Source: a virus
Length of the DNA stretch: 64,000 nucleotides
Strand: one strand, 5' to 3'
IMG/VR virus record: IMGVR_UViG_3300025168_000038
Span: 44,144 to 108,143 of that record
Part shown: in pieces, positions 1 to 64,000 of the stretch
Position numbering within the stretch: position 1 is the first letter of the stretch
How the letters are laid out: each line of letters begins with the position of its first letter
Translations under genes and position numbers: made by a program
Notes under the pieces: model-generated
What the model saw: the letters and a program-made list of their open reading frames with translations, nothing else
The model's database searches: none
Told to the model about the DNA's origin: nothing

Positions 1-1945
1 CTGCTACTACTGTAGATCTTAAGTTAATATAGTTATCAGCACCTAAATAATCCAAGTTAAAAGTAATTCCGGATGCTGTATTTAGTGTTGTTATACCTAG
101 TCCTCCTGCAAAATCTACTATGTTACCACTATTTATAGTAACATTTGATCCTGCATCTGCTTGAGTTACCCAAGTATAACCACCTGCAGGACCATTTGCT
201 GCTGCTGTTAGTCTACCTTGTGCGTCAACTGTTATATTAGCATTTGTATATGAACCAGCTGTTACTGCTGTGTTATCTAAATCAAGTGTAAGCTTTCTTG
301 TACCTGCTAAAGTTGATGTTAAACCAACGCCTCCTAAAACTTCTAATATTTCACCATTAGCTACTGTTTGATTTGCTCCTACATCAGAACCAACAGTCCA
401 TGATGTCATTCCAGCACCACCACTGCTTGCTGTAGTTATTCTTCCATATGTATCAACAGTTACATTTGCATTTGTATAAGATCCTGCTACTACACCACTT
501 GCTGTGCTGTTTATATTAATTGTATCTCCTCCTGAGTTTACAGTAGTTAGAGTACCTGTAGTATTTCTAAATTTAATTACTTCATCCTTTAAAACCTCTA
601 TATTAGTACCTGTTACTGAATCTGCAAGCCATCTATAGTTAGTTGGAAAACTTGATAGTAATGATTTTTTAATAGTGCTGTCTGTTGCATCACTAAACCA
701 AAAGAAATCATCTGGATCTGGTGCAGCTGTGTTTGCAAATAATATTGCATTAGTTGCACTAGCATATGTTATATTTACTGTAGGCGTTAGCGTTGCTGTT
801 CCTGTTACAGTTATCCCATTTCCACCTGATACTGAAGTCACTGTACCACCAGATGCATAATTAGGAATATTTAATACTCCTGAATTTAATGTTGCAGCTC
901 CTGATGTTCCAGTAGTTGTTAAACTTGTGAAAGGAATTGTTAACGTAGCTAAATTACCTTGACCTGTTATATATTGAGCTGCGCTTCCTGCCCATGTAAA
1001 TCCTAAAGCTGGTGCAGTTGTAGGGTTTGCAACAGTTACATCAAAAGCATCTCCTGCAATTGTTGCACTTACTGTAGTTACACTACCAGATCCTGCCGGT
1101 ATTGCCCATGTATTATCTCCTCTAAGGAATGTAGTATTACCTGGAGTTCCTGTTGCTGATAAATCTCCTGTAATTGTACCTGCAGCTGTTATTGTTCCAC
1201 CAGTTACATTTACAAATGTTCCATTAGATGTTGCTACAGAAGTTACTGTACCTGCAGGAATAGCCGGAAAAGTAACTAAGTCTCCCTCTCCATTTATATA
1301 TTGAGAAGCTGTACCTGCCATTGTAAAAGATACATTTCCTGCAGTTGTTACAGCAGATCCGTCAATAAATGCATTACCATCAGTTTGTAAACCAACAGAA
1401 GTTACTGTCCCAGTTCCTACTGTAGGAAAGGTTACTAAATCACCTGCACCATTCACATATTGAGATGATGAACCTGCCCAAGTAAAAGCTAATGTACCAG
1501 AAGAAGTAATAGGAGTTCCTGCCACATCTAATGCATTACCAGCTGTTGATGCTGCAACACTTGTAACTGTTCCAGTTCCACCAGAAGCAGTAATTGTAAC
1601 TTGGTTTGATCCGTTATCTGATAGTGTTATATTATTACCAGCTACTAATTTTACTGTATCTACACTTGCATCTGACCCTGTAAGTTTTAAATCTACACTC
1701 CCTCCAGGTGCTTGTATACTACTATAATCATAAGTAGTATTTGCAGCTACTACAATAGCATCTGCAAATTGTTTAGCTGAAATTAAATTTTGATCTACTT
1801 TAGGTAAGTAAGCCATTACATTTAATGAACTATCTCCTTTATTAGATAGTACAAAATAATCATCCTCGCTTGGTACATAAGGTAGAGGTTTTACAAATTT
1901 TTTCTTTGAAAATAGTGTTAAAACATCTTGAAGTAGTGAGCCCAT
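1..1945 (-). CDS. Fibre-like virion protein (Gly/Thr/Ser-rich repeats), truncated by window start
   Basis: Not in ORF track because there is no stop in the window. Manual translation from ATG at 1945: MGSLLQDVLTLFSRKKFV..., open to the window edge, with repeats GTVTSV, AGxxxQY(V/I)xGxG (x3) and GSYTNAN(V/I)TVDxxGR (x2) shared with the other fibre genes. Confidence 0.8.
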   Translation of the reverse strand, partial: MGSLLQDVLTLFSKKKFVKPLPYVPSEDDYFVLSNKGDSSLNVMAYLPKVDQNLISAKQFADAIVVAANTTYDYSSIQAPGGSVDLKLTGSDASVDTVKLVAGNNITLSDNGSNQVTITASGGTGTVTSVAASTAGNALDVAGTPITSSGTLAFTWAGSSSQYVNGAGDLVTFPTVGTGTVTSVGLQTDGNAFIDGSAVTTAGNVSFTMAGTASQYINGEGDLVTFPAIPAGTVTSVATSNGTFVNVTGGTITAAGTITGDLSATGTPGNTTFLRGDNTWAIPAGSGSVTTVSATIAGDAFDVTVANPTTAPALGFTWAGSAAQYITGQGNLATLTIPFTSLTTTGTSGAATLNSGVLNIPNYASGGTVTSVSGGNGITVTGTATLTPTVNITYASATNAILFANTAAPDPDDFFWFSDATDSTIKKSLLSSFPTNYRWLADSVTGTNIEVLKDEVIKFRNTTGTLTTVNSGGDTININSTASGVVAGSYTNANVTVDTYGRITTASSGGAGMTSWTVGSDVGANQTVANGEILEVLGGVGLTSTLAGTRKLTLDLDNTAVTAGSYTNANITVDAQGRLTAAANGPAGGYTWVTQADAGSNVTINSGNIVDFAGGLGITTLNTASGITFNLDYLGADNYINLRSTVVA

Positions 1946-1955
1946 TGTTTATTGT

Positions 1956-2300
1956 TTATAAGTACAGAGCAGATAGCTTTACGCTTGTCTGTGCTGAACA
2001 TGTTATTGTTATATTACCAGTAGCATCATTAAAAGCATCAACTTCAAAAGGTCCTAAAAATCCTTCCTCACCAGCCGCTAAGCTAAGTACTGCATTTTCT
2101 TTTTTAAGTGTACCCAATAAAGGATCCACTACTGTTGTAACAACTGGAACTACTGTAGCTGTCATAGTTACACCTCCACCATTTTCAACATGAAAAAATT
2201 GTATTGCTGTATTTGCAAGTGTATCACCACTTACACCTGGAGTAACCGTTACAGGTTTTAATCCAGCTTGAGTTATTTGTTGTGCTGTTAATACTGCCAT
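1956..2300 (-). CDS. Small beta-rich virion protein (possible capsid decoration protein)
   Basis: 114-aa Thr/Val/Gly-rich ORF tightly packed in the minus-strand operon; resembles small phage structural proteins; function inferred. Confidence 0.5.
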   Translation of the reverse strand: MAVLTAQQITQAGLKPVTVTPGVSGDTLANTAIQFFHVENGGGVTMTATVVPVVTTVVDPLLGTLKKENAVLSLAAGEEGFLGPFEVDAFNDATGNITITCSAQTSVKLSALYL

Positions 2301-2310
2301 AATATTTTAT

Positions 2311-2556
2311 TTATTTACCGTTTACATATCCACTTCTAAAAGCAGCTGACTGAACTGGTTCTGCAGCTCTAGTAGACTTTTGTGGTGGATTTAAATTTGT
2401 TTTCTTTGCTAGCTTAATTCTAGCTGCAACTTTTTTCTTATTCTCAGCATTCTGTAATGATTGTTGAATAGATGTAGGATTATAATATCCATTAGTTGTT
2501 TCTCTGTTATACACCTCTCCTTGCATAGGAAAGGATGCTTTATTTGCTTTACCCAT
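2311..2556 (-). CDS. Small basic hypothetical protein
   Basis: 81-aa ORF, operonic spacing, Lys-rich. Confidence 0.65.
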   Translation of the reverse strand: MGKANKASFPMQGEVYNRETTNGYYNPTSIQQSLQNAENKKKVAARIKLAKKTNLNPPQKSTRAAEPVQSAAFRSGYVNGK

Positions 2557-2561
2557 TTTTT

Positions 2562-2645
2562 TTATTTTTTAAGTAAGTGTGATCCATCACAAATTCCTTC
2601 AGAATTCTGCGTGCCACCACATGTACATTGATTTCTATTATTCAT
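2562..2645 (-). CDS. Minimal CDGSH iron-sulfur motif peptide (27 aa)
   Basis: Manual translation MNNRNQCTCGGTQNSEGICDGSHLLKK*. It fills the gap between the 65-aa and 81-aa genes and carries a CxCxxT...CDGSH motif. Confidence 0.75.
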   Translation of the reverse strand: MNNRNQCTCGGTQNSEGICDGSHLLKK

Positions 2646-2646
2646 T

Positions 2647-2844
2647 TTATTTTTTCATTTTACCTAATGTTAAAGCAAGCCTAGCACGCTGTGCAGTCTT
2701 ACCACTTCCTTTTGCTTTCTCTCTCAACCAGCTTTTTTTAATTGTACCATCTGCCTTCATGGCTCCTGCTCTTTTTGCAGTTGCTTTTAAAGCACCAGGC
2801 TTTTTAATTGCCCCTTTGATCCAATTTTTTTTCTTAGCTGCCAT
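2647..2844 (-). CDS. Very basic 65-aa protein (putative DNA-binding/internal virion protein)
   Basis: WIKGAIKKPGAL...RARLALTL pattern, Lys/Arg/Ala-rich; operonic. Confidence 0.7.
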   Translation of the reverse strand: MAAKKKNWIKGAIKKPGALKATAKRAGAMKADGTIKKSWLREKAKGSGKTAQRARLALTLGKMKK

Positions 2845-2849
2845 CCTTA

Positions 2850-3293
2850 TTATTTTTTACGTCCACTTGATCTGTTACCAGAATAAGCTCTTTTACCTGC
2901 AGCTTTTTTAGCTCCTTTACTTTCATCTCTTCTAGACTTCATAGATTGTTTCTTCTTTCCGTTTCTCATTCCTAAAGACTCATTTAATCTAGAATTGTAA
3001 CCCTGCTTTTTCTTTTTCTTTTTAACAGCTCCACCTTTTTTCATCATTCCTTGTACAGGATCTAATACTGAACCACCATTATCTTTAAACATTTCTAAAC
3101 CACCAGCTGCAGCCATTGTATCCATAGCCATAGCTTGTGGAGTAAGATCTCTCATTCCATCAATTGATGATGTAAAGCCTCCCATTCCGGTTCCTCCCAT
3201 ATCATATCTTTTCATGTTATTTACTTTTTTCTTTTTTTTCTTTGCTGAAGAGCTTCCACCTATTTTGTAAGCATTTCTCATATTGTTTGGCAT
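2850..3293 (-). CDS. Lys/Met-rich low-complexity protein with repeated xxxGG motifs
   Basis: 147 aa; poly-Lys runs; YKIGG, YDMGG, KDNGG, MKKGG motifs. Confidence 0.7.
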   Translation of the reverse strand: MPNNMRNAYKIGGSSSAKKKKKKVNNMKRYDMGGTGMGGFTSSIDGMRDLTPQAMAMDTMAAAGGLEMFKDNGGSVLDPVQGMMKKGGAVKKKKKKQGYNSRLNESLGMRNGKKKQSMKSRRDESKGAKKAAGKRAYSGNRSSGRKK

Positions 3294-3305
3294 AATTTCT
3301 AAATT

Positions 3306-3707
3306 TTATTTGTTATTGTTTTTTACTTTTTCTAATGAACGTCCTCCAAAGTATGCACCTATTACTGTAATTAAAACTAATTGTAATAAATCCACCCAAG
3401 AAGCTTTGACATCAAATGAAATAAAACCTGCATCAACAAATACTAATAGTACTGTTGATACAACTAAAAATATTAATGTCATTGGTCTTACGTTCTTACT
3501 TAACCAACTATCTGAATTCATATCTGAACTCCATCTTGTTGAAATTTCTTTCTCCATATCTACTTCATGCTTGGAGATTAACTCTTTTATCTTTAACTCA
3601 GCAGCAAGCTTTTCATCAGCTGAAGTATGTAGCTCGTCTATAACTCCACCAATACCTTTAACTAATTCTTTAGCTCCTCCTGAAAATATTTTACTTAGTA
3701 TACTCAT
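3306..3707 (-). CDS. Holin, GTA 3TM-like family
   Basis: N-terminal amphipathic segment, SDSWLSKNVRP motif, two C-terminal hydrophobic helices ending in YFGGRSLEK, typical of GTA_holin_3TM-like proteins. Confidence 0.75.
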   Translation of the reverse strand: MSILSKIFSGGAKELVKGIGGVIDELHTSADEKLAAELKIKELISKHEVDMEKEISTRWSSDMNSDSWLSKNVRPMTLIFLVVSTVLLVFVDAGFISFDVKASWVDLLQLVLITVIGAYFGGRSLEKVKNNNK

Positions 3708-3711
3708 AATT

Positions 3712-5334
3712 TTATGGATAAATTATAATTTCTATTCCTGTTCTTTCTAATACACTATCAGCTTGAGTTAAAGATGAAGTCTCATAGGTAAATATATTAA
3801 AGCTATTAGTAGTTGCTGATGTTATATTTGTTAATGAAGGTCCGTTCTTATAATTTCCTGTTGCAGCTGTCATATATACTTTATTTACATCAGCTAATGC
3901 AGATGACCATGTAGCTCTATAATTTCCTACTCCTACACGTACATAAGTTAATGTTTTACCTGTTGTGTTTTCTAAAACTGTTTCTACTGGATTTCCATTT
4001 GTTGTCTGAGTTAACAGAGCTCTATAAACTGTAGAACCAACAGAACCTGCTGTTATAGAAGTAACATGTCCTTGTGCATTTGTTGTAATTGATGAAGGAG
4101 ATGCATATGTTCCCGCTGTACCATAATCATTATGATTTATAGTTACTCTTTTCTGTTGAGCTTGACCAGTTGGTGTGAGCTCAGCACCAACAGTACCTAA
4201 GGCTGTACCTCCTACAATATTTAAATCTTCTTCATTTGTTACAGCACTGCTTCCTACAAGTATATTATTAGCTCTAACTAAAAAACCATTATAAAAACCA
4301 GGCATAAGATAAATCTGTTGCTTTATAAGTTGATCACCTGCACTACTATCACTATACATTATATAGTCTACAGTTGCTGGAGTAACTGTAGGTCTTGACA
4401 TTATTAAGTTATCTGTACCTAAAGCATTCACACCTATTGTTACTGTGTCAGCTGCACTTACTCCTATTTTAAGACCACCTTCTGTTGATGATAAATTTGA
4501 TTGTGTAAAAGTTACTGTATCATTATTAGCTATAGCCTGTGTTGTAGATCCATCTGTTATATTAAATGTATAACTACCTCCTCCACCTGATCCATTACTT
4601 GCTGCAGTCAATCTACCCTGTTGATCTACAGTAATGTTTGCATTGGTGTAAGATCCCGGTGTAACAGCGGTGTCATCTAAGTCAATTTCTAATGTACCAT
4701 TTAGACCTGATGCAGCCATACTAGTTGTAATTCCTGTATCTCCACTAATCAATAAACTAAATCCTGACCCTACACTTATGCTAGGGTTTAAACCACCATC
4801 TGATCTTACTACCCAATTATATGTATTAGTAATTGTTAGCTCATCAGCAGTTTGTCCAATAGTAATATTAGTTCCCTCAACTAATGTTCTAAAGTTAAGT
4901 GTCTCACCAACTTTATTTTTCCATACTTCTTTACCAGTTCCTACATTAGCTGCAAGATTAGGTTCACCTGTTGTTGTAATTTCTATATAATCATCATCTG
5001 CAGAAGTAGCAAGAGTAAGGTTGCTGCTCATTGATTTAAGGGATCTATAAAATACAGTACACTTTTGTGTAGTTGGATCAACTACAGTTTTTTGATATAC
5101 TTGCCCTGTACCAGCAGCTGGTATAGCTGGAGAATTTGCATGGTCACAATGTTCAGCAGCAACCTTAAAATCTCTTACCTTTATTACTTTTATGCTTTTA
5201 TAAGGAATAGGAGAGGCAACACCAGTCATATCTGGTTCTTCATTCACACCTAAAACTAATACATCATCAAGACCTGCTGTCTTTGCATATACAGATCTTT
5301 TTATTAAACTTAATACATCAGTTAAAATGTTCAT
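3712..5334 (-). CDS. Fibre-like/minor virion protein (540 aa)
   Basis: GSYTNANITVDQQGR and GTYASPSSITTNAQGH repeats typical of fibre shafts; N-terminus MNILTDVLSL resembles that of the 1..1945 gene. Confidence 0.7.
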   Translation of the reverse strand: MNILTDVLSLIKRSVYAKTAGLDDVLVLGVNEEPDMTGVASPIPYKSIKVIKVRDFKVAAEHCDHANSPAIPAAGTGQVYQKTVVDPTTQKCTVFYRSLKSMSSNLTLATSADDDYIEITTTGEPNLAANVGTGKEVWKNKVGETLNFRTLVEGTNITIGQTADELTITNTYNWVVRSDGGLNPSISVGSGFSLLISGDTGITTSMAASGLNGTLEIDLDDTAVTPGSYTNANITVDQQGRLTAASNGSGGGGSYTFNITDGSTTQAIANNDTVTFTQSNLSSTEGGLKIGVSAADTVTIGVNALGTDNLIMSRPTVTPATVDYIMYSDSSAGDQLIKQQIYLMPGFYNGFLVRANNILVGSSAVTNEEDLNIVGGTALGTVGAELTPTGQAQQKRVTINHNDYGTAGTYASPSSITTNAQGHVTSITAGSVGSTVYRALLTQTTNGNPVETVLENTTGKTLTYVRVGVGNYRATWSSALADVNKVYMTAATGNYKNGPSLTNITSATTNSFNIFTYETSSLTQADSVLERTGIEIIIYP

Positions 5335-5338
5335 TGTT

Positions 5339-5440
5339 TTATTTTTTACTATCTTTGGTTTTACATAAGTGCTTTCTACAATAACCCATACAGATTTTTC
5401 CTCTTGAAAGCCATTGTATTAATAAACATAAGTTTCTCAT
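5339..5440 (-). CDS. Cys-rich micro-protein (33 aa)
   Basis: MRNLCLLIQWLSRGKICMGYCRKHLCKTKDSKK*; ATGA overlap with upstream gene stop; ends 4 nt before the next ATG. Confidence 0.55.
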   Translation of the reverse strand: MRNLCLLIQWLSRGKICMGYCRKHLCKTKDSKK

Positions 5441-5571
5441 CTTCCTTGACCTCTATATTTTTTTTTATAATTCTTACTACTTACTAAATTTGAGTTTTTA
5501 GACTTAGAGTGTACTCCTGGTCTTTTAGCTCTACTAGGTTTAGCATATGTATTGTGTAATATCCTAGACAT
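5437..5571 (-). CDS. Small basic protein ending YRGQGR (44 aa)
   Basis: MSRILHNTYAKPSRAKRPGVHSKSKNSNLVSSKNYKKKYRGQGR*; TAATG overlap with upstream gene. The KxYRGQG C-terminus resembles small basic proteins I recall from marine phages. Confidence 0.7.
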   Translation of the reverse strand: MSRILHNTYAKPSRAKRPGVHSKSKNSNLVSSKNYKKKYRGQGR

Positions 5572-5825
5572 TACTTTATTTCTTTTTTCTTTCTGCCTTT
5601 TCTAGCATTACCTTTTACTGCACCTGCAATATCACCCATTTGATTTCCTACTTCTTTAAGTGCTTTAGCAACATCTTGAATTTCAGATGCTGTCAAACCA
5701 TATCTGTACTGTAAGTCAGAAGCTAACGCTCTTACTTTTTCATCTAAAGATGTTTTAGACCAAAGTTTTATCCAATAGTCTTGTGGGCTATATGTCCATA
5801 ATATACTTACAAATTTTTTAAACAT
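5571..5825 (-). CDS. Hypothetical protein (84 aa)
   Basis: First gene downstream of the divergent intergenic region; basic C-terminus. Confidence 0.65.
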   Translation of the reverse strand: MFKKFVSILWTYSPQDYWIKLWSKTSLDEKVRALASDLQYRYGLTASEIQDVAKALKEVGNQMGDIAGAVKGNARKGRKKKEIK

Positions 5826-5849
5826 AATAATTAATTTTAAACACTATAT

Positions 5850-5865
5850 TAATAATATACAAAAT
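5850..5865 (-). promoter_or_regulatory. Putative phage promoter motif (plus-strand TAATAATATACAAAAT)
   Basis: Exact 16-mer also at 5925-5940 and 56546-56561; intergenic and upstream of minus-strand genes. Confidence 0.6.
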
Positions 5866-5899
5866 TTGAAGCACTCAGTCAAATAATATATTATATTTG
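5865..5899 (+). promoter_or_regulatory. Bacteroidota sigma-type promoter for nrdBA (TTTG ... TATATTTG)
   Basis: TTTG at 5865-5868 and perfect TAnnTTTG at 5892-5899, 23 nt apart, upstream of nrdB. Confidence 0.5.
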
Positions 5900-5924
5900 T
5901 TCTATAAGTGTAATTAGTGTATAA

Positions 5925-5940
5925 TAATAATATACAAAAT
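5925..5940 (-). promoter_or_regulatory. Putative phage promoter motif, second copy
   Basis: Exact TAATAATATACAAAAT repeat. Confidence 0.55.
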
Positions 5941-6045
5941 ATATTACAATTATAAAATCATTAAGTAAGTAAATGCAAAATATGAAAATATCATCTGTAA
6001 GGTTTTTTTGTCTTACCAATTTTTCTTAAATTATAATTACTCAAT

Positions 6046-6078
6046 GGCTACATTTCTTACTCAGGAGGTGTGGCTTTT
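6046..6078 (+). terminator. G-U-rich hairpin with short U-run in nrdB leader
   Basis: GGCTACATTTCTT-actc-AGGAGGTGTGGCT followed by TTT; 13-bp stem that pairs fully only as plus-strand RNA (G-U pairs). Confidence 0.45.
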
Positions 6079-6108
6079 GTGTCCTTAACAATTAAATACA
6101 TATAAAAT

Positions 6109-7086
6109 ATGAAAGACATCTTTAAACCCAGACTAAATATACTACCCTATCAATATCCACAATTATTAGAATACAAAGATGCAATAAGACATTCATATTG
6201 GATAGATACAGAATTTAATTTCACAGAAGACATACAAGACTTTAAAATCACTATAACACCTAAAGAAAAAGATGTTATTAAAAAAACAATGTTGGCCATT
6301 GCTCAGATAGAAGTTAATGTAAAAACTTTTTGGGGAGACTTATATAAGCGTATGCCTATTACAGAAATAGGAGATGTAGGTTTTACTTTTGCAGAATCTG
6401 AAGTAAGACATAAAGATGCCTATGCTAGACTGTTGAGGATCTTAGGTTTAGAAAAAGAATTTGAAACTGTTGTTGAGGTACCAGCTATTAAAGGTAGAAT
6501 TAAATACTTAAAAAAATATTTAGATGGTACAAGAAGTAGTGATGATAAAATGTATACTAAGTCTGTCCTTCTATTCTCTTTGTTTATAGAGCATGTTAGT
6601 TTGTTTAGTCAGTTCTTAATCATGATGTCTTTTAACAAAGAGAAAAACCTTTTTAAAGGAATCTCTAACGTTGTTGAAGCCACCAGTAAAGAAGAAGAAA
6701 TACATGGAAACTTTGGTGCAGAATTAATAAACATAATAAAAAAAGAAAACCCACATTGGTTTAACTCACAGTTCAGGCAGTTAATTTATTCTGCTTGTCA
6801 CAAGGCTTATGAAGCAGAATGTAAAATATTAGACTGGATATTTGAAAAAGGTGAACTATCTTTTCTTCCAAAAGAAACAATTGAAAACTTTATAAAGAAT
6901 AGATTCAACAACTCACTACAAAAAATAGGAATGAAAACTATATTTGAAGTAGATGAAAACAAATTAAAACAAGTAGAATGGTTTGATATAGAGATAACAG
7001 CTACTAAAGAAGGAGATTTCTTCTATAAAAAAAGTGTAGACTACAATAAAAAAAGTAAAAGCATAACTGAAGATGATCTCTTCTAA
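6109..7086 (+). CDS. nrdB: Ribonucleotide reductase beta subunit (class I, NrdBi / class Id-like)
   Basis: Ferritin-like ligands QIEVNVK, ESEVRHKDAY, FIEHVSLF, KEEEIH; C-terminal DFF..K.VDY...SIT.DDLF tail. Confidence 0.95.
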   Translation: MKDIFKPRLNILPYQYPQLLEYKDAIRHSYWIDTEFNFTEDIQDFKITITPKEKDVIKKTMLAIAQIEVNVKTFWGDLYKRMPITEIGDVGFTFAESEVRHKDAYARLLRILGLEKEFETVVEVPAIKGRIKYLKKYLDGTRSSDDKMYTKSVLLFSLFIEHVSLFSQFLIMMSFNKEKNLFKGISNVVEATSKEEEIHGNFGAELINIIKKENPHWFNSQFRQLIYSACHKAYEAECKILDWIFEKGELSFLPKETIENFIKNRFNNSLQKIGMKTIFEVDENKLKQVEWFDIEITATKEGDFFYKKSVDYNKKSKSITEDDLF

Positions 7087-7096
7087 AAAAGCAAAC

Positions 7097-8722
7097 ATGG
7101 AATACAAAAAATATTACTGGCTTAATCAAGATAGCAGAACGTTTCTGTCTAGAGGTTATATAACTGAAACACCAGAACAAAGAATAAAAGACATTGCTAT
7201 TAAGGCAGAAAAATATTTAAACATCAAAGGCTTTGCTGAAAAGTTTGAAGACTATATGGCACGTGGTTTTTACTCTTTATCTACTCCTGTATGGATTAAC
7301 TTTGGTAAACAAAAAGGTTTGCCTATTAGTTGTTATGGTTCTAATATAGATGATAACTTAGATAGTATACTAAACGCAGGCCGTGAAATAGGTATGATGT
7401 CTAAGTATGGCGGAGGGACAAGTGCTTTCTTAGGAAACATTAGACCAAGAGGTAGTGAGATATCTACAGGCGGTCATGCTGATGGTCCTATTCACTATGC
7501 TAGGATGTATGATACAGTAGTTGATGTATGTAAACAATCAGAAGCTAGACGTGGTGCATGTGCAGTATATTTACCTGTAGAGCATCCAGATATTGCTGAG
7601 TTCCTAGACATAGGTACTGAAGGTAACCCTATACAAAACTTACAGTATGGTATTACTGTTACTGATGAATGGATGAAAGAAATGAAAGAAGGAGACAGAA
7701 AAAAACGTAAAGTTTGGGCTAAGATTATACAGCGTAGATCTGAGTTTGGATATCCTTATATAATGTTTAAAGATAATAGTAATAATAATTCTCCATATAA
7801 AGAAATAGGACTTGAAATTACAGCATCAAATCTATGTTCAGAGATACAGCTGCCAACAGATAGTTATAATTCTTTTGTGTGTTGTTTAGGATCTATAAAT
7901 CTATTACACTGGGATGAGATCAAAGAGACTGATGCAGTACAAACTTATGTATACTTTTTAAATGCTGTTATGGATGAGTTCATTATCAAGTCAGAAACAA
8001 TGCCCGGAATGAAAAGAGCATATAACTTTGCAGAAAAACACAGAGCAATTGGCTTAGGTGTATTAGGATACCATTCTTTATTTCAATCAAAGCTTATAGA
8101 GTTTGAATCACTAGAAGCTAAACAACTTAACTCAGAGATATTTAGAACAATAAAAGATAGAAGTGAAATAGCCTCAAGAAAACTAAACTCTGAATATGGA
8201 TATAGGTGTTTAAGAGAAGGTTATGCTAACACTACACTTATGGCTATTGCTCCTACTAAATCTAGCTCCTTTATACATGGTGCAGTCTCTATGGGTATAG
8301 AACCTATTAAGTCTAACTACTTTATTAAGGATCTTGCTAAGTCTAAAACAGTTTATAAAAATCCTTTTTTAGAGTGTGAGTTAGAAAAACATGGTATTAA
8401 TAATGATAAGACATGGAAATCTATACTTAAAAAAGACGGAAGTGTACAACACTTAGACTTTCCTACTAAGGCTGTGTTTAAATCATTTGTAGAGATAACA
8501 CCAAAGGAACTTGTACTACAAGCAGCACAAAGACAAAAGTATATTGATCAATCACAATCACTTAACTTAATGATAGACCCTTCTGTATCAGCTAAACAAA
8601 TTAATCAGTTGTATTTGTATGCACATGAGGAAGGAGTAAAAACCTTATACTATCAGTTTAGTAAGAGTTCTGCACAGGACTTTGCAAGAAACATTTTAGA
8701 GTGTGGTAGCTGTGAGGGTTAG
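7097..8722 (+). CDS. nrdA: Ribonucleotide reductase alpha subunit, no ATP cone
   Basis: PISC, KYGGG, SNLCSE catalytic motif, APTKSSS, KTLYY, C-terminal CGSC. Likely start is ATG 7097 rather than 7073 from the ORF track. Confidence 0.95.
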   Translation: MEYKKYYWLNQDSRTFLSRGYITETPEQRIKDIAIKAEKYLNIKGFAEKFEDYMARGFYSLSTPVWINFGKQKGLPISCYGSNIDDNLDSILNAGREIGMMSKYGGGTSAFLGNIRPRGSEISTGGHADGPIHYARMYDTVVDVCKQSEARRGACAVYLPVEHPDIAEFLDIGTEGNPIQNLQYGITVTDEWMKEMKEGDRKKRKVWAKIIQRRSEFGYPYIMFKDNSNNNSPYKEIGLEITASNLCSEIQLPTDSYNSFVCCLGSINLLHWDEIKETDAVQTYVYFLNAVMDEFIIKSETMPGMKRAYNFAEKHRAIGLGVLGYHSLFQSKLIEFESLEAKQLNSEIFRTIKDRSEIASRKLNSEYGYRCLREGYANTTLMAIAPTKSSSFIHGAVSMGIEPIKSNYFIKDLAKSKTVYKNPFLECELEKHGINNDKTWKSILKKDGSVQHLDFPTKAVFKSFVEITPKELVLQAAQRQKYIDQSQSLNLMIDPSVSAKQINQLYLYAHEEGVKTLYYQFSKSSAQDFARNILECGSCEG

Positions 8723-8826
8723 TCTTTAATAAAAACTACAATATCACAACCATGACAAAAGTAATATTTGTCATCACCTGCACCAGAATAATAAGTCATT
8801 GCTGAATTGCATTTTTTACATCTCAT
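8719..8826 (-). CDS. Zinc-ribbon micro-protein (35 aa)
   Basis: MRCKKCNSAMTYYSGAGDDKYYFCHGCDIVVFIKD*; CxxC...CxxC; its stop overlaps the convergent nrdA stop. Confidence 0.65.
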   Translation of the reverse strand: MRCKKCNSAMTYYSGAGDDKYYFCHGCDIVVFIKD

Positions 8827-8828
8827 GT

Positions 8829-8915
8829 TTATTTTTGTTTTAAGTCATCTATTAATAGTTGACAAACTGTAAAAATAATAAATATATAAAATACTAAAAG
8901 TGTATACTTTTCCAC
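8829..8915 (-). CDS. Single-TM micro-protein (28 aa)
   Basis: GTG start abutting upstream stop: MEKYTLLVFYIFIIFTVCQLLIDDLKQK*; fills the gap exactly. Confidence 0.45.
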   Translation of the reverse strand: MEKYTLLVFYIFIIFTVCQLLIDDLKQK

Positions 8916-9335
8916 TTAGTAACTTGCTTCACGCCTAACTACTTCTATAGCTCTGACCATTTTGTTATAGTCTACAGGGCATAATAGATCAAGCTTAGCT
9001 CTTGCTGTAAATTTAATGTATGCATCACCCTTTAAATATAATAGTAGGGTTGGTGCCATTCTAATTCTAAGTTCTTTTTTTAATTTTGGTGATGTTGCAA
9101 TATCACATCTATAATATGTGACTCCTTCAAGTTTGTTAATTTTTTCCCAGTCTTGAAACGCATTATCTTTATTAAACTCTGCCCAGAATTCTACTACAAT
9201 TACATCATCTTCTTCATTTTCATCAAAAGCTGATCCTGCTGTAACTTTTTCTTCAAAGTTTTTATCTGTTATCCATTCCTGAGACAGTACAGTTGTTGTT
9301 GTTAAAAGCAATAATACTGTAAGGAGATACTTCAT
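8916..9335 (-). CDS. Exported thioredoxin-fold protein lacking CxxC
   Basis: Signal peptide MKYLLTVLLLLTTTTVLS; VIVVEFWAEFN in place of WCxxC; IRMAPTLLLY cis-Pro region. Confidence 0.7.
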   Translation of the reverse strand: MKYLLTVLLLLTTTTVLSQEWITDKNFEEKVTAGSAFDENEEDDVIVVEFWAEFNKDNAFQDWEKINKLEGVTYYRCDIATSPKLKKELRIRMAPTLLLYLKGDAYIKFTARAKLDLLCPVDYNKMVRAIEVVRREASY

Positions 9336-9336
9336 T

Positions 9337-9627
9337 TTAATTCTTTTTAGTTAACTCGTAGATTCTCTCTTCCATTTTGTCAAACTTTTCTAATAAAGCT
9401 TCTACATCTTCTTGAGTATCCATAATGGTTTGTCTAATAAGCTCATCTTTTAAATCATACTCTACTCTTTCTATTGGAGGTTTTGGATTCTCCATTGCCG
9501 TAGCTATGTCTGCTTTTAATGTAAACCACATTGTAGAAAGTGAGATTGTAAAGCCCACAACCATACCAATTGTTTTTAAATCTAAAGTTATTTTTGTTTT
9601 TTCTCCTATTTCTGGTACTCCTGCCAT
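9337..9627 (-). CDS. Single-pass membrane protein with C-terminal coiled coil
   Basis: Hydrophobic TIGMVVGFTISLSTMWF followed by heptad-like acidic/basic tail. Confidence 0.7.
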   Translation of the reverse strand: MAGVPEIGEKTKITLDLKTIGMVVGFTISLSTMWFTLKADIATAMENPKPPIERVEYDLKDELIRQTIMDTQEDVEALLEKFDKMEERIYELTKKN

Positions 9628-9639
9628 TGTTTTATTTTT

Positions 9640-10842
9640 TTACTTGAATGTATAATTTAATCCTAATGTTGTTTGAAACAGCTCACTGTCCCACATCTTA
9701 GAGTATTCTCCTTCCATAAATAACCCTATATTTTTATTTATCTTCCAGCCTAAGTTAGCACCAAAAGAATAGTCTGCCCATTGTTCTGGGTCATTATCCT
9801 CTATCAATCCTCCCTTACCCCAATTATTTCTGTTTAAATAAGAAACAACCTCATCACCTTTTAAGTAGTTATGGTAAGGTAATATATAGTTAGCATATGC
9901 ATGCAACCAAAAGTTTCTTTTATAATGATAAAAGTCCATCCCTACTATTGGTGCTATCTCACCAAATGCAGGCACCTCTTCTAACATTTCTCTATTATAA
10001 CGGTTCATTAAATCTGTAAATACAGTTTCTCTAAAATCAATATCAGAATAAGCTACAATAGTTCCATCTTGATCTCTCCATATCCAGTCTTGCATTTGTT
10101 GACCTGTTTCAGCATCTGTGTATGTAGTAAGATGATCAGTATAACCATATTCAAACCCTAATGTATACCAATAGTTAACTGGATATTCTTGACCGTTAAT
10201 TATTTGTGTTTCATTTAACCAGATTTCAATAGGGTTATAACCATATGCACGGCTATGAGTTCTATAAATTGCACCTGCAGAGATACTAAACTTTTCTCCT
10301 AAAGGCAACCTTAATCTTGCTTCTGCTGATTCATAGGCTAGATTTATCTTTCCTACCTCTCTTGACTCAACTTTAAAGATGTGATGGTCTCCTGTATGCT
10401 TTATGAAGAATCTGTGATTTCTAAACATCTCACCTCTCCAACGTTCTTTCTCCCAATGTAATTGATATTCTAAGCCTTTTAATGCAGAACTTGGAGCACT
10501 AAACGCTAACTGTTCTTCTGTACCATCATAAAAGTTTCTTGGTTTTCTCTCGTAACTAAACCTTGCTAGCTTTCTAATACCAAAACCAATTCTATAATCA
10601 TATGGATAGTCAGGTGTATTGTCTACTACAACAGGTATATCATACAGACCATTGCCATCTCCTGTTCTTACAAAATAGGTTGACACATCTTCTTCTATAG
10701 AGTTGTTTATATCAACAGCTCCGTATACAGTACCATATTTAATAAAATCTTTATATAGGGATTTAAAAAATGGTGAACCATCTTGAGCAGAAGCACCATT
10801 CATAACCAATATACACACTAATAAACTTACATATCTTTTCAT
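9640..10842 (-). CDS. Putative outer-membrane beta-barrel protein
   Basis: Sec signal peptide (MKRYVSLLVCILVMNGASA), aromatic-rich amphipathic strands, C-terminal LGLNYTFK resembling the BAM beta-signal. Confidence 0.65.
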   Translation of the reverse strand: MKRYVSLLVCILVMNGASAQDGSPFFKSLYKDFIKYGTVYGAVDINNSIEEDVSTYFVRTGDGNGLYDIPVVVDNTPDYPYDYRIGFGIRKLARFSYERKPRNFYDGTEEQLAFSAPSSALKGLEYQLHWEKERWRGEMFRNHRFFIKHTGDHHIFKVESREVGKINLAYESAEARLRLPLGEKFSISAGAIYRTHSRAYGYNPIEIWLNETQIINGQEYPVNYWYTLGFEYGYTDHLTTYTDAETGQQMQDWIWRDQDGTIVAYSDIDFRETVFTDLMNRYNREMLEEVPAFGEIAPIVGMDFYHYKRNFWLHAYANYILPYHNYLKGDEVVSYLNRNNWGKGGLIEDNDPEQWADYSFGANLGWKINKNIGLFMEGEYSKMWDSELFQTTLGLNYTFK

Positions 10843-10878
10843 ATTGTAGTTTTGTTATGTTAATACTATTGGTTTATA

Positions 10879-10894
10879 TAATAATATAAGAACT
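10879..10894 (-). promoter_or_regulatory. Variant of phage promoter motif
   Basis: TAATAATATAAGAACT in the intergenic gap upstream of the beta-barrel cassette. Confidence 0.45.
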
Positions 10895-10935
10895 TTTTAT
10901 GAATCTAAGAAGAACTTAACCTGAAAATTTGGCAT

Positions 10936-13900
10936 TTAATTACCAATATACCAACTGTCAAGTTTCTCAAAAGATTCCCACTTTTGTATGCTTGATAGAA
11001 TTGGTGCTGCGTCAGCCAAGTTTTTCCAGAACTTTAAGTCTCCTTTTCTTGGTTTATTTTGATACACAAGATCACTATCCTCTCTAAACTCTGGGCTATC
11101 AAAACCATAATATGATCCATATGCTAAAGTACCTAGACCTACAGAAAAGGCTTCTGCTAACTCACCAAGAGTTCTTGTAGAAGCAATTGGACTACCAATC
11201 ATAGCAAAGAGTTCTTGTACACCATCAGGTGATATTGGAACAAACATTACCATTTCTTTATATGTTCTTTGTGTTTGATATTTTGCAAAGTTCTTTATTT
11301 TCTTAACCCATAGCGGCTCATCACCTTCATCATCATCCCATGCATTTTCTAATAGTGACATCATCATCATGCTTAATATAATCATAGATGCTTCACCAAC
11401 AGTTCTATTTATATTACCAACTTTGTTTTGTACTAAAGCTTCCATATCTGAAGCACTTATTTCCCCACCACTATCTGTTTGATTGTTTTCTCTGACAGAG
11501 TTTTTATATTCTGATACTACCTCACTCATTTTTACTTTTCCTGTTGCCACTTGTTTAAGTGAATATCTAAGAAACTGTAAAGATGATCTATATCTTCCTT
11601 CCATCCAACCTAAATTCTGATCATAGTACTGTTGTTGAAATCTAGCTCTCATTGCTGGTGGAAACCACTTATGAAACTGAAATAGTACTACACCCAACCA
11701 ATGATTCTGTGCAACCGTTCTATCTATTCTAGCATAGTTACCATGTGTCTGTTTGTTTACTTCTCTTATTTCATTTCTTATATCAGCAAAGGCTTTAGTA
11801 GATTGAGTCAGAGGCCCTCCTATTTCAACTTCTATTCCTGTTACTTTATTAGGAACATACTTAATCCACTTTTTATCATATGTAATCTCTTTCTTAACAG
11901 GATCCCATTGTGCAGCATCATACATACTAGCACTTGTGCCATCCTTTGCTATAAGCTGAGTATCAAATAATACAGCAGATCCAATTTTAGTTTGTACAGC
12001 ATATTCAAATCCATCCTGTAATGTATAACCTATAGCTTTAAATCTTTCCCAAATAGTTTTTTGTCCAGATGATTCTCTACCAGATTCTCTTATATCTTGA
12101 CTGTCATCCATCATTCTCCAGAACTCATTTACACCTTCATATTTATTTGTAGGTTTATTTGGATCATATGAACGTCCTGCAAAGTTTGTTGCACCTATAG
12201 TAGATACATCCACAACCTCTGGAATACCATACATTGCTGTTCTTTTAATAATTCCAGCCATTCCTTCTGTATTAAACTCTTTTTCTGCCCGCAAGTATGC
12301 TTTTCTTGAAAAGAATCTACCACCTATACCTTCTATTGTATTATTGACTTGACCTAATACAAAGTTATTTATGTTACCAAAAGGGTTAAAGGCTACATAA
12401 GCTAAGGATGAAACTGAAACTAACACCTCAACAAATCTGTCAACAAAACCTTTACTATCTTTAGCATTATTATATAATACCATCTTTTGCCACATTCGTG
12501 CTCTACGTACTACATTCTTTTGAAGTCCTTCATTACCAGCTTCACCTTTAATATTCCATTTTTCTGGTGTAACTTTATCTAACATTCCTGTAACTAAATT
12601 TCCTCCTGATTCAATGTATGATCTTTTTTCTAATACTTTTATTAATGCATTAATTGTATCTTCTACAGCACCCATAGTCTCAAAATGTTCAGCCATTCTA
12701 TTAAACTGTAATAAACTATCTGTTAAATCAGTGCTTACCTCACCTATAGTAGGCTGGCTTCTTTGTTTTTGTACTAAGCCTTCTAATATATTTCTTTGTT
12801 TATTATATTCTTTTAGTTTTATCTTTTTGTTTTTATAATCCTCTTTGAGCTGTGTAATTTTATTTTCTAACTGAGTAAGTCTTTCTTCTACTCTAGGGTT
12901 ACCAGTAAAAAATATAGGCATGCTATCCACTCTTTCTCCTAATTCATTAACAACAACAGTTTTCTGTTCTGTAGTAGATGTAAATAAATTTTTCATACTT
13001 CTACTTGACTTAGCCCACATTCTGGTAAAGAATCCTCCATAAGCGTTTTTCTTTAAGTCATCTGCAATATTACTTTTTACCAACGGTATACTACCTAACA
13101 TCTTTTGTCTTGTCTGTGGGGGTAATTTACTAAGCATCTCTCCTTCATACAACTCTATAAACATATCATAGTATTCTCTACGTGCTACAGCTAATGCATC
13201 ATTAACCTTAGGATCCATTATATCTATGTACTTTTGACTTCGCATATCTTCTGGCTTACCTGTTTTTGGATCTATAGGTCTAGCTATTAGTCTAGGTTCA
13301 ATGTAATCTTGCTTTACAGATGGATAAGTTTCATCACGTTTAATTTGACCTGTAGGCTCACCTGCCTTTTTAAAAGCTTTTACATAATCTGTAGTTCTAT
13401 AATACTTAGCTCTATATTTAGTGTAGTCATTTTTTGATACACCACTACGCTTTTCCCAACTAAAAGACCTAGAGTTCCACTCTTCATAAACATTACGCAC
13501 ATCTTTAAACTCTTGTGTATATCTATGATAGTCACCATCTATTGGTTGTTTCTGATCATTGATTATTTCAGCTCTCATAAACTGATTCACATTAGTCTTT
13601 AATCTAGATAGTTTTTTATTCCATTCTATATCTTTTCTACCTTGAGCTGTCTTTTTTGCTTCTTCAAGATTTGTAACATCTGCATATTGAAAAGGTACAC
13701 CCGCTTCATCTTGTGTTGCAGCAAACAAATCTCTACGTCTTTCACGGAATTTTAAACTTAATGGTTGTACATATGCATCAGGTTTTAGCTGACCGTTCTC
13801 ATCAAAATTTAACATGAAATCATAGAGCCTATTTTTAGATACACCAGGTTGAAGTAATCTAAGCTTTTCAGCTGCAGCTATAACTTTGCTATCACGCATA

Positions 13901-16725
13901 GAAATATTAGTTAATAACTTTTGCATTTGAGCTTTATAGATTTTATCCATTGTTGCTAATATAGCATCTTTACTTGTTGATAAATCTTTTGAATATAAGG
14001 CTGAATTAGATATATCAGGAACTGTTGTTAAAAGGGCTTGAAAGTCTGCCAAAGTAAATGTCATACCTGAATGATCTTGAATAATAACTTTATCAGTTGG
14101 ATCAAAACCATCTCTCATGTTTACTCTAACAACTTCTTCAGCAAAATCAAACAGTGCTCTATTTACTAATCCTTGTCTATCAATCTTTCTATTAACTACT
14201 GAGGCAGGACCATTTAGTTCAATTAATACTGCATTAATATTATTTATTAAATATCTTTGTGTAGCATTTAATTGTTCTATTAAACCTTTGTTTTGTTTAA
14301 AGCTATACAAACCCTCAAAGGTTGTCATAAATCTATTAAAACCTAATACTTTATTAATAAAACCATCTTCTTTGACATTATCTGGATTACTAATATAATC
14401 TTTGTATTCTTTCATTTGTCTTAATGAATCCTGCAACAATGTTGTATATGTAGTAGATATATCTTTATTATTTTCTGGATCAATCAATGCTAGATCTATA
14501 ATAGCTAAAGTATTATCTATTTGTTCTTTAGCTTCTGCACTACTTCTTTCCATGTAGATATTACTTTTTACTTTGTCTAACATTTCTTGTTTAGTAACAA
14601 TAGCTAATCTATAATCTTTGATTGCACCAAATACAGAACTTAAAGCTACATTTTCATATGGATCTACAACTTCTATGTCTTCCATTAATGCATCTTCTAT
14701 TTCTTCTTTTCTTGAATCATATGCAATTCCATCAGTACCACCTTCGTCTAATTTTTGATCTAGCATTTCTCCTTCAACATTATAAACTGTCTCAGGAATT
14801 AAATAGTCTACATTAATACCATTATCCATTTCATTATGCGGAACTGTACTTGTATATTCTAGTTTAGGGAGTGTAGATATATCATCATTTATTTGAATAT
14901 TTATAGTTGATCTAGCAAATTTATCCATATCCACCTTATATCCCATGTTGGTAGCCATTCTAGCTATAAGATTTATCTGAATAGCATCTTGTACTCTAAG
15001 AGGTAGCTCAGAAACATTATTATTTTTTAATCTGTTACCAGATGCTAATGGAACTAAGACATCTTCATATCCAGATGCTTGATCAGAATTAATTATATTA
15101 ATTTTTATAATTTTTAAATTACCAAACTTATCAACTAATACTATATCTGCTTTTGCAGCAACATTAGTTTTAGGGTCAGAAAAAATAACATTAGTTAATA
15201 TAACATCACTATCATTTTTGATTGTTACAATATCAGCTTTAATGTTTTCAAATGCTGCTTGTGCTAATTCTTTGTCCAATGATAAACCTTCAGATATTTC
15301 TTCAAAAGTTTTATATGATGCCACTGCATCAACTATAGTACTAATATCATTTTTAATTGCTGTAGAAAACTTATCAGTTTTACCTATAACCTCACCAGCT
15401 GATTGATATGCTTCTCTTGTATTTATATCATAAAAAGTATTATTGTCTTTGTTAAGAACCACTAGGTTGTTAATAAAGTTATTAGGTGTGTTAGCAGATA
15501 ATGAATCTGATAAAGCAGCTGTTTCTTTTATATTATGAAACATTTCATTAATAACTGTTTTTTGTTGGTCTGTCCTAGAAGACTTCAAAGCTTGATTTAC
15601 TAAACTTTGTTTTTCTGGTGTAAGATTATATCTTACTCTACCATTGATAGATTGACCTGTTTCAAAAGATATACCTGAAGTATTTAATAACTTAGCTACG
15701 TCAGACAAAGTTAGATCAGATCTTATTGCTTGTACTGGTAATTTTCTACCAGTTATATATTGATTAAGGTTTTCAATTATATTTTTAAACCACTTAAGCA
15801 ATTCTTCTATACTATTTAAAAAAGACTGTGTAGGACTTTCTTCATACTCTTTATTAAAATGTCTTGACAAAGCTTGAGTAACTACTTCCATTTCCCTTTC
15901 CTCTGCAGTTATATTTCTTTTCTTATTATATGCATCTTCTATTTGTTGAGTCATCTCAGGAAACATACGTCTAGATTCATCTAATAAAGTTTCATACAAT
16001 GGAATGTTATCTACCTTTACTGCCTCTATAAAAGGATGTAGCATTTCTTCAATTAGTATTTCATCAGTGACTCTACCTTTAATTAAAATAGCATTATTAG
16101 CAACATAAAAAGAATTAACCTGTGAAAAAGGTACTTTAGCTTTTCTCCACTGTGGTAATAAATCATACTTCTTTTTTGCTTCTGTAGGTGTAAGTAATTG
16201 TACACTTACATCAGGAAACATCCTCATTAAATGTTTTACTACTTGCCTTGCTCTAGGGGTGTCCCAAGATCTTGATTGAGGAAGCATGTCTTTTGCTGTA
16301 AATAAATTACTATTAACTGACACTGCATATGTTTTAGGAGTCTTATCTATATTTAATGAGTCTGCTGGTAAATTATTAGCCTCTAAATATCTTTTTGCTC
16401 TTCTAACATTTGAATCTATTAATGAATCACTTATCTGTAATGTATCTTGATCAGTATTATTTATATAGTAAGAACCTTGATGACTATGAATAATCTTTTC
16501 TCTACTTAGATTATTTAATAAGGCTTGTCCAAATTCTTTTTGCTTTAAATTGTTTAAAGCTCTTTTATCTTTAACATATGAAGCAGCCTCTACTACAGTA
16601 GGAATTGCATCACTATCAGTTGATTCTTGCCAACTATTAATAACATTAGTAGTTATAAGATCTGTTTTATAAACTTCTAATAATGCTATATACTCTGCCG
16701 TGTTTTTATTTGGACATTTTGCCAT
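10936..16725 (-). CDS. Large crAss-like virion cargo protein / RNAP-associated protein (1929 aa)
   Basis: MxxCPN start; degenerate zincin (LIEEMLHP), PD-(D/E)xK-like segment (KADIVLVDKFGNLKII), C-terminal HGNY...QFHKW region; immediately follows the RNAP gene as in Crassvirales. Confidence 0.7.
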   Translation of the reverse strand: MAKCPNKNTAEYIALLEVYKTDLITTNVINSWQESTDSDAIPTVVEAASYVKDKRALNNLKQKEFGQALLNNLSREKIIHSHQGSYYINNTDQDTLQISDSLIDSNVRRAKRYLEANNLPADSLNIDKTPKTYAVSVNSNLFTAKDMLPQSRSWDTPRARQVVKHLMRMFPDVSVQLLTPTEAKKKYDLLPQWRKAKVPFSQVNSFYVANNAILIKGRVTDEILIEEMLHPFIEAVKVDNIPLYETLLDESRRMFPEMTQQIEDAYNKKRNITAEEREMEVVTQALSRHFNKEYEESPTQSFLNSIEELLKWFKNIIENLNQYITGRKLPVQAIRSDLTLSDVAKLLNTSGISFETGQSINGRVRYNLTPEKQSLVNQALKSSRTDQQKTVINEMFHNIKETAALSDSLSANTPNNFINNLVVLNKDNNTFYDINTREAYQSAGEVIGKTDKFSTAIKNDISTIVDAVASYKTFEEISEGLSLDKELAQAAFENIKADIVTIKNDSDVILTNVIFSDPKTNVAAKADIVLVDKFGNLKIIKINIINSDQASGYEDVLVPLASGNRLKNNNVSELPLRVQDAIQINLIARMATNMGYKVDMDKFARSTINIQINDDISTLPKLEYTSTVPHNEMDNGINVDYLIPETVYNVEGEMLDQKLDEGGTDGIAYDSRKEEIEDALMEDIEVVDPYENVALSSVFGAIKDYRLAIVTKQEMLDKVKSNIYMERSSAEAKEQIDNTLAIIDLALIDPENNKDISTTYTTLLQDSLRQMKEYKDYISNPDNVKEDGFINKVLGFNRFMTTFEGLYSFKQNKGLIEQLNATQRYLINNINAVLIELNGPASVVNRKIDRQGLVNRALFDFAEEVVRVNMRDGFDPTDKVIIQDHSGMTFTLADFQALLTTVPDISNSALYSKDLSTSKDAILATMDKIYKAQMQKLLTNISMRDSKVIAAAEKLRLLQPGVSKNRLYDFMLNFDENGQLKPDAYVQPLSLKFRERRRDLFAATQDEAGVPFQYADVTNLEEAKKTAQGRKDIEWNKKLSRLKTNVNQFMRAEIINDQKQPIDGDYHRYTQEFKDVRNVYEEWNSRSFSWEKRSGVSKNDYTKYRAKYYRTTDYVKAFKKAGEPTGQIKRDETYPSVKQDYIEPRLIARPIDPKTGKPEDMRSQKYIDIMDPKVNDALAVARREYYDMFIELYEGEMLSKLPPQTRQKMLGSIPLVKSNIADDLKKNAYGGFFTRMWAKSSRSMKNLFTSTTEQKTVVVNELGERVDSMPIFFTGNPRVEERLTQLENKITQLKEDYKNKKIKLKEYNKQRNILEGLVQKQRSQPTIGEVSTDLTDSLLQFNRMAEHFETMGAVEDTINALIKVLEKRSYIESGGNLVTGMLDKVTPEKWNIKGEAGNEGLQKNVVRRARMWQKMVLYNNAKDSKGFVDRFVEVLVSVSSLAYVAFNPFGNINNFVLGQVNNTIEGIGGRFFSRKAYLRAEKEFNTEGMAGIIKRTAMYGIPEVVDVSTIGATNFAGRSYDPNKPTNKYEGVNEFWRMMDDSQDIRESGRESSGQKTIWERFKAIGYTLQDGFEYAVQTKIGSAVLFDTQLIAKDGTSASMYDAAQWDPVKKEITYDKKWIKYVPNKVTGIEVEIGGPLTQSTKAFADIRNEIREVNKQTHGNYARIDRTVAQNHWLGVVLFQFHKWFPPAMRARFQQQYYDQNLGWMEGRYRSSLQFLRYSLKQVATGKVKMSEVVSEYKNSVRENNQTDSGGEISASDMEALVQNKVGNINRTVGEASMIILSMMMMSLLENAWDDDEGDEPLWVKKIKNFAKYQTQRTYKEMVMFVPISPDGVQELFAMIGSPIASTRTLGELAEAFSVGLGTLAYGSYYGFDSPEFREDSDLVYQNKPRKGDLKFWKNLADAAPILSSIQKWESFEKLDSWYIGN

Positions 16726-16727
16726 AA

Positions 16728-19700
16728 CTATAAATTACATTTTTTAATTTGATCAATTAATTCTTGTGGGCTACCCCACATAGAGTTAGGATTCCTATCA
16801 TACAAATCTAATAAATCTTCTAAACTATTAATATTATTTTCTCTTTTAAAGTTTTTAACCTCTGTACTAAATGAACCATCTTCTATATTGCTATCCCAAA
16901 ACTCTGTTATTTCAGGATGACTAATAAAAGGATCAAACATATCTAACTGACCTATCAACTCCTGTCTATTCTCACTAATAGGAAGCTCTTCTACTTCTAA
17001 TATACCTAGTTCTTCAGAAGTAATATTGTCTGTTGCCTCTGCAATTGATGCCGCAATAGCATCTAATTCTGCAGTGTCTACTATATTTACACTATCTATA
17101 ATTACTGATTCGTCTGTTACATCCAGATTAATAGATTGATTACGGAATATTTGTGGTACAGTTTTACTTGTATCTTCTGTTTCTTTAACAACCTCTGGTG
17201 TGCTTTTTGATACTTCAGGTTTCTCCATCATTTGTTTTAGAGTAGGTCTATTACCAAACATAAATCCTGCACCAAACTGTAAAGGAGAACCTATCAAATC
17301 AACTGATGTTTTTTCTTGATCATTTCTTTGATATATAGTTGATTCTATACCGGTCTGACGGTCTATAGTATCCATCCTTTTTATTGCAATTGAATCAGTT
17401 TCAGAATTAAACTTTCTTGGTAATAACTTAGCATTAGATGCAGATAGCAAATAGTTTTCTACAAAAGATGTCGTACCTCCAGCATCTGTAAATTCTTTAG
17501 ATCTTAAATATTTTTCTGTAGAATTAATTTCAGATAAATAGTCTTCTAGAACATACGGGCTAATTGATTCTAATAAACCACCCGGTGCTAATTGTAAACC
17601 ATCTTTAACCATAATATAATTTATAACAGTTTTTGCAAATTGTCTTGTATCAGGGTTATTGTATAATTTATTAAATGAGGTTTGTAGATCATATTTTTGT
17701 AATCTATTTAGCTTTCTCCATGTGTTTGCTTGAGCTAGATACAAACCTGATCTATTACCCTTATCAGTTGGTTTGTATGTTGTAACAAAATCAAATAAAA
17801 AGAAATTGCCAGGATCACTTATTCTAAGTTGTTCTACTGCATGCCATACATTACCTTGTTCATTATCTTGTCCTGGATATAGTATACCGTTACTTAAAGG
17901 ATTATTTTTATCTATATTTTGATATGCACTTAATGTGACAAATGCTAATACATCTTTTTTAACTTTTGTTCTAACGGCCTCACTATTCTTATATAAGTTT
18001 GTATCTAATCTTCCAACTAATTCTGATGTAATTCTTTTTACACCTGGTGTCTGTGATAAAAACATCTTTGGTAAAATATTTACATTTATGTCTGATAGTT
18101 GTTCAGATAATCCAGATAGATATGAACTACTCAACATATTTCTTACCTTTATAAAATAAGGATTTTTTATAAAATCATTTATGCTTTCTACCCTTTGAGA
18201 AATACTATCAATGTTTTTTCCTAATCCATTGTTAAGACTTACTAGACTATTTAATTTAACCGTAAAATTAGATATAGTAATTACTTTTGCAAAAACCTGT
18301 AAGGCCCCTTGTAATTCAAGTACTTCTAAATTATCAGCTACTCCTCTTTCTAAAGCATCTTTATCAGGAACTATACCCTTTACTATTTTTCCTTTATCAT
18401 CTCTTTCTATTAGATCATTTATTCTATCTCCAATAGAAGGAGATATACCATCACTATTATCAATTTGTCTATATATATCTTGTATAATTTTTTGATTTAA
18501 AAGTAGTATAGAAGTTTCTAACGGAACACCAAGTTGAATCATATTTGATAACATACGTGTAGCATGAGCGTTCAAACCTAACTTACTTACCAAAAACTCT
18601 TTAGCATTGTCTGTCATAGCAACTATTAGAGAAGACATTAAATCTTGTTTTCTCATTCCGTTTTCATTTAAAGTTCCACCAAAAGACTTATACTCTTTAC
18701 CATCAAGCTCAAACTTTAAAGTACCTAAACCTATTTTATATTCTTTAAATAAAGACAAATATAAATTTGGTGAAACTACTGAACCAATTGAAGCACCCTT
18801 ATTGTTTGTAAAAGCAACAGTTTGTCCAGTAAGGGTATCTATATCTTTACCTGCTTGGTTAGTTCTTTCTGAAAAACCAGGTAATTTTCTAACACTCTCC
18901 CAAACATTCTTTAATAAATCTAAGTTAGACGGTCTATAAGCTATTGGATATGTACCTGATGTTAAATAATCATTACTTACTAATTGACGTTTATAATCTA
19001 CTAGTTTATTGCTTACAGGTGCTTCATAAGGAGCCTGCTTATTATCTTTTACAAATTGATTAAACTCACTTTGAGTAATAGGCATACCTAATACTTTTAA
19101 AGCACCAACAGCATTCTTACTAAAGCCAGCATTTTCAGCAGGTGTTTGATCTATATCAACTAATGAATCAGATATTATAACACCTTGTAGTTTATATAAT
19201 TTTATAGCTTCAGAATATTGGTTTCCTGTTTCATTAACCTTTTTGTTTACATAATTAATATAACTAGAATAATTATTTTCATATGCTTTAAACTCACCTT
19301 TCTCTACATAAAACTCCTTCATGTGTATGTATGCTTGATCTATATCAAAATCTGCACCAGACACTTCTATAAGTTCATTTGAAAACATTGCTGAACCTCC
19401 CATGAAGTTGGGTAAAAAATCTACAACCTTTACATTAAAGGCAGAATGATAGTCTTCACTAGGTATACGTACAGCATACATCTCACTAACTACATCAGGT
19501 ATAGTATTTTTATATCTTCTATATTTACTCTTATAAGCCAATAAGTCATTTACTTCTTTTGATTGAGGAGGCATAATTGCTTCAGAATATCTTTGACCTT
19601 GATATTCACCACCTTTATATTCTTTTAAGTTATATCTTAAACGGTCTACTATAATAACACCTTCAGCTGGTAAAGGATCACCAGTGTTTAATTCTTCAAG

Positions 19701-22700
19701 GCTTCTATTATCTAATGTAAAGTTTCCATTAAGAAATTCATTTTCTCTTATTACTTCTTGTCTATCAGGAGTAACTTTACCATTAAAGGTTTCTATACTA
19801 AATACTCTTCTGTATACATTCTTTCCTAATGATGATACTAATGCAACACTAGTTCCATTTACTTTTTCTTGAAAAACACCTTGACTAAAGTATGTCAAGA
19901 ACAGCTGTTCATATTTACTTATAGTATAAGGGTTATCTAAATTATATTTAAGTTGATTGTTTTCATCAGAACTAAAAAATTCAATTAGATTACTAGTTGA
20001 TTGACCAGCCTGTAAAGAATTAACTGCATACTTAGAAAACAATACTAAGTTAGGACTTACTATCTTATTTAATTTTGATGCATCTATTTCTGATCTTACA
20101 TCTTCTACATTAAATGTTAATTTAACTTTAGCATTATACTTTAATCTTGATCTATATTTTAAATCATTATTATAGTTTATAATTGTTTGTTGAATATCCT
20201 TATTTCTAGGATCTTGTTCAGATGTGTTTAGAGTTTTCATCTGACTTTGTAAAGTAATCTGTTTTTTATTTGATGGATTAATTTGTTGTAAGCCAAAGTA
20301 CTTAGCATAAATAGTTGTGGCATTGTTTGTAAAACCACTAGGTTGACCATTTAAATCACTAATAGGATTTAAATTTTGTTTCATCATTTTTAGTGCTGAT
20401 TCAGGTGCTGCTATACTTACAGTTTGATTTTCTTTATCTAATTCTTCTAAGTTGACTCTTAAGTTGTGTAGTTTTTCTTGACCTGGCTTAGCAACCCACA
20501 TATCATCAGAGTTCTGCATAGATGTTAACTCTTTGGTTAAAGTAGTATAAGACATCTTTATATATGTTTCACCATCAAAATACGCATACTTTTTAGAATT
20601 TAACATGTTGCCTTGAGATATAAGCTCACCAATCTCTTCCCATTGTAGAACTTCTCCTTGTTCAATTTTATTTAATGCAGCAGCTAATGCTGGTGTCATT
20701 TCACCAATACCAAATTGAAAATGTCTAGTGGCTTTTACAGTACCATATACTTGTGCATCTGCAATCTGAATAGAATTTGAACTTAATCCAGACATTAATG
20801 TTGGCTCATTAAAAGCAACTAAATTTATTTTGTTTGTCTCATGCATTACCCCCAAACGTGGGTCAGTTAAATATGTTTCAGCAGGTATAAAAGAGTTATT
20901 ATTACCCTTTGCTCTTTTACTTTTATCAGTAAAGTCTTTTAAAACTTTAGCTTGATCACTTAAATAAAGCTCATTTAATGATTTAACATTTAAGTAATTA
21001 TTAAAAAACACTTGTTTAAGGTTATAAATAGGATCCATGTCAATTAGATTATACATAGCTGCAGTTGACTTAGCAGCTTCTTTAACAGCTCCAGTAGTAC
21101 CTCTACTTATACCACGTACAATTTTCTTATCTATTCTATTTCTAACGTTTAGTGTATCTATTAAGTTATCAAACTCATTAAACTTACTATCTAAGTTGGC
21201 TTCTAATTGTTTCTTAAATGACTTTTTATTTAGCTTAGCTGCTCTTAAAGCTTGTTCAAATGCAGCTGGCTCTTCTGAAAGTGCTTCTTTTATTAGCCCG
21301 CTTCTAGTATCTATATTTAAAAGTGTCTCATTATTGGCAAATGTTTTTGATCTAAACTCTCCAGTGTTATACCCTTCTATTACATCAGTAGTTCTATTTG
21401 GACCATTCTCTCTTACTATTCTATTGTACTCATTCTCAACAAAATTATAAAAGGCCTCTAATACTTCATCAGTAATAACGTCTCTTCCTTGTATTTTTTC
21501 TACTGCTTTTATAATAGGTAAAGTTGTTTGATCACCTGTATTTGAAGACTCCATAACTCTAATTAAATTTGGAGATATAGCAAATCTACTATCTGTACCA
21601 TTTACAGGATTCTTAACCAGTACAGATTTCAAAGGTTTTCTATTAAGAGAATTGTAAAAAGCTAAATAGTTGTTTATGTTAGTAACTAAAAATTCAGCAG
21701 GAGTATATTTCCCATAGTCTGTACTCTTTAATGTTAAACTAGATTTTACATCTAAGTCAGCAGATAAACTTCTTAAAACTTTTGTGCCAGATATTCTAGA
21801 TATCTTTACTTGATTATTGTCTGCTAAAGCATTAAATGCAGGTGAGTTCAATAAAAAGTTATTACTTAAATAATCATCCTGTAATAATCTTGCCCTCTCA
21901 CTTGCAGAGTTTAATGCTCTTGTCTTTCTTAAATTAAATGTTGGTTGTTGATGTGAATTAACTAAATCATTATTTGAATTCTTAAATACTGTAGCTCCAA
22001 TTGTTTCATCAAATGATGCATTACCTAAAGCTAATTTTTTTAATTTGCTTTCTGCTCCCTCAGGTGAAAATAAATCTACTCCTTCTTTAATCAACTCAAA
22101 AAACACCTCTATATCATTAAGTGTCATTGGTTGTACATCAGGATGAAAAGATAGCAATTGTTCTTGTGCTTTAGTAAGATTCTCTCTTGCCATAAGCCTA
22201 CTATAAGACATATAACCTGGACTAATAGAAATACCTAAATTATCAAATAAAAGTTTAGATAATTTTCTAGATCGTTCATTTAATGCATTGTTTCTTATTG
22301 TAGTTTTTTTAGGTCTTAACTCTGTTTGTAATGTAACAAGTGCTTTTAATGCATCCTTTCTTATATTTAAATCATCTTGCCATAACTGTAGCTTAGATGA
22401 ATATCCTTCTGACCATGAGTCTAATTGATTATTAGAATCATCTCTTTGAGATGCTGAATGAACAATTGAATTACCCAACATATCTCTTTGAGTAAAAAAC
22501 CACTCTACTCTAAAGTTTGTAAATGAATTAAGTACTTTAATCAAAAAGTTTGGGTTAGTAATACCTTCAGGAAACTGTTCAAAAGTAAAGTCTTCTGTAT
22601 AACTCTCTGGCATATTAATACCTGAGTTTTCAAATATTTGGTTTACAACAGCTTCAGTCTGTGGATTAGTTTGTGAAAAAGCATACATAGCTTGTAGCAT

Positions 22701-25700
22701 TTCTACTGGATCCTCAAGACCTTCTAATGATTTAAGCATTCCATTGTATACTACATTAGCATTAACAGGTACTGTAATAGGCGTACCATTAACTAAAGTA
22801 GTATTACCAAAATAATCCTTTTCAATATATGTTACTGTTCCTATGTACTTTCTTACTGCAGCAGGTAAATTATCTAAACCACCACTAAGATATGTTTCTT
22901 TACCATACTGCTGTACAGTTCTTAAACCTTCATTATCTATAAACTCATCATTTCTTTCTACTTGTTGTGCTGACTGTAGATCTATTATATCTAATACGTC
23001 TGTAACAGATTGTTTTATTTGAGGAATAAAATCTTCAAATGCTGCTGTAAGCAACTTAAGCATGTCATGCTCTTTGCTTCCTTCTAAAAATTGTGAGTTA
23101 GCATTACTAAATACATCATATGTCTCAGCAAACTCATCAACTATAACATCTAGTTCTTCATCTTGATTGAACTTTAGCTTTTCTTCTGTAGGTATAAAAT
23201 TAAATTTTCTATCTATTAACACTCCTGCCATAGAAGATATTATACCATTTGCTACAAAGCTTGGTACATATAGCTCACCTATACCAGCATTTCTATCTAC
23301 CATTTGATATGGTATAAGTTTGTTAGCTTCAACAGATGATCCTAAAGTAGTAAACTCATTTGTTGCTATAGGAGCAGATTGAAATTTACCTCCATCTATG
23401 TTTTCAAATAATGAAGTTAGTTCATTTTTATAGAATTGATTTAGTACTCCTTTAATCCAATCTAATATTTTTGTAAACAAAGATTTTACTTCTGAAGAAG
23501 TCTTAGTGTTTTTTGGTCCAGTTTTAAACAGCTCAAACTGATCTGCCATATATTCTTCAAAGTATTCTCTTTCTAATCTCTCTTGACTCATATTAGTATA
23601 TGTATCAGCAGAGTTTCTAAATTTTTGTAATTCAGATGCTAGACTTTTTCCTTCCTTTCTTAGGTTGGCTCTTTGTTCTTTTCTGGCTATTCTTAAATAC
23701 TTAGCTTGTTCTTGTGGCGTAAGTATCATTCTGTATACACCGTGGAAAGCCTCATGATATCTAAATGGACTATTTGCTCCTGTGTATATAGTTCCTGAAA
23801 CATCAAGTCCACCAGCTATATCATTTATGTTTAAAACAAATGATCCTACACGTGTACCTGTAGTTATTAAATTACTTCTTAGTGTAGCTATATCAGCTAT
23901 ACCTATATAATCAGGTAATGTTTGTGAAGCCCATACAGAAAAAGAATCAATACTTTCTACATCAGTAGAGTTAAAAGATCCTTTAACAATCTTATTAGCA
24001 CCTCTTAGTTCATCTCTTTTCTTAAATAAATCTTGTAGTTCCTTGTTTTCTTTATATGCTTGTCTTAATCTCTTCCTATTTGTAGGACCGTACTGATCTT
24101 CTAATTGAGCTTTTAATATGCTTATCTTAGTTAAAATAGAATTTAAATCACTTACCTCTTCTAAAACTTCTACCTCTTCTGCTATATCTGGTAATACTTC
24201 TACATTCTCTGGTGCACTTTCTTCTATTAAAGGTGTGACAGATATGTTACCTTTAGATAACTCTCTTCCAATTGATTTAGGATTAGCTGTTGTTAAAAGT
24301 CTAAATCCTTTTCTTAATTGATTAGGGTCTATAGCTGTTTCCAAGTCTACTAAGAAATCAGTTATACTTGCGTCTTCTGCTATAGATGTTGTAAAGTTTT
24401 TTAAAGATATTGTACCCTCTCCTAAATTTTCATCTCCATTAATTTTATCTAACAAAAGTTGTATTAAATCTTGTGGTGATTTTCTTGTTTCTTCTGCAAC
24501 ACCTAGATTAAGATCTGCCGGATATAAATATTGTGTCTTTCCTGTCTGCTTATATAATGCACCACCTAATGTTCTGTTTTCATTAGCTATAGCATCTTTA
24601 ACTCTCATTCTAATATTACCATACTGATCTACATCTAAAAATACTTTTCTTTTAGATCCAGGTTTGCTTGTTATAAATATTTTACTTAAAGTTTCTTTAT
24701 TAAACTCTTCATTAAAGTTTATGTCTTTTGGTTTTTTATCTTTATCAAGATTGCTTTCTACAGTTGTCTGAGCTCTATTGATAAGTCTTAAAAGTTCTAT
24801 GTCTAAGTCTACTTTCTGTTGTAATTTTGGTTTTGAAGTAACAACTGAATAAACTCCATTAGGCTGCTTAAGAACAACCATATATCTATTAGTTCCGCCC
24901 TCTACACTTTGTTTCCATAAGCCGTTTCTTTTTAATGCAGCTTCAGTCTCTTCTCTTAACACATCTAATGCATCACCTTCTAAATTACTAATAACTTTTG
25001 GTGCTGAATTATTTCCTCCTACACTAATATCATATATTAAATAGTTACCTAAACCATCAGAACTATATTTTAAATCTTTTAATGAAGTAAAAGTATTTGG
25101 TGATGTATAGTTATCATAACCCTCAAATAAATTTATTCTTATTCCATCTGGTAATTCACCAAATATAGCCTCTCCTCTACCATCTTGATTAGCTAGTTTT
25201 TGTATTGCTTGATTTAAAACTGCAGCCTTAGCAAAATTTTCTTGTATATATTGTAGAGTCTGCACACCAGGTGATAAATTAGATTGAGAATCTATTTCCA
25301 CTCCAGTTAAGTCTTTATCAAATTTAATTACACTCTTCATAAACTCTACATCAAAGTCATGTGGCATAACTGCTTTTCCATCTTTATCAAAAAAACTGAA
25401 TCTTTGACTTGGTAAATATGCAAATACATTATTAGCTGATTCTTCTAGTCTAGTTATATCAGGATTTGTATCATATAAGTTATTGATCTTATCTATAACA
25501 TTAACATCAATAACTTGTATTCCTATATTATAACTATTAGTATTCTCTTTTATATAAGGATTAGGTTTTAATCCATCAGCAGGTATTACATAATTTTTTG
25601 ATGGTGATTGTGTTACTGGTGTTATAAATAAATTTAATCCATTTAGTTCTTCTGTAGTTAAATTACTAATAATTAAATCTGTTCTTTCATTAGCACTGTC

Positions 25701-28700
25701 TTTAGGCTCAGTAAAATTATTTTTATGTGACCATGCCTCTATCATTTCATTAGGGCGTATTTTAGAATAAGTTTTACCTAAACTATCAAAATTAATTGGT
25801 GCTGCTAAAACAAAATTATTTATAAAGTCTTGTTCTGAAATAGGTATTGAGTTCTCTAGGTTAGTATAATAGTCATTACTAAACTTATTAAAAGGAATAA
25901 TAAATATACTTTGTTGAGAGCCTTTATCAAATGATGTTTTACCTGTATTAACTACAAATACTTCCCCTTGCTTATTAATTATTCTTTCATTCTTACTTAT
26001 AGATAGCCCATTTATTCCACCAAATCTATATACTCCTCCTGTATCAACCTCTTTTTCTAATTTTTCAGCAGCTTGAATTGCATCAGCTTTTATACTATAT
26101 ACACCTAAACTATTGGCACCAATAATTTGTCTAAGCTCTTGAGATATCTTGTTACCTTTCTTATCTAGTATTGTATAAATAGATGTATTTGCTTTATCTC
26201 TTTTATTTATAACCTTTTCTTCTACATCAACTATTGCCCCTTCAAAAATAATATTTGAAGGCTTCTGTCTTACTGTTTGAAAAATAGACAGATTTAAATT
26301 TAATTGATCTAGTATATTTAATATATCTGCATTCTCTGCTGCAGGTCCGTTTATAAAATCTTGAAAGCCTGTTTCATTTTTTATATCACTCTCTGTTGGA
26401 ATTAATTCTGCAACCTGACCATTAACCAATACTGGATATCCTTTTGACCATATTTTCTTAATAGCATCATAGGCTGTTTGTATGTTAATCCCAGCAGCGC
26501 TTTCTTTCCATTCTTCTATACTTAATGAATCTCTATTAGGTATAGCCTGATATTGTCTAAACTGGTCTTCTAATGTTCTATTTAATACAACAGAATTGAT
26601 TGTTGGTATTACTTCTACATTTTCTATACCAGCATCATCTAAAATCTGATTAACATCCTTTGCACTCTCATCAGCAACTTCTTCTTGTGACCTCTCTGCT
26701 TTTGCAAGTTCTTCTGTTTGTAGATTATAACTATTTATTATTGGATTAATTTTATTATTGATAATTATAGCATCTTCCAGTATAGATGGATCTAGTAATC
26801 TGCCTGCAAATAAATATGAATTTGACTGGTCTATTGAAGATGTTTCTCCTGTTTCTAAAAAAACTTGAGTAGCTTCCGGTGTTAAATAAACATCTTCTGC
26901 AGCTAAACTATTTAGCATCTGGTTTTGTTTATCTAATACTAGCTGGGCTTTAGTTTGTTCTATTATTATTTGTTTTTGATTAGCCTCTAATACTTTAAAA
27001 TATTCTGCAGATCTATTTATTAAGTCTTCCATTTTATTAGGATCTAATAAATAATCTATAGTATTGTTAAACAAGAATGCATCTTGAGATAAAGCTGCGT
27101 AGTCTACTATTTCATTAATTGCATTATCCACTGCATCAGCATCAACAAACGTTCCTTTAGAAGCAGCTAATGAATTCAAATAGTTTTCTATTGGGCCCTT
27201 TAACTTATTCTTTTTACGCTGATCAAAAAATCCTTTTGCTGTTAGATTATCATTATATACTTTATTAATTCTATCTAGATTCTTTTTCCTTCTTTTCTTT
27301 TCCTTAAGAGATTTTTTATTTCTCTTAATTGCAATCTCATCTAATCCAGATTCATTATTAGCATTTTGTTCTAGTATTAATATCTCTTGTTGTAATCTAT
27401 CTACTTCTACTTCTAAAGATTCTTTATCTAATAAAGGTGTAACATCATTAGCAGCCATATTACCAAACAATGGAGTAGACTCTAATGACTGAGCAATTTT
27501 TACTTTTCTATTTAGTGCATCTTTAAATGCATTCTGAGTAAACATATAAAACATTTCTTGATGTTCATATGCCTTTTTTAATCTTTGCTCATCTCTATAT
27601 TTTCTTGTTCCAGGCGTAAACATTTCTGGCTTGTATCTAGGTTTAAATATGCTTTTCTTATTATTAAACATATCACCATACTCAGTAATAAGATCTAATT
27701 GTTTTTGTATCTTTGATCTTACTTGTTCTATACTACCATAATCCTTTTTAGGAAATGCCTCACCTAAAGCTTTATCATCAAGCTGACTAAAATCTACCAT
27801 CTCTTGTTGATAAAATCCTATTGAGCCTTTTTTATATTTATCATGTAAATTTTTAAACTCTAAGAAATTTCTACCATTAAAGTAATCATACTTATCATTC
27901 CTTGAAATAGCATCATCCATAGCATTGGATGTTTGTTTCATAGTTGACATCATTAGCTGATCATTATTTAAGATAGCATCTAAACCATCTACACCTTTTT
28001 CAGACATATCTTCTGATTGGCGTATAATATCTGCTATTACTTTTTCCTCTGCTGTTCTTGCGTTTGCATAATCCGCTCTAGAAGCTTTACTTCTCAAAGC
28101 ATAGAGTTTAGGAACTTGTTGAAATAAAACATTTTGATAAGGCCCAGCTAAACCACCCATCAAAAATCCGGATAAAAATGTATTTAATCCTTGTGCTGTA
28201 AACTGATCCTGTATACCATCCATTGCAAATGAACCATATAAATTCTTTGTACCTGCACCAGGCTCTCTAAGCAAGGCACCATAGTAGCCTTCATTAGTTG
28301 CAGCAATAGCTTCTTGTGAAACTTCTTGTAGTCCCTCTGCTATTCCTGCTGCACCGTATCTTAACATCATACCTCCAAAAACTCTTGGAGCATTTTTTAT
28401 TCCACCAGCTGTAAATTGTCTAACAATATTTGTAGGAGTAGGCATACCTAAAAAAGTTGCACCCTTTTGATAAGTTCCTTTTAAAGCTTTTCCTGTAACA
28501 GCATCTACTAGTGGATTAGTTCTAAATACTTTTTCTGATAGATTCTTATATCCTCTTCTCCAACTTCCAAAGGCACCTCTTAAAACAAACTTGTTTGATA
28601 AATATATTATACCAAAGTTTTGCATTTGTGTTCTAAATGCAGCTTGAGCAGCTTTTACTTTTGTATCAGATAGTTGATCTGCTGTAATAGCTTTACCAGG

Positions 28701-29891
28701 ATTTTGTTGTGCTAAATATTTTAAATGATTTTGTTCTACTCTATTACTAACCATACCAGCTTCTAGTTTAGCTTCAGATAAAGCAATATTAAATTGTCTT
28801 ATATCTCTATAGAAAGCACCAAAAGCATTACCACTTTTAGTAATATTAAATAAATTTTGTGCAGCATTACCTGTTGTTTGCCAATTCTTTATAGCATAAG
28901 TTAGTTCTGGTGCAACAAATCTTCCAAAAGCTTCTGCACCACCATAATAGAATTGTTTAGCGTTTTCAGCATTATTAAGTGTTCTAACCAATGCTTCACC
29001 AGAACTTGCATATCTTTTTACATCAAATAAATTAGCAATAGCTTTTCCTGTCCTGACTAAATTTCTACCTGTGCCTGCCACAAAAGCAGCAAAACCTGCT
29101 GGTGCTCCTGCGCCTGTTGATGTTAATGCAGCTGATCCCATTGCTAACACTAACTCTTCTACTGCTATAGATGCAATAATACCTGCTGTATAACCAAAGC
29201 TTAAACCAGTATTAGTTAATAAACCAAAAGGTCCTCCTTTGCTTGTTGAACCTATTCTCATAGCATCTTCCATAGTATTTGCTGCTTCTAAGTCTGGAGC
29301 TGACCAATAACCATCTCCATCAAATGCATCTGCTATAGATCTATAAGAAGAACCAAGACCTATAGAAAATTGACTGCCTAATTGATTCCAAGCTCTAGAA
29401 AAATCATCATACTTGCTACTATTAGCATTATAAAAAGATTCATTGTTTGAATAAGGGTTAAAGCCTAACTCACTATAATTAGGACTAGCATAAAATCTAT
29501 CAAAATTACTATTCTTAATATTACCATAATCTGGTGCAGCAGCCACTAAATTATTTTGTGATGGTGCGTTTGCTGTTGCTTTCATCTGCTCACCTAAACT
29601 AAGATCTGATATTTGAGTCTTAGATGGATTATATCCTATATCTAATAAACCAGGATTGTTGCTAGAAACATTACCAATTACTTCAGGACCATACTTAAAC
29701 ATATCACGTTGATACCTGTCTACATTTAATAAAGCAGCTGGGTCAGCCATATTTAAAAAGTCTGGACCATATTGTTCTGTATCCATTAAAGACTGCATTG
29801 TCTTATATGGTTTAGCATCATTTACTAAATCAACCTTAGGATTGTTGCCTGTAAGGTTCTCCTGAAGGGCTTGTGGATCTTGGTTTTCCAT
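16728..29891 (-). CDS. Virion-packaged DNA-dependent RNA polymerase, crAss-like (4387 aa), with zincin domain
   Basis: Catalytic GADFDIDQ (DFDID at 19338-19352), upstream AVRIPSE motif, HEAFH zinc-protease motif at 23742-23756 with downstream EEYMAD. Confidence 0.9.
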   Translation of the reverse strand: MENQDPQALQENLTGNNPKVDLVNDAKPYKTMQSLMDTEQYGPDFLNMADPAALLNVDRYQRDMFKYGPEVIGNVSSNNPGLLDIGYNPSKTQISDLSLGEQMKATANAPSQNNLVAAAPDYGNIKNSNFDRFYASPNYSELGFNPYSNNESFYNANSSKYDDFSRAWNQLGSQFSIGLGSSYRSIADAFDGDGYWSAPDLEAANTMEDAMRIGSTSKGGPFGLLTNTGLSFGYTAGIIASIAVEELVLAMGSAALTSTGAGAPAGFAAFVAGTGRNLVRTGKAIANLFDVKRYASSGEALVRTLNNAENAKQFYYGGAEAFGRFVAPELTYAIKNWQTTGNAAQNLFNITKSGNAFGAFYRDIRQFNIALSEAKLEAGMVSNRVEQNHLKYLAQQNPGKAITADQLSDTKVKAAQAAFRTQMQNFGIIYLSNKFVLRGAFGSWRRGYKNLSEKVFRTNPLVDAVTGKALKGTYQKGATFLGMPTPTNIVRQFTAGGIKNAPRVFGGMMLRYGAAGIAEGLQEVSQEAIAATNEGYYGALLREPGAGTKNLYGSFAMDGIQDQFTAQGLNTFLSGFLMGGLAGPYQNVLFQQVPKLYALRSKASRADYANARTAEEKVIADIIRQSEDMSEKGVDGLDAILNNDQLMMSTMKQTSNAMDDAISRNDKYDYFNGRNFLEFKNLHDKYKKGSIGFYQQEMVDFSQLDDKALGEAFPKKDYGSIEQVRSKIQKQLDLITEYGDMFNNKKSIFKPRYKPEMFTPGTRKYRDEQRLKKAYEHQEMFYMFTQNAFKDALNRKVKIAQSLESTPLFGNMAANDVTPLLDKESLEVEVDRLQQEILILEQNANNESGLDEIAIKRNKKSLKEKKRRKKNLDRINKVYNDNLTAKGFFDQRKKNKLKGPIENYLNSLAASKGTFVDADAVDNAINEIVDYAALSQDAFLFNNTIDYLLDPNKMEDLINRSAEYFKVLEANQKQIIIEQTKAQLVLDKQNQMLNSLAAEDVYLTPEATQVFLETGETSSIDQSNSYLFAGRLLDPSILEDAIIINNKINPIINSYNLQTEELAKAERSQEEVADESAKDVNQILDDAGIENVEVIPTINSVVLNRTLEDQFRQYQAIPNRDSLSIEEWKESAAGINIQTAYDAIKKIWSKGYPVLVNGQVAELIPTESDIKNETGFQDFINGPAAENADILNILDQLNLNLSIFQTVRQKPSNIIFEGAIVDVEEKVINKRDKANTSIYTILDKKGNKISQELRQIIGANSLGVYSIKADAIQAAEKLEKEVDTGGVYRFGGINGLSISKNERIINKQGEVFVVNTGKTSFDKGSQQSIFIIPFNKFSNDYYTNLENSIPISEQDFINNFVLAAPINFDSLGKTYSKIRPNEMIEAWSHKNNFTEPKDSANERTDLIISNLTTEELNGLNLFITPVTQSPSKNYVIPADGLKPNPYIKENTNSYNIGIQVIDVNVIDKINNLYDTNPDITRLEESANNVFAYLPSQRFSFFDKDGKAVMPHDFDVEFMKSVIKFDKDLTGVEIDSQSNLSPGVQTLQYIQENFAKAAVLNQAIQKLANQDGRGEAIFGELPDGIRINLFEGYDNYTSPNTFTSLKDLKYSSDGLGNYLIYDISVGGNNSAPKVISNLEGDALDVLREETEAALKRNGLWKQSVEGGTNRYMVVLKQPNGVYSVVTSKPKLQQKVDLDIELLRLINRAQTTVESNLDKDKKPKDINFNEEFNKETLSKIFITSKPGSKRKVFLDVDQYGNIRMRVKDAIANENRTLGGALYKQTGKTQYLYPADLNLGVAEETRKSPQDLIQLLLDKINGDENLGEGTISLKNFTTSIAEDASITDFLVDLETAIDPNQLRKGFRLLTTANPKSIGRELSKGNISVTPLIEESAPENVEVLPDIAEEVEVLEEVSDLNSILTKISILKAQLEDQYGPTNRKRLRQAYKENKELQDLFKKRDELRGANKIVKGSFNSTDVESIDSFSVWASQTLPDYIGIADIATLRSNLITTGTRVGSFVLNINDIAGGLDVSGTIYTGANSPFRYHEAFHGVYRMILTPQEQAKYLRIARKEQRANLRKEGKSLASELQKFRNSADTYTNMSQERLEREYFEEYMADQFELFKTGPKNTKTSSEVKSLFTKILDWIKGVLNQFYKNELTSLFENIDGGKFQSAPIATNEFTTLGSSVEANKLIPYQMVDRNAGIGELYVPSFVANGIISSMAGVLIDRKFNFIPTEEKLKFNQDEELDVIVDEFAETYDVFSNANSQFLEGSKEHDMLKLLTAAFEDFIPQIKQSVTDVLDIIDLQSAQQVERNDEFIDNEGLRTVQQYGKETYLSGGLDNLPAAVRKYIGTVTYIEKDYFGNTTLVNGTPITVPVNANVVYNGMLKSLEGLEDPVEMLQAMYAFSQTNPQTEAVVNQIFENSGINMPESYTEDFTFEQFPEGITNPNFLIKVLNSFTNFRVEWFFTQRDMLGNSIVHSASQRDDSNNQLDSWSEGYSSKLQLWQDDLNIRKDALKALVTLQTELRPKKTTIRNNALNERSRKLSKLLFDNLGISISPGYMSYSRLMARENLTKAQEQLLSFHPDVQPMTLNDIEVFFELIKEGVDLFSPEGAESKLKKLALGNASFDETIGATVFKNSNNDLVNSHQQPTFNLRKTRALNSASERARLLQDDYLSNNFLLNSPAFNALADNNQVKISRISGTKVLRSLSADLDVKSSLTLKSTDYGKYTPAEFLVTNINNYLAFYNSLNRKPLKSVLVKNPVNGTDSRFAISPNLIRVMESSNTGDQTTLPIIKAVEKIQGRDVITDEVLEAFYNFVENEYNRIVRENGPNRTTDVIEGYNTGEFRSKTFANNETLLNIDTRSGLIKEALSEEPAAFEQALRAAKLNKKSFKKQLEANLDSKFNEFDNLIDTLNVRNRIDKKIVRGISRGTTGAVKEAAKSTAAMYNLIDMDPIYNLKQVFFNNYLNVKSLNELYLSDQAKVLKDFTDKSKRAKGNNNSFIPAETYLTDPRLGVMHETNKINLVAFNEPTLMSGLSSNSIQIADAQVYGTVKATRHFQFGIGEMTPALAAALNKIEQGEVLQWEEIGELISQGNMLNSKKYAYFDGETYIKMSYTTLTKELTSMQNSDDMWVAKPGQEKLHNLRVNLEELDKENQTVSIAAPESALKMMKQNLNPISDLNGQPSGFTNNATTIYAKYFGLQQINPSNKKQITLQSQMKTLNTSEQDPRNKDIQQTIINYNNDLKYRSRLKYNAKVKLTFNVEDVRSEIDASKLNKIVSPNLVLFSKYAVNSLQAGQSTSNLIEFFSSDENNQLKYNLDNPYTISKYEQLFLTYFSQGVFQEKVNGTSVALVSSLGKNVYRRVFSIETFNGKVTPDRQEVIRENEFLNGNFTLDNRSLEELNTGDPLPAEGVIIVDRLRYNLKEYKGGEYQGQRYSEAIMPPQSKEVNDLLAYKSKYRRYKNTIPDVVSEMYAVRIPSEDYHSAFNVKVVDFLPNFMGGSAMFSNELIEVSGADFDIDQAYIHMKEFYVEKGEFKAYENNYSSYINYVNKKVNETGNQYSEAIKLYKLQGVIISDSLVDIDQTPAENAGFSKNAVGALKVLGMPITQSEFNQFVKDNKQAPYEAPVSNKLVDYKRQLVSNDYLTSGTYPIAYRPSNLDLLKNVWESVRKLPGFSERTNQAGKDIDTLTGQTVAFTNNKGASIGSVVSPNLYLSLFKEYKIGLGTLKFELDGKEYKSFGGTLNENGMRKQDLMSSLIVAMTDNAKEFLVSKLGLNAHATRMLSNMIQLGVPLETSILLLNQKIIQDIYRQIDNSDGISPSIGDRINDLIERDDKGKIVKGIVPDKDALERGVADNLEVLELQGALQVFAKVITISNFTVKLNSLVSLNNGLGKNIDSISQRVESINDFIKNPYFIKVRNMLSSSYLSGLSEQLSDINVNILPKMFLSQTPGVKRITSELVGRLDTNLYKNSEAVRTKVKKDVLAFVTLSAYQNIDKNNPLSNGILYPGQDNEQGNVWHAVEQLRISDPGNFFLFDFVTTYKPTDKGNRSGLYLAQANTWRKLNRLQKYDLQTSFNKLYNNPDTRQFAKTVINYIMVKDGLQLAPGGLLESISPYVLEDYLSEINSTEKYLRSKEFTDAGGTTSFVENYLLSASNAKLLPRKFNSETDSIAIKRMDTIDRQTGIESTIYQRNDQEKTSVDLIGSPLQFGAGFMFGNRPTLKQMMEKPEVSKSTPEVVKETEDTSKTVPQIFRNQSINLDVTDESVIIDSVNIVDTAELDAIAASIAEATDNITSEELGILEVEELPISENRQELIGQLDMFDPFISHPEITEFWDSNIEDGSFSTEVKNFKRENNINSLEDLLDLYDRNPNSMWGSPQELIDQIKKCNL

Positions 29892-29900
29892 ACTTACCTA

Positions 29901-32900
29901 TTAATTATTTTTTGATTCTTTGCTTTTTGCTGTATAAGCTGCGTCATTGTTTATTTTTTGCTTAGATAATATACCTAATACATAATCATAATATTCATCA
30001 TAACCCGTTTTGTTTTCTTGCTCACCACCTAATATTGTTGAAATTGGCTCTTGTCTATAACCTTTAGGAAATTTAGTAGCATCAGATTCATAATGATTCA
30101 AATAACCATTTACATTTATTCTACCACCAACTTTCTGGAAACTAAAAGAACCGTGTCCAGCATTACCTGCAAAATATGGTGCAGCATAAGCAGATGGATC
30201 AATTGTAAGTATGTTATTATTTGTGCTAGCAATTCTTTTCTCTAATGTAGTATTACTTTGTGTAACATCATAACCTAATGGGTTTGCTTTTATAGTAGAG
30301 CTTCTAGGAAATATATATGTAAATCCTGATCTTAAAACTTCAGTTACATCACTTGCATCCACATCTGCAGGATAAACTGAATTATCTTTATCTGTTAATG
30401 CTTTTATTAACTCTTGAGAAAAATTACTTAATTCATATGCAGCGTAAGGTTCATTTTGTAGTTCACCTGTCTTATCTCTTATCTCTGGACCATAGCTATC
30501 ATAAAAAGTTAATCTCATTGCTAGTTTATCTGCACCTAAGCTTTGTTCATTTGTTATTCTATCATAAATATACATAGCAGCTTTACTTTTAGTGCTTGAT
30601 ACATCCATAGCATCAGCTGTTAAAATATCTACAAAATCATCACTGTCTTCTGAACCTATTGTTGTACCTATAAAACCATAGTTACCACTTCCGCTTGCTT
30701 TATTAGAATTAATTTGTGCATAAAAATCACCTAAAAATTTATTTTGTGTTGATCCAGCTTTTGGTGCCAATGTTAAGTCTGATGAGTTTGCTACATCAAA
30801 TCTTATATTACTAGCTGGTATAGCACCCAGTCCTTGACTGTTATTCATAAATGTTCTAGAAGGAGTAGTTGACATTAATTTGTTTATGTCTGCTTTAAAT
30901 CTTTTATATATTTTTCCTAAATTCTTATCTAATTGATTTTCATCAAAAGCAGTTACAAACTTATATGGACTAGAAAACTTATCATTACCATATCTAGACA
31001 TCATGTCCAATTCATCTTGTGACTTTAACACTTGTTTGGTAGTCATTAAATCATCATTATTGAAAATACCATAAAAGTCAATTGTTTTATTTGGGTCTAT
31101 ATCACCTGATTGAATACGTGCCATGTTAGCATCCTTAAACTGCTCCTCAGTCATAATGCTTTTAGAATCATTGTCTATTGGAAAAATATATCCATTCTCT
31201 AGTAATAAATGAATATTTTTTTCTGCAGGAGTAAGGTCCTTTTTATTAGTATTTGATAAAGCAAGTTCAATTAATCTTGCTTTGTCATATTGATCTTTCA
31301 TAGCTAGATCTACAGCAGTATTATAAAGTTCAATCTGTGTTGATAAACCAGGAGTTGTTATGCTTGTTCCACTATTAAATAGTTTATTACTTATAGACAT
31401 AAATGGACTATTAGGAGATGTATCAATACCATTTGCATGTGCACCTGTTGCATCAGTATAATATTTTTGTAAATCACCAAATAAAGATTCTATACCGTTT
31501 GCATATTGATAATTGTCTGTTTCTAATTGATCATCATCTAATTGTCTATTGCTTAATTTTTTAACAACATCTTGTAAGTTAGCGGTGTAATAATCTTCTG
31601 GTTGATTTGGATCAGGGTTTTCAACTAAAGGAACAGTATAAAAACCAGGTCTATCAGGAACATCATATAAACCAGAACCTGCTATCATCTCTTCTAACAT
31701 ACCTAAACGTTCAGTTAAAAGTTCATTACCACGTTCTTGTATTGCAATGACGTCCATTTCAAGTGGGTTGTCTGTTCCAACAAAATTATTATTTTTATCT
31801 ACAGCAAAAGTTGCACCAAGACCTTTTACATCTTGTACAGTGTTTCTCATCTGTTGTGCATAATCTATTCCTCCAAGTTCCATTAGTTTTAAGGATTGAT
31901 CTCTTTTATACTTTATAGTAGCTGCATCAGCATCTATTTCGGCTTTTTGTACTTGTAGATTCCATTTATTTGTATACTTAAGATTTTCTAATTCAAAGTT
32001 ATTTTGTTCTTGAGTCACTTCCATCTCTCTCATACTAAATTGTCTAGCAGCTTTACGTACATCTGTATCAATATTGTAATTAGATAAAAGAGCCATTGCT
32101 TTATTAAACAATGCTTCATCATCAGGATCAGATGTAGCAGCAAACTGATTAAGTTTAAATAGCCTATCTAAATCAATCTTCATTCTTTCTGCATCACTCA
32201 AGTTTTGATTTTTAATATTCTCATCTAAACTGCCAGGAACTATACCATGATTAGCTGCATAATTATCCCAGTTTACATTTACTTCATTTTGCTTTCTTAA
32301 TTCATATTCTTTTTTTGTTTGGTATTCAAGATTCTTGTTTTCTATTCTAGAAATTTGTTCTGAAGCCCAAGCATTTAGCCCTTCTTGTTCTGTTGCAAAC
32401 ACACCTTTGCCAACCATAGTTTCAGCAAAGTCATAAGCTTGTACGTAAGACTTAGCATTATAAAACTTTTGCACTCTTGGATCATCTATTAAAGCAGACA
32501 TAATCTGTTCATAAGCAGGTCCTTCTACTAAGCTTCCATTTTTTTGTGTTATTATAAAATTCTTATCTTCCATTAGGATAGGGTTTCCTTGTCCATCTAC
32601 TTTACCTGTATCTTTGATGTTTGGTATAGGTAAAGATATAGTTAATCCAGGATCTAATTCTGATAAATATTTTTGTGCATTTTGCACTAAATCAGCATCT
32701 AAAATTAATTCAGGAAGCGGTTGACTTTGTAATTCACCTCTTCCAGCTTCCATAAACTTTCTTCTATCTATTTCAAGTTTACGTAAACTTACTTCACTAT
32801 TTGCTAACTCTCTTGTTTCTTGATTATTACTTGATGCTAAATTCTGGTATTTTTTTATAGCATCATTATATGATCCAGTCCATACCATATCATACACTAC

Positions 32901-33212
32901 TTCATCATCCTCAAAAAATGGTGCAAATGCTGACTTAGCAGCTTGTACATTTTGTTCTAAAGAAAGATCCATACCAGATATTTTTTCTAGTGATGGTCCT
33001 AATTTTTCAGCATATTGTCTTTGATACTCTAAGCTGTTTGGGTTAGTAAGTGGTGAATATACAACTTTATTATATAAATCATTCTGTGCTTTCCACCCTG
33101 CATCATATTTAGCCTGACGTGCATCTAATGTAGCAGACAAAAATTTATAGTCTGGTGTAAATGGTTTTATGTCTGGGTAAAAATTCTTTTGTCCTTTAAT
33201 GTATGTTGCCAT
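29901..33212 (-). CDS. Putative ejected virion cargo protein (1103 aa)
   Basis: Large helical/coiled-coil ORF directly upstream of vRNAP; position matches crAss cargo genes. Confidence 0.55.
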   Translation of the reverse strand: MATYIKGQKNFYPDIKPFTPDYKFLSATLDARQAKYDAGWKAQNDLYNKVVYSPLTNPNSLEYQRQYAEKLGPSLEKISGMDLSLEQNVQAAKSAFAPFFEDDEVVYDMVWTGSYNDAIKKYQNLASSNNQETRELANSEVSLRKLEIDRRKFMEAGRGELQSQPLPELILDADLVQNAQKYLSELDPGLTISLPIPNIKDTGKVDGQGNPILMEDKNFIITQKNGSLVEGPAYEQIMSALIDDPRVQKFYNAKSYVQAYDFAETMVGKGVFATEQEGLNAWASEQISRIENKNLEYQTKKEYELRKQNEVNVNWDNYAANHGIVPGSLDENIKNQNLSDAERMKIDLDRLFKLNQFAATSDPDDEALFNKAMALLSNYNIDTDVRKAARQFSMREMEVTQEQNNFELENLKYTNKWNLQVQKAEIDADAATIKYKRDQSLKLMELGGIDYAQQMRNTVQDVKGLGATFAVDKNNNFVGTDNPLEMDVIAIQERGNELLTERLGMLEEMIAGSGLYDVPDRPGFYTVPLVENPDPNQPEDYYTANLQDVVKKLSNRQLDDDQLETDNYQYANGIESLFGDLQKYYTDATGAHANGIDTSPNSPFMSISNKLFNSGTSITTPGLSTQIELYNTAVDLAMKDQYDKARLIELALSNTNKKDLTPAEKNIHLLLENGYIFPIDNDSKSIMTEEQFKDANMARIQSGDIDPNKTIDFYGIFNNDDLMTTKQVLKSQDELDMMSRYGNDKFSSPYKFVTAFDENQLDKNLGKIYKRFKADINKLMSTTPSRTFMNNSQGLGAIPASNIRFDVANSSDLTLAPKAGSTQNKFLGDFYAQINSNKASGSGNYGFIGTTIGSEDSDDFVDILTADAMDVSSTKSKAAMYIYDRITNEQSLGADKLAMRLTFYDSYGPEIRDKTGELQNEPYAAYELSNFSQELIKALTDKDNSVYPADVDASDVTEVLRSGFTYIFPRSSTIKANPLGYDVTQSNTTLEKRIASTNNNILTIDPSAYAAPYFAGNAGHGSFSFQKVGGRINVNGYLNHYESDATKFPKGYRQEPISTILGGEQENKTGYDEYYDYVLGILSKQKINNDAAYTAKSKESKNN

Positions 33213-33216
33213 AATT

Positions 33217-33224
33217 CAAAATTA
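33217..33224 (-). promoter_or_regulatory. TAnnTTTG (-7) element 4 nt upstream of ATG
   Basis: Minus strand TAATTTTG-aatt-ATG. Confidence 0.4.
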
Positions 33225-33271
33225 ATATAATTTATTAAGTTTACTAATATTAGTTAATAAACCTTTATTGT

Positions 33272-36076
33272 TTAACGCCCCATCTTTCCTACTGTCATCC
33301 AGTATGGGTATGCTGTACGTTTAAGTTTAGTCATGCCTCCTTTTTTTGCAGTAGGTTGATTCACATCTGTTCTTACGCTTGGTACATTATATTGCTCAAA
33401 AGGATTATCATCATCTTTATTTGCATTCTTCTTACTATTCTCTCCCATAATAAGTTGTATATAATCTATTTTATTTTTTTCATCTTTTACTCCTTGTTCA
33501 TCTGCTTTGTTCCATAACCTAAGTACTTCCTCTTCTCTTTTCTCACTTTCAGTTCTTTGATCTGTTTTTGCATTTGGATTATTAGTAGAATCAGTAAATG
33601 TATTTAAACCATATAGTTCAGGTCTAATTTGGAATTCAGGAGATTTGGTTTTATTAAGGTTAGAAGTATTGGCCATATTAGTTTGCATAGTGTTCCACAA
33701 CTCATTACTTTTAATAGTATCCCAGTTCTTAAAGTCAGTAAACCTTTGTAAAGCTAAATTAGTACCTTCATCTTGTAACTCTCTTTGTTTCATATTAAAC
33801 TGATTGTTTCTCATGTTTAAATCAGCATTTACTCTTCCAGCTTGATTAATAATGTTAATGTTATTTGTATTAGTCTTATTAATAGCATCCTCACTTAAAG
33901 CTACAGCTTTACCAAAGTCTGATCCAGCTACTGCACCTCTACCAAAAGCTTTCATAGCATCTAGCTTAGAATTTAAAGCTGCATTAATATTATTTACTTT
34001 ACCTGTCCAGTCATCTAAAGCTATATCTAATTGTACTGGTGGTGCTTGTCCTAATACTGGTAATATTAAAGGATTATCTAATCTATTTTGTGCTGCTATA
34101 TTATTAACATCTTGCATCCATGGCATAGGTCTTTCAGGAACAAATTCATCATTTAATTTAGGATCTGGAGTATCAGCAGGATCATCTAATGAACCAATTA
34201 TAGTATTAGCTTGAGGATTAGCAAGATACCTTCTGTCTATATTATATGTATGTAAACCTAATACACCATCTATATTAGTTCCCCCTCTATCACCAGCAAA
34301 TAAATTTCTAGGTTCTAAACCATGTTTTTCAGAAAACTCATTATCTAACCTTTGCATATTTTCTTGAACAGTAGTCCATTGTTTTGTATACGCTGGATTT
34401 TTTCTTCCTGCTGCTCTATCTGCTTCATTCAAATATAAAGGTGTATTATAATCAAAACCTTCTTCAGGTATAGCATCACCCCATCTTAATTCAAAATCTT
34501 CTTGAAACTTTGGGTCAGATAAATCTGCACCTGCGCTCATTTGTCCTGCAGAACTCTGTTGCTCAGGTCTATTACCTCCAGAAGCTATACCTCTTCTTAC
34601 TTTAACTTGTGGATAACCCTCTAACGTAGCTATAACTTCATTATCATTATCTGTATATATAGGAGTTTCACCTGTTCCAGAAGTAGTTACTGTTACTTGT
34701 TGTGATTCTTTAATTTCATCTAATGGATTTGGTTCCTTTTCAACTAATGTAAACTCTCTTCTTTTTTTAACAGCATCATAATATTCATTTATACTTATAA
34801 CATTGCCTCTATCTATAGCATCTGCAAACTGTTGATAATTAGGGTGTCCTTCTGGAAAAGGGTTATCATCCTTACCATATACTTTAACATCTTCTGTTTC
34901 ATTAACAACTACATTATTACCATTCTCAGTAACCTCTTCCTCTATACTTTCTCTTATAGATAAATCTCCTTGAAATCTTTCTTTATTAATTTCAAAATCT
35001 AATGGATCATAATCTTTTATATCTATTAAAGCTTTACCATATAAAAGCTTTTCTTCATCAGTTAACATTTCAACAAATTTTTGATCAACTTTACCTTGCA
35101 TATTTATATGCATACCTCCTCTAATTCTACCTTCTATATATTGTTCTCTGCTTACATTTTGTCCATTAAGCTTATAATTTGTAGTTTTCTCATTATTACC
35201 TTCTTGAGCTTTATCTAATTCAGTACCATACATTGCCATTTGTTCTACTGGTCCTACATTACCTTGTGGATTGCCTTCTTGTGGTTGTTCTTGATCTTGC
35301 ATCTGAGCCATCATCTCTTGTAGCATAATTACTTGTGCTTGTTGTTCCGGAGGTAAACTAGCTATTGCATTTAGCTCTGCTTGTTTTTTAGTAATGTCTT
35401 CTACTTGTGCAGTAAATTTAATAGGGTCTATACCCTTTTCAGTTAAATAAGGATATGCGGCTAAAGGTACACCTTCTTCAAAATTCTTTTTAAGTTCTTG
35501 ACCAAATGCTAATTTAGACAAGTTACCCATATTCTTTTTAAGCATAAGCTCAGCACTTGTAGTAGATATATCATCTGCATACTGATCATTAATAGCTGCT
35601 AAATATGGATTGAGCTGATACTTTTTAGATATGTTAGCTGGTGTTTTTCTTTTTCCTGTCTCTATACCAAACTCAGCCATCTCATCTTTATTAAACTTCA
35701 TTTTGTTTGTATCTGAATAAATAAATGATTGTTCTGGTAAAAACATAGGCACGCCTCCACCTGTATGTCTTGGTCCATTAATATCATATAAACCAAACTG
35801 ACCATTACTATTTAAATCAGCCAATACTGTTTCTCCACCTTCTGCTTCAACATTAGCATCTTCTCTTGGTACACCTGTTAAACTATATCTAACATCACTA
35901 TCTAAACTATTATTAAAATTAGTAGATCCATAATACTCTTGAGGAGTTGTAACTAAACCATAATCAGCTTGATCTCCTGTAACATACCCACCATCTTTTT
36001 TAACTTCAGTTTTTTTAAGTTTTCCATCAACTAATTCAAAACCATCAGGTAATTTATTTATCTTTATTTTTGCCAT
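33272..36076 (-). CDS. Putative cargo protein (934 aa)
   Basis: NVEAEGGET...GPRHTGGGVP domain; KKDGG, KAQEG, AKKGG motifs; Gln/Asn-rich coiled C-terminal half. Confidence 0.6.
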   Translation of the reverse strand: MAKIKINKLPDGFELVDGKLKKTEVKKDGGYVTGDQADYGLVTTPQEYYGSTNFNNSLDSDVRYSLTGVPREDANVEAEGGETVLADLNSNGQFGLYDINGPRHTGGGVPMFLPEQSFIYSDTNKMKFNKDEMAEFGIETGKRKTPANISKKYQLNPYLAAINDQYADDISTTSAELMLKKNMGNLSKLAFGQELKKNFEEGVPLAAYPYLTEKGIDPIKFTAQVEDITKKQAELNAIASLPPEQQAQVIMLQEMMAQMQDQEQPQEGNPQGNVGPVEQMAMYGTELDKAQEGNNEKTTNYKLNGQNVSREQYIEGRIRGGMHINMQGKVDQKFVEMLTDEEKLLYGKALIDIKDYDPLDFEINKERFQGDLSIRESIEEEVTENGNNVVVNETEDVKVYGKDDNPFPEGHPNYQQFADAIDRGNVISINEYYDAVKKRREFTLVEKEPNPLDEIKESQQVTVTTSGTGETPIYTDNDNEVIATLEGYPQVKVRRGIASGGNRPEQQSSAGQMSAGADLSDPKFQEDFELRWGDAIPEEGFDYNTPLYLNEADRAAGRKNPAYTKQWTTVQENMQRLDNEFSEKHGLEPRNLFAGDRGGTNIDGVLGLHTYNIDRRYLANPQANTIIGSLDDPADTPDPKLNDEFVPERPMPWMQDVNNIAAQNRLDNPLILPVLGQAPPVQLDIALDDWTGKVNNINAALNSKLDAMKAFGRGAVAGSDFGKAVALSEDAINKTNTNNINIINQAGRVNADLNMRNNQFNMKQRELQDEGTNLALQRFTDFKNWDTIKSNELWNTMQTNMANTSNLNKTKSPEFQIRPELYGLNTFTDSTNNPNAKTDQRTESEKREEEVLRLWNKADEQGVKDEKNKIDYIQLIMGENSKKNANKDDDNPFEQYNVPSVRTDVNQPTAKKGGMTKLKRTAYPYWMTVGKMGR

Positions 36077-36078
36077 AA

Positions 36079-38604
36079 TTATAAAATTTCTATATCAGCT
36101 CCTGCTGCTATTAATTGTATTAGTAAGTCCTGATCTACATCCATTATATCTCCACCCATTTGATTTTTTGGTATGGTCATAAATGATACACCACTCATGT
36201 TAAAAGGATCATTAGGTATAATATCAAAAATATTATTGTAATCTACATTACCATCAAATCCGGCATCATACATTTTATTATTAAGTGCACGTCTTCTACC
36301 TGCAGGATTTGGGGAATAAGACCCACTACTAATAATAGTGTCATTATCACTATTGAAACCATGATTTTTTATCATATTTTCAATAATACTTTTTGTTTCT
36401 TTCTTGCTAAAATTACCACCTGCATTATTAAATGCTTTTTTATACTCTTTATTACCATCTTCTGCTTTAGCCATTTCTCTTTTAATAACTCTATCTCTGT
36501 TTGCTAAGTATGCTGCCTCACCACCTTCTTTTGCTTTATCTTGTTCAGCTATTGCTGCTTTGATAACTCTATCTCTATTAGCTAAATAGCTTTCTTCACC
36601 GCCACTAGCCATATTGCTAAGTATATTATGCTGTGCTTCTGGTGGTAAAGCTTTAAATCCATCATTGTTCACTCCTCCTCCTTTTTTACTAAACTGAGTT
36701 GTCATAAAAGGATTAAACGTAGCTTCATCTAAACCTACTACTCTGTCCTTTGTACTTCTTAACATGCCTGTATTTGTTTTGTAGTTACCTTTTGAACCAG
36801 GAGCATCAGTTACAACACTTGCCCAATTGTCTGCCATAAACATATCTTGCCTGTCTTCCTTGGCTTTTTCTTGATTTATTCTATTATAAATATTATCATT
36901 AGCAAAACTAGCAGCATCTACACCTACTTTTGATAAACTTGTTCCTATTCTAAAAAATGGATTGTCACCTATTTCAGTTAACATTCCAGCTAAGCTATTT
37001 GTCCTTTCTGATTCAGGCATATTTATTTTGCTATATACATCAGCTGCTGTTTGTACATTATTTACAGCTCCTTCTGTTGACGCATCTGCAATAACTGGAT
37101 CTACTTCTTCCATTCCTTCTGCATTAGAAGTGGTGTAGTTAGCCATATCAAAAGGAGTTCCGTCAGAAAGAAATTCTAAAACTTCACTTTCTTCTTCTGT
37201 AAAAGGACCTCCGCCCCCTTCTTGTAATTTTGGATATGTTTTATTATAAGATTCTAAATATTGATCATATAATTTTTGATTAAAATCACTACCCATCATT
37301 TTATTATTTTTGTCTAAACCAATAGATTGAAAATATGATTCTTGATCCATCAACTCTGGAACTATACCTGATGCTTCAGAAATATTATTATCATAATCAG
37401 ATTTTAATTTTCTTTGTTTTTCTTCTTCTTCAGCTAATGTTAAAGCTTTGTAATCTTCTATATTCTTAAGATTTTCATCTGATAAATCATATGTTGTTTT
37501 TTTACCATAGTATAAAGGACTAGCAGTACTAGCATAATCTACTTTATCTTTTAATCCGGCAAAAGCACCTTTTTTTAAATTATTCTCACCAACCTCTTTA
37601 CTAAATAACTCTTGGTTTATATCACTAGCTAAACCTAAACCTTCTAATAGTATATTACCTTCAGGGTTTATATTTTGAAAAAAGTCTCCCATGTTATAAC
37701 TATTATTAGCCACAGGTTTAGAATACTGCGTTGGATTATCTATAAACATTCCAATTTCATCTCCTGTTGCTTTACTACCATACCACTCCATAAAACTTCT
37801 TGGCTCACCACCATAATCTCTAAACCTTGAGTCTAAAGTATATTTTCTGTTAGGAGGATTATAAGAGCCTTCTCTTTGTCTTACACCTTCTGTATAATCC
37901 ATTCCTCCTCCATTTCCAGCAAGATGGATATAACCCTTTTCACCTAATTCAAGATGTTGGTCATGTGTCATAGCCATTACACCATCATCTCCTTTATACA
38001 TCATGTGTGGTTTAAACTCACCACCCTCTTCTTTTTTCCAACCAGCTGCATTCTTTGCAAAATTAGCCATCTTAACTACAGACGTAGGGTATGCATCAGT
38101 ATTGTCCATAACTTTATTATATGCTTCTGAAACACTCATACCACGTGCTTTAGCCCATCTAGTAAACTTACCTCTATTCTCTGGTTCAATTTCTATTCCT
38201 GATTTAGCAAAACCAGGTATTGTATCTTGTTTAGGTTTACTGCTTTCTAATGCTTCATTTCTAGCTAAAAGCTGAGGACTAGAATTAACTTCTTCTGGAC
38301 TAGATGGCCCAGGAGGTTGTGCTTTTACACTTACTTGTTGAAACAAAGTCATTATATCTTCTTGTTGCATACCACCCATCATAAGTGCTTGTGCAATAAC
38401 TTGTTGATCAACTTGTTGTTGTGAAAGTTCTAAGACTATATCAACTATATCCTTACCTTGATTTACTGAAGAAGATATTATTTCTGTAACTTGTTGAATC
38501 ATAGGATCCACTACAGGCTGCTGATTACTCATAGCTGGTTGACTAGGAATCATTGCACCGCCTTGTTGTTTTACACTTTTTTTGTTTAATTTCACTTTGC
38601 TCAT
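36079..38604 (-). CDS. Putative cargo polyprotein (841 aa) of short modules
   Basis: About 11 xxxG(G) motifs separating short segments; internal duplication YLANRDRVIK. Confidence 0.6.
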   Translation of the reverse strand: MSKVKLNKKSVKQQGGAMIPSQPAMSNQQPVVDPMIQQVTEIISSSVNQGKDIVDIVLELSQQQVDQQVIAQALMMGGMQQEDIMTLFQQVSVKAQPPGPSSPEEVNSSPQLLARNEALESSKPKQDTIPGFAKSGIEIEPENRGKFTRWAKARGMSVSEAYNKVMDNTDAYPTSVVKMANFAKNAAGWKKEEGGEFKPHMMYKGDDGVMAMTHDQHLELGEKGYIHLAGNGGGMDYTEGVRQREGSYNPPNRKYTLDSRFRDYGGEPRSFMEWYGSKATGDEIGMFIDNPTQYSKPVANNSYNMGDFFQNINPEGNILLEGLGLASDINQELFSKEVGENNLKKGAFAGLKDKVDYASTASPLYYGKKTTYDLSDENLKNIEDYKALTLAEEEEKQRKLKSDYDNNISEASGIVPELMDQESYFQSIGLDKNNKMMGSDFNQKLYDQYLESYNKTYPKLQEGGGGPFTEEESEVLEFLSDGTPFDMANYTTSNAEGMEEVDPVIADASTEGAVNNVQTAADVYSKINMPESERTNSLAGMLTEIGDNPFFRIGTSLSKVGVDAASFANDNIYNRINQEKAKEDRQDMFMADNWASVVTDAPGSKGNYKTNTGMLRSTKDRVVGLDEATFNPFMTTQFSKKGGGVNNDGFKALPPEAQHNILSNMASGGEESYLANRDRVIKAAIAEQDKAKEGGEAAYLANRDRVIKREMAKAEDGNKEYKKAFNNAGGNFSKKETKSIIENMIKNHGFNSDNDTIISSGSYSPNPAGRRRALNNKMYDAGFDGNVDYNNIFDIIPNDPFNMSGVSFMTIPKNQMGGDIMDVDQDLLIQLIAAGADIEIL

Positions 38605-38611
38605 ATTATAT

Positions 38612-38627
38612 TATTAATATACAAATA
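38612..38627 (-). promoter_or_regulatory. Phage promoter motif copy
   Basis: TATTAATATACAAATA just upstream of the 841-aa gene ATG. Confidence 0.5.
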
Positions 38628-38667
38628 ATTAAGGAGATTCACTAATATTTAAGGTTTAACAATCATC

Positions 38668-41600
38668 CTAAAGATGCGTCATTATATAGTTTGGTACACT
38701 CATACCCATTCTCCTTGCATCATTTAAATGTATTCTATTTAGTTTATCATATATATTATTGGCTTCCTGACTTTTTACTTTTCCGTTAATATAGTTCTTA
38801 TAAGTATTTAACATCTCTGACTCACCACCTTTTTTATATGGTAGTAAATCTTCTAAACTAAATTGTAAAAAACCTGTTTTACCTAATTCCTTTTTTGCTG
38901 CTTCCATGCTATTTGCAAAACTTTTTCTATTGCCTTTTTTAGAAACATTCTTATGCCCTTTTAACCATACATCTGCCATTGATAATTTACCATCTGCATA
39001 GTCTTTTAATACAGCTGGAGATTCAATTAAATTAGCAAAGAATAATGTATACTGATCTTTTGCACTTAAATCTAGTGCACTTTCTGCATTAAGTATATTT
39101 TCATTAAGTGTATATTTTATTCCTGTTTTTTTACCAGCTGCTTCAGCAACATTTTTATATCTTGTTTTTGCAGTATCAAAAGATTCTGGTTCAAACTGAA
39201 ACATTCCTCTTCCTAAGCCGTCTTTTTCTCCATCTTTGGTAATCTGTCTAGCTAGAGGGTTCATTCTTTGCTGGGGACCAGATTCATGAAAAGCTATATT
39301 ATCAGCTAAATCTGTCCATGTTTTTTCATTACCCCCTCTACTCTCAACCATATAATCTATAATATTAGTAAGACCTAATACTTGATTATTTTTTTTATTT
39401 TGTTCATCTTCACTTACAATAATTTGAGATCTAGAAGGTATAAAACCACCATCTTGTTCTTGTGATAGTGCTGTACTAGCTCCAACAACAGGAATAGCAG
39501 CAGGTAATTTATTTAAAGCTCTAGAAAGAATCTCTCTGTTTTTTGCTGTTTTCTCATATAAATCTAATACTCTTGTGTTACTTAAAAAACCTGAGTTCTT
39601 TCCACCACGATCCCACCCATAATCATAAAAACCTCTAGGTTTATTAGCAAAACTAACTTCAGCTTGTATAAGTTTATTTGGTGTTATCTTATCATAAATA
39701 TTTTTTATAATACCTCTATCTAACATTGATTGTCTTAGTTCAGCTAAATATGATGTAGGTTCCTGACCACTACTTCCTTCTTTAAAATATTCCCATTGAG
39801 CTTTTCCTGTTTTACTTAAATTTGCAGATGGGGTAAGTTTTCTAGCATAATCATCCAAAGGCATTTTTCTTCCTGCTTGTAATAAGTGGTTTAGTTCATG
39901 TACTTCCACAGGTGCATTATTTGAATATTTCATACCTGTAGTCACTTTGCCTGGAATAGATTCTTTGCCTAAACGTTTTAGATTAATTACCATATTTGGG
40001 TCTGCAAGATATTTATTATATAATTCATCTGGAAATGGCATTTCCACTCCTGTTACAGGATCTAAATATTTTTTAGGAACAAAATCACCTGTCTCATATA
40101 CTGCTTTTCTTGGTGCGTTTTGAAACCAAGCGTTAAAATATAATCCATCATTATTCTTAAATAATTCTCTAGCTATATTATGATTAACATGTTTAGGATC
40201 ACCTATTGCATCTTTCCACATTGCTAATGCATTATCATTAATAGTATTTCCTTTAGCTGATACTAACTCGTTATATCTTGCTAATGCATTTCTTTCTGCA
40301 AAAACTTTATTATATGGTTGTCCAACTGATTGAAGATATTTAGCTTCTGCTTCAACTAATCTTTCAAAACCTTCTGAGCCAGGTTTTAAATCATTTAATC
40401 TTTTTTGTATGGTAGCTCTAAAACTATCTGCACCTGCAGCTAACTGTTGTAAAGGCTTTTGTAAATTTGAACCTTCTGGCATAATATCTGCACCACCTCT
40501 ACCTATGTGAGGCGGCCTTACACCTTTAACTGGTGTAATATCATCTAAATTTCTTGGTGTATTACCTGAATATTTTTTTACTTGATCTTTAATAAGACTA
40601 GGTGCTTTAGGGTTTATAAGTTTATTAATCATCTTAGGAAGCTCACCAATTTTAGCTCTAGACAACCAAGCAGGTATAACAGGTATAGCACCTAAAGCAT
40701 TTAATGAACCTGATAAAATTTCACCTTCTTCAAAATCTCTTTTAGAATTTTCAGCATACTGTGCCCATGCAAATGGGTTAAAAACATCAACAAGCATATC
40801 TAAATTATTTCTTTCAGGATTAGAAACATTTAATCCTTTAGGAATAGGTTCATTACGTGCACTATAACCAAATGCTGTAAAAGGGCTAGCTAATTTATCA
40901 GCAAAATTTTTGTAATCAAAAATCTCTTTTTGAAATAAATTCTCATCACCTTGTCTAAACTCATATCCTTGTTGAGCCATTACAGGTTGATTAGGATTAT
41001 TTTCTTGTACTAACTCATTAAAGTATATTTTCATTTTTCTTTCTACTTCAGGTCTTAAATCATTTATATCATTTTCAAGTCCTTTTCTATAATCAATAAT
41101 TGATTTTTGATCAGCTATATTTTGTATATTATCAACACCTTCAACAAACTCTAATGCTTTATTATATTTTTTACCTCTTTTTGTTTTACTATTTTTAAGT
41201 AAATATTTAGCATTTTGATAAGGTGATTTATCTCCATAAGGACCATCCTCAAATGAATATCTTTTATTATCCTGTAACCATGAATCATAAAAAGAATCTT
41301 GTTCATCAAAAGTACTAACATTATATCCTTCATCATATACATCTCTTAGTTTACGCTTATTATCATTTTTATCAAAGTTCTTTAAATCATTCATCATACC
41401 TTTAAGATTGCTAAACTCCATACTTTGAAAATGCAATTGTGCCTCACTATTATTTGGTACTAATTTTTCATTAGTATTCAACATTTTTTCAAACTGACTT
41501 GAGCCAAATTTTTCTTTATTATAATCCCAAATTCCTTCATCTAATAATCTACCTTCTGTTTCTGCTTTAGCTGAGCTTATTTCTGCAGGCATACCAGCAT

Positions 41601-43374
41601 GCATATTAAAATCTTTAAAGTTCTCTTTACCAAATAAATCTTCATACACTTTTAATAAACTTCCCTCAGCATTATAATGTCCCATATTAGTACGGTATTT
41701 TTGTTTACCATCTACTGTTACTCTATTAGTTGGATCATCAATCATATCATCAAATAAAGGACTGGTGTTTGTATTATAACTATGAGCCAATTCATGACGT
41801 AATAAACCTTTTAAAGGATCTCCATAATTAGTTCTTATATTTCCAGAGTTGTCGTATTGTAAACCAATAGAATAAGGGTAATTATAAGCATCTTTAGATA
41901 TTATATCTGATGCTAATTTTCTATCATCTCCATATTGAAATGGTCTAGTCTCAAATGAAGCAATTGCGTTATCTCTTTTAATTTGAGTACTGTCTCCTGA
42001 ACCATCACCATAATATGGACTATATGTAGTTGCTTCATTCTCTGATCCCGTATATGGATAAACTATAGCATTATCTGATCCTGCATTTGTAAAATCTATT
42101 TGATTTTTAACATTCTTTTTAGCCACTTCAATATCTATATCTTTTCCAGTAACATGCTTATAGTTTGCTACATATCTATTTAAAAAAGTTTCACTATTTA
42201 ATTTATTAATTAGTTCTTCTTTTTCTTCTTTAATAGGATAAGATCCAAGATTACCCATTTGTCCTTTAGGTAATGTTTTAACTTTACCATTCTTAGTTCT
42301 AGCATATCTATTGTTTTCATTTTCCATGCTAGGAATAAGTGTGCCTGAGTATGATTTACCTTTCCAATTCCAACTTACTGAGCCACCTCCTTTTTGAGCC
42401 TTTGGAATATATTCTCCTGAATCTTTATTTTCTTCTACATATATTCTATCATATATTTCAAAAGGTTTTACTATATTCTCTGTATCAACTCCTCTAAAAT
42501 CATATTTATCATAAATAGATAAATATTTTTCCTTTCTTTCATTATCATATCCCCATTGAAGTTGAAACCCTTGTAGTGGGTCTCTTCCATAAAAATCATC
42601 TGCATCCATAAAGTCATCTTTAATAAACCTAGATAATCCTTCTACAAATTTTTTCTTTCCTTCAGTTTTATTATCATCTCCTTTGTCATAATCACCCATG
42701 TGTTTTATTAATTTATTCCAATCTATAACATCTGGATTTAATTTTACATATTTATCATTAGGATTCTTTGCATCAGAAGGCATATATTCTGAAGGAATAA
42801 AATACTTTGCATCATTTGGAAGACCTAATGCCTTTGCCCATGCTTCCTCATCTATACTATAACTACCATCCTTATCTAATACAGGTGGTTTACCTTCTTT
42901 ACCAAAATAATCTCTCCATCCTGCACCAGCTAAACCAGATATACTTGGATACCCTTCAGGCCTAATTTGCTCAAAAAGCAGTCGTTTCATATTTGCATCA
43001 TTCACATCATTTGAATACATATTATTATACAAACTATTAGCTGCATTTACCATCAAAGCATTGTCACTACGACTTCTATCTACAACCCTTTCTCCAACAT
43101 TACCTTCCTGAGCCATAGGTATTTCAAATACTTGATCTCCTGGAAACTCATAATTCATACCTGGTTGCATCATTTGTGAGTTGCCTAAGTTATCTGTACC
43201 TAGTACAGGAAACTCCACATCTTCCATAGTAATACTTCCTGACTCAATAATGTTAAAAGGATTATCTACATCAGGACTATTAAACTTATACCCCTCTATA
43301 GATAAATATTCTGATATATCAGTAATATATTCATTTGGTCCTCCTGGTAATCCTATGCTTTTTTTATTTGCCAT
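38668..43374 (-). CDS. Multidomain cargo polyprotein (1568 aa): two HExxH zincin-like domains and a lysozyme/transglycosylase-like domain
   Basis: HELAH (41782-41796), HELNH (39886-39900), IAFHES...GRGMFQF (about 39190-39300). Confidence 0.65.
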   Translation of the reverse strand: MANKKSIGLPGGPNEYITDISEYLSIEGYKFNSPDVDNPFNIIESGSITMEDVEFPVLGTDNLGNSQMMQPGMNYEFPGDQVFEIPMAQEGNVGERVVDRSRSDNALMVNAANSLYNNMYSNDVNDANMKRLLFEQIRPEGYPSISGLAGAGWRDYFGKEGKPPVLDKDGSYSIDEEAWAKALGLPNDAKYFIPSEYMPSDAKNPNDKYVKLNPDVIDWNKLIKHMGDYDKGDDNKTEGKKKFVEGLSRFIKDDFMDADDFYGRDPLQGFQLQWGYDNERKEKYLSIYDKYDFRGVDTENIVKPFEIYDRIYVEENKDSGEYIPKAQKGGGSVSWNWKGKSYSGTLIPSMENENNRYARTKNGKVKTLPKGQMGNLGSYPIKEEKEELINKLNSETFLNRYVANYKHVTGKDIDIEVAKKNVKNQIDFTNAGSDNAIVYPYTGSENEATTYSPYYGDGSGDSTQIKRDNAIASFETRPFQYGDDRKLASDIISKDAYNYPYSIGLQYDNSGNIRTNYGDPLKGLLRHELAHSYNTNTSPLFDDMIDDPTNRVTVDGKQKYRTNMGHYNAEGSLLKVYEDLFGKENFKDFNMHAGMPAEISSAKAETEGRLLDEGIWDYNKEKFGSSQFEKMLNTNEKLVPNNSEAQLHFQSMEFSNLKGMMNDLKNFDKNDNKRKLRDVYDEGYNVSTFDEQDSFYDSWLQDNKRYSFEDGPYGDKSPYQNAKYLLKNSKTKRGKKYNKALEFVEGVDNIQNIADQKSIIDYRKGLENDINDLRPEVERKMKIYFNELVQENNPNQPVMAQQGYEFRQGDENLFQKEIFDYKNFADKLASPFTAFGYSARNEPIPKGLNVSNPERNNLDMLVDVFNPFAWAQYAENSKRDFEEGEILSGSLNALGAIPVIPAWLSRAKIGELPKMINKLINPKAPSLIKDQVKKYSGNTPRNLDDITPVKGVRPPHIGRGGADIMPEGSNLQKPLQQLAAGADSFRATIQKRLNDLKPGSEGFERLVEAEAKYLQSVGQPYNKVFAERNALARYNELVSAKGNTINDNALAMWKDAIGDPKHVNHNIARELFKNNDGLYFNAWFQNAPRKAVYETGDFVPKKYLDPVTGVEMPFPDELYNKYLADPNMVINLKRLGKESIPGKVTTGMKYSNNAPVEVHELNHLLQAGRKMPLDDYARKLTPSANLSKTGKAQWEYFKEGSSGQEPTSYLAELRQSMLDRGIIKNIYDKITPNKLIQAEVSFANKPRGFYDYGWDRGGKNSGFLSNTRVLDLYEKTAKNREILSRALNKLPAAIPVVGASTALSQEQDGGFIPSRSQIIVSEDEQNKKNNQVLGLTNIIDYMVESRGGNEKTWTDLADNIAFHESGPQQRMNPLARQITKDGEKDGLGRGMFQFEPESFDTAKTRYKNVAEAAGKKTGIKYTLNENILNAESALDLSAKDQYTLFFANLIESPAVLKDYADGKLSMADVWLKGHKNVSKKGNRKSFANSMEAAKKELGKTGFLQFSLEDLLPYKKGGESEMLNTYKNYINGKVKSQEANNIYDKLNRIHLNDARRMGMSVPNYIMTHL

Positions 43375-43380
43375 ATTTAA

Positions 43381-46300
43381 TTATCTTTGAGACAGGTTTA
43401 ATTTAGTATTGTTTAATCTTAACAACATCTTTCTATTATTAGATTGCATTCTTCTTAGCAATACGTGATTAGAATAATGTCTAAACTTCTTACGTTGTGT
43501 TTCAGGCTTGTTGTAATTTAAGTTAATACTATTAAGTGTTCTTACATAACCATTACATGACGTTGACCATACAGGTTGTTCAGCATTTGTAAATTCACCT
43601 CTATCATTTGTTATATCCCAAAATTGGTTTAATCTAAATTTATGTTCTACTTTGTCTGCTAATACATTTATATTTTGTGAACCTATAATTGGATAAGTTA
43701 ATTCATTCCATGGGTTATTATAAGGTGACATATTTAATAATAATAATCCTGAAACTTGTTCATTGTTATATATTGTAGCTTGATCAAAATTAAAGTTCAA
43801 ATCTTCATATGCATCACCACCACATGCATTATCCATAGTACCTTTATAAACATAAGTTTCTAATTGGTATTCTATGCTTCTTATTGTATTTACTGCTTGT
43901 CCTGTATTACTAATAAGATCTATCTCCCATGGATAATCAGTTCCATAAAAATTACTAAACAAATCACATCTAACGTTGTGTCTCCAAAAAGAACTTACAT
44001 TATAGTTTGGAGGGGTCTGTACTAAAGTATTGTAATTACATAAAGCTGGATCAGGATCTACCCATGCTGGATCCCCTATAGAATATATTTCTGGTGGAGT
44101 ATCAGGACATGTGCCGCCTGATGGAGGTGGTATTAGGGTTCCATTAGTATCACAACTGCATTCTACTTTTCTACAAATAGGTGGTGTACCTGCTTGATTA
44201 GCAGCATCACAATCATCTGTGGCAGAAGTCAGTGAGTTATAGAAACCTGTAGCAGGATCTAAAAATACTTTTGTATATCCAGCTGGACATGTACAAACAA
44301 ATGGTACTGAGCATACATTACCAGCTATGGTTTCTGCAGCTAATGTTAAACTAGCAGCATCATTTGCTGCCATTATTACTTGTGCTGAACTTGGTGTACT
44401 AGTAGAAATATTATATGTTGTATTAGTAGCAGCATTTAATACAATTGGGCTTTGCGGAACTGAAAATTGTCCTCCTTGATTTGGTGGTGCTAAAGGAGCA
44501 CAAAATACAGAATATATTTCTTGCTTAAATTCACTTTGTAAAGTTGGTTCATTTTGTGCCCAACTTCCAGTATTATTTGGTATAATAGATGGAGGTATAG
44601 AATAAAATGAAGGCTGCCCTTGATTACCTTGATTATATCCAGCTGTAAATGCAGGATCTAATCCTACAGAAGTTTGAGTAAAATTTGAACTTTGACTTAT
44701 TCCTGTCATATATAAATCACCACCATAACCATTTGCTACTACGTTTCCATCAGTAATAACAATCATTATTTGTTTAAAAAATGAATCTAATGATCTTGCA
44801 GGATAAGCACTTGCACCTAATTCACTTTGATTTTTCTTATTTAAACAATTAAGACCAGTCTCTACGTTAAATTGATTTTCAGGAGCTACACCTGAAATAT
44901 TAAAATTAGCATTTCCTCCACCACTTACTGGTCCAAGACCCGTTCCTACTGACAAACGTGTCTCGTCATTTTCCCAGTTTTTATAATAAAATGCAATTAT
45001 TTCACATACATCACAATTATGCTTCATAGTATAAATACCACCTTGCAACAAACGGAATGTATGTGTAGACCATGCAGTAAAACCTATTTGCATTGTTTCT
45101 GCAGCTAATTGTGCTACAACGCCAGGATCAGTTAAAAATGAATATAAAAATTTTAATTGTGCGTTACCTCTATCGGCTAATCCTCCAGGTGAGTTACCAG
45201 GCCCTTGAGGAAAAGTAAATGATCCATATGATAAACCAGCACATTCAATTGGAATCCAATTAAGATTAGTTAAAAGACCACCTGTTGTACTACCTGAAAC
45301 ATCCATAGAAAAAACTAGATCTAATAAACAATCTGTAGAACCACCTGTAATTGTTGCAGCTAATTCACTTACATCAACATTAGAAGGAGCATTAAAATTA
45401 GATCCCTGTTCACACAACCCTGTTGTAGGATTAAAATTATAACCCGGAGGACATTGTGGAATAGTTGTAGTTGTTGTCTTAGTAGTAAAGAAATGATTTA
45501 TACTTGGTAAAGATAATTCAGGATGCCAGTCATGGAATGAAATCCATGCTTTAGTTTTTGGATCATAACTTATAGTCCATGAACAATCATCAAAATATAT
45601 TGGGTCTCCTAAAGTAATAACAACACCATCAGCTGCTGTAGCTCCTGTGTTCAATATAAATCCTTCAGAAAGATTAAATGAAACTGTAGCTATGTGTTCT
45701 TTTTTTACTTTATAATCTCTTTTCATAAAATAGACTATATCATCATTAGCATCATATACTGTTTGACATCCAATACCTGCAACCGGATTATCAGCCAAAG
45801 GTGAATTCTCTAAATCAGGAAACTGTTTAATTAATGATGATGGTAAATACTCACTAAACCAATACTTCATACCTTGATTAGATATAGGTGTAAGTCCTTT
45901 ACCAGGAGCATATTGAAATATTTTACCTTGTGCTTGTGATATATAAAATAATCCAGCAGGTGTGTTCATTACACTTCTTAAACTTTCACATGATCCATAT
46001 TCATTAGATACATCTGCATTGGCAATATTTTGAAAAGGCTGGCTAAACAATCCTCCATCACCAATTGTCAACTTAGTATCAGTCATTGTTTTAAGCTGAT
46101 CTACACCTTGAAAAAGTTGTGGAGATAAAAATGGAAAAAATACTACAGCTCCACTTTTACTAAATGGTTTAATTACACTAACTTCACCTTTAAAGTCTTT
46201 GTAATTAAATGGTAAAAATACTCTCCAAAAATCTTTTTTTAGTTCATTCTGTGCTTGTAATGAATAGATTAATCTTTTAGGATAAATAGTAAAACAAGTC

Positions 46301-49300
46301 TCTGCAACAGTAGGGTCATAACTTCTTGATTGTATTTGACCAAATGTAGTTATCTGTGATTGAAACTTTGCAGGTGTTAATGATTCATCATACTTATAGT
46401 AATTGTCAAACTTTTGAATCTCTGCATGAAATAGTTCTACTAAGTCATTGTATTTATAAATATCATAAAATCTTTTTTCTTTTGGTTCTTCATAATCTCT
46501 ATACGCTATATTAATTTCTGTCTCTACAAAGAAATCATTTATACCGTTAACGTGAGTATACATATAAGCATGAACCATACTAAATGCGTCATTTAAATCA
46601 TCACCTTGAAAAAGAGATCCAAATATATCAGATACACCACAAGTATTTTCACCTCTATCTAAATAAAATAAATCTTTAGGTAGAACTGGACCTGAACCAG
46701 GTAACAAAGCAGATAAACCTGCTGTAGAAATAACTTCTGCTAATCCAGAAATATCATACTTCCTTGTATCCATCCAAAATCTTGGGTAAGGTAAATTTAC
46801 TCTTAAACTATAATCATATGGAAAACCATCATATTGACCCATCATAAAATCAGTAAATATTGGCATAATACATTTTTCAGTATATCTACCTATAAAAACA
46901 TCACCACTAAAAATTGGATCTGTTGTATACATAAATGTATCAGGAAGTGTTGGATCAAGATGTGCAACACAACCTCTCATTTGTATTTGTTTGATGCCTT
47001 CTAATTGACCATATTGATTGCTCATATTGAACTTAAGGGCACCATACATTGCTGATATATTTTCTTTAAACGGACCTTCAGGATTTAATAATCTTTCATT
47101 AGAATTGCTAGGGTCAACACCATTACCTGCATCATTAATAAATCCACCTGCAACAAATCTTGATCTATCAGTAACACTGTAATTAGAATCAAAAGGATCA
47201 CTAGTAGATACAGCAACATAATCTGGTCTAAATAAATTATTTATTTTATATTTATTATTATCAAATGTTTGAAAAGATGAACCTAAATAATTAGATGCTT
47301 CTGTGTTACTTCTAAATCTGTTATCATAACCAAGTGGATTAAACCCACTATAAAAACCATGTGAGTTATACTTTAAAGCATGCTGTTGAAATGAAATCAT
47401 ATTATATATCAAGTCTACTACTTCTTGACCACCTATTGCAATATTTTTTTGAGTTAATAAAAACCCTATAGCTATTCTTATAGGTTTAGGTAAATTTGAA
47501 TCTGGTGAATCTCTAACAACACCTTGTTGTGCACCACCACCCATAAAACCATCTCCAAATGCTTGTGCTTGATCTATATTTTCTATTGCTAAATCATTTA
47601 TTTCATCGGTTGTAGATTTACCTGAAACAAAATCAGTTATGCTATTCCATGTATTATTTAAAAATTGAGAAACTTGTTGCCATATATTTCCTCCAATACC
47701 TGAACCAGTTACATTATTGTAATAATCTTGAATGTTATCTCCAGCTCCAGTATATGCATTACTGCCCTTTTCATTATTATCACCATCTATTTCTCCACCA
47801 CTTCTATTATTTAAATTTACTGTTGCAAGACCAGGTGGTACTGTTAAACTAACAAATCCACCACCTCCTTTTTGTTCTTCACCTTTTATTTTCCATTCTG
47901 GAAAAGCATTGTTAATAGCTTGTACAGGCATTGCTCTTGTATCAGGAGTTCCTTGAATTTGCCTAATAGAATAACCAAGACCTACAAACCCAGCTAACAT
48001 TGCAGCAAGTCCTCTTAATAATTTTTGCCCCGGATGATTTTCAGATGAAATAAAACCACCTGAAGATGCACCATTTATTTCTCCATAAATTTTAGTTTCA
48101 TTAGCATTTAAAAAAGGCCTAGTAAACATTAAATCTGGGGAATGAAAAGAAAATACATCTTCCGTATAACCACTTAATGCAGGATATGAACTTACAGATT
48201 GTGCTATACCATCGTCACAATCTTCTGTTCTATCTTGAGAAAAATAAACATCATCTCTTAAATCATTATATGGATAGTTAGCATAAAGTCCTTGTATGCT
48301 TCCACCTATTAAATTTTCATTATCTGGTACATCATACTTACGCATGTTTTTAAACATACCTTTTGCTAAAATACTTTTAGCTCCAAGTCTTGAACCTCTT
48401 AATATTTCATAACCAACTACATTTGGTATATAAGTTATACCATCATTTAATAATGGTCTACCTATATTGCTAAATTCTACACCAAGTATATTTATACTAT
48501 CTCCTGCATCTTCAGTTAAATGTAACTGATTACCTCCACTTTGTTCAGAAGGCATTTTATGATGCCTAATATATTCTCCACAAAGGCTACCCCATATTTC
48601 TGGTCTGTTAGGATATCTTTCTGTTGATTGCCAGTATCCCATATCCCCTTTGGCAATTATAGTTGTCTCATCACTAAGTTGAATATTCACTGGTTGAGTT
48701 ACTACTCCTGTATTATATATTTCAAATAAATATTCTTCTGTTCCCAATACATTGATGGAATTAGAAGAAGTTATTAAGTCATCTTCAGCAATAACCAAAC
48801 CATTTGGCAATGTATAATCTTGAGGTGGTCTACCAGGTATGTGATAAGATGAAGACCTTTCTCCTGTATTATATATCCATCTTATGAAAAATGCATATTG
48901 TTCATCACGCATAAATCCTAGTTTGTTTCCTGCTTTATTATAATAATTACTAGGAACTTTATTTACAACAAATTTAGTTATTATATTATTTGCAATAGGT
49001 TGATAATTAAAATCAAATTGCTCAGATGGTCCTTGTCTTATTAACCAATCATTTACTACAAACATAGATTGTGACTTCTCATATGAAGGAGAAATATAAA
49101 ATAAATTCTCTGCACTTTCAGACACTAATGATGGATCAATAAAGTCTATACTTATATCAGTTATTTCTGTACTATACAGTCCAATTATTTTTCTAAATAA
49201 CTGTCCTTGATTTCTTATTAATAGTGTTAACTGAAAATTATCAAATCTTTTATCTAGATTGGATATAGTTATATCCAAACCACATGCGTTATCAGAATGG

Positions 49301-50040
49301 TTCCATAAAGTTTGTATATTAGAAATACCAATATAATCACTTACTCTTTGTTCATTTTGCACATAAGCAACATAAGCCTGATAAGATCCATCTTCTAATA
49401 AACCACCATCCCTACTCTTATTTAATTTAATACATGGTGTACTCATTAAAGGTGCTAACCTAATCTCTTCACAATCTAATCTTAGAGGTTGTGCATCAGG
49501 ATATATTAGACATGGTTCAATACCTGTTGGGTTATCATAATCTTTAATGTATGGTACATTATCTATATTTAATGTTCTTGATGGATTGTTACTATCATCC
49601 CAGTATACTTGCCATGTACAATCAAAATTCTCTTTTGAAGCACCTGTAATTAAAAACTTCTTTTTAAAATTTAAACACTGATCATTTACTATTGTAGTAT
49701 ATTTACATTCACTGTCATCAAATCTACCTATTTCAGAATTTATATCATCTGTAGAATATACAATCCATTCATCTCCATATCTATGTATAGCACCTATAAC
49801 TGTATAAGGAATAACACCACACTGTAAATTTGCTGGCTCATTACCAATTAGACCTACATCACCATCATTATCATTATTTGCTGCATTTCTAGCATGCCAC
49901 CAAGCATTATTTAACTCAAGAGACTGAGCAATATCTTTGTTCATCCCTTTTGTAAAACTGTTTGTTCTTACAGATGATGAAGAAAACTTAGGTTTTGCAG
50001 CAGGTTTTTTAGAAGCAGGTGTAGACTTTTTCTTTGCCAT
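43381..50040 (-). CDS. Tail stabilisation/muzzle protein (crAss-like, P22 gp10 analogue) with VWA insertion
   Basis: SFTKGMNKD N-terminus, GFMRDEQYAFFIRW, WTISYD...WISFHDW motifs; follows ring genes; VWA DVSGS...VITDG insert. Confidence 0.75.
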   Translation of the reverse strand: MAKKKSTPASKKPAAKPKFSSSSVRTNSFTKGMNKDIAQSLELNNAWWHARNAANNDNDGDVGLIGNEPANLQCGVIPYTVIGAIHRYGDEWIVYSTDDINSEIGRFDDSECKYTTIVNDQCLNFKKKFLITGASKENFDCTWQVYWDDSNNPSRTLNIDNVPYIKDYDNPTGIEPCLIYPDAQPLRLDCEEIRLAPLMSTPCIKLNKSRDGGLLEDGSYQAYVAYVQNEQRVSDYIGISNIQTLWNHSDNACGLDITISNLDKRFDNFQLTLLIRNQGQLFRKIIGLYSTEITDISIDFIDPSLVSESAENLFYISPSYEKSQSMFVVNDWLIRQGPSEQFDFNYQPIANNIITKFVVNKVPSNYYNKAGNKLGFMRDEQYAFFIRWIYNTGERSSSYHIPGRPPQDYTLPNGLVIAEDDLITSSNSINVLGTEEYLFEIYNTGVVTQPVNIQLSDETTIIAKGDMGYWQSTERYPNRPEIWGSLCGEYIRHHKMPSEQSGGNQLHLTEDAGDSINILGVEFSNIGRPLLNDGITYIPNVVGYEILRGSRLGAKSILAKGMFKNMRKYDVPDNENLIGGSIQGLYANYPYNDLRDDVYFSQDRTEDCDDGIAQSVSSYPALSGYTEDVFSFHSPDLMFTRPFLNANETKIYGEINGASSGGFISSENHPGQKLLRGLAAMLAGFVGLGYSIRQIQGTPDTRAMPVQAINNAFPEWKIKGEEQKGGGGFVSLTVPPGLATVNLNNRSGGEIDGDNNEKGSNAYTGAGDNIQDYYNNVTGSGIGGNIWQQVSQFLNNTWNSITDFVSGKSTTDEINDLAIENIDQAQAFGDGFMGGGAQQGVVRDSPDSNLPKPIRIAIGFLLTQKNIAIGGQEVVDLIYNMISFQQHALKYNSHGFYSGFNPLGYDNRFRSNTEASNYLGSSFQTFDNNKYKINNLFRPDYVAVSTSDPFDSNYSVTDRSRFVAGGFINDAGNGVDPSNSNERLLNPEGPFKENISAMYGALKFNMSNQYGQLEGIKQIQMRGCVAHLDPTLPDTFMYTTDPIFSGDVFIGRYTEKCIMPIFTDFMMGQYDGFPYDYSLRVNLPYPRFWMDTRKYDISGLAEVISTAGLSALLPGSGPVLPKDLFYLDRGENTCGVSDIFGSLFQGDDLNDAFSMVHAYMYTHVNGINDFFVETEINIAYRDYEEPKEKRFYDIYKYNDLVELFHAEIQKFDNYYKYDESLTPAKFQSQITTFGQIQSRSYDPTVAETCFTIYPKRLIYSLQAQNELKKDFWRVFLPFNYKDFKGEVSVIKPFSKSGAVVFFPFLSPQLFQGVDQLKTMTDTKLTIGDGGLFSQPFQNIANADVSNEYGSCESLRSVMNTPAGLFYISQAQGKIFQYAPGKGLTPISNQGMKYWFSEYLPSSLIKQFPDLENSPLADNPVAGIGCQTVYDANDDIVYFMKRDYKVKKEHIATVSFNLSEGFILNTGATAADGVVITLGDPIYFDDCSWTISYDPKTKAWISFHDWHPELSLPSINHFFTTKTTTTTIPQCPPGYNFNPTTGLCEQGSNFNAPSNVDVSELAATITGGSTDCLLDLVFSMDVSGSTTGGLLTNLNWIPIECAGLSYGSFTFPQGPGNSPGGLADRGNAQLKFLYSFLTDPGVVAQLAAETMQIGFTAWSTHTFRLLQGGIYTMKHNCDVCEIIAFYYKNWENDETRLSVGTGLGPVSGGGNANFNISGVAPENQFNVETGLNCLNKKNQSELGASAYPARSLDSFFKQIMIVITDGNVVANGYGGDLYMTGISQSSNFTQTSVGLDPAFTAGYNQGNQGQPSFYSIPPSIIPNNTGSWAQNEPTLQSEFKQEIYSVFCAPLAPPNQGGQFSVPQSPIVLNAATNTTYNISTSTPSSAQVIMAANDAASLTLAAETIAGNVCSVPFVCTCPAGYTKVFLDPATGFYNSLTSATDDCDAANQAGTPPICRKVECSCDTNGTLIPPPSGGTCPDTPPEIYSIGDPAWVDPDPALCNYNTLVQTPPNYNVSSFWRHNVRCDLFSNFYGTDYPWEIDLISNTGQAVNTIRSIEYQLETYVYKGTMDNACGGDAYEDLNFNFDQATIYNNEQVSGLLLLNMSPYNNPWNELTYPIIGSQNINVLADKVEHKFRLNQFWDITNDRGEFTNAEQPVWSTSCNGYVRTLNSINLNYNKPETQRKKFRHYSNHVLLRRMQSNNRKMLLRLNNTKLNLSQR

Positions 50041-50057
50041 GTCTTGAGTTTATTATT

Positions 50058-51044
50058 TTATGATGCTGATGTTTGAGATGCGGTTCCACATCCAGCTGTT
50101 GCATCTTGTACAACAGAGTTTCTACCACTTGTTACTACATTTGGTCCTGCCAATGTAGGATTAATAGGAGCATAACTTAGAAACATATTATAATAATTAT
50201 GATATTGTGCCCTTCTATTCATTGTCCATACCTTTTGCATTTCTGCAAAATCAGGAGTATTAACAAAAGATAATGCATTGTTTCTTGCTGCACGCAATCT
50301 AGTTTCTATTAAACCAAGTTGTTGAGATACATTCTCACCTTGCCACACCATGTTTTCTAATATTCTTTGCTTTATAGCATATTCATAATACTCATTACAA
50401 TATGGTTGATCTAATACTAATAAATCACCAGAAGCATCTTCCATAGCACCTTGATAACTTAAATATACTTTACCTGTTCTAAATGTTGTAATTAAAAATC
50501 CATCTTTTATTTGTGCAATGTCTAATGCTTGTGCACCCAAAGATGGACAAAAACAAACTGGGTCATTAACATTTTGAATTCTTAACTGTGTCCAACTTGA
50601 AAATTGTCTATATTGATTAGGACCTACTCTTTGAATAAGTTGATGACTGTTTTCTCCATCACAAGTTTTTATAACACATACGTCTTTACATGTATCATCT
50701 TTACTACAAGGAGACATTTCTCCTGGAGCTGGTACATAGGGTACATCATTAAAAGTTTCTACGTGTGTGCCTGAGGGCATAGTATTATTAATAGTGTATG
50801 ACCCGCATCTAAATGCATAATTTAAAAAAGCAAAATCCATTGGTAATTGTGCTCTACCATGTTCAATATCTAATACTACTTCTTTAGTTCTATGTATTTT
50901 TAATCCCAAATCATAATTAACTCTAGTTGCAACTTTAATTAATTGTTGAGGTTCAATCATTCCTTCTAATGCATATGTAGAAAAATCAATGGAAACATCT
51001 TCCATCAACTGACTGAATGTTCTATATTTTTGTGATACTCCCAT
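50058..51044 (-). CDS. Tail tubular/ring protein
   Basis: GKVYLSYQG...DASGDLLVLD motif and synteny with the tail stabiliser as in Crassvirales. Confidence 0.6.
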   Translation of the reverse strand: MGVSQKYRTFSQLMEDVSIDFSTYALEGMIEPQQLIKVATRVNYDLGLKIHRTKEVVLDIEHGRAQLPMDFAFLNYAFRCGSYTINNTMPSGTHVETFNDVPYVPAPGEMSPCSKDDTCKDVCVIKTCDGENSHQLIQRVGPNQYRQFSSWTQLRIQNVNDPVCFCPSLGAQALDIAQIKDGFLITTFRTGKVYLSYQGAMEDASGDLLVLDQPYCNEYYEYAIKQRILENMVWQGENVSQQLGLIETRLRAARNNALSFVNTPDFAEMQKVWTMNRRAQYHNYYNMFLSYAPINPTLAGPNVVTSGRNSVVQDATAGCGTASQTSAS

Positions 51045-51718
51045 TATTGTCTATTTATATTACGTTTATTATCTGAATCCTCAGAAGGGATTTGCATTGT
51101 GCCTAACATTGTTTGTATAACTTGTGCCTCAATCTCTGCAAATAAAGCTTCAGGAATATATATAGGTTGTTCATATCTAGGAGTACAATCATCTGAAGTA
51201 TCACAATTCCATTTTGTTATGTCAGAATTAAATACTCCTTCTACTTGTAGTGCATCCCAATTAATATTTGGTGAATATATATATCCATCTAACCACCAAA
51301 AATATAATGTTCTATTGTATTTAAATGAAGTTGTTTTAGTCATAGATGTATAAGTACCAGGTTGAGTAGCTTGAAGCTCTTGTGAGCCATCTATAGAGCT
51401 TACAGTACGGATTAAAGGTCCCCAGTATCCTTCTATCATTGAAGGTAGTCTATGTTTAGAACGTTTTATAATACATCCACTTGTTATTCCTGAACAACCT
51501 GCTTCTACTTTATCTACTTCTATTAATTCTACATATGGTAAGTTTTTCCATACAGCATTAAACTTCATTAATTTATTAGCATAATCTTGTCTTCTCATTA
51601 AGATTTGTGCAAACTTTTCTATTAAGCTATATATGTATCTGTCAGTTACAAATGCATCTTGTACTTCTGCTTTAACTTGTCCTCTAATTCTTGATACTAC
51701 TTCAGCTATTGTTGACAT
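51044..51718 (-). CDS. Tail ring/adaptor protein
   Basis: 224 aa, stop/start overlap with the 328-aa gene; YFWWLDGYIY and D..P.YIP motifs; synteny. Confidence 0.55.
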   Translation of the reverse strand: MSTIAEVVSRIRGQVKAEVQDAFVTDRYIYSLIEKFAQILMRRQDYANKLMKFNAVWKNLPYVELIEVDKVEAGCSGITSGCIIKRSKHRLPSMIEGYWGPLIRTVSSIDGSQELQATQPGTYTSMTKTTSFKYNRTLYFWWLDGYIYSPNINWDALQVEGVFNSDITKWNCDTSDDCTPRYEQPIYIPEALFAEIEAQVIQTMLGTMQIPSEDSDNKRNINRQ

Positions 51719-51723
51719 ATTAT

Positions 51724-52290
51724 TTATGTTTCAAATTCATTATAATATTTTAATTGTTCATTGGTCTCTTCAAGATTAGGATCATATAAATGAGCAACTC
51801 TGTATTTATTTTGCATAATAACATACTGTGTCCATTTTTTTGGATATTCTTTAGCTACTGTTCTTTTAAAATCTCTACATGCTACAAAGTGCCAAAGCTC
51901 TCTGTTTTTAAATCTATATTTAGTAGACCAGTTTGTATAAAATATTTTTCCTATATTTCCATCTGTTTCCCAATTTTTGTTTTGCAAGACCTTTCCATAT
52001 TTTTGTGATAGAGCATAATTAGTATTTACCGTTTTAGATGATGGACATGTTCCTATAAATAAGAAGCCCAGTGAATCAGGTAATTCTACTCCATCTCTAT
52101 TCTCTACAACTGCCTTCCATAATTTAATATTATATGTTTTTATTATTTGTTTTAATTTACTATTATCTATTTTAGAATACAAAGGTTTTTTATCTTTGAA
52201 TTCTTTTATTGTTTCATAATTTAACAACCCCAATCTTTTCTCCCTATATCTTGGAGCATTCAAATTTGGTTTTTTAAAATTGTTGATCAT
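51724..52290 (-). CDS. IHF/HU-like protein (crAss IHF-like family)
   Basis: GVELPDSLGFLFI resembles the HU/IHF beta-arm; W(H)FVACRDFKR; position upstream of the ring genes. Confidence 0.55.
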   Translation of the reverse strand: MINNFKKPNLNAPRYREKRLGLLNYETIKEFKDKKPLYSKIDNSKLKQIIKTYNIKLWKAVVENRDGVELPDSLGFLFIGTCPSSKTVNTNYALSQKYGKVLQNKNWETDGNIGKIFYTNWSTKYRFKNRELWHFVACRDFKRTVAKEYPKKWTQYVIMQNKYRVAHLYDPNLEETNEQLKYYNEFET

Positions 52291-52300
52291 ATAGTTATAT

Positions 52301-52316
52301 TTATAATTTACAAAAA
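52301..52316 (-). promoter_or_regulatory. Variant phage promoter motif
   Basis: TTATAATTTACAAAAA upstream of the IHF-like gene. Confidence 0.45.
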
Positions 52317-52349
52317 AAACCCCACTTTATGAAATTAAAAGTAAGGTCT

Positions 52350-53573
52350 TTACAAAGCTTGGTAAGTTAATTCACATATATTACCCATCAGAGGGTGTTG
52401 AATTTCTAATTTACCAGATCTTCTATTTCCAACAAACTTATTACTATAATGATAATAGTCTGTTTTACCTAGACTTGGTAATGTCTTTTCTATAAAACCT
52501 GCTGTCTCATTAGATGTCATATATTCTACTTTTCTATCTGTATGTATATGACCTTTAAATAATGTTCTGTTTATAGTGTTACCCCATTGCTTAGGATATT
52601 CTGATGCATATATTAAAGGGTTGTTTTTACTACGTTTATCACCATGTTCAAATGCATTAAAGTTATTATACCATACTTGAACTTTTCTTTCTTCATATTT
52701 TATATCCCATGTTATCTCTTTAGATATTATAGATTTTGAAAGAGCATGTACTAAATGATAAGAAGATAATCTATCATGATTACCTGGTACATATACCACA
52801 ACTAAATTCTTGCAGTTTTGTTTAATATAATTAATTGCCCAATGCATTGCATCAAATGCTTGCATATAAGCCTCTGTAGCAGTCATACAGTTATCTAAAG
52901 CAGTACCACTAGTAGTAGACCCTTCAAATGTATCCATGTTGATTAGATCACCTCCTACAACAAAATACATAGTTTCAATATAATGAACTGGTACAGCTCT
53001 ACTTATTAAATTTACAACAGTATCTTCAAAGTCTTTGTCTATTGTTTCATTACCCTGCTTACCAAAATGGATATCTTGTAATGACATAACTCCACAATGA
53101 GGATTATCATTTTTAATTTTGCTTAAGTTAACTTTAGGAACCTTATATGATTTAGGCACCCAATTTTCTAATAACTCTTTAAATAACTTTTCTTCTGGAT
53201 GTTTTACTTGAGATACTAATGCAGAAACTCTCCAATGGTCTCCCATTTGTTTATTCCAATATTGAGATAGTTTCCATTTTGATGTATCTATTTTTAATAA
53301 ATTTATAATTTCTTCAGCACTTTTTGGTTCATGATCAAAGGTTCCAGATATTGTTCCTTCACCCTTTTCTAAATTTATAGACTCAACTAATTGTGCTTTA
53401 CCTGCGGCTTTGTCAAAGAATTTAAGTTTTTTTCTTTCTGATTTTCTTTCTTGAAGTATTTCTTTTTTAACTTTAATATATTGCTTCTCAGTAATGTTTA
53501 GTTTTTCTGCACATATACGTGGATGCTTTTTCCATTTTAATGATTGAATAATTTTTTGCTTTAAATTGCTCAT
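52350..53573 (-). CDS. Calcineurin-like metallophosphoesterase with N-terminal helical/HTH-like region
   Basis: DIH, GGD, GNHD, EHGD, GHIH motifs in canonical order. Confidence 0.85.
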   Translation of the reverse strand: MSNLKQKIIQSLKWKKHPRICAEKLNITEKQYIKVKKEILQERKSERKKLKFFDKAAGKAQLVESINLEKGEGTISGTFDHEPKSAEEIINLLKIDTSKWKLSQYWNKQMGDHWRVSALVSQVKHPEEKLFKELLENWVPKSYKVPKVNLSKIKNDNPHCGVMSLQDIHFGKQGNETIDKDFEDTVVNLISRAVPVHYIETMYFVVGGDLINMDTFEGSTTSGTALDNCMTATEAYMQAFDAMHWAINYIKQNCKNLVVVYVPGNHDRLSSYHLVHALSKSIISKEITWDIKYEERKVQVWYNNFNAFEHGDKRSKNNPLIYASEYPKQWGNTINRTLFKGHIHTDRKVEYMTSNETAGFIEKTLPSLGKTDYYHYSNKFVGNRRSGKLEIQHPLMGNICELTYQAL

Positions 53574-53596
53574 AAATTTTTTTTAGTAAATATAAG

Positions 53597-53630
53597 AAAA
53601 AAAAAGAGACTGGATTTAAAACCAGTCTCT
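53597..53630 (-). terminator. Intrinsic terminator
   Basis: AGAGACTGG-atttaaaa-CCAGTCTCT perfect 9-bp stem; the plus-strand A-run at 53597-53604 gives a U-tract on the minus strand, downstream of the 186-aa gene. Confidence 0.75.
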
Positions 53631-53680
53631 CCCAACGTTTGCAGTAGAAAACCAACAAACCACTACTTGCTGTTGTTGTA

Positions 53681-54241
53681 TTATGCTGCCAGTGTAGAAA
53701 ACAATATTTCTAGTGGCTTACAATTAGCACTATTACCATTATCTACTACTTTTACTTTATATGCTGTACTAGCAGTTAAATTACTTATAGTATAATTATT
53801 TATAGTTGTTACAACAGGAGTTGTATTTTGAAGTACCCAACCTCCTGGTGCAATTTGTGTATCTATATATATATTTAAACCAGTACTTGAACTCCATACA
53901 CCATCCCATAAGACTGATGCTGTTGAACTAGTTATGACTCCTGCATATACATTATATGGATCATGTTGTAAATCACTTGATGTACAAGCACCTAATCCGT
54001 TTGATAAGATCATAGCATATTTTTGTATAATTGAATCTAATCTTTCTCCTTTTGTTATAGTTATTCTTGCTGATGCATCACCTATTTGAAAAGAAGTTCC
54101 ACAATAGCTTACGCATTCAGCACATTGTATATCATCACATCTTTCACTACCTACACTACAATCAGTATAAGTACATGCGTTAGTTAATGCTGTATCAGCA
54201 CACCCACATTGAGAACTACATTTTGTACAATTACATGCCAT
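53681..54241 (-). CDS. Cys-rich protein with C-terminal fibronectin type III domain
   Basis: Many Cys in N-half; YTISNLTASTAYKVKV FN3 signature. Confidence 0.7.
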   Translation of the reverse strand: MACNCTKCSSQCGCADTALTNACTYTDCSVGSERCDDIQCAECVSYCGTSFQIGDASARITITKGERLDSIIQKYAMILSNGLGACTSSDLQHDPYNVYAGVITSSTASVLWDGVWSSSTGLNIYIDTQIAPGGWVLQNTTPVVTTINNYTISNLTASTAYKVKVVDNGNSANCKPLEILFSTLAA

Positions 54242-54258
54242 TTTTTTTCTTTTTTAAT

Positions 54259-56499
54259 TTATGAGCAACTTGTTACTATTAGGTTATTAATTTGTGATCC
54301 ATTAACCACATTAAAGTAACCTCCTGAAGTTTGTGTTGCTAACTCTCTCCATGGATAAATTACTGTTCCGTTAATAGTTCCACTTAAATCAACTCCAGCT
54401 CCAACAACAATATATTTAATTCCTTGATTATTTGCATTTGCAATTGTTTGTTGAATTCCTGACCATGTAGTTTGATTAAATGCTTGTGATGTACCACCTG
54501 GTAATCTATCAGTTGTAATTACTACAAACTTAGCAACGCCAGATCTAAATGCTCCTGCAAGAACACTACCACCTGTTACAAGGCTAGAAGTATAATCAGT
54601 TGGACTATTTGTTGTTCCAATACCAACTCCCATATTAACACATGTTCCATTTACTTGTCCTCTAAGTTTAGCTAATTGAGATGTAAATGTTGCTCCATTA
54701 TCATTTTGGAACATTTCCCATGCTGTAGCAACTTGATATGAACCAGTTGATCCAACAAGATTTAATTTTTGTGCTGTAGGTAAATTTGTATAATCTGTAC
54801 AAGAATTATAAGCAGGTGTTGTAGCAGTTGTTTGATCAGAAGTTACTAATGCCATTCTATAAACATTAGAACCAGATGATGCATTAATTTGATTTACCAT
54901 ACTTGTTACATCATTTTGTAAAGCTGCAACATTAGTAGAATTAGTAGATGTATAGTCTACTACAAATGCTACATCCATACCTGCATTACATGCTATTGAT
55001 GCTGCAGCAGTATTAAATGGTACTGATGTACATATTTCTGATGCACCACCAAATGTAGTTGTTACTCTTACATTATATGGTGTATTAGCTGTTAAGCCAG
55101 TAAAGTTATGTGAAACTGTACCTGTTGGGTTATTTTGTGTATATGTTGCTACAATAACATTTCCTGCACCTAATATGTCAATTTTGTATACTGCTGTAGA
55201 TCCTAATAATTGTGTGAAAGATACTGTTGCCAATGTTGAAGTTATTGCGGTTACATTAATTAATGATGGACAAGGTACAATACCTTTTATAGATGATGAT
55301 TGTTGAGTGTCACATGTATCTACACCGTTTGTAAATCCATAGTGCAAGTCTACAGATAAATTTTGTGCAGTGTTTAATGCTGATACAGATATATCTACTC
55401 CAGCACTATTATTTTGTAATGTGCTTACATTAACTGTTGATTGAGCAACTACTCCTGCTACATCTGTTATTTTTATTATACTAAATCCTGAAGCGTCATT
55501 AAAACCACTTGGTACAGTAGATGTTTGAAAATTAAAATTAACACTTGTAATCAATCCAGTTGATGATATTATATTAGTAGTTGTATATCCATATACTATA
55601 CTCTCACATCCTGATGGACAACAATTTGTTTGTATAGATGCTATTGCTGCATAAAGATCATCCATCACTATCCATGAATTTTGAATAGACTGAGCTAAAG
55701 TTGTAACTGAAGCGTTCCATCCACCTAAAGCACCATAAGCTGCATTATTTCCTGATAGAGATAATGTAGATGATGTAATAGTAGTTTGACCTATTGCTAG
55801 ATTAATAGCAGCTGGTAAACCTACTGCAGTTTCTAATGCACAGAAACGTACTTCCAAAGCTAATAATAAAACTGATACATCTGTAAGTACTCCTACATTT
55901 ATAATGCATGTTGGTACTACTTGCTTTTCTACTACTGCAGAAGAACACGGTAATACACATGCTTCTAATATATCTAATCTACTACTATAACTTGTAAGTG
56001 TGGTATTAATTACTTGTATGCTTGCTAAATTTGTACATACCTGTTGAGATATTAATGTAGCAAATAAATCTAAACGTAAAGTTGTTACTGGATTACCAAG
56101 AGAATCATTGTACTGCAAACATGCAGGTAATGTCATAATTGGTAAATTATCCTGTACTTGAGATCTAGTAGACGCAGAACTAGAACTATTAGGAACTTGT
56201 CCTGATCCAGTGTTAGCACATATTTGTACTACCATTGCTTGTAGAACTGGAACTAAATCTGTTGGAGTTATACCAGGAATATTTAAACAAGTTAAATCTA
56301 AACCAGTTAATGAAGGGTTTGAAGTTACACCATCAGTAATAAGCTTACATACTTTTGTTGCTAACTTATGTGTAACATCAGTAATTGTATCACCGGTGCA
56401 TAAGTCTATACATGTGATATCTGGTCCTTGCCAGACTACACAATTAGATGAAATATTATCACATCCATTTGTGGTACCGCTTGAATTTGTTGGGATCAT
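54259..56499 (-). CDS. Cys-rich coiled-coil protein with FN3 and VWA domains
   Basis: FTGLTANTPYNVRV (FN3); MDVAFVVDYTST ... FVVITTD (VWA). Confidence 0.7.
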   Translation of the reverse strand: MIPTNSSGTTNGCDNISSNCVVWQGPDITCIDLCTGDTITDVTHKLATKVCKLITDGVTSNPSLTGLDLTCLNIPGITPTDLVPVLQAMVVQICANTGSGQVPNSSSSASTRSQVQDNLPIMTLPACLQYNDSLGNPVTTLRLDLFATLISQQVCTNLASIQVINTTLTSYSSRLDILEACVLPCSSAVVEKQVVPTCIINVGVLTDVSVLLLALEVRFCALETAVGLPAAINLAIGQTTITSSTLSLSGNNAAYGALGGWNASVTTLAQSIQNSWIVMDDLYAAIASIQTNCCPSGCESIVYGYTTTNIISSTGLITSVNFNFQTSTVPSGFNDASGFSIIKITDVAGVVAQSTVNVSTLQNNSAGVDISVSALNTAQNLSVDLHYGFTNGVDTCDTQQSSSIKGIVPCPSLINVTAITSTLATVSFTQLLGSTAVYKIDILGAGNVIVATYTQNNPTGTVSHNFTGLTANTPYNVRVTTTFGGASEICTSVPFNTAAASIACNAGMDVAFVVDYTSTNSTNVAALQNDVTSMVNQINASSGSNVYRMALVTSDQTTATTPAYNSCTDYTNLPTAQKLNLVGSTGSYQVATAWEMFQNDNGATFTSQLAKLRGQVNGTCVNMGVGIGTTNSPTDYTSSLVTGGSVLAGAFRSGVAKFVVITTDRLPGGTSQAFNQTTWSGIQQTIANANNQGIKYIVVGAGVDLSGTINGTVIYPWRELATQTSGGYFNVVNGSQINNLIVTSCS

Positions 56500-56545
56500 A
56501 AATGTTCTTTTTACTGTAACGTGTTAGCTTCTTACTACTATACAG

Positions 56546-56561
56546 TAATAATATACAAAAT
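56546..56561 (-). promoter_or_regulatory. Phage promoter motif, third exact copy
   Basis: TAATAATATACAAAAT upstream of the 746-aa gene. Confidence 0.6.
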
Positions 56562-56626
56562 TTTTTAAAACCAAACAAGTTAATGTAAGGTTTTAAAAAA
56601 TCTTATAAAACAAATATGAAAGGGTA

Positions 56627-56899
56627 TTATACTTTTGCTAATTCAGCAACTTCTTCTTCTTCTTTTATTTCTGAAATAACTCCGTCTTCTAAACTAATGT
56701 TGACGTTACCATATTTTTTTTCTAGTTTGCCAGTTTCTTTTTTCCACTCTTTTTGTAATTCTACATGAGATGAAGTTAATTGATTTTGTACAATTACTGC
56801 ATTACCTAAATTCATAACAACAGTATTGATACGTTGTTGTAAATCTCTAATGCCTTCTAGTTCTTTATCAGAAACTTTTTTTGCTTTTGATTTTGCCAT
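56627..56899 (-). CDS. Coiled-coil hypothetical protein (90 aa)
   Basis: LEKKYGNVNISLEDG motif; preceded by minus-strand TATCTTTG (TAnnTTTG) near 56930-56937. Confidence 0.7.
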   Translation of the reverse strand: MAKSKAKKVSDKELEGIRDLQQRINTVVMNLGNAVIVQNQLTSSHVELQKEWKKETGKLEKKYGNVNISLEDGVISEIKEEEEVAELAKV

Positions 56900-56949
56900 T
56901 TTAATATTGGTTTTAAATAATTATATAAACAAAGATAATAATAAAATTT

Positions 56950-57450
56950 TTATTTCCAAGGCAGTTTAGTAATTATTTTATATTCTGGCATCAATTCTTT
57001 CTTTATTGTCTGACGCATATCTAGAACATAACCACTTCTAACATTATTTATTAAATGTTTTATTACCTCTTGTTTATTGATTGAGTTAAAGTCTTTGCTA
57101 AATACAGGATCATTATCATTCTCTTTAATTACATATACACCTTGTACACTACTACTACCAGGTTTATAATTATCTTTTTGTGATTTAGGAATAACCATTG
57201 TTCCTTTATATACAAAAAGTATTTCTTCTACAAGATTTTTATGATCAACCTTTAATGACTCAACACTAAAACTATATCTTATAAATGGTTTTTCTTTTTT
57301 TCTTAATTCTACTATCCTAGTCTTTTCTGCTTCTTCTTTAATAAATATACTTTTAATTTTATCTATAAAAGATTTCTTTACAGGCTTTGTAACTTTCTTT
57401 TTTACAACTTTTTTAGTTGCAGCTGGTTTTTTTGTTTGTTTCTTTTTCAT
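56950..57450 (-). CDS. Hypothetical fibre-associated protein with Lys-rich N-terminus
   Basis: 166-aa operonic ORF. Confidence 0.6.
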   Translation of the reverse strand: MKKKQTKKPAATKKVVKKKVTKPVKKSFIDKIKSIFIKEEAEKTRIVELRKKEKPFIRYSFSVESLKVDHKNLVEEILFVYKGTMVIPKSQKDNYKPGSSSVQGVYVIKENDNDPVFSKDFNSINKQEVIKHLINNVRSGYVLDMRQTIKKELMPEYKIITKLPWK

Positions 57451-57461
57451 GATTTATATTA

Positions 57462-57893
57462 TTATGGGCATTCTTCTGGAGTAAATGTACACGTCTTAGC
57501 ATTATGATAACCATAAAAGCCAATCTGATCATAGTAATAGCCAACTGGTGCACACGTTGTACAAGTGTTGTTAGTATATAATGCAGTAGCATTTTCAGTA
57601 CTTGTAGCATTCATATACCTAGTTACATTAGTTTCTCCTTGTTCACAATATTCATCTGGGTCATTTTCTCCAGTAAAGTAAAATGTTTGTGCTTGACATA
57701 CCGCACCACCTCCTGCACTCTTACCATAAAAGTCTTGTATTGAAATTGTACCTGATGATACATTTGCTAATGTTCTAAAGTTAGTTTGATTTAAACTAGA
57801 ATTAGCATTTTGTGCTAAACTAAGTTCTAAATTAATAGATCTGTCCGTAGCAGTACCTCCTATTGATAATGATCCGCTAGTTACTAATGTCAT
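57462..57893 (-). CDS. Putative fibre-tip adhesin
   Basis: MTLVTSGSLS...SGTISIQDFYGKS N-domain followed by Gly linker and Cys/Tyr-rich C-domain; overlaps the fibre gene end by 17 nt. Confidence 0.55.
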   Translation of the reverse strand: MTLVTSGSLSIGGTATDRSINLELSLAQNANSSLNQTNFRTLANVSSGTISIQDFYGKSAGGGAVCQAQTFYFTGENDPDEYCEQGETNVTRYMNATSTENATALYTNNTCTTCAPVGYYYDQIGFYGYHNAKTCTFTPEECP

Positions 57894-60800
57894 TTATCTG
57901 TGCTTTAAGTTCATCTATTTGTTTCTGTTGATCTTTTACTGCTTCAATAAGATAACCAACAAGGTTACCATATGCTACAGATTTCATACCATCTTCCTTC
58001 TCATTAGTCATTACTAATTCAGGTGCAACTTTTTCAAGCTCTTGTGCAATAACACCAGAACCAGCTTTACCATCTTTAGTGTATGAGACACCTCTCATAT
58101 CTAAAACTTTAGAACCATCTAAAGTTTCTATATCATCTTTTAATCTTTCATCAGAGAATGCAGTAATATTACCAGTAGCTGTAAAGTTTCCACCGTCAGC
58201 ATCAAAAGTAAATCTTGTAGCATTACCACTATTTCCATCTCTTATTTTAAAGTCTTCTCCATTGTTTATATCCATAAACATATCAGAACCACTAAAAAAC
58301 ATTTCTATATCATCACCAGTTCCAAAACGTAATATATCATTATCAGCTAAATCAATGGCCCCCCTAACATTTAATGTATTAGTAACAGTTAAATTAGAAA
58401 AGCTACTTGTACCTGTTTGTAAAAAAGGTAGATCATTTAGTGTATATTTAACTGTTGCTCCTGTACCACTTGAAGATGTAGAAATTAATAATTCATCATC
58501 TACATCAGGAGTACCTGAACCACCTGGTGCATCATTAATTAATCCTGACGTACCATAGTCTACTGCTAAAGACACAGATCCACTTGCACCACCGCCTGTC
58601 AATCCACTTCCTGCAGATACATTAGTTATATCTCCAACACTAGTTGTATAACCAGCTCCGTTAGTTAGTTGGTTATTATTAGTAATAGTACAATTCAAAG
58701 TTACTGAACCTGAGCTTCCCCCACCTGACATACCTGTTCCTGCACTAACATTTGTAATATCTCCAGAATTATTTGTAAATGGTAAATTACTTATAGTTGA
58801 TTTAGCAACATTAGTTGTAGATGCACTACTAACAAGTATTTGATCTGAAGTACTTAGCGTACCTGTAGCTGTGTTAGGTGCATCTAATATAATATTATCA
58901 CTTCCTACATAATCAACAGCAACAGAAACACTTCCTGAACTACCACCACCAGTTAAACCATCACCTGCACTTACATTAGTTATGTCACCATTATTATTAG
59001 TAAATGGTAAATCAGATACATTTCCATATTGTATATCATTATTACTTACGTCACTATATATTATCTTATCTGTTGTTGCTATAGCTGAACCAGTAGCATC
59101 TACACTAGCCAATATGAAATTATCTGTACCAGCATAATCCATTGTAACTGTTATAGTTTCATTGCTTGATTGATTTGTTGTAAAATTACCTGAAGCACCA
59201 GAGTTTATACGTATACCATCAGCACCTGCAATTGTTATAGTTGCATTATTAGCATTTACTACACCTAAATTACTTCGTGCACCAGATGCAGTACTAGATC
59301 CTGTACCACCATTTGCCACAGAGAGATCAGTACCTGACCAATCTGAATTACTAATAGAAAGTGTACCACCTAACGTTACTGTACCAGTTGATGTAATTGT
59401 TCCACCTGATAGTGTTAAACCATTTACTGATCCTGACGTAGCTACACTTGTAACACCTGAAACAACTGAACTTGAAGCTGCCCCTATAAAAGTTCTAATA
59501 GCAGAAGGACTACTACAGTATCTTGTATAATTATCTGAGCTATTGTTAACTCTAAAAGCAATTGCTCCAGATATAGTACTTTGATTTGCGTAATTAGCTC
59601 TAAGTAATCTAACATTAAGATCTGCAGATGAATCTCTATAAGCAATAGTACTTGCTGTTGCAGCAGTTGTTGCGTTTGAAGTTACTGTAAATGTAGTGTT
59701 ACCACTTTGATTTGCAGTAGCATCCATAGAACCGCTTAATCCATTACCACTTGTTCTTCCGTCAATTTGACCATTACCAACTGATGAAGAAGTTATGTAG
59801 TTAGCATCATTTTCAAATGTAGAATTACTAATATTACCAGCTGCAATTTTAAATTGACTACCAGAACTATTTACAACTGCAAAAAAATCTGCATTACCAC
59901 CAGTTGCTGTTGTTGCTAATCCATTTAAATTTAAAGATAGAGTACCCGTAGATGTAATAGTTCCACCAGTTAAACCTGTACTAGTTGCTACTGAAGTAAC
60001 ACCAGCACTTGAACTTGTACCAGCACCTATAAGACTTCTTACCTCTGCTGCAGTAATACCACTAGCTAAAGATGGTGTAGATCCATTTGTTGTTATAGCT
60101 GGTAAAGGACCATCATAATTTAATGTAATAGTTTCATTTGCAGTACTTACAACAGAACTAATATTTGTACCTCCTATTATACCAACTGTTTGTCCATTTG
60201 ATATAGTAAAAGTAGTTCCTTGACCAGAAGCTAAATTACTTACACCAAAACCTGTCATAGTACCACTACCTGTGCCAGCTCCAATTAAACTTCTTACTTC
60301 TGCAGCTGAAATTCCACTATTTAAACTTGGTGAAGAACCATTACTTAATATAGCTGGAGTACCAGTATCATTAACAACTCCTAAGTTACTTCTAGCTCCT
60401 GATGCTGTGCTTGAACCTGTTCCTCCATTAGCAACTGATAAGTCTGTTCCAGACCAATCACCGTTGTTAATTGAAAGTGTCCCTCCTAAAGTAACAGTAC
60501 CTGTAGATGTTATTGTACCTCCACTCAAAGTTAATCCATTTACACTACCAGATGTTCCAACAGATGTAACTCCAGCAGAAGAGCTTGTTCCCGCTCCTAT
60601 GAGACTTCTTATTTCTGCTCCAGTTACACCAGATGCTAAAGTAGGAGTTCCACCACCGCTAAATATACCTGGTTCTGCAAAAGATGTAAAACCAGAATTA
60701 TTGTTAAATATACTTAATGGTATAGATGAAATTGTACTTTTTCTTTCCGCATTACCATCTAATGATATTAAATGATCTGTTCCAACTAGAGTTCCTGAAT

Positions 60801-63800
60801 CTGCAAATTCACTTAAATCTAAAGCTAAATTTACTGTACCACCATTGGTTACAGTTGCTCCTCCATCTAACCCTGTTGCTGTGTTTATTACAAAGCTTGA
60901 CATTGTGCCTTGAGGATTACTAAATGATGTAGTATAAGTACCACCATCATTTTGTGTAAGTGTTAATGTTATTGTAGAAGAACCTGAGTCACTAAAGCCA
61001 GTAATCATGTTATCATATGCAGAGTTAGATTCTGCTGAACTACCACCTGACCAAGTAACTGTACCACCAACAGCTAAAGCATTTGTTGATGTATTAAATG
61101 TCAGACCACTGTCACTTGTAATGTTTGACGCACTGTTCCATATTGATATTCTTCCTGCAGATCCAGAACCTGTTACATTACCAACTTGGGTATTATCTAT
61201 CTTCTGCCAAGCATCTGTTGCTTGATCAGAAAATACTGCCCAATCTCCTACGGCCCAATCTGTGATGCCATCTAGGTTAGTAGATCCTGCTACTGAAACT
61301 ATGTAGTATTCCCCTACTGTTCCTGATCCACTTGATAATGTTGGTGAGTTTGTACTTGCGTTCCATACCCCATCATATTTTAATACTCCTGTTACAGCTG
61401 TATTAATAGCTGTTTGTATTTGTGCTCCTGTTGCTAAGTTAGAAGAAGAAGAACTTACTGTACCTGTATTAGCTGTTACTGTAACCCCAGTAGTTCCACT
61501 TACCTGAATTGTGTTTGCGTTACCTGCAGATACAGTATTTACCTGCCCAGTTCCTCCTGTAGTTACACCAGTTACTCTACCGTATGCATCTACTGTAATA
61601 TTGTCTATCTTAGTACTGTTAGATGTAGAACCGTAAGTTCCAGCTCCTACACCACCAGTTGCCATGTTAATAGTAATTGTTTCATTACTACCTTGGTTAG
61701 TTGTAAAATTACCACCAGTTGTTAAGTTTGTACCTGCGGCTATAGTTATAGTTGCATTGTTTGCTGCAGAAGGTATACTTGGAAAAGAGGTAAGGTTACC
61801 TGCTCCGTTAACATACTGTGAAGAACTACCTGCCATTGTAATAGCAAGAGTACCTGATGTAGTTACTGCTGAACCTGTGTTAAATGCATTTCCTCCATGA
61901 GAAATTCCTACACTTGTTACAGTTCCTGTGTTAGTTGTAGCAGAAGTATTTATAGTAACAGTTGCTCCGCTTCGTACTGTTGTTATATTAGTACCCCCTG
62001 CTATATCTACACTTTCTCCATTTGAAATTGTTTCACTTCCTCCACTATCTGCTGTTAAAGTCCAAGTTGACATTGAACCTCCTGATGAAGTTACATATCC
62101 ACTATCATTAGTCCACTGAGAAATGTTTCCACTTTTGTTTGTGAGGGTATTAGTTGATGAAGCTGTTATGTATCCTGATCCGTTACTAAGTTGGTTATTG
62201 TTAGTTATTGTATTATTTAATGTTACACTACCTGATGTACCTCCTCCACTTAGTCCAGTTCCTGCCACTACTGCTGTTATATCACCCTGTGGCACACCAG
62301 ATATAGCGTTATCTACATAAGTTTTATTAGCCGCATCTGTGCCTGATGATACTGTATCAATACCTTGTATTCTACCTGTACCTGTAAGAGTAATACCTGT
62401 TTTTACAGTTAATACGCCAGGTAGATAGGACGTGGTATCAGCTCTATTAATATATGCATTACTTCTTCCTGCCCATCCACTGCTCCAATTATCAGGAGAA
62501 GAGTTAATTTCCAGTCCTGCCTCAGCATTTAAATAAACTGATTCACCTGTTTGACCTGTAGCATAAGAAGATGACTCACCTGCATTAAGTACAAGTTGTT
62601 GACCACTTTGAGTATCAATTCTTGATGTTTGTATACCACCTGAATTTGTAAATACTCCTACACCGCTAAATGTTTTAGTACCCGCTATACTTTGTGTACC
62701 TGTAGTTCTTACAACTGTACTGTCTAATTGAATAGTTCCTGTTGAAGTTATTGTACCACCTGTAATACCATTTGTAGTTGCTACAGACGTTACACCACTA
62801 CTTACACCACTAACAGCATTGTCTACATAAGCTTTAGTTGTAAAATTAGCTGCAGCAACCGGTGTTATACCAGATACTAAACCACCAAAAATTCCTGTTG
62901 TAGCTACATTTAAACCTGCATAACTTCTTAGTAATCCTAAAGTCTCAAGACCATCACTTACTCTAATAGCAGAATTAGCCGCTACTCTAGTCATAGTAAG
63001 TCCATTAATATTTATACCAGAATCAGTTGAAGAAATAAATGATGTAGCGGTAGCTGTACCTGCAAAAGTTGCATTTTGACTAGCATCTAGGACAAGTGCC
63101 AAAGTATCTTGTGTATAAAATCTCATTAATGAACCTAATGAAATTGCTCTTATATTTAAATTATCTCTGTCAGATGAATCTAAAGAAATTGCAGCTCTAG
63201 CTGTACCTGTATCAGTTAAATAAATATTATCTTCTGCATAAACATCTCCACTAGCTATCATATTCCCTGTTACATTAACACCTGTGTTTGTGGTTTCAAA
63301 CTTTTTAGAATCATTGTAAAATAAATCTACAGCAGCATTCTCAGTTAAAGTAATCCATCTTTTACCACTTCCATAAGTTTGAAAATACATATTATCAGAA
63401 GCTTGTATATACAGGTCTCCTGTGCCTGTGTCATTTATATAGCTATTACTTGCATTGTGGTATATTTGAAGGTCATCAACAGTTCCAAAATTAGCTTTTA
63501 CACCATCATTAAACCTTGCGTTTTTAAGAAACCTATTTACTTCATATTGTCCATCAATTTTAAAGTATTCTGCATCCCCACCCGCACCATTATCACATTG
63601 GAACGATATGATAGCATTATCTGCACGTTGCATAATATACATATCACCAGAAGTATTCTCTAGATAATTATCACTGCCATCGTTATATATTTTCAAGTCT
63701 GAACTTGATCCAAAGATTACCCTATTGGTACCCATGGCTATATTTCCAGTCATTGTACCACCAGTTAGTTCTAAGTATCTACCATCAAGATCAACTGTAA

Positions 63801-64000
63801 CAGAAGAAAGACCATTTCGTGCTGCAGTAAGAACACCTGTACCTGTATTAAAACTTAAACTAGTTAAATAATAATTAGTAGTAGTATCTGTAGCATTAAT
63901 TGTAATAGTATCACCAGATCTAGCAGTAGTAACATTAGTACCACCTGCAATAGCTAATGTATCATTATTACTATTTGCTGTAGCTGTCCCATTATCAGCT
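57877..64000 (-). CDS. Long tail fibre with C-terminal peptidase S74 intramolecular chaperone; 5' end outside window
   Basis: Frame stays open from 63753 to the window end (ADNGTATANSNNDTLAIAGG...); C-terminal FSDERLK...GVIAQE...YGNLVGYLIEAVK. Confidence 0.85.
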   Translation of the reverse strand, partial: ADNGTATANSNNDTLAIAGGTNVTTARSGDTITINATDTTTNYYLTSLSFNTGTGVLTAARNGLSSVTVDLDGRYLELTGGTMTGNIAMGTNRVIFGSSSDLKIYNDGSDNYLENTSGDMYIMQRADNAIISFQCDNGAGGDAEYFKIDGQYEVNRFLKNARFNDGVKANFGTVDDLQIYHNASNSYINDTGTGDLYIQASDNMYFQTYGSGKRWITLTENAAVDLFYNDSKKFETTNTGVNVTGNMIASGDVYAEDNIYLTDTGTARAAISLDSSDRDNLNIRAISLGSLMRFYTQDTLALVLDASQNATFAGTATATSFISSTDSGININGLTMTRVAANSAIRVSDGLETLGLLRSYAGLNVATTGIFGGLVSGITPVAAANFTTKAYVDNAVSGVSSGVTSVATTNGITGGTITSTGTIQLDSTVVRTTGTQSIAGTKTFSGVGVFTNSGGIQTSRIDTQSGQQLVLNAGESSSYATGQTGESVYLNAEAGLEINSSPDNWSSGWAGRSNAYINRADTTSYLPGVLTVKTGITLTGTGRIQGIDTVSSGTDAANKTYVDNAISGVPQGDITAVVAGTGLSGGGTSGSVTLNNTITNNNQLSNGSGYITASSTNTLTNKSGNISQWTNDSGYVTSSGGSMSTWTLTADSGGSETISNGESVDIAGGTNITTVRSGATVTINTSATTNTGTVTSVGISHGGNAFNTGSAVTTSGTLAITMAGSSSQYVNGAGNLTSFPSIPSAANNATITIAAGTNLTTGGNFTTNQGSNETITINMATGGVGAGTYGSTSNSTKIDNITVDAYGRVTGVTTGGTGQVNTVSAGNANTIQVSGTTGVTVTANTGTVSSSSSNLATGAQIQTAINTAVTGVLKYDGVWNASTNSPTLSSGSGTVGEYYIVSVAGSTNLDGITDWAVGDWAVFSDQATDAWQKIDNTQVGNVTGSGSAGRISIWNSASNITSDSGLTFNTSTNALAVGGTVTWSGGSSAESNSAYDNMITGFSDSGSSTITLTLTQNDGGTYTTSFSNPQGTMSSFVINTATGLDGGATVTNGGTVNLALDLSEFADSGTLVGTDHLISLDGNAERKSTISSIPLSIFNNNSGFTSFAEPGIFSGGGTPTLASGVTGAEIRSLIGAGTSSSAGVTSVGTSGSVNGLTLSGGTITSTGTVTLGGTLSINNGDWSGTDLSVANGGTGSSTASGARSNLGVVNDTGTPAILSNGSSPSLNSGISAAEVRSLIGAGTGSGTMTGFGVSNLASGQGTTFTISNGQTVGIIGGTNISSVVSTANETITLNYDGPLPAITTNGSTPSLASGITAAEVRSLIGAGTSSSAGVTSVATSTGLTGGTITSTGTLSLNLNGLATTATGGNADFFAVVNSSGSQFKIAAGNISNSTFENDANYITSSSVGNGQIDGRTSGNGLSGSMDATANQSGNTTFTVTSNATTAATASTIAYRDSSADLNVRLLRANYANQSTISGAIAFRVNNSSDNYTRYCSSPSAIRTFIGAASSSVVSGVTSVATSGSVNGLTLSGGTITSTGTVTLGGTLSISNSDWSGTDLSVANGGTGSSTASGARSNLGVVNANNATITIAGADGIRINSGASGNFTTNQSSNETITVTMDYAGTDNFILASVDATGSAIATTDKIIYSDVSNNDIQYGNVSDLPFTNNNGDITNVSAGDGLTGGGSSGSVSVAVDYVGSDNIILDAPNTATGTLSTSDQILVSSASTTNVAKSTISNLPFTNNSGDITNVSAGTGMSGGGSSGSVTLNCTITNNNQLTNGAGYTTSVGDITNVSAGSGLTGGGASGSVSLAVDYGTSGLINDAPGGSGTPDVDDELLISTSSSGTGATVKYTLNDLPFLQTGTSSFSNLTVTNTLNVRGAIDLADNDILRFGTGDDIEMFFSGSDMFMDINNGEDFKIRDGNSGNATRFTFDADGGNFTATGNITAFSDERLKDDIETLDGSKVLDMRGVSYTKDGKAGSGVIAQELEKVAPELVMTNEKEDGMKSVAYGNLVGYLIEAVKDQQKQIDELKAQINDISN
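59254..60573 (-). repeat. Two 204-nt (68-aa) intragenic repeats at 59254-59457 and 60370-60573
   Basis: GVTSVxTSGSVNGLTLSGG...GARSNLGVVN, 65/68 aa identical. Confidence 0.85.

Follow-up and report, generated by a model that had tools for sequence, protein, structure and literature searches.

In a marine crAss-like podophage, three virion cargo proteins are each built as a string of swappable modules, exchanged exactly at a short Gly-Gly tag, and every joint, N-leader boundary and C-tail boundary bears this one conserved tag. The junction peptide is real and has apparently gone undescribed. We hold with high confidence that the three are tagged modular cargo proteins, which are probably packed into the particle and injected. 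More tentatively, and short of an even chance, we favour the view that the tag stays uncut and acts as a docking handle and universal joint.

The window analysed here is a 64,000-nucleotide stretch of the viral record. The three cargo open reading frames were confirmed as annotated, all on the minus strand and 3,343 aa long together. The locus comprises:

43381..50040, minus strand: muzzle-like virion protein, 2219 aa, with matches to two entries labelled 'virion structural protein', phrog_37948 and phrog_15100 (context; adjoins the cargo genes upstream)
38668..43374, minus strand: P0001, polyvalent cargo protein, 1568 aa
36079..38604, minus strand: P0002, cargo protein, 841 aa, a leader plus about 11 tagged segments, many of only 20-60 aa
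33272..36076, minus strand: P0003, cargo protein, 934 aa
29901..33212, minus strand: 1103-aa protein without a tag array, kept at the same place in relatives (context)
16728..29891, minus strand: virion RNA polymerase fusion, 4387 aa, with DFDID at aa 3514 and HEAFH at 2046, tag-free (context)
2850..3293, minus strand: Lys-rich basic protein, 147 aa, with six GG, four of them tag-like; weakly linked to the system

The genes thus run from the muzzle-like 2219-aa protein through the three cargo genes and the 1103-aa protein to the 4387-aa protein with its DFDID, and the muzzle/cargo/RNA polymerase order recurs in four related contigs. Judged by gene order, the cargo position matches the gp45/gp46 slot of crAss001, between the muzzle and virion RNA polymerase genes; BLASTP of the 2219-aa protein against crAss001 gp44 gave weak, collinear alignments (aa 25-159/5-148 and 1344-1443/1116-1200, E 0.001).

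In its full form the tag reads [hydrophobic]-P-[K/M]-A-Q-x-G-[G/N]-[E/D], over about 8-12 residues, and degenerate copies read [K/Y/Q]-x-x-G-G. The residues kept across distant relatives include several besides glycine: Pro at -5, Lys at -4/-3, Gln at -2 (fourfold enriched) and Glu at +1. Relatives show two different conserved pentapeptides. The pentapeptide is LPKAQ in this phage, WLDKY in relatives and WLNTQ in crAss001. No clear genome-specific flavour emerged among four marine relatives; only crAss001 differs. In relatives, 16 proteins also end naturally in the GG-WL[DN]KY flavour. At four of the five GG-E joints the run GGT GGT GAG occurs, though GAG is the rarer Glu codon.

The first-pass annotation had counted about 20 motif copies in the three proteins. 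All 21 peptides that it listed are present at the implied positions, but the strict pattern [KMFY][AKQ][QEK]xG[GN] fits only six, so that the total rests on a loose motif definition. Enrichment over shuffled controls, which it had proposed as a check, was strong under every definition tried. With three patterns, all picked post hoc with the data already in view, the three cargo proteins scored six against two in the other 86 ORFs for the strict form (shuffle mean 0.34, six reached in 0 of 2000), 10 in 3,343 aa against four in the phage's other 30,814 aa for [KQE][KQED]GG (shuffle mean 1.14, 10 reached in 0 of 2000), and five against one elsewhere for [MK][AG]QxG. The 4387-, 1958- and 1929-aa proteins have none. 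An independent check on 120 database homologues of the 841-aa protein counted 481 instances where 42 were expected, and 220 where 12 were. The four motifs ascribed to the 147-aa protein (YKIGG, YDMGG, KDNGG and MKKGG) are there, but about three GG are expected from its composition, which makes them weak.

Sequence comparison shows selection on the tag acting at the protein and not the DNA level, because synonymous choice at 20 tags tracks general codon usage. A DNA-level recombination signal was ruled out on the grounds that the tag codons vary.

The proposed coincidence of motifs and module boundaries was borne out by the 99 relatives of P0001, whose homology blocks break at its six motif sites. 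Of its 363 internal BLAST endpoints, 55% are no more than 8 aa away from a motif, against 6.6% expected, and the six largest endpoint piles are the six motif sites themselves (91, 329, 374, 803, 1309 and 1516). The P0002 piles (15, 194, 232, 265, 465, 645, 670, 694, 716 and 813) are all GG sites, and a P0003 pile at 290-300 coincides with KAQEGN. Mini-modules relocate between positions and between cargo proteins. The suggested plug-and-play build therefore holds, with exchangeable modules, conserved short N-leaders and C-tails, and the motif at the exchange points. Across four related loci no gene had clearly undergone fission at a tag; the only split gene (L005) resembles a frameshift.

P0001 consists of seven segments between its six tags, with an additional LPGG at 11-12. 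In its relatives the N-terminal 91 aa and the C-tail are constant while the middle is swapped, the incoming modules including Pfam SLT, ART-PolyVal, LysM, YkuD, PG_binding_1 and Pkinase. Its features are:

43102..43374, minus strand: aa 1-91, constant N-terminal module, with the tag PMAQEGN at its end
42253..42387, minus strand: aa 330-374, mini-module GSVSWNWKGKSYSG...KTLPKGQMG with a tag on each side
40960..42249, minus strand: aa 376-805, first HExxH region, HELAH at 527
39439..40032, minus strand: aa 1115-1312, second HExxH domain core (HELNH at 1159), followed by a hydrophobic stretch of Gly/Ala and by the tag QEQDGG
38827..39444, minus strand: aa 1311-1516, muralytic-like module IAFHESG...GMFQFE (phrog_3108, E 7.7e-4)
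38671..38826, minus strand: aa 1517-1568, conserved C-tail, preceded by the tag PYKKGG

The N-terminal module is nearly invariant in the alignment of relatives: 88 HSPs begin at aa 1 and 67 end in bin 90-99, and the endpoint cluster centred on aa 95 contains 80. At the other end, 79 HSPs reach the C-terminus and 28 begin in bin 1510-1519, with 55 in the cluster centred on aa 1507. The 330-374 mini-module moves between cargo proteins, since it is present both in P0001 and inside the P0002 relatives P0066, P0073 and P0083.

Both HExxH regions carry zincin-like conservation. Across 11 sequences of the first, H152, E153, H156, E223 and E232 are invariant, and AF2 on these sequences gave an unusable model (pLDDT 43). 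For the second, 34 diverse sequences conserve H45, E46 and H49 at 90% or more and keep E91 and E98 invariant; its AF2 model (pLDDT 78, core above 90, tag tail below 50) places HExxH within a helix and the conserved Glu residues in following helices. With this model VIA returned the zincins 3dl1, 2l0r, 4l7a and 2di4 at only Z 2.4-3.5, a few among unrelated helical matches whose top Z was at most 3.6, and Foldseek returned no match. Neither region matched in a profile search of PDB sequences, nor did Pfam MPTase-PolyVal (PF18818) match this genome. In almost all of the 34 diverse proteins the tag follows the zincin domain. The muralytic-like module reached E 0.019 against Pfam Phage_lysozyme2, below the cut-off, and several P0001 relatives carry Pfam SLT (PF01464). 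With its two HExxH regions and muralytic-like module, P0001 has the composition of a polyvalent protein, with at least two unrelated domains of disparate activity in a virion-delivery context. In tblastn neither P0001 nor its zincin core matched any of 50,697 phage records; P0001 is without a match in cultured phages.

P0002 is divided more finely:

38557..38604, minus strand: aa 1-16, basic leader MSKVKLNKKSVKQQGG, kept in relatives
38020..38196, minus strand: aa 137-195, KGKFT...MANFAKNA module; aa 132-190 align with crAss001 gp45 369-423
37912..38019, minus strand: aa 196-231, mini-module EFKPHMMY...H...GYxH, present or absent among relatives
36454..36597, minus strand: aa 670-717, two tandem GGE-x-x-YLANRDRVIK-helix copies, tags flanking each
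36082..36150, minus strand: aa 819-841, conserved C-tail ...LIAAGADIEIL after IPKNQMGG

Its leader has parallels in P0003 (MAKIKINK...KKDGG), P0001 (MANKKSIGLPGG) and crAss001 gp45 (MAKKKIKRRGKMPPNIFDTGG). The KGKFT...MANFAKNA module matches gp45 at BLASTP E 2e-5, both copies being tagged on either side, and has tblastn matches in gut crAss phages. The EFKPHMMY module, absent from Pfam, is the sole part shared with other proteins of smaller marine phage contigs and also occurs in small stand-alone basic proteins in other phages. Aligned relatives range from no clear copy to three copies of the YLANRDRVIK unit, and retain the C-tail though the preceding modules differ. P0003 has a leader (1-30), a conserved N-domain (31-125), a variable middle past KAQEGN (294) and a C-tail that begins after TAKKGG (914); its family profile gave no match to gp45.

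The comparison case is gp45, the cargo protein C1 of crAss001 (Bayfield et al. 2023, PMC10172136; PDB 7qog and others). It occupies the same slot between muzzle and RNAP genes, has a basic N-leader with GG at its end, and shares with P0002 one module that GG tags flank in both. On the other hand, its tags are of an aromatic-GG kind (A[FY]GG, GGWLNTQGG) where PKAQxGG is found here, and it is one protein without enzyme modules in place of three; the paper mentions neither tags nor processing (PMC10172136). Cryo-EM resolves two pieces of it (PMC10172136), residues 214-245 at tail rings R1/R2 and residues 425-552 at the portal wing; these correspond to modules between GG tags and lie on opposite sides of the portal. 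The tag NAFGGWLNTQGG (424-435) falls within the continuously modelled 425-552 virion segment. In the tail lumen only about residues 1-245 of 12 gp45 copies are present. If uncut, each of these 12 chains has 179 residues with which to cross the portal over about 420 A (PMC10172136), and as about 50 of the 179 form a conserved module, the remainder must be almost fully extended. Peptide-mass fingerprinting was re-run on the 2018 crAss001 gel, excluding bands 10-13 (58-15 kDa), and bands 3-9 were identified. In stored bands from 70 to more than 300 kDa gp45 peptides appeared only at decoy level while the equally abundant portal was found, a weak test given that tryptic digestion of gp45 yields no more than 23 peptides of 7-25 residues, about the range of MALDI. 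On cutting, these indirect crAss001 data conflict: a tag is ordered and uncut in the virion model, yet full-length gp45 is missing from the bands.

PHROGs and Pfam scans of about 35 ORFs (the plus strand in part) detected no prohead or clan-CE-like protease; the only peptidase-type matches were Peptidase_S74 (a fibre chaperone) and a metallopeptidase-like DUF2201_N ORF of 387 aa on the plus strand, outside the late block, and the five giant proteins matched almost nothing. The earlier remark that the protease is not identified in the window calls for a qualification: there are conserved HExxH...E regions, two in P0001 and one in the 4387-aa protein. The predicted zincin modules of P0001 are dispensable payload and not a dedicated protease, because relatives without zincins (62 of 99 with neither type, 48 of 99 without any HExxH) keep the same tag enrichment; an in-cis zincin as processing protease was ruled out on this evidence. 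That cargo is cut to ejectable size, as the annotation had it, was not supported: the 4387-aa RNA polymerase is tag-free and crAss001 RNAP subunits of 150-277 kDa are intact on the gel, and size is no reason to cut since so giant an untagged protein goes whole. A literature search found no published cleavage of crAss cargo proteins.

Mechanistically, in the uncut joint that we tentatively favour, the tag would be an exposed flexible peptide read by one putative partner common to the three proteins. Its Gly-Gly hinges would allow each module to fold and dock independently of its neighbours and the chain to stretch out for threading, and the pentapeptide may stick to a repeated portal or tail-lumen site, or to a neighbouring module; any payload between two tags would be packed and then pulled out via the tail. 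A host peptidase perhaps also removes the short N-leader, as happens with gp7 of P22. This reading is favoured by the predicted disorder of the tag tail (pLDDT below 50) beside a domain above 90, by its need for no protease, with none in about 35 ORFs and the in-cis zincins dispensable, by the modelled continuity of the chain through NAFGGWLNTQGG, and by the carriage of giant untagged cargo whole; a flavour that naturally ends 16 proteins works with nothing downstream to remove. A plain hinge, however, leaves the K-A-Q conservation unexplained, and the 420-A span and the decoy-level gp45, unlike portal, speak against an uncut chain, as do tags flanking 20-50-aa modules and tandem peptide copies, a layout typical of cleaved precursors.

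That layout, with tags at every joint, round tiny and tandem peptides and after 11-30-aa leaders, is what suggests endoproteolytic maturation, a serious candidate that we nevertheless consider doubtful. A peptidase of the host, or else a phage protease that escaped recognition, would cut at or beside the tag, during or after packaging; the N-leaders would be lost, and enzymes together with many peptides of 20-60 aa would be set free within the particle. The tags sit in predicted disorder, the EFKPHMMY module occurs as a stand-alone small protein, and polyvalent proteins were predicted to be processed in the study of Iyer et al. (2017; PMC5512222). In P22, a podophage that lacks a prohead protease, host OpdA trims the gp7 leader directly before KGGKGG. 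The gp45 pieces on both portal sides, with only about 1-245 in the lumen, and its absence from the 70-300 kDa bands point the same way, though that mass test is weak, with 23 tryptic peptides and bands 10-13 left out. Against cutting stand the lack of a protease in the ORFs scanned, the dispensable zincins, one crAss001 tag modelled as continuous chain in virions, the WLDKY-type tags that are natural C-termini, and a tag whose length of 8-12 residues and two pentapeptides exceed what a cut site needs; ejection does not require it. The general claim, that crAss-like phages cut C1-type and polyvalent cargo at tags into enzymes and dozens of small peptides, we regard as a little more doubtful still.

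The tag might instead have no reader, being only a favoured Gly-rich linker with which module boundaries coincide because recombinants survive only if broken in linkers, or, in a variant, a DNA-level recombination signal. Gly-Gly linkers are common between domains, any inter-domain linker collects homology breakpoints, and the GGT GGT GAG run recurs despite the rarer GAG. This explanation is unlikely, given that residues beyond the glycines are conserved across distant relatives, that three unrelated proteins have this tag in common, that it comes after the zincin domain in nearly all of the 34 diverse proteins, that the phage's other giant multidomain proteins lack it, and that the codons otherwise vary freely. 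The conserved K and Q would also suit modification or cross-linking, through methylation of Lys/Gln by a putative SET-domain protein or isopeptide bonds tying the cargo together; with no transglutaminase-like gene seen and degenerate tags without K or Q, this is highly improbable.

Crassvirales are among the most abundant gut phages and are common in the sea, and they load and deliver protein by the megadalton. If a universal tag makes any module packable, it would explain why the effectors that are injected (peptidoglycan enzymes, ADP-ribosyltransferases, kinases, zincin-like domains) turn over so fast, and would offer a handle to load foreign proteins into phage particles. We know of no maturation protease in crAss-like phages; should the tag be a cut site, it would represent the first maturation proteolysis in Crassvirales, explain the presence of crAss001 gp45 in both capsid and tail and change the reading of that structure. 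Joint and cut site can be told apart directly on cultured phage.

Among known systems, adenovirus adenain and ASFV pS273R cut at Gly-Gly-X, and T4 gp21 and phiKZ gp175 at x-x-Glu; in each the dedicated protease is known and the ends of the products have been mapped; T4 internal proteins lose their leader after targeting, and small peptides stay in the capsid. In common with these, the cargo proteins have a short motif that recurs where products or modules meet, but the analogy with ASFV and adenovirus drawn by the first-pass annotation is not backed by a virus-encoded maturation protease, of clan-CE or prohead type, in the about 35 ORFs scanned. P22 gp7 resembles them as an ejection protein whose 20-aa N-leader is removed by host OpdA, the mature end starting KGGKGG; it differs in having one N-terminal cut, without internal tags or modular payload. 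Encapsulin cargo-loading peptides are short, Gly-containing, carried on flexible linkers and dock any cargo inside an HK97-fold shell; there usually one peptide sits at one cargo end, whereas here tags are multiple and the docking site is putative. Polyvalent proteins (Iyer, Burroughs, Anand, de Souza, Aravind 2017, PMC5512222) differ in that the paper describes no conserved inter-domain tag; zincin-like HExxH domains are common in those of phages and conjugative elements (PMC5512222), while here MPTase-PolyVal is unmatched and tags persist without zincins. The likeness lies in the many unrelated domains joined in one packaged, injected polypeptide, and in the ART-PolyVal, SLT, LysM, YkuD and kinase modules carried by the relatives of P0001.

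The phage genome is a single contig of 108,143 bp with ~31% G+C, the window being its right-hand 64 kb. Three adjacent genes encode the probable cargo proteins, and the surrounding gene order is shared by four related contigs of marine viruses:

33272-36076, minus strand: P0003, cargo protein of 934 aa
36079-38604, minus strand: P0002, cargo protein of 841 aa
38668-43374, minus strand: P0001, cargo protein of 1568 aa
upstream of these: 2219-aa protein matching PHROG "virion structural protein" families
downstream: 1103-aa protein
downstream: 4387-aa protein carrying, at residue 3514, the crAss-type polymerase motif DFDID

The portal gene has a clear PHROG match, and the muzzle protein gp44 of Bacteroides phage crAss001 gives a weak but collinear match to the 2219-aa protein. 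In crAss001, the slot of P0001-P0003 is taken by the cargo proteins gp45 and gp46. The 4387-aa protein contains only one Cys, located five residues from the C-terminal end (...KKCNL; window 16728-16760), and in the next protein, of 1929 aa, the sole Cys is residue 4 (MAKCPNK; window 16700-16725). The 1958-aa Gly-rich fibre protein (window 57877-63753), unrelated to the tags described below, carries a BppL_N motif and a C-terminal, self-cleaving Peptidase_S74 intramolecular chaperone domain.

The first-pass annotation had read a short Gly-Gly peptide recurring in P0001-P0003, here called the tag, as a candidate cleavage site. All the peptides it listed were found in the proteins, and the proposed enrichment held: the strict pattern [KMFY][AKQ][QEK]xG[GN] occurs 6 times in P0001-P0003 versus 2 in the other 86 ORFs (shuffles, 0.34), and [KQE][KQED]GG 10 times versus 4 (shuffles, 1.14), counts reached by 0 of 2000 shuffles. 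The giant neighbours (4387, 1958 and 1929 aa) contain neither pattern. Since both patterns were drawn from P0001-P0003 themselves, 120 database relatives of P0002 served as an independent check, yielding 481 matches versus 42 expected, and 220 versus 12.

A position table of 650 non-redundant GG sites displayed L at -6, P at -5, K at -4/-3, a fourfold enrichment of Q at -2 and E at +1, often with a second LPKAQ shortly downstream. The full tag in relatives is [Y/K]-x-GG-x-LPKAQ-x-G, mostly shortened in this phage to PKAQxG[G/N] or [K/Y]xxGG; a second flavour in relatives, GG-WL[DN]KY-x-x-GG, is sometimes fused to LPKAQ. Codons at 20 tags match general codon usage, which argues for selection on the peptide and not on the DNA. 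GGT GGT GAG is found at four of five GG-E joints (window 38824-38841, 38020-38037, 37807-37821 and 36520-36537), although these genes use GAG for just 24% of Glu residues; either chance (~0.003 if independent) or a minor trace of a common origin, left in the DNA, might account for this. A literature search for an account of the tag returned no describing paper.

The expectation that module boundaries in homologues coincide with the motif was borne out. For P0001, 55% of 363 internal BLAST endpoints from 99 relatives fall within 8 aa of a tag (6.6% expected), and the six largest endpoint piles lie at the six tags. Residues 1-91 and the last 50 are kept in nearly all relatives, and what lies between is swapped, with SLT, ART-PolyVal, LysM, YkuD, PG_binding_1 and protein kinase modules identified by Pfam. 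Endpoints for P0002 also pile up at GG sites, the weaker ones listed by the first-pass annotation among them, and in ten aligned relatives mini-modules (EFKPHMMY...GYxH, MDYTEGVRQREGSYNPP, GSVSWNWKGKSYSG and a YLANRDRVIK helix) are present, absent, duplicated or moved. One mini-module is found in P0001 of this phage and in a P0002-like protein elsewhere, and P0003 homology breaks at KAQEGN. Breaks at aa 900-950 of P0001, off any tag, are due to a separate ~100-aa module, NP-x-TAFGY...NPFAW-x-QY (aa ~815-935, window ~40570-40930), which lies between the two HExxH regions and is found alone in dozens of large proteins of a representative library. In the related contig L005 (10001-12660), two ORFs of 188 and 705 aa, overlapping by 25 nt, stand in place of a single P0002-like gene; as they part away from any tag, a frameshift or assembly error is the probable cause. 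We regard the tagged, modular architecture of the cargo proteins as solid.

The 35-aa module EFKPHMMY-x-TGK-x-K-x-T-x-x-H-x-x-x-K-x-GY-x-H (P0002 aa 196-231, window 37912-38019) has three conserved His and no Pfam family. Many marine phage contigs (L004-L037), most much smaller than the genome of this phage, encode it, either as a small, highly basic stand-alone protein or as part of another protein; in some of these proteins it is flanked by KYEEGGK, MKEGGKA or MEKGGKA.

P0001 qualifies as a polyvalent protein as defined by Iyer et al. 2017 (PMC5512222), with a muralytic-like module and two regions carrying a conserved HExxH and downstream Glu; Pfam MPTase-PolyVal gave no match. The predicted structure of the second HExxH domain has a pLDDT of 78 (core >90, tag-bearing tail <50), with fold matches to zincins too weak to count. 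In nearly all of 34 diverse proteins (alignment A4), LNKLPA comes next after this domain, then a hydrophobic, Gly/Ala-rich stretch and finally a tag. The stretch, of 12-20 aa (P0001 aa ~1285-1310, window 39445-39520), is reminiscent of aa 136-158 of crAss001 gp45, a predicted glycine-zipper membrane segment. Among the 99 P0001 relatives, 62 lack both HExxH domain types and 48 lack any HExxH; these relatives are as tag-rich (85 versus 24.5 expected; 68 versus 6.6), which makes the zincin-like domains payload. The only other peptidase-like gene found lies outside the window (genome 27059-29498, plus strand; L039:7059-9498), among plus-strand genes and outside the minus-strand late block. Its 387-aa product combines Pfam DUF2201_N, a putative metallopeptidase with HELLH, and a VWA-like DUF2201 domain; the translation of an adjoining 422-aa ORF has a P-loop-like GESGIGKT.

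Our tentative reading is that the tag stays uncut and acts as a joint or docking handle; a host peptidase may in addition trim the leader. Cleavage at the tags, as originally proposed, is only slightly less likely: the tags surround 20-50-aa peptides and tandem repeats and follow 11-30-aa leaders, and one module has stand-alone versions in other phages, whereas a scan of ~35 ORFs turned up no maturation protease, of the prohead type or otherwise, and the zincin-like domains are dispensable, relatives without HExxH keeping their tags. The RNA polymerase proteins, which have no tags, are packaged in one piece, so size is no reason to cut. That the tag is a linker without any reader seems improbable.

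The crAss001 gp45 protein bears on both sides. It has one module in common with P0002 (E 2e-5), with GG tags on both sides in both phages. GG closes its basic leader, and further tags, of the aromatic-GG type, are found at 209, 263, 332, 373, 427 and 562. Two pieces of it are resolved in the virion structure (PMC10172136), residues 214-245 along the wall of the tail barrel and 425-552 within the capsid, on the portal wing; with the tags mapped onto this structure, each piece lies between two of them. The authors span the 420 Å gap with 179 linking residues, and since ~50 of these are a conserved module, the twelve chains would cross the portal almost fully extended, which favours cutting. Published peak lists of the 2018 crAss001 virion gel, re-analysed by peptide-mass fingerprinting, assigned bands 3-9 to gp47+gp50, gp49, portal gp20, gp26+gp22, gp22+gp25, gp25 and gp23. 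Consistent with cutting, gp45 (90.8 kDa, ~12 copies, like the portal) scored no better than decoys in any stored band, a weak test with few suitable gp45 peptides and the four smallest bands absent from the stored lists. On the other hand, the tag at gp45 424-435 (NAFGGWLNTQGG, of the GG-WL[DN]KY flavour) lies within the continuously modelled 425-552 segment, and GG-WLxKY is the exact C-terminus of 16 proteins among the relatives. Such order in the virion, together with use as a natural C-terminus, seems to fit a handle better than a cleavage site.

Salmonella phage P22 provides a precedent for cutting: the host OpdA takes a 20-aa leader off the ejection protein gp7 directly before KGGKGG (gene 7, L043:1370-1519; cut between ...SYPE and KGGKGGADK), and the mature protein begins with a Lys-Gly-Gly repeat.
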